Shown here: piece by piece, positions 1 to 17,707 of the stretch
Position numbering within the stretch: the first letter of the stretch is position 1
Layout: each line of letters starts with the position of its first letter
Assembly: GCA_040256005.1 (NCBI GenBank)
Contig: JBDZWC010000002.1
Span: 57,208-74,914 of the forward strand
Reading direction: 5' to 3'
Source of the DNA: Deinococcaceae bacterium
Lineage (GTDB): Bacteria; Deinococcota; Deinococci; Deinococcales; Trueperaceae
DNA length: 17,707 nt
The notes under the pieces: generated by a model
Database searches by the model: none
Seen by the model: the letters and a program-made list of their open reading frames with translations, nothing else
What the model was told of the DNA's origin: nothing
Program-made: the position numbers and the translations under genes

Positions 1-25
1 TGGTCGCAGAGAGGACCAGCTGAGG

Positions 26-100
26 CGCGAGGACGGGTCATCCGAGCTACTCGTTCGCGAGGACGGGTCATCCGAGCTACTCGTTCGCGAGGACGGGTCA
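26..100. repeat. Perfect tandem repeat, 30-bp unit CGCGAGGACGGGTCATCCGAGCTACTCGTT x 2.5
   Basis: Identical copies at 26-55 and 56-85, plus a half copy at 86-100; no spacers. Confidence 0.95.
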
Positions 101-226
101 GCGGGCTCGGTTGGTTGGCGCCAACAGTAGGGGGCACACCGCGCGACACTGGGATGAGGAACGGCAAGTGCCGAGGACTACACGGCGACCGCCGAGCGGG
201 GCGCCGGCACGCCAGGACCGCGACGC

Positions 227-232
227 TAGCCT
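227..232 (+). promoter_or_regulatory. Putative -10 box (TAGCCT) of a leaderless comF transcript
   Basis: TAnnnT hexamer ends 6 nt before ATG 239; no Shine-Dalgarno present. Leaderless mRNAs are common in Deinococcota. Confidence 0.5.
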
Positions 233-238
233 GCCGCC

Positions 239-901
239 ATGGCGCGAGTTCGGTCCGTAGCGCACGGGATAGCAGACGTCACCCTGGGTTCGTTGGACCG
301 CTGTCCGGTCTGCCGAGCCGCTCCGTCCGGCAGCACCGGAGTGTGCGGCGCATGCGTCGCCTGGCTCGAGGCCGCGGCGCGGGCGCTGCCACCGCCGTCG
401 GGTGAGCTCTGCTGGGTGGGGCCGCATGCGGGCCCCTTGCAGCGGTGCGTCGCGGCGTTCAAGCACGGGGGCGGGAGTAGGCTCGGCGAGTTCTTGGGCC
501 AGCTGCTCACGCTGCGGCTGGCGCGCTGGTCCTACCAGCCCGACGTCGTAGCGCACGTGCCGGCATCCGGTGAGAGGCTGGCCGAGCGCGGCTTCGACCA
601 GGCCGCCGTGCTGGCGTCCGTGGTGTCGCGTGCCATCAGGCGCCCGCACTTAGCAGCGCTCGCGCGCTCGCCCGTGGCCACGAGCCAGAAGCGCCTGACC
701 CGCGCCGGTAGAGCGGTGAACGCCGGCGGCGCGTTCGGCGCCACACGCGGCGTCTCCGGGCGGGTGTTGCTTGTCGATGACGTGCTGACGACCGGCGCCA
801 CGTACCGCGCCTGCGTCGCCGCGCTCCTCTCCGCAGGGGCGACGGAGGTCCGGGGGGCGTTCGTGGCGCGCACCGTGAGGTCCGCAGCGGGACGCGCTTG
901 A
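239..901 (+). CDS. comF: ComF family phosphoribosyltransferase-like competence protein
   Basis: N-terminal CPVC...CGAC zinc ligands, FKH-G, ERGFDQA, SQKRLTR and the PRPP-binding motif VLLVDDVLTTGAT. Confidence 0.9.
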   Translation: MARVRSVAHGIADVTLGSLDRCPVCRAAPSGSTGVCGACVAWLEAAARALPPPSGELCWVGPHAGPLQRCVAAFKHGGGSRLGEFLGQLLTLRLARWSYQPDVVAHVPASGERLAERGFDQAAVLASVVSRAIRRPHLAALARSPVATSQKRLTRAGRAVNAGGAFGATRGVSGRVLLVDDVLTTGATYRACVAALLSAGATEVRGAFVARTVRSAAGRA

Positions 902-959
902 GGCGTCGCGCGCCCAAGGGCTCTCCGGCTCCGGCGTGCGGGGCCGAGCGCCTCGTCGC

Positions 960-1403
960 TCAGAGCCCGAAGATCACCGCCACCGCGACTCCCAGCACCG
1001 CCCCCACGATCACCTGGGGGTAGGTGTGGCCCAGCAGCGTCCGCAGCGCCTGCGGCTTGAAGCCCTCGTCGAAGAGGTGGCCCAGCTCGCTGACCAGCTC
1101 GTTGATCAGCTCGGCCTGCAGGCCCGCGGCCCGCCTGATACCGGTGGCGTCGTACATGACGATGGACCCGAACACGGCGGCTATCGCGAAGTGCGCGCTC
1201 TGCCAGCCGTACTGCATGCCGAGCGCGACGGCCAGGGCCGACACGGCGGCGCTGTGAGACGATGGCATGCCGCCCGTCTCCAGCAGTCGAGCGAACGCCC
1301 AGCGCCGCTCCGTGAGCACGACGATGATCAGCTTCAGGATCTGGGCCACCGCCGTGGCCACGATCGCGACCATCAGCGGCGTGTTGGCCACCAACTCGCT
1401 CAC
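960..1403 (-). CDS. Divergent PAP2 / DUF212 (acid phosphatase/vanadium haloperoxidase-related) membrane protein, 147 aa
   Basis: Motifs GGMPSSHSA, VMYDATGIRRAAGxQA and LGHTxxQV. Start reassigned to GTG 1403, which overlaps the folD stop (GTGA); the ORF-track extension to 1862 overlaps folD. Confidence 0.88.
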   Translation of the reverse strand: MSELVANTPLMVAIVATAVAQILKLIIVVLTERRWAFARLLETGGMPSSHSAAVSALAVALGMQYGWQSAHFAIAAVFGSIVMYDATGIRRAAGLQAELINELVSELGHLFDEGFKPQALRTLLGHTYPQVIVGAVLGVAVAVIFGL

Positions 1404-2239
1404 GCGCTCCCCCGGCGCGCCAGGGCGGCGTCGAGGGTGTTGGCGACGACCATCGCGACCGTCATGAGCCCGGTGCCGCCCGGCATCGGCGTCAGCCAGC
1501 CCGCCACCTCCGCCACGTCGGGGTCCACGTCGCCGACCACCTTGCCTTCGACACGCGAGAGGCCCACGTCGAAGACCGCCGCCCCCGGCTTGACCATGCC
1601 GGGCGTGACGAGCCCGGGCCGTCCGGCGGCCACCACCAGCACGTCGGCGGCGCGCGTTACCGCGGGCAGGTCGCGCGTGCGTGAGTGGGCCAGCGTGACG
1701 GTCGCGTCGCGAGCCAGTAGCATCGCCGCCAGAGGCTTGCCAACCAGGTTCGAGCGGCCGACGATCACCGCCTGCGCCCCCGACAGCGGCACGTCGAAGC
1801 GGTCGGCCAAGGCGACGACGCCGGAGGGCGTGGCCGGCCGCAGGCCCGGCCGGCCGCTCCACAGCCTGCCGACGTTCATGGGGTGGAGGCCGTCTACGTC
1901 CTTGGCCGGGTCGATGGCCTCGAGCACGACGGCCTCGTCCATCCCGGGAGCCGGCAGCTGCACGAGGATGCCGTCCACGTCCTCGTCCTCGTTCAGCCGC
2001 CCGATGAGGTCCAGCAACGCAGGCTGACCCGTGCCCTCGGGCAGCACCCGGGTCTCGGAGGTGATCCCCACCTTGGCGGCCAGACGCTCCTTGGAGCGGA
2101 CGTAGTAGGCGCTGGCCGGGTCGTCCCCCACCCGCACGAAGGTCAGCTTCGGCGTGAAGCTCAGTCCGGCCACCCGGTCGCTGAGGCTCGCCACCAGCTC
2201 AGCCGAGGCCAGCCTACCGTCGAGCACGCTGGCGCTCAC
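1400..2239 (-). CDS. folD: Bifunctional methylenetetrahydrofolate dehydrogenase/cyclohydrolase FolD, 279 aa
   Basis: VGDDPASAYYVRSK, DGILVQLP, KDVDGLHPMN, IVGRSNLVGKP, TPMPGGTGLMTVAM. GTG 2239 has AAGGAG upstream and overlaps the nusB stop. Confidence 0.96.
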   Translation of the reverse strand: MSASVLDGRLASAELVASLSDRVAGLSFTPKLTFVRVGDDPASAYYVRSKERLAAKVGITSETRVLPEGTGQPALLDLIGRLNEDEDVDGILVQLPAPGMDEAVVLEAIDPAKDVDGLHPMNVGRLWSGRPGLRPATPSGVVALADRFDVPLSGAQAVIVGRSNLVGKPLAAMLLARDATVTLAHSRTRDLPAVTRAADVLVVAAGRPGLVTPGMVKPGAAVFDVGLSRVEGKVVGDVDPDVAEVAGWLTPMPGGTGLMTVAMVVANTLDAALARRGSA

Positions 2240-2769
2240 CGCTCGTCTCCTTCGTCGTTCGCTCGCGCCGGCACGCCGTTTTCGCCGCCCGCCCGCTCCG
2301 AGACGGACTCCGGGGCGCCGAGAGCCTCGGACCTGAGGGCCCTCACCACCTTCGCCAGCACGCCGTTGACGAAGCGGCCCGAGTCGTCTCCGCCGTAGCG
2401 TTTGGCCACCCGTACCGCCATCTCGAGCACCACCGGCGGCGGCGTGTCGAGGTGGAGGAGCTCCGTCACGGCCACGCGCAGGACGTTGAGGTCGGTCTGT
2501 GACATCTGTGAGAACGTCCAGCCGGCGATGTTCTCCTCGAGGACCGCGTCCACACGCTCGCCGTCGGCGGCGTAGGCCTTGAGGAGCGTGTCGGCGAGCT
2601 CTAGCGCCGTCCTGTCGAGCGGGTCGCCGTAGGGATCGTCCGCGCTGTCCTCGGGTTCCTCCGCTAGGTCGGACCGCACACCGGACCACACCGCCAGCAG
2701 GTCATCCGAGCCTCGCTCCGCCTGGAAGAGGGTGCGGAACGCGAGCTCCCTCGCCCGCCGCCTAGCCAA
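2236..2769 (-). CDS. nusB: Transcription antitermination factor NusB
   Basis: N-terminal RRRARELAFRTLFQ, DLNVLRVA, C-terminal AKRYGGDDSGRFVNGVLAK; conserved position before folD; TTG start. Confidence 0.94.
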   Translation of the reverse strand: MARRRARELAFRTLFQAERGSDDLLAVWSGVRSDLAEEPEDSADDPYGDPLDRTALELADTLLKAYAADGERVDAVLEENIAGWTFSQMSQTDLNVLRVAVTELLHLDTPPPVVLEMAVRVAKRYGGDDSGRFVNGVLAKVVRALRSEALGAPESVSERAGGENGVPARANDEGDER

Positions 2770-2789
2770 CTGGGTACCAGCGCACGCTC

Positions 2790-3128
2790 TTAGCCACCGC
2801 TCTGCTTGAGGTCGACGTCCTCGACCGTCACGTCGACCGTCGCGACGCTCAGGCCCGTCATCGACGCGACCGCTTCCCGCACCGCACGCTGGGCTTCGAG
2901 CGCAACCTTCGGGATCTCGACGCCGTAATCGACGCAGACGGTCAGGGACGCGGAGATGCCGTCCTCACCACGATCGATCTGAATGCCCTTGGCCCGCCTG
3001 CCCGTGAGGATCTCGCCGACCCTCACCGGCGGCTGCACCGTGTGGAGCCCCTCGACCTGATCGAGGGCCAGCTGGACGATGCCGTAGAGGACGTCGGGCG
3101 AGATCTCCAGGTCGGTCGCCTCGGTCAT
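2790..3128 (-). CDS. Asp23/Gls24 family protein (YqhY-like)
   Basis: ISPDVL, VDYGVEIPKVALEAQRAVREAVASMTGLSVATVDVTVEDV; synteny accC-yqhY-nusB-folD as in Bacillus subtilis. Confidence 0.9.
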   Translation of the reverse strand: MTEATDLEISPDVLYGIVQLALDQVEGLHTVQPPVRVGEILTGRRAKGIQIDRGEDGISASLTVCVDYGVEIPKVALEAQRAVREAVASMTGLSVATVDVTVEDVDLKQSGG

Positions 3129-4462
3129 GACGTCATCCTACGCGGGACGAAGTTGGTGTAGACCTGCCCGCGACGGAAGAAAGCGTTGTCCAGCACGCGG
3201 AGGTGGAACGGGATCGTCGTCTTGACGCCTTCGATGACGGTCTCGCGCAGGCTGCGCTCCATACGCATGATGGCCTCGTCCCTCGTGGGTGCCCAGGCGA
3301 TGATCTTGGCCAGCAGGCTGTCGTAGTTGGGCGGGATCCGGTAGCCGGTGTACACGTGGGAGTCCACACGCACCCCCGGCCCGCCCGGCCAGTGCACGTC
3401 CGTGATCGTGCCGGCCATGGGCCGGAAGTCGTGGTCTGGGTCCTCGGCGTTGATCCGCACCTCGATCGCGTGGCCGTCCACTGCCAGGTCCTCCTGCCGC
3501 CAGGAGAGCCCTTCCCCGGCCGCCACCTTGATCTGCTCCTGCACCAGGTCGGTGCCCGTGATCATCTCGGTGACGGGGTGCTCGACCTGGATGCGGGTGT
3601 TCATCTCGGAGAAGTAGAAGTTGCCCTGCTTGTCGACGAGGAACTCGCAGGTGCCGGCGCCGCGGTACGAGACGTGTCGTGCCAGCTTGACGGCGGCCTC
3701 GGCGATGCTCCGGCGCAGGTCGTCAGCCAGCAGCGACGGCCCCTCCTCCAGCAGCTTCTGGTAGCGGCGCTGGATGGAGCAGTCGCGCTCGAACAGCTGG
3801 ACGACGTTCCCTTCGCCGTCCCCGAACACCTGTACCTCGATGTGCTTGGGCTCCTCGATGTACTTCTCGATGTAGAGCTCGGGGTTGCCGAACGCGGCCC
3901 TGGCCTCCTCCTGGGCGTTGACGAACTGACGCTCCAGATCCGTGTAGCTCTGCACGACGCGCATGCCGCGCCCGCCTCCGCCGGCCGAGGCCTTCAGGAT
4001 CAGCGGGAAACCCACCTCGTCCGCGAACGTGCGGGCGCCGTCGAGCCCGTGGAGGGCGCCGCTGCCGGGCGTCACCGGCACGCCCGCCTCCTGGGCCAGG
4101 GCCCGAGCCGCGGACTTGTCACCGATACGGGCGATGTTCTCGGGCCGGGGCCCGATGAAGACGAGGTTGTGCTCCTCGCATTTCGTGGCGAACTCGGCGT
4201 TCTCGGCGAGGAAGCCGTAGCCCGGGTGCACGGCGTCGGCGCCGGTCACGACGGCGGCGGCCAGGATGTTCCTGACGTTGAGGTAGCTGTTGCCGGCCGG
4301 CGGGGGCCCGATGCACACGGCCTCGTCGGCGAGCAGCACGGGCAACGAGCTCTCGTCCGCCTGGGAGTAGACGACGACCGTCTGTACCCCCAGCTCGCGA
4401 GCGGCACGCACGACCCTGAGGGCGATCTCGCCCCGGTTGGCTACGAGGATCTTACGGAACAT
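3125..4462 (-). CDS. accC: Acetyl-CoA carboxylase, biotin carboxylase subunit
   Basis: KILVANRGEIALR, HPGYGFLAEN, KASAGGGGRGMR, ERDCSIQRRYQK, EMNTRIQVEHPVTE, YDSLLAKII. Confidence 0.97.
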   Translation of the reverse strand: MFRKILVANRGEIALRVVRAARELGVQTVVVYSQADESSLPVLLADEAVCIGPPPAGNSYLNVRNILAAAVVTGADAVHPGYGFLAENAEFATKCEEHNLVFIGPRPENIARIGDKSAARALAQEAGVPVTPGSGALHGLDGARTFADEVGFPLILKASAGGGGRGMRVVQSYTDLERQFVNAQEEARAAFGNPELYIEKYIEEPKHIEVQVFGDGEGNVVQLFERDCSIQRRYQKLLEEGPSLLADDLRRSIAEAAVKLARHVSYRGAGTCEFLVDKQGNFYFSEMNTRIQVEHPVTEMITGTDLVQEQIKVAAGEGLSWRQEDLAVDGHAIEVRINAEDPDHDFRPMAGTITDVHWPGGPGVRVDSHVYTGYRIPPNYDSLLAKIIAWAPTRDEAIMRMERSLRETVIEGVKTTIPFHLRVLDNAFFRRGQVYTNFVPRRMTS

Positions 4463-4473
4463 GCTGTCGTCCT

Positions 4474-4962
<489 letters not shown>

Positions 4963-4967
4963 GCCGC

Positions 4968-5525
4968 TCAGGCCCTACCCAGGTACTCGCCGGTGCGCGT
5001 ATCGACCCTGACGACCTCGCCCTGCTCGATGAACAGCGGCACGTTGACCGTGGCGCCGGACTCCAGCTCCGCGGGCTTGGACCCGCCCGAGACCGTGTCG
5101 CCCCTCACGCCGGGATCGGTCCTCGTGATGGCGAGCTCGACGACGTTGGGCAGGGTCACCTTGAGCGGCCTGCCCTGGTAGTAGTCGACGGTCACCTCGA
5201 CGTTCTCCTTGAGGAACCTGGCGCCGTCGCCGATCTGATCGCGCGTCAGCGTGGGCTGCTCGAACGTCTCGTTGTCCATGAACGTGTAGTGGTCGCCGTC
5301 GACGTACAGGAACGACATCGTCCGGTACTCGATGAAGATGTCCTGGATCTTCTCCGTCGCGTTGAAGGAGCGCTCGACGATCGAGCCGGTCTCCAGGTTG
5401 CGGAACTTGGCGACCATCTTGGCGCCGCCGCGGCCGATCTTCTGATGCTGGTAATCGACGACCTCCCAGAGACCGCCGTCCATCTCGACCTTGGTGCCGC
5501 TGCGCAGGTCTGTAACGCTGATCAT
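4968..5525 (-). CDS. efp: Translation elongation factor P (Arg32 type)
   Basis: MISVTDLR, HQKIGRGGA, PGVRGDTVSGGSKPA, VPLFIEQGE, VDTRTGEY. Confidence 0.98.
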   Translation of the reverse strand: MISVTDLRSGTKVEMDGGLWEVVDYQHQKIGRGGAKMVAKFRNLETGSIVERSFNATEKIQDIFIEYRTMSFLYVDGDHYTFMDNETFEQPTLTRDQIGDGARFLKENVEVTVDYYQGRPLKVTLPNVVELAITRTDPGVRGDTVSGGSKPAELESGATVNVPLFIEQGEVVRVDTRTGEYLGRA

Positions 5526-5635
5526 AGGTTCCCTTGTCCTCCGACTGCCCTAGCTGGCCGCACTCAAGCAGCCGGGTCTCCCCCGACAGGCGGCTCTTTC
5601 GGCCCCGCCTGTGACACAGGGGCCCGAGACGGGCC

Positions 5636-5644
5636 AGTCTAGCA
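5636..5644 (-). promoter_or_regulatory. Putative extended -10 promoter (TGcTAGACT) for the efp-acc-nusB-folD operon
   Basis: Minus-strand TGnTAnnnT about 110 nt upstream of the efp ATG. Confidence 0.5.
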
Positions 5645-5672
5645 TCCGGCCTTGAGCGTGGCAGACGGCACA

Positions 5673-5699
5673 GCCGCCCGCGCCGGTACCACGGGCGGC
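5673..5699 (-). terminator. GC-rich hairpin just downstream of the 5706-6623 gene (terminator-like, weak U-tract)
   Basis: GCCGCCCG (5673-5680) and CGGGCGGC (5692-5699) form a perfect 8-bp inverted repeat beginning 6 nt after the stop codon; there is no clear poly-U. Confidence 0.35.
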
Positions 5700-5705
5700 C
5701 AGGCT

Positions 5706-6623
5706 CTACGCCCGCAGGTCCACGACCGTCGGCCCCAGCCCCGCCTGCGCGATCAGCTGGTCGTAGCGCTCGCGGCCCAGTTCCCCGTTCGCGCCCTCCA
5801 CGGCGACCAGCGCTGCCTCGAGGAGGTTGGTGCCCACCGACCTGCCGCCCACCCGTGGCGTGGTCGTGATCAGTCGCCTCGCGCCCCTGCTCCTGAGCAT
5901 CTCCACGTCGGCCGGCGTCGTCGTGTTCGTGAGCACGTCCTTGTCTGCCAGGTCACGTGGCGCGTAGCGGCGGATGTAGTGCCAGTCGCCGGCGATGACG
6001 TCGGCCCAAGCGAAGTGCTGCGCCAGGCCGGGTCGCGAGCCCGCCGACTCCTGCGAGGATCCCGTCGGGTAGAACCACCTCACCGGCAGCCGCGCGATCA
6101 CGGGCAGCAGCACGGCGGCGACCCGCCGCAGCGTCCCGAGCGACCTCAGGGGCACGTCGACGCCGAGGCCGAACACGATGTCGCCGAAGATGACGTCCGC
6201 GCCCAGCCCAGCGATCGTCTCCGCCATCCCGAAGCGGTCGACGGAGTTGACCAGCAGCACGCGCCTGTCCCGCCAGCCCAGTAGCTCGTCGAGAGCCGTG
6301 ACCGCATGGCGCTCAAGGCTGTCCTTCAGACCGGCGCCGCAGACGACGGGCGTCCGCCGCGCGGCCGAGGCGATGCGCAGCGAGTCGCGCAGGTAGTACC
6401 GCCTGTCACCTACCCGCAGGTAGAGGTCGGTGCCGCCCAGGCCGATCGCCTCGACCTGGCCGTCGAGCTCGGCCACCAACCGGCGGGCCGCGGCCAGGTC
6501 TCCCCCGGTGCCGAGGCGCCGGAGACGCACCCGCACGCCGAGCAGGTCGAGGTAGTCGTCCATGTCCCGCGTCTTAGAGCCGATCGAGACGCTGACGACG
6601 GTCTTCTCGGGCGCGGCTGACAT
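5706..6623 (-). CDS. Conserved hypothetical protein of the family often auto-annotated 'quinate 5-dehydrogenase' (function unverified)
   Basis: VVSVSIGSKTRD, ELDGQVEAIGLGGTDLY, TPVVCGAGLKDSLER, VDRFGMA, IAGDWHYIRRYAP, ITTTPRVGGRSVGTNLLEA recalled as family motifs. The CDS is confident; the function is not. Confidence 0.75.
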   Translation of the reverse strand: MSAAPEKTVVSVSIGSKTRDMDDYLDLLGVRVRLRRLGTGGDLAAARRLVAELDGQVEAIGLGGTDLYLRVGDRRYYLRDSLRIASAARRTPVVCGAGLKDSLERHAVTALDELLGWRDRRVLLVNSVDRFGMAETIAGLGADVIFGDIVFGLGVDVPLRSLGTLRRVAAVLLPVIARLPVRWFYPTGSSQESAGSRPGLAQHFAWADVIAGDWHYIRRYAPRDLADKDVLTNTTTPADVEMLRSRGARRLITTTPRVGGRSVGTNLLEAALVAVEGANGELGRERYDQLIAQAGLGPTVVDLRA

Positions 6624-6670
6624 GAGCGCACCACGCTACCGCGCTGCGGACAGCGTGGTGTGCGATCCCT

Positions 6671-7219
6671 TCAGGACAGCGACTTGGCGTACCAGTCGAG
6701 GAGCGGTTTCGCGTCGATCGCGAACGTGTAGCCGAGACGTTCCCAGAAGCGCCGCGCCCTGGGGTTCTCCCCGTAGATGCTGGCGAGCAGCCTGCGCACC
6801 TTGCCCTTGAGGCGGGCCTCGAGGTCCTGAGCGCAGGCTCCGCCGATGCCGCGGCTCTGGAGGCCGGGGCTGACCAGCAACAGGTTGACGGTGGCGTCGC
6901 CGACCTCCGGGTAGTCGAGCTTGTAGTCGAGGTAACCAGCCACGACCCCGCCCGACACCGGATCTTTGATCACCGGTTGCACGCCGCTGGCGTGTTCGGG
7001 CCGCACGAGGACCAGCTCGACGTGCCGGCGTGGGTCCGCTCCCGCGGTGGCGAGGTCTGTGCTGACCTCCTCGAGCGTCGGAATCGGGATCGAGATGATG
7101 TCGAAGTACGACGGTGTGGCCAGGTAGAGGCCGTGCACGAGCGGGGCGTCTGAGGCTTCGGCTGGACGGGTCGTTACCGCGGTCTTCGTGGCGTCGTCGG
7201 GAGGCGTAGCGAGCAACAC
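6671..7219 (-). CDS. GNAT family N-acetyltransferase
   Basis: Acetyl-CoA-binding motif A (LLLVSPGLQSRGIGG) and motif B (NPRARRFWERLGY); AGGAG about 10 nt upstream of the GTG. Confidence 0.88.
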   Translation of the reverse strand: MLLATPPDDATKTAVTTRPAEASDAPLVHGLYLATPSYFDIISIPIPTLEEVSTDLATAGADPRRHVELVLVRPEHASGVQPVIKDPVSGGVVAGYLDYKLDYPEVGDATVNLLLVSPGLQSRGIGGACAQDLEARLKGKVRRLLASIYGENPRARRFWERLGYTFAIDAKPLLDWYAKSLS

Positions 7220-7298
7220 GTCAGGTCATCTCCTGCGGTGTGTCAACGACGAGGTGTCGAGCGGGCAGTGGGAACCCGCCTGGATGCGCTTTCCCCGG

Positions 7299-7307
7299 AT
7301 GATACCA
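7299..7307 (-). promoter_or_regulatory. Putative extended -10 promoter (TGgTATCAT) for the GNAT gene
   Basis: Near-consensus TGnTATCAT on the minus strand, about 80 nt upstream of the start. Confidence 0.5.
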
Positions 7308-7397
7308 GCGAGCGATGAGGGCTTCAGTGTCCGGGAGCCCTCTGCCGATGAGGCCTAGGCAGCGTCCCCAGGTCCCATCTTCGCGCCCTCGCAGCGC

Positions 7398-7423
7398 CGC
7401 CGCCCTTACCCGTCAGGGCGGCG
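7398..7423. other. Perfect 9-bp inverted repeat between divergent promoters
   Basis: CGCCGCCCT (7398-7406), 8-nt loop, AGGGCGGCG (7415-7423). Confidence 0.45.
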
Positions 7424-7440
7424 AGGAACGTGAGAACTCC

Positions 7441-7470
7441 TTGCCCTGGGAGCGGGCCGTGCCGTAGGGT
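7441..7470 (+). promoter_or_regulatory. Putative sigma70 promoter of the spt operon (-35 TTGCCC, 18 nt, -10 TAGGGT)
   Basis: TTGCCC at 7441-7446 and TAGGGT at 7465-7470, upstream of the GGAGG RBS at 7543-7547. Confidence 0.35.
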
Positions 7471-7552
7471 TATTCATGCTGGCGCCGACTTCGGTACGGG
7501 GTACCGCGAGGTCATCCTTGGCACAACGGCGCTTACCCCCCTGGAGGAACCC

Positions 7553-8788
7553 TTGTCCGAGGTAGCGCCACCAGAAGCGCACTCCGTCACGATGAAGAAG
7601 GCTGAGGACGCCTTCGCGAAGGCGTTCGCCTTCCGCCGGGCCGACGAGGCCGCCGCGGCGGGCATGCACCCCTACTTCAAGCCGATAGCTTCCCAGCGGG
7701 GCGGCACGGTCATGGTGAACGGCCACGAGATGGTCATCACCGGCTCCAACGACTACCTGGGCCTCACTCAGGACCCGCGTCTGAAGGAGGCAGCCCGCTC
7801 GGCGCTGGACGACTTCGGCACCTCGTGCACCGGCTCGCGGTTCCTGACCGGGACGCTGACCCTGCACGAGGAGCTCGAGCACAGGCTCGCGGAGTTCCTC
7901 GGCAAGGAGTCGGCCCTCACGTTCTCGGCCGGCTACCTGGGCTGCCTCTCGGTGATCTCCGCCCTGGCCGGCAGGCACGACATCCTGTACTACGACCGCG
8001 AGAACCACGCTTCGCTGTACGACGCCGCCAAGCTCTCGTTCGCTTCGTTGCGCAAGTTCGAGCACAACGATCTCGCCGGCCTGGCCCGGCTCCTGGAGCA
8101 GGACGCGGGCCGACCGGGTGGACGCATCATCGTCACCGACGGCGTGTTCTCGATGAGCGGCCATATCGCCAAGCTGCCAGAGCTCGTGGAGATCAAGCGC
8201 CGCTACGGCGCCAGGCTGATCGTCGACGACGCCCACGCCACCGGCGTGCTCGGCCCCGACGGGCGCGGTACGGGTGACCACTTCGGGCTGGTGGACGAGA
8301 TAGACGTGGTCATCGGCACGTTCTCGAAGTCGCTGGCCAGCGTCGGCGGGTTCATGGCGGCCGACAGGGCCGTCGTGCAGTTCGTGAAGCACTCCGCGCG
8401 GCCGTTCATCTTCACCGCCGCCCTGCCGGCCATGCAGATGGCGGCGGCGCTCAAGGCACTCGAGATCATGCAGGCCGAACCCGAGCTGCGCGTACAGCTG
8501 TGGGAGAACGTCCACCGGCTCCGGAACGGCATGAACGAGCTGGGCTTCGACACCCTCGGGTCCGAGACGCCCATCGTGCCGGTGCTCGTCGGGCCCGACG
8601 AGCTGGCCATGGCCTTCTGGAAGGGCCTGTGGGAGGAGGGCGTCTTCACCACGCCCGCTCTGCCGCCGGGCGTGCCCAACGGCCAGTCGATCATCCGTAC
8701 CAGCGTCAACGCCAACCACACCGCCGAACAGCTCGACCGGCTCCTGTCCGCGTTCGCCTTGGTCGGCAGGCGGCTCGGCGTCATCTGA
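7553..8788 (+). CDS. spt: Serine palmitoyltransferase-type PLP-dependent alpha-oxoamine synthase, about 411 aa
   Basis: HPYFKPI, GSNDYLGLT, GTSCTGSRFLTGT, NHAS, DGVFSM, VDDAH and PLP-lysine motif GTFSKSLASVGGF (SPT-type; BioF/Kbl typically have GTLGKA). Immediately followed by a bCerS-type GNAT. Start taken at TTG 7553 after GGAGG; ATG 7592 is an alternative. Confidence 0.8.
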   Translation: MSEVAPPEAHSVTMKKAEDAFAKAFAFRRADEAAAAGMHPYFKPIASQRGGTVMVNGHEMVITGSNDYLGLTQDPRLKEAARSALDDFGTSCTGSRFLTGTLTLHEELEHRLAEFLGKESALTFSAGYLGCLSVISALAGRHDILYYDRENHASLYDAAKLSFASLRKFEHNDLAGLARLLEQDAGRPGGRIIVTDGVFSMSGHIAKLPELVEIKRRYGARLIVDDAHATGVLGPDGRGTGDHFGLVDEIDVVIGTFSKSLASVGGFMAADRAVVQFVKHSARPFIFTAALPAMQMAAALKALEIMQAEPELRVQLWENVHRLRNGMNELGFDTLGSETPIVPVLVGPDELAMAFWKGLWEEGVFTTPALPPGVPNGQSIIRTSVNANHTAEQLDRLLSAFALVGRRLGVI

Positions 8789-8796
8789 GGACCGCC

Positions 8797-9912
8797 GTGG
8801 GGCAGCTCACGGTCGAGACGGCGGAGGACGGGGCCGGGGTAAGAGCCTTCGTCGACTACCCGTACGCCAAGTACAAGGGCGACCCCAACTGGGTGGCGCC
8901 GCTGCGCATCTCGCAGTTCGAGATGCTCGACGAGAAGAAGAACCCCTTCTGGCGGCACGCCGAGAAGGCGCTCTACCTGGCCAGGCGCGACGGTCGCGTG
9001 GTGGGCCGGGTGGCGTACGTGCGCGACGACGCGCACATCAGGGTGCACGACGAGCAGCTGGCGTTCTTCGGTTTCTTCGAGGCGGAGGACGAGGAGGCGG
9101 CGAAGGCGTTGCTCCAGGTCGTGGAGAGCCACGCCTCCGCCGAGGGCCTAACGGCGGTCAGGGGCCCCATCAACCCGAGCATGAACGACGGCGCCGGCTT
9201 CCAGGTGGACGCGTTCGACGCCAAGCCCGCGGTGATGATGCCGCAGAACCCGGCGGAGTACCCACGTTGGGTAGAGGGAGCGGGCTACAGCAAGATCAAG
9301 GACCTCTACTGCTTCGAGTTCGACACGCACAAGCCCTTCGACGAGCGCATCGACCGCATCGCCGAGCGCACCAAGTCGCGTTACCCGATCGTCGTGCGGC
9401 CCGCCGACATGAAGCGCTTCGACCGCGAGATCGAGATACTCAAGACGATCCACACCGAGGCGTGGGAACAGAACTGGGGCAACGTGCCCCTCACCGACGC
9501 CGAGGTCGAGCACCTGGCGAACGACCTCAAGATGATCATCGACCCCGAGCTGGTCCTGTTCCTCGAGTACCGCGGCGAGCCCGTGGCGTTGGCCGTGACG
9601 GTACCCGACCTGAACCAGGTGCTCGCGCGGTTCAACGGGCGTCTCCTACCGTTCGGCATCGTCCACCTGCTGAGGCGCAAGCAGATCATCGACAGGGCCC
9701 GCCTCGTCATGCTCGGCGTGTTGCCAGAGCACCGCAACAAGGGCTACGACCTGCTGCTGATACACGAGGTCGTGAAGCGCGCCCGCGAGCGTGGGATCAA
9801 CGGTGGTGAGTGCGGCTGGACCCTCGAGGACAACGTGCGCATCAACAACGCTATCGAGGCCGTCGGCGGCGTGCGCAGCAAGACCTACAGGATCTTCCAG
9901 AAGGGGCTATGA
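8797..9912 (+). CDS. YghO/bCerS-family large GNAT N-acyltransferase (putative bacterial ceramide synthase), 371 aa
   Basis: YKGDPNWVAPL, KNPFWRH, GRVVGRVA, FGFFE, RGPINPSMN, MMPQNP, AWEQNWGNVPLT, PDLNQ, GRLLPFG, WTLEDN and KTYRIF match my recollection of the family. GTG 8797 is preceded by GAGGA, 8 nt after the spt stop. Confidence 0.8.
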   Translation: MGQLTVETAEDGAGVRAFVDYPYAKYKGDPNWVAPLRISQFEMLDEKKNPFWRHAEKALYLARRDGRVVGRVAYVRDDAHIRVHDEQLAFFGFFEAEDEEAAKALLQVVESHASAEGLTAVRGPINPSMNDGAGFQVDAFDAKPAVMMPQNPAEYPRWVEGAGYSKIKDLYCFEFDTHKPFDERIDRIAERTKSRYPIVVRPADMKRFDREIEILKTIHTEAWEQNWGNVPLTDAEVEHLANDLKMIIDPELVLFLEYRGEPVALAVTVPDLNQVLARFNGRLLPFGIVHLLRRKQIIDRARLVMLGVLPEHRNKGYDLLLIHEVVKRARERGINGGECGWTLEDNVRINNAIEAVGGVRSKTYRIFQKGL

Positions 9913-10643
9913 CCCTGGGCGGGGCGCTGAGGGCGCTACTCGGCGACCTCGCCTCCCTCTTCACACGCCGCGGCTCCAGGACCTGGTTCCTGCTCTCGGC
10001 AGCCACCGTGCTGCAGGTGGCGTTCTGGTACCTGGCGACGCCGGGGCCTCAGCTCATCGGCTACGCCCCGCGCGACCTGCCAACCGCCGCGGTAGGCATC
10101 ACCTGGTCGCTCGTCACGCTGCTGGCGGTGCCCGCCCTTCTGTTCACGACCACGGGGGGCACCCTCAGGGAGATGGGCCTGACGCGCGGCGACCCTCGCT
10201 TCGGCTGGCCGGCCGTCGGGGTCTGCGCGCTCGTGGCGGTGCCGCTCGTGGCGCTGGCCTCGGGGGGCGCGTCCGAACTGGCGGCCGCGTACCCCTGGGC
10301 GGGCACGGAGATCGGCAGGTCGTTGGGCACCCTGGCCGGCTGGGCCGTGCTGTACGCGCTTTACTACCTGGCCTTCGAGGCCTTCTACCGCGGTTTCCTG
10401 CTGCGGGCACTCGAGGCGCCGTTCGGCACCAGCCTGGCCGTGTGGTTACAGGCGTTCGCCGCGACGCTCGTCCACCTCGGGAAGCCCCTGCCCGAGGTGC
10501 TGGCTGCCCTCCCCGCCAGCCTGCTGTTCGGCGTGCTGGCGGTGCGCTCGAGGTCGATCTTCTACCCGGCGCTCGTGCACCTGGCGATCGGCCTGACATT
10601 GGACGTCGCCCTGCTCGCCCGCGCGGGTAACCTCCTGTCGTGA
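9909..10643 (+). CDS. CPBP (Abi / CAAX protease type II) intramembrane glutamic metalloprotease-like protein, 244 aa
   Basis: Multiple hydrophobic helices; motif 1 variant FEAFYRGFLL, motif 2 TLVHLGKPLPE, motif 3 RSIFYPALVHLAIGLTLD. ATG 9909 overlaps the upstream TGA (ATGA). Confidence 0.82.
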   Translation: MTLGGALRALLGDLASLFTRRGSRTWFLLSAATVLQVAFWYLATPGPQLIGYAPRDLPTAAVGITWSLVTLLAVPALLFTTTGGTLREMGLTRGDPRFGWPAVGVCALVAVPLVALASGGASELAAAYPWAGTEIGRSLGTLAGWAVLYALYYLAFEAFYRGFLLRALEAPFGTSLAVWLQAFAATLVHLGKPLPEVLAALPASLLFGVLAVRSRSIFYPALVHLAIGLTLDVALLARAGNLLS

Positions 10644-11632
10644 AGGTGCTCGTCACCGGCGCTCATGGGTTCCTCGGCAGCTACATCACCGAGGGGCTCG
10701 TCGCCGGCGGCGACGAGGTCGTGGCGCTGGTGTCGCCATGGGGCGACGTCGAGAACCTGGCCTCGGCCCAGGCGACGGCGCCCGTCGAGGTCGTGCGGGC
10801 GGACCTCAGCCAGCAAGGCGACCTGTCGTGGGCGCTCGAGGGCGTCGACGCCGTCGTGCACGCCGCTGCCCGGGCGGCCGACTGGGGCCCATGGGACGCG
10901 TTCTACCGGACCAACGTACTGGGGACCCAACGCCTGCTCGACGCCGCGGCCAAGGCCGGCACGAGACGGTTCGTGCTCATCTCCAGCGTCGCCGTCCACA
11001 CCTACCGGGGGTTCAGGGACGCCGACCCGCGCACTTTGCCCCGCGACAACGTCTCCAACCCGTACGCCTACTCGAAGATCCTCGCCGAGAACCTGGTGAT
11101 GACCAGACCGGACGTGGAGGGCGTCGTCGTCAGGCCGGGGCTGTGGCCTTTCGGCGCGCGCGACGCGACCTTCGAGCGGGTCGAGAGGGCGGTCGCGCGC
11201 GGCGTGATGCCGCTGCTCAAGCGCGGCGAGAGCGTCCTGAACACCACCTACGCGACGAACTTCGCTGACGGCGTGGCCCTGGCGGTGCGTTCACCCGTCG
11301 CCGCCGGCCGCGTGTACCTGTTCGCCGACCACGGCGCCCCGAGTTGGCGTGAGCTGTTCGCCGAGATGGCGCGCCTCGTCGGCAGCGCCCCTCCGCGTCT
11401 GAGCGTGCCACGCCGTCCCGCGCGGGCCATCGCGACGGGCGTGGAGGCCACCTGGCGGGCGCTCTTCCCCGCCACCGAGCCGCCGATGACGCGCTACCGC
11501 GCCGGCCTCATGGCCCACGACGTCCATTTCTCGATCCACCACGCCGTGGAGGAGCTCGGGTACGAACCGCGTGTCACGTGGCGCGAGGGGCTCGCCATCG
11601 CGCTCGAGGCGCTCCGCTCCGGCTCGCGCTGA
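10640..11632 (+). CDS. Extended SDR, NAD(P)-dependent 3-beta-HSD/OleD-like reductase (candidate 3-oxo-ceramide reductase)
   Basis: VLVTGAHGFLG, VVHAAA, TNVLGT, ISSVAV, YAYSK (YxxxK), VRPG, EPPMTRY, ELGYEP; GTGA overlap with the upstream gene. The substrate is inferred from context. Confidence 0.85.
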   Translation: MKVLVTGAHGFLGSYITEGLVAGGDEVVALVSPWGDVENLASAQATAPVEVVRADLSQQGDLSWALEGVDAVVHAAARAADWGPWDAFYRTNVLGTQRLLDAAAKAGTRRFVLISSVAVHTYRGFRDADPRTLPRDNVSNPYAYSKILAENLVMTRPDVEGVVVRPGLWPFGARDATFERVERAVARGVMPLLKRGESVLNTTYATNFADGVALAVRSPVAAGRVYLFADHGAPSWRELFAEMARLVGSAPPRLSVPRRPARAIATGVEATWRALFPATEPPMTRYRAGLMAHDVHFSIHHAVEELGYEPRVTWREGLAIALEALRSGSR

Positions 11633-12861
11633 TGCCCGCGGTGCTCTTCGCGACGATCGCCGCGGGTGGCGGCCACGTCGCCACCGCCCGCGCGATGGCG
11701 GAGGCGGTCACCGCGGCTTCCGGTGGGTCCGTGCAGGTCCGCGTCTCCGACGTGATGGCGGAGTACGGCCCGCAGAGCCTCGACGCCAGGCACAAGGCTT
11801 CCTGGAAAGCGCTACTGGGCATGCCTCCCCTCGTCAGGGCCAGCCAACGCCTGATGGACGCGGCGCCGCCGCTGAGCCGGGCCGTGCAGAACCGACTGCT
11901 GCAGGGCTTCACGACCAACGTGACCGCGGCGTTGAACCAAGAGGCGCCGACCCTCGTCGTCGTCAACCACGGCTGGCTGGCAACGGCCTTCACGCGCGCC
12001 CGTGCCCTTCACGGGCTGAAGAGCCGCGTGGCCGTGTTCGCGACGGAGCCGTTCGACGCCAGCGCGCTGTGGTCGGCACCGCTGGCGGAGACGGTGCTCG
12101 CCCCCAGCGCCGCCGCCGCCGAGGACCTGGTCCGGCTGGGCGTACCCAGCGCAGCCGTGCACGTGGCGGGCTACCCGGTGGCGGAGCGCTTCACGACCGC
12201 CCCTGACCGTGCCACCGCCAGGGAACGGTTCGCCCTGGGCGACGACTTCGTCGTGCTGATGAGCCTCGGCGCCGAGGGCGTGGCGTCTTCCGCAGCGATC
12301 GCCGCGGCGCTGGCGTTGGGCCGCGCCGGCTGCGCGGTGCTGTGCGTCACCGGGCGCAACGAGGAGCTGGCCGGCCGGTTGACGCGCGAGGCCGCCCTTG
12401 CGGGGCTGTCCGACAGGGTGAGGGCGCTGGGCTTCGTTGAGCGCATGGAGCTGCCGCTGGCGGCCTGCGACGTGATGGTGGGCAAGGCCGGGCCGGCCAG
12501 CACGCTGGAGGCGCTGGCGGTCGGCCGACCTGTGATCGCGGCCACGTACGCCGGCCTCAACGAGCTGGCCGTCGTCCGCTTCCTGGCAGCTAACGGCCTG
12601 GGCGAGCACGCCGGTTCCTTCACGGCGCTGCCTGACGTAGTGGCACGGTGGCGGGACGACCCTGGGCGCCTGGAAAGCGCCGGCCGAACGGCCGCCGCGC
12701 TCGACTTCGGCGCCATGACGGCCGGCATAGGAGCCTTCCTGGCCGCGCTGGCCGTCCACGGTGAGGCGGATCCGGCGCTGTTGAAGCCCGGGGCGCTCGC
12801 GGCCATCACCAAGCGCTCGCTCGCCCCTGCCCCTGCGCCGGTGACAGGGGTCGCGCCGTGA
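11632..12861 (+). CDS. GT28 MGDG-synthase/UgtP-like lipid glycosyltransferase, 409 aa
   Basis: AAGGGHVATARA, AGYPV, CVTGRNEEL, LGFVERM, ACDVMVGKAGPASTLEAL; ATG 11632 in a TGATG overlap. Confidence 0.85.
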   Translation: MPAVLFATIAAGGGHVATARAMAEAVTAASGGSVQVRVSDVMAEYGPQSLDARHKASWKALLGMPPLVRASQRLMDAAPPLSRAVQNRLLQGFTTNVTAALNQEAPTLVVVNHGWLATAFTRARALHGLKSRVAVFATEPFDASALWSAPLAETVLAPSAAAAEDLVRLGVPSAAVHVAGYPVAERFTTAPDRATARERFALGDDFVVLMSLGAEGVASSAAIAAALALGRAGCAVLCVTGRNEELAGRLTREAALAGLSDRVRALGFVERMELPLAACDVMVGKAGPASTLEALAVGRPVIAATYAGLNELAVVRFLAANGLGEHAGSFTALPDVVARWRDDPGRLESAGRTAAALDFGAMTAGIGAFLAALAVHGEADPALLKPGALAAITKRSLAPAPAPVTGVAP

Positions 12862-13901
12862 AGCGGCTCATCGGCGTGCTCGCCCTCTCGCTTGTGCTGG
12901 GCTTCGGCGGCCTCTACCTCGCGACCCGCGAGTCCGTCTTCTCCGTCGCCACCTACGCGGGCCTGAGGCTGGACCCTACCGTCGTCACCGTCATCGCGCT
13001 CAGCCTCCTGCTGCTGTGGCTCGCCCCGGTGGTGAAGATCAAGGCGCTGCTGGCGTCCCAGGGCCACAGGATCACGGCCTGGGAAGCGTTCACCGCCCAC
13101 GTGGGCCAGGTGTTCGGCACGGCCATGACGCCCAGCGGCACCGGCGGCGCGCCCGGCCTGGTGTTGGCGTTGGAACGCTCGGGCGTGCCCCTGGGCACCA
13201 GCGTGGGCGTGGCGGTGCAGCTCTTCATCCTCGACCTGGCGGCCCTCGGGGTGCTCATACCGATAGGCGTGGCCTACATCGTCGTCATCAGCCCGCTCAG
13301 CCTGCCGCCCGCCCTGACGGCGCTGGCGCTGGGGGCCGCGGCTGTCGCGCTGGTGGGAGCGATCGTGCTGGCGCGGTACCCGGTGGCCCTCTACCGGCTC
13401 ATCAAGCGGGTGTCGACATGGCGGCTTCTGCGGCGCTTCCGCGACCGGCTGACGCGGCTGGGTCGGGAGTACTACGTGAGCGCCGTGGCGTTTCGCGACC
13501 TGCCGCTCAAGCGCTTCGTGTACCTGCACGCCACCAACGTGGTCGCGTGGCTGGCCAACTTCCTGCTGCTGTGGGCGCTCCTGTCTGGCTACGGCGCCCG
13601 GGCCCGCCTCCTCGACGTGCTGGCAGTGCTGTCGATCATCACCCTCGTCGGCTTCTTCGTCCCGACGCCGGGGGCCGCCGGTTTCACGGAGCTGATGGTG
13701 GGCCTGGTGGTCGACAACAGCACGTCGCAGACGTCGATCGCGGCTCCGGTCGCGCTATGGCGGGCCGGCACGTTCTACGTCGTCTACCTGATCGGACCCT
13801 TGGTCGCCTGGCTGCTCATCGCGAGGCGGCCGCGTCGGCGCCCCGGCCGGCGGGGCGCTCGCCCCGCCTCGCCCGCGGACGGCCCAAGCCCAGGGGCCTG
13901 A
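12858..13901 (+). CDS. LPG_synthase_TM / UPF0104 flippase-like membrane protein
   Basis: Polytopic membrane protein with MTPSGTGGAP, FVPTPGAAGFTE and LWRAGTFY motifs; GTGA overlap with the GT28 gene. Confidence 0.85.
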   Translation: MKRLIGVLALSLVLGFGGLYLATRESVFSVATYAGLRLDPTVVTVIALSLLLLWLAPVVKIKALLASQGHRITAWEAFTAHVGQVFGTAMTPSGTGGAPGLVLALERSGVPLGTSVGVAVQLFILDLAALGVLIPIGVAYIVVISPLSLPPALTALALGAAAVALVGAIVLARYPVALYRLIKRVSTWRLLRRFRDRLTRLGREYYVSAVAFRDLPLKRFVYLHATNVVAWLANFLLLWALLSGYGARARLLDVLAVLSIITLVGFFVPTPGAAGFTELMVGLVVDNSTSQTSIAAPVALWRAGTFYVVYLIGPLVAWLLIARRPRRRPGRRGARPASPADGPSPGA

Positions 13902-15687
13902 CGAACACGCCGTCCTTCAGCTTGTCGGGTAGCGTCGCGAACAGTCGCAGCAACGGCACCTCCCGCGTGCCAGCGACGCGAGCCGGTGGGCGGCGCATGA
14001 ACGCGACGCGGGCCACCACCCTCGCCACGCTGGACGGCTCCGCTGCGTTCGCCTCTCCCCACAGGTTCGACTCGCGCAGCCGCTTCAGGTAGGCCGCCCA
14101 CGGCTCACCCTGCCGGCGGGCCTCGGCGTCGAGCAGCGTCTTCGCTCGGCGCGCGAAGCCGGTGCGCATCGCGCCGGGCTGAACGAGGACGACGTCCACG
14201 CCGAACGGCCTGAGCTCGAGACGCAGGGCGTCCGTGAACATCTCCAGGGCCGCCTTGGCCGCCGAGTAGGCCCCCATGAAAGGCGTTACCAACAGCGCGT
14301 TCGTCGAGCTCACGTTGACGATCGTGCCGCCGCCACGGCGCCGCATGCCCGGCGCGACGGCGCGAGCGGCCCTGACCGGGGCCAGGGCGTTGAGCTCGAG
14401 CTGCCTCATGACGTCTTCCCATGGCTGTGACTCGACAGGTCCGGGGCTGAGCGCCCCGACCGTGCTGACGAGCAGGTCGATCGCGCCTTCGCGCTCCTCG
14501 ACGTGGGCGACCGCGGCGGCCAGGCTCTCGTCGGCCGTCGCGTCAACCTCCAGGTGTTCGATGCGTGCCGCCCGCTCGGCGTCAGCAGCGTCGGCCCCGT
14601 GGGCGGGAGCGGAGCGCACGTCGGCGCCGTACACCCTCACGTACCTGCCGGCCAGCTCCAGGGCGACCTCGCGCCCGAGGCCCGTGGCGGCGCCGACGAC
14701 GAGCGCCGTACGCGGGCCCGGAGCGAGACCCTCGTCGCGCAGCCAGGCGGCCGTGCTCGCCATGCCCTCCTGGAACGACACCCGTGGCGCGTAGCCCAGG
14801 ACGTCGCGCGCCGCCGAGCCGTCGAACCGCGCTGTGCTCATCAGGGTAGTCAGGGTCTCGGGGACGAAGCGCGGCGGTCCGGGCAGCAGCGACGTCAGCC
14901 TGCCCACCAGCGCCGCGCCCGAGCGCGCCAGGCCGGCCGGGACGCGCCTGAGCGGAACACCGAGCATCTTGGCGTAGGCACCGAAGAACTCGCCCGTGGA
15001 GACGTCGTGCCCGGTGACGTTGAAGGCCCTGCCGGCGGCGCCGCTAGCCTCCCCTGCCGCCGCGAACGCCCTGGCAACGTCCGCGACGTAGACGGCGTCC
15101 ACCCGGTGGGAGCCGTCGCCGAGCATGACGGGCAGCCCCTTGCGCATGGCGGCCACGGGCGCCAGGGTCCACGAGCCGGAGGCCGGCCCGTAGATCAGTG
15201 TGGGTCGCAACACGACCAACTCCGTGCCCGTCCCCTCCAGCGCCGCTTTCGCCGCCGCCTCGCCGCGCACCTTGCTGTCCCCGTAGGGATCCCCGGTCGC
15301 CACGAGCGGACGGTCCTCCGTGACCGTCCCCTCGGCCACCGGCCCGTACGCGGCCATGCTGCTGGCCAGCACGAGGCGCCTCACTCCGGCGTCAGCGGCC
15401 GCCCGGGCGAGGGCGGCAGTGCCCTCGACGTTCACCTGGTCAGCGAGGCCGGCGGGCGAGCCCATCCAGGCGGCTAGGTGCTGGACGACGTCGGCGCCAG
15501 CTACCAGCTGCGCGAGGGTCCGGGGGGTCAGGAGGTCGGCATGGACGGGCTCGGCGCCCATCTGTCTCGCCAGACCGGCCTGCTCGTCCGTCCTCACGGC
15601 GGCCCTCACCACGTGGCCGCTCGCGACGAGAAGCGGCACCAGTGCGCGACCGACACCGCCGGTGGCGCCGGTGACCGCGACGATCAC
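13816..15687 (-). CDS. Two-domain oxidoreductase: N-terminal extended SDR (about 325 aa) fused to a C-terminal classical SDR, 623 aa
   Basis: Domain 1: VAVTGATGGVG, HLAA, ASSMAAYG, YGDSK, LRPTLIYGP, LGYAP. Domain 2 (from about 14712): ALVVGAATGLG, IVNVSS, YSAAK, VQPGAMRT. True start GTG 15687 overlaps the GT4 stop, with AGGAGG upstream. Confidence 0.87.
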   Translation of the reverse strand: MIVAVTGATGGVGRALVPLLVASGHVVRAAVRTDEQAGLARQMGAEPVHADLLTPRTLAQLVAGADVVQHLAAWMGSPAGLADQVNVEGTAALARAAADAGVRRLVLASSMAAYGPVAEGTVTEDRPLVATGDPYGDSKVRGEAAAKAALEGTGTELVVLRPTLIYGPASGSWTLAPVAAMRKGLPVMLGDGSHRVDAVYVADVARAFAAAGEASGAAGRAFNVTGHDVSTGEFFGAYAKMLGVPLRRVPAGLARSGAALVGRLTSLLPGPPRFVPETLTTLMSTARFDGSAARDVLGYAPRVSFQEGMASTAAWLRDEGLAPGPRTALVVGAATGLGREVALELAGRYVRVYGADVRSAPAHGADAADAERAARIEHLEVDATADESLAAAVAHVEEREGAIDLLVSTVGALSPGPVESQPWEDVMRQLELNALAPVRAARAVAPGMRRRGGGTIVNVSSTNALLVTPFMGAYSAAKAALEMFTDALRLELRPFGVDVVLVQPGAMRTGFARRAKTLLDAEARRQGEPWAAYLKRLRESNLWGEANAAEPSSVARVVARVAFMRRPPARVAGTREVPLLRLFATLPDKLKDGVFVRPLGLGRPRARRGERPAGRGADAAASR

Positions 15688-16898
15688 GTCCTGGCGCCCT
15701 CCTGTTGGGCCGCGACGCGGCCGCGCGCGGGCCCGAAGGCCTTGCCCGCCGCCAGCCGTGGGCTCCTGGCGCCGCGCTTGGCGGAGACGAGGCCAGCGTA
15801 GAGCTGCTCGAGCCGAGCGGCGCTCAAGGCCACGTCGTGGCTGCGACCGTAGGCGCGGCCCCTCGTGCTCGCCGCCGCCAGCGCCTCCGGGTCCTCGAGC
15901 AAGGAGACGATGGCGCCGGCCTGCGCTCGAGGGTCGCCGGGCCGCACCACGGCACCGGCCCCAGCCTCGCGGACCAGCGATGGTACGGCGCTGCTCTGGT
16001 AGTCCCAGGCGAACACCGGGGCTCCCGACGCGAGCGCCTCCAAGGTCGCGATGCTCTGGAGCTCGGCCGGTGACGGCATGAGGAACGCTTCGGTGCGCGC
16101 CAGGAGCTCGAGCTTCTCGGCCTCGCCGACGAAGCCTGCCAGGGTGACGCGATGCTGCAGGCCGCGCCGGGCGATGGCCGCCTCCATCTCGCCGGCCAGG
16201 GGACCATGGCCCGCGATCGTCAGGTGATAGTGCTCGGGTAGCTCGTGCATGAGCGGCAAGAGGTCTAGCGGCCTCTTCTCCGGCGACAGGCGCCCCACGA
16301 ACGCGAGCCGCCTGACGCCCGTCTCGCGTGCCTCGGCCGCTGCGGTCGACCGCCGGATGCCGGCCAGGTCTATGCCGTTGGACACCGGCACCGGCTCCCT
16401 GTCCGTGAACGGCGTCACCAGCCTCGCCGCGTAGGGAGTCGGGGTCACCAGCAGGTCGGCGAGGCCGAACAGGTAGCGGTACCAGGTCGTGAGGAGCCGG
16501 GCCACGACGGGCCCCACGAGCGGAGCGTGGAGCGTGGATGTCTCGAGTTGGGTGTGGACGCCCATCACGACGGGCACGCGGCGGCGCCTGGCCAGATGGG
16601 CGGTGACGGCTGTGAGCGCCGCCGGCGTGTTGGCGTGCACGACATCGGCCCAGGCCACGTGGCGCGCGATGCGGCTGACGATGGGGTGGGCGAAACGGGT
16701 CTGCGTGGCTCCCAGGCGCCATGACGGCAGCCGGTCGACGCGGACGCCGTGAGGCGCCTGGGTGGGCCGCGGCTCGGCGCCGGCGAGCACCCTGATCTCG
16801 TGCCCGAGTCGCGCCAACGCGGCGACGTGCCCCTCGGTGGACCGCGCCTGGCCACCGAAGCCCGGGTAGACGTCATCGGCAACGAACAGGATCTTCAA
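15684..16898 (-). CDS. GT4 family glycosyltransferase, resembling diacylglycerol alpha-glucosyltransferases
   Basis: MKILFVADDVYPGFGG, DVVHANTP, PVVMGVHT, VSNGID, FVGRLSPEK, GHGPL and the E-x7-E motif SPAELQSIATLEALASGAPV; TTG start. Confidence 0.9.
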   Translation of the reverse strand: MKILFVADDVYPGFGGQARSTEGHVAALARLGHEIRVLAGAEPRPTQAPHGVRVDRLPSWRLGATQTRFAHPIVSRIARHVAWADVVHANTPAALTAVTAHLARRRRVPVVMGVHTQLETSTLHAPLVGPVVARLLTTWYRYLFGLADLLVTPTPYAARLVTPFTDREPVPVSNGIDLAGIRRSTAAAEARETGVRRLAFVGRLSPEKRPLDLLPLMHELPEHYHLTIAGHGPLAGEMEAAIARRGLQHRVTLAGFVGEAEKLELLARTEAFLMPSPAELQSIATLEALASGAPVFAWDYQSSAVPSLVREAGAGAVVRPGDPRAQAGAIVSLLEDPEALAAASTRGRAYGRSHDVALSAARLEQLYAGLVSAKRGARSPRLAAGKAFGPARGRVAAQQEGART

Positions 16899-17034
16899 CG
16901 CTTCAGCCTTCCGCCCGCCGGCATGCGTACGAGCGTCGCCCGTCTCTCATGGTCCGGCCACCGGAACGTAACACGGCTCCGTTAGCGCCGGGCGAGAGCG
17001 ACGAACCCTACTCGGGAGCGGCGTTCCCCACGGT

Positions 17035-17040
17035 TACACT
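17035..17040 (+). promoter_or_regulatory. Putative -10 box (TACACT) of a leaderless ABC permease transcript
   Basis: TACACT ends 6 nt before GTG 17047; no Shine-Dalgarno present. Confidence 0.55.
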
Positions 17041-17046
17041 GGCCCG

Positions 17047-17707
17047 GTGAGCACCCTCACGCGCCTGGCGTGGCGCAACCTGCTGCGACACCCATGGCGC
17101 TCCCTGGCCACGGCGTTGGGCATCGGCCTCGGCATCGCGGCCGTGCTGACCACGTTGTCGGTCGGCGACAACGTAGAAGCGAACCTCAGGTCCACCCTAA
17201 AGGCCGCCGCCGGCAAGGCCGACCTGGTCATCACGCCCGGGCCGTCCGGTCGCATCGTCTTCGAGTCGGCGCCCGTCCTGGCGGCGGTGCGGGCCCAGCC
17301 GGGCGTCGAGGCCGCGTACCCGGTGCTGAACACCAGGGCCGAGCCGTTACGCGAGGTCGAGGAGTTCGAGCGGTCGCCCATCCCCGGTGTGGACAGCGGC
17401 TTCCAGATCCAGGGCCGGCTCACGGAGTTCCCGGCCGACCTGCCGGCCGAGGCGAACGCCGGCACGCTGCCCACGGCCGGCTCGAACGGCATCGCCATCG
17501 CCGACGGCTTCGCCCAGGCGCGCGGCATCGGGGTAGGCGACGTGGTGCCGTTCACGACGGCGGGCGGCCTGGCCCAGCTGACGGTGACCGGCCTGCTCGA
17601 CGACGGCGTCGGCGTCGCCAGCACCAACGGCGGCCGCGTCGGCGACATGCACCTCTCCGACCACGAGCGGCTCGAACTGGCGGGCAGCCAGGACTATCGC
17701 TGGCGGC
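17047..17707 (+). CDS. MacB/FtsX-type ABC transporter permease, N-terminal part (runs off the window)
   Basis: Hand translation is open to the window end: MSTLTRLAWRNLLRHPWRSLATALGIGLGIAAVLTTLSVGDN...AQPGVEAAYPV...GIGVGDVV...LTVTGLL, a typical first TM helix plus periplasmic core. Absent from the ORF track because there is no stop in the window. Confidence 0.88.
   Translation, partial: MSTLTRLAWRNLLRHPWRSLATALGIGLGIAAVLTTLSVGDNVEANLRSTLKAAAGKADLVITPGPSGRIVFESAPVLAAVRAQPGVEAAYPVLNTRAEPLREVEEFERSPIPGVDSGFQIQGRLTEFPADLPAEANAGTLPTAGSNGIAIADGFAQARGIGVGDVVPFTTAGGLAQLTVTGLLDDGVGVASTNGGRVGDMHLSDHERLELAGSQDYRWR

Follow-up and report, generated by a model that had tools for sequence, protein, structure and literature searches.

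The window analyzed here is a 17,707-nucleotide stretch of contig JBDZWC010000002.1 (assembly GCA_040256005.1), for which an earlier note, made from the letters alone, had described eight lipid genes in two convergent sets and read them as a self-contained glycosphingolipid pathway. Coordinates, junctions and Pfam/NCBIfam labels agree with the genes, strands and overlaps given there. All eight open reading frames are open, with GC3 values of 0.90-0.94, and are labeled as AOS, GNAT, Rce1-like, extended SDR, GT28-like and LPG_synthase_TM/flippase-like on the plus strand, and as an extended plus classical SDR fusion and a GT4 on the minus strand. Successive plus-strand junctions consist of an 8-nt gap and then overlaps of 4, 4, 1 and 4 nt, while the minus-strand pair overlaps by 4 nt and the convergent 3' ends of both sets overlap by 86 nt. 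From these overlaps, the genes of each set are predicted to form operons. A scan of the locus for promoters and terminators returned none above chance, and the locus was covered by short pieces only in a single RNA run.

The contig belongs to the Trueperaceae and is not chimeric. Its EF-P is 98% identical to the EF-P of a Trueperaceae MAG, which upholds the Deinococcota origin proposed in the note and narrows it to a family. The source genome comprises 250 contigs and the window runs to a contig end, circumstances under which a foreign cluster might be joined to Deinococcota genes by an assembly or binning artefact. This reading is refuted, its probability being negligible: the gene order beside accB-efp is kept in 11 of 15 fetched family genomes, single-contig ones among them, the region is covered evenly in depth by contigs from three other studies, of which one contig joins the efp-side genes to spt, and GC is flat across the window.

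Inspection of the wider phylum reveals Spt in 81 of 101 Trueperaceae-family genomes, in 10 of 11 genomes of a second family and in none of 188 other Deinococcota. The Spt and bCerS pair is a family-wide core, and the GT4 and double SDR are lineage add-ons, so the cluster described in the note is real but is not a one-off. Co-distribution was scored in 33 Spt-bearing and 4 Spt-lacking family genomes and in the further genomes named with each count; because related genomes are not independent, the resulting counts overstate the associations reported below. Of 36 family genomes, 33 carry LpxC, as do all 6 genomes of family f5, whether Spt is present or absent, which rules out a sphingolipid that replaces LPS.

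The first plus-strand gene (7553..8788) encodes an alpha-oxoamine synthase of 411 aa when read from a TTG at 7553, which matches the length of its closest relatives; an alternative ATG lies at 7592. Its best PDB match is the serine palmitoyltransferase of Sphingobacterium (352 bits), ahead of Thermus BioF/Kbl (290) and a cysteate acyltransferase (284). The NCBIfam Spt models are lineage-specific and all score below their cut-offs (433/640 bits for the best, NF047600, then 398/500 and 310/670), as do the bioF model (384 versus 426) and the Kbl model (359 versus 460). The Sphingobacterium multivorum enzyme (PDB 3A2B, 8GUH) and the Bacteroides-type Spts of NF047600 are thus the top structural and profile matches, sharing an N-terminal YF, GSR and GTFSKS with the synthase, yet the profile score stays well under its cut-off. 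Raw identity is similar across families, at 41% to Bacteroides-type Spts, 40% to BioF and 42% to the Thermus-type Kbl/BioF group, and no verified Spt is close, proteobacterial Spts being 34-41% identical.

Trees were built as the note had proposed. With references labeled by NCBIfam cut-off and HemA left out, three trees place the synthase on the Spt side, apart from BioF, Kbl and TIGR01825 (support 100; 92; 89/96). Branching within the Spt side and nesting among verified Spts are not settled by these trees; the synthase clade may be the deepest branch of that side (support 75). The fold residues of the family (K259, H152, D225, H228, T256, S258) are present, with the PLP lysine in GTFSKS and the His/Asp/His PLP ligands kept, and 18 of 25 listed SPT site residues are identical, the equivalents of N52, H138, S81, Y27 and F83 among those retained. 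These data support the prediction in the note that the synthase is of Spt type rather than BioF or Kbl. A BioF or Kbl in a cluster unrelated to sphingolipids could explain why many relatives carry the JGI label 8-amino-7-oxononanoate synthase and why the bioF score approaches its cut-off, and a cyanobacterial look-alike was shown not to be an Spt (PMC8895605, in the part available). That identity is nonetheless highly improbable given the trees, the separate Kbl elsewhere in the source genome, the adjacent bCerS and the absence of biotin or threonine genes near the cluster.

The serine pocket is only partly conserved. Relative to 3A2B, N52, G80, S81, H138 and S243 are kept and N117, A79, S53 and M271 are changed; Asn117, here replaced by Cys, is lost clade-wide, and N85T, S53D, A79T and M271I are further changes near the pocket. 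Such changes might indicate a preference for alanine or glycine (or, less likely, cysteate), whereby 1-deoxy bases and a ceramide analogue would be produced; the Sphingobacterium SPT accepts both alanine and glycine (PMC10196870, in the part available), and the cysteate fatty acyltransferase CapB/SulA (PDB 28EH; PMC13692747), which has the same fold, likewise lacks Asn117. The Lys280, Ala82, Glu187, Phe245 and Ala249 of CapB/SulA are, however, missing from the synthase, where Ala stands in place of Lys280 and Ser in place of Ala82. A cysteate-motif protein falls outside the synthase clade in two trees, and we reject a cysteate transferase identity. As a sign of a new substrate, the loss of Asn117 is weakened by its recurrence, together with N85T, in a second clade linked to bCerS/CerR-type genes (13 rows). 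Glycosyltransferases also accompany the locus, which favors a C1 hydroxyl because a 1-deoxy base could not carry a C1 sugar. We therefore regard another amino acid substrate as distinctly unlikely and retain serine as the predicted substrate.

Eight nucleotides downstream lies a GNAT of 371 aa (8797..9912, plus strand). It is homologous over its full length to YghO/bCerS: E. coli YghO is matched at 29% identity (E 2e-56), and the cluster N-acetyltransferases of Sphingomonas and Roseomonas at 32% and 36%, respectively. A tree agrees with this placement, its references not including Caulobacter bCerS, and the gene adjoins spt in 14 of 15 fetched family genomes. Homology, tree and linkage support the YghO/bCerS assignment made in the note and a predicted N-acyltransferase activity; a search for a solved bCerS structure found none.

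The reduction step departs from the known scheme. No CerR-type gene was found in the source genome, and neither cluster SDR is a CerR orthologue (separate clade, AU p about 1e-4), a correction to the Caulobacter scheme cited in the note. Their scores to the E. coli cluster SDR are 57 and 56 bits, versus 100-144 for CerR-type proteins, where the CerR references are the SDRs encoded in the E. coli BL21 and Roseomonas clusters and not Caulobacter CerR. The extended SDR at 10640..11632 (plus strand), in which S115, Y142 and K146 are invariant, forms a clade separate from CerR-type SDRs (support 100/100), and its reading as a diverged CerR is rejected by the AU test (p 9.9e-5). Among the 33 Spt-bearing genomes, 30 carry an SDR of this type and the other 3 a CerR-type gene, with none having both or neither. 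As neither SDR is a CerR orthologue, it is this mutual exclusion, not homology, that makes the 10640 SDR a candidate 3-keto reductase in place of CerR.

The double SDR (13816..15687, minus strand) is seen only in close relatives and one further genome. Its N-terminal half belongs to the clade of the 10640 SDR, and its C-terminal half scores 145 bits on KdsR (NF049977), under the cut-off of 400 and lower than on generic SDR models. With the gene missing in most of the family, a 3-ketodihydrosphingosine reductase of this origin is unsupported.

Between the GNAT and the 10640 SDR lies a CPBP membrane protein (9909..10643, plus strand; PF02517) with an Rce1-like fold (SpdC, Z 15.7; Rce1, Z 12.0). 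The catalytic motifs of CPBP glutamic intramembrane proteases are EExxxR and HxxxN. Neither is complete in any of 25 aligned rows: the first Glu of EExxxR is F, Y or W and HxxxN is replaced by HxxxG..D, while E157, R161, H189, E196, H224 and D232 are conserved. The cluster protein thus shares its fold and the xExxxR, H and H motifs with Rce1 (4CAD) and SpdC (6U0O) and differs from them in these substitutions and in its lipid-synthesis context. The gene is present in 31 of the 33 family genomes with Spt and in none of the 4 without it. In independent lineages, the same CPBP and SDR lie within an Spt-bCerS operon of a Bacteroidota MAG and, where metagenome loci have enough flank, within Spt-bCerS operons at 7 of 17; the other 10 of 17 CPBP loci have no spt or bcerS within 5 kb. 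A PAP2_3 gene adjoins in 23 of 30 loci, and no CPBP match was found on plasmids. The CPBP gene, which the note had listed correctly but left unexplained, is therefore a fixed partner of the 10640 SDR, including in distant Spt-bCerS-PAP2 operons.

Downstream, the plus-strand set continues with a GT28 glycosyltransferase (11632..12861), whose nearest PDB match is MGD1 (E 7e-21), and an LPG_synthase_TM/flippase-like membrane protein (12858..13901; PF03706, TIGR00374 above cut-off). Both track Spt: of the 33 genomes with Spt, 30 have a strong GT28 orthologue and 31 the flippase-like gene, whereas the 4 genomes without Spt have neither. The flippase-like gene also occurs in 6 of 6 f5 genomes and in 0 of 18 others. 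The minus-strand GT4 (15684..16898; Pfam GT4), a candidate for adding a second sugar, is found in 15 of 36 family genomes and 0 of 24 others. From its family membership, the GT28 is a candidate ceramide glycosyltransferase and the membrane protein a candidate glycolipid flippase.

These genes could instead serve other lipids. A ceramide backbone might be made and left 3-oxo or reduced by an unlinked enzyme, with the SDR acting as a nucleotide-sugar epimerase and the GT28, GT4 and flippase making and moving diacylglycerol or diol glycolipids. The closest solved GT28 relatives, MGD1 and UgtP, glycosylate diacylglycerol, nucleotide-sugar epimerases match the 10640 SDR fold almost as well as Gox2253 does, and Truepera contains uncharacterized glycolipids and long-chain diols (PMC3072082). 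Against this stand the absence of a CerR-type gene from the source genome, the strict alternation of the two SDR types across 33 genomes, a weak, separate GT28 paralogue that lies on another contig of the source genome and also occurs in Spt-lacking genomes, and the occurrence of the CPBP-SDR pair in Spt operons with PAP2_3 instead of glycosyltransferases. We judge such a division of labor unlikely.

Gene content, conservation, phylogeny and co-distribution together make it likely that this locus encodes a Trueperaceae version of the ceramide pathway of bacteria, one that continues to a glycosphingolipid. We infer with strong confidence that the PLP enzyme would join L-serine to an acyl thioester, long and probably branched, giving a 3-keto long-chain base, and that the bCerS-type GNAT would N-acylate this base. 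With moderate confidence, the 10640 SDR would then reduce the 3-keto group in place of CerR, partnered at the membrane by the CPBP protein as a scaffold or lipid-handling enzyme. Somewhat less firmly, the first hexose is expected to be placed onto ceramide by the GT28, the head group being varied by the GT4 or, in other genera, by a GT2, a second GT28 or a UDP-galactopyranose mutase. Flipping of the glycolipid over the inner membrane by the LPG_synthase_TM protein is an evenly balanced proposition. The ceramide-glycosylation-translocation route of the earlier note is partly supported by the co-distribution of Spt, bCerS, GT28 and flippase, but its reduction step would proceed without a CerR orthologue.

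Comparison with known systems places this locus in context. In Caulobacter crescentus, as described in the available parts of PMC11087976 and PMC11324152, ceramide is made by Spt, bCerS and CerR. Both clusters combine an Spt-type synthase, a GNAT bCerS and an SDR in the operon; that of Trueperaceae lacks a CerR orthologue, ACP, acyl-CoA ligase and LptFG, adds the CPBP, GT28 and LPG_synthase_TM proteins, and has an Spt from a distant clade. A Black Sea survey (PMC11334938) predicts Spt-like proteins in up to 40 phyla, already proposes non-homologous replacement of bCerS and CerR, and describes an Spt-like clade B with bCerS nearby, as in Trueperaceae; in the part available, its main text does not name Deinococcota or mention a CPBP-SDR module. 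Our literature searches turned up no work that describes sphingolipids in Deinococcota, Truepera or Rubrobacter, although survey supplements may list such genomes. The locus predicts sphingolipids in a phylum known lipid-wise from Deinococcus and Thermus, where the genes were not found, a surprise tempered by the roughly 40 phyla of the survey. PMC3072082 records the polar lipids of Truepera radiovictrix only as an uncharacterized mixture of glycolipids and phospholipids, which leaves the prediction open to a cheap test. The locus also provides candidates for missing pieces of bacterial sphingolipid metabolism, namely a non-CerR reductase, a ceramide GT28, a CPBP subfamily with a possible role in lipids, and a flippase; according to the available part of PMC11087976, no such flippase had been identified.

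A parallel outside the phylum is an operon on plasmid 1 of Rubrobacter radiotolerans RSPS-4 (NZ_CP007515), for which our literature search found no paper. Its Spt is 73% and its bCerS 52% identical to those of the cluster, with like order and clade; the next genes differ, being a CerR-type SDR and then an LTA-synthase-family gene, with no CPBP in the 29 kb retrieved. A broader scenario, which we hold only tentatively and consider rather less probable than not, is that glycosphingolipids, together with lipid A, are a long-standing part of the envelope in Trueperaceae and one more family of Deinococcales, missing in Deinococcus-like and Thermus-like families. In most Trueperaceae, ceramide reduction would fall to a second, unrelated enzyme coupled to a CPBP protein that has turned from proteolysis to the handling of lipids, with export by an LPG_synthase_TM flippase; the CPBP-reductase module would recur in distant phyla, and Spt-bCerS would have been exchanged with the radiation-resistant monoderm Rubrobacter. 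In AU tests, a placement of Rubrobacter as sister to the family was not rejected (p 0.27, 0.15 and 0.67).

All eight lipid-related reading frames described in the earlier note are open at their assigned positions, run convergently on the two strands and have GC3 values of 0.90-0.94. On the plus strand, the synthase gene (7553..8788) is followed after an 8-nt gap by genes for a GNAT (8797..9912), a CPBP protein (9909..10643), an SDR (10640..11632, the window SDR), a GT28 (11632..12861) and a flippase-like protein (12858..13901), with successive overlaps of 4, 4, 1 and 4 nt, while on the minus strand a double SDR (13816..15687) and a GT4 (15684..16898) overlap by 4 nt. Pfam and NCBIfam scans assign these products, in order, to alpha-oxoamine synthase, GNAT, Rce1-like CPBP protein, extended SDR, GT28-like protein, LPG_synthase_TM, a fusion of extended and classical SDRs, and GT4. 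Upstream lies a housekeeping run (239-5525) of a ComF-like phosphoribosyltransferase, DUF212, folD, nusB, Asp23-like, accC, accB and efp, of which the first gene, DUF212 and efp were named by family scans and the remaining five are presumed from their translations. A 305-aa protein on the minus strand (5706-6623) has no Pfam or NCBIfam match and the automatic name 'quinate 5-dehydrogenase'; in the Anaerolineales MAG locus L042, a homologue and a bCerS-like gene are ~3 kb apart. A MacB-like ABC permease on the plus strand (17047-17707) is truncated where the contig stops; of the 15 Trueperaceae genomes fetched around the locus, 10 have it after the cluster, and it could be an exporter or merely a conserved neighbour.

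The window is the terminal part of contig C184 in a host genome, G000, of 250 contigs and 96.8% completeness. Because the closest matches among named loci come from Trueperaceae MAGs, we equate family f1 with Trueperaceae. One of these loci, L021, shares the gene order and is 98% (EF-P), 97% (synthase) and 93% (GNAT) identical, which places the contig in Trueperaceae (Deinococcota). In the 15 fetched genomes, spt and bcerS are adjacent in 14, CPBP-SDR continues in 13 and efp lies upstream in 11. A chimera joining a foreign cluster to Deinococcota genes, the artefact that the earlier note had raised, is ruled out by this shared order and by contigs from three other studies that together cover the region with uniform depth, among them two records of run X2 covering 6423-8580 and 9938-17673.

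The Spt-bCerS cluster is a real feature across Trueperaceae, and its likeliest predicted product is a glycosylated dihydroceramide. Of the complete glycosyl-ceramide pathway proposed at the outset, trees and alignments bear out Spt and bCerS, while the host genome has no CerR-type gene: with the SDR of the E. coli cluster, the two SDRs encoded here reach 57 and 56 bits, whereas CerR-type proteins elsewhere reach 100-144 bits. The Spt-bCerS-CerR route is established according to PMC11087976, which adds that a flippase had yet to be identified; PMC11324152 names a potential flippase belonging to a different cluster. PMC11334938 predicts Spt-like genes for as many as 40 phyla; its main text and preprint name neither Deinococcota nor Truepera, and the preprint also not Rubrobacter; the supplements may list such genomes. 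Our literature search, at the level of listings and abstract openings, found nothing on sphingolipids in Deinococcota, although the defining 2022 pathway paper may list such genomes. PMC6801134 and 10.1101/2022.08.11.503646 contributed no decisive evidence. For Truepera, PMC3072082 describes the polar lipids as a mixture of uncharacterised composition and reports anteiso/iso fatty acids and long-chain diols. What is new within a known pathway is the lineage, a candidate reductase that is not of the CerR type and is linked to a CPBP protein, and the GT28 and flippase candidates.

The best solved match of the synthase is Sphingobacterium SPT (352 bits), followed by Thermus BioF/Kbl (290), cysteate acyltransferase (284) and Sphingomonas SPT (270-280). 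Its top NCBIfam model is Bacteroidota Spt (NF047600; 433 bits, cut-off 640), and it reaches the cut-off of no NCBIfam model. Raw identity is not discriminating, at 41% with Spts of the Bacteroides type, 40% with BioF and 42% with the Thermus-type group. In trees with named references labelled by NCBIfam cut-off, the synthase falls on the Spt side, as the earlier note had expected, separated from BioF, Kbl and the Thermus-type group with support of 100 in a quick tree of 63 rows built after removal of 12 truncated or near-identical loci, 92 in a 54-row tree and 89/96 in a careful 37-row tree from which 17 of those 54 rows were dropped. There it joins a clade of f1, a second family (f5) and Rubrobacter (99; 100/99); the L175 protein, which has cysteate-transferase motifs, lies outside. 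This clade may be the deepest branch of the Spt side, within which branching order is weakly supported. A separate Kbl is encoded elsewhere in the host genome.

Inspection of 25 SPT site residues, compiled from PMC10196870 and PMC13692747, reveals 18 identities, including N52, S81, H138, D210, H213, K244 and the GTFSKS motif, and changes at S53, A79, N85, F114, N117, M271 and S273. Cysteate transferase likewise lacks Asn117 (PMC13692747); its Lys280, Ala82, Glu187, Phe245 and Ala249 are all absent from the window synthase in our residue comparison. A second clade, one associated with bCerS and CerR-type genes, has lost Asn117 too. Serine would most likely be the substrate. As a general caution, an Spt look-alike grouping with BioF yielded no product (PMC8895605). 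Among the 40 rows of the Spt side, the 21 with Thr at the SPT Asn85 position have all lost Asn117 and the 19 with Asn there all keep it, with two clades alone involved; the pair corresponds to residues 99 and 131 of the 7553-8788 protein. A lone Spt-side synthase (522 bits on NF047600) lies on Priestia megaterium plasmid CP109762 (Bacillota; L084:6938-8152), with bCerS absent from the 14 kb fetched.

The GNAT (ACYLTRANSFERASE) aligns over its full length with E. coli YghO at 29% identity (E 2e-56), and likewise with GNATs from the spt clusters of Sphingomonas (32%) and Roseomonas (36%), which upholds its assignment to the bCerS/YghO type. Among 300 evenly drawn phylum genomes at least 80% complete, Spt orthologues occur in 81/101 f1, 10/11 f5 and 0/188 others, and bCerS homologues in 86/101, 11/11 and 0/188; both counts include G264, an unpublished genome. 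One bCerS homologue (G224:C8:2887-3960) has 10 stops within the match, from a broken gene or an assembly error. A 12-row, single-gene RpoB tree groups f5 with f2 (99/99), not with f1; f2-f4 are probably the Deinococcus, Marinithermus and Thermus families. Most simply, Spt-bCerS would be an ancient trait that f2 has lost; a transfer between f1 and f5 early on could also have produced the pattern.

Transfer between phyla is implied by Rubrobacter, whose Spt branches with f1 while f5 stays outside (support 99). Plasmid 1 of R. radiotolerans RSPS-4 (NZ_CP007515), a monoderm actinobacterium, carries spt (73%), bcerS (52%), a CerR-type SDR and an LTA-synthase-family gene in that order (L083:13854-19446). 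A placement of Rubrobacter as sister to f1 is not rejected (AU p 0.15-0.67), and the transfer may have run either way. The GNAT tree again unites f1, f5 and Rubrobacter, in a group that also takes in a single acidobacterial row. An Actinomycetota MAG locus (L035, from unpublished genome G307) has spt, bcerS, a CerR-type SDR and then GT28; it was included in the 63-row synthase tree, the GNAT tree, an SDR tree and the synthase tree behind the deepest-branch placement, and the transfer conclusion is independent of it.

Strong orthologues of the cluster GT28 occur in 30 of 33 Spt-bearing and none of four Spt-lacking f1 genomes; a weak paralogue elsewhere in the genome, found with or without Spt, may serve diacylglycerol. 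The nearest solved relatives are MGD1 and processive diacylglycerol glucosyltransferase, and enzymes of this type can take ceramide in vitro. The flippase-like gene is present in 31/33 Spt-bearing f1, 0/4 Spt-lacking f1, 6/6 f5 and 0/18 other genomes. GT4 occurs in 15/36 f1 genomes and the double SDR in fewer. In other genera, UDP-galactopyranose mutase, GT2, another GT4 or a second GT28 is inserted in the cluster (L030:8611-9726, L060:15076-16182, L065:13389-14510, L036:2731-3876, L037:14402-15568, L069:4736-5974), which suggests variable, partly galactofuranose head groups. LpxC is found in 33/36 f1 (G000:C66:18543-19289 in the host), 6/6 f5, 0/6 f2, 1/6 f3 and 3/6 f4 genomes; the D. radiodurans and T. 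thermophilus controls lack it, and three LptF/G copies occur in each of five genomes checked. Because LpxC is present in most of f1, the predicted lipid would accompany lipid A, not replace it.

For the reduction step, the window SDR is a candidate CerR replacement, a role inferred from its occurrence pattern, not from chemistry. Among 37 f1 genomes, 33 have Spt, of which 30 carry the window SDR and three a CerR-type SDR beside the cluster, with both or neither in 0/33; all four Spt-lacking genomes lack both. Weak cross-matches (E 1e-26 to 1e-30; the double SDR and one other SDR in genome G030) were not scored as CerR-type. All six f5 genomes have a CerR-like match. That the window SDR is a diverged CerR was rejected (p 9.9e-5 for a tree joining it to the local CerR-type proteins), with SDRs from the E. 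coli and Roseomonas clusters, rather than Caulobacter CerR, as CerR references. The window SDR shares a separate clade (100/100) with SDRs from metagenome contigs and from a Bacteroidota MAG. Its catalytic Ser, Tyr and Lys are invariant, and its fold is nearest to Gox2253, with sugar epimerases next.

The CPBP gene is present in the same 30 f1 genomes as the window SDR, plus one. Its fold resembles SpdC (Z 15.7) and Rce1 (Z 12.0), but two motif residues typical of the family, the initial Glu of EExxxR and the last Asn, are absent; E157, R161, E196, H224 and D232 are invariant in a 25-row alignment. Scanning metagenomes with a Bacteroidota CPBP homologue returned 35 loci, partly from related samples, with a window-type SDR beside CPBP in 24/29 with enough downstream sequence, a gene for PAP2_3, a domain that inositol-phosphoceramide synthases carry, in 23/30 with enough upstream sequence, and spt and bcerS nearby in 7/17 with at least 3.3 kb upstream. 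This co-occurrence argues that CPBP and SDR travel as a pair, a portable module within sphingolipid operons. The order spt-bcerS-PAP2_3-CPBP is seen on low-GC contigs (L116:1496-6414, L117, L124, L132, L134, L136, L139), with SDR next after CPBP in five of seven, many being from related samples; these loci are candidates for a phosphosphingolipid version of the module.
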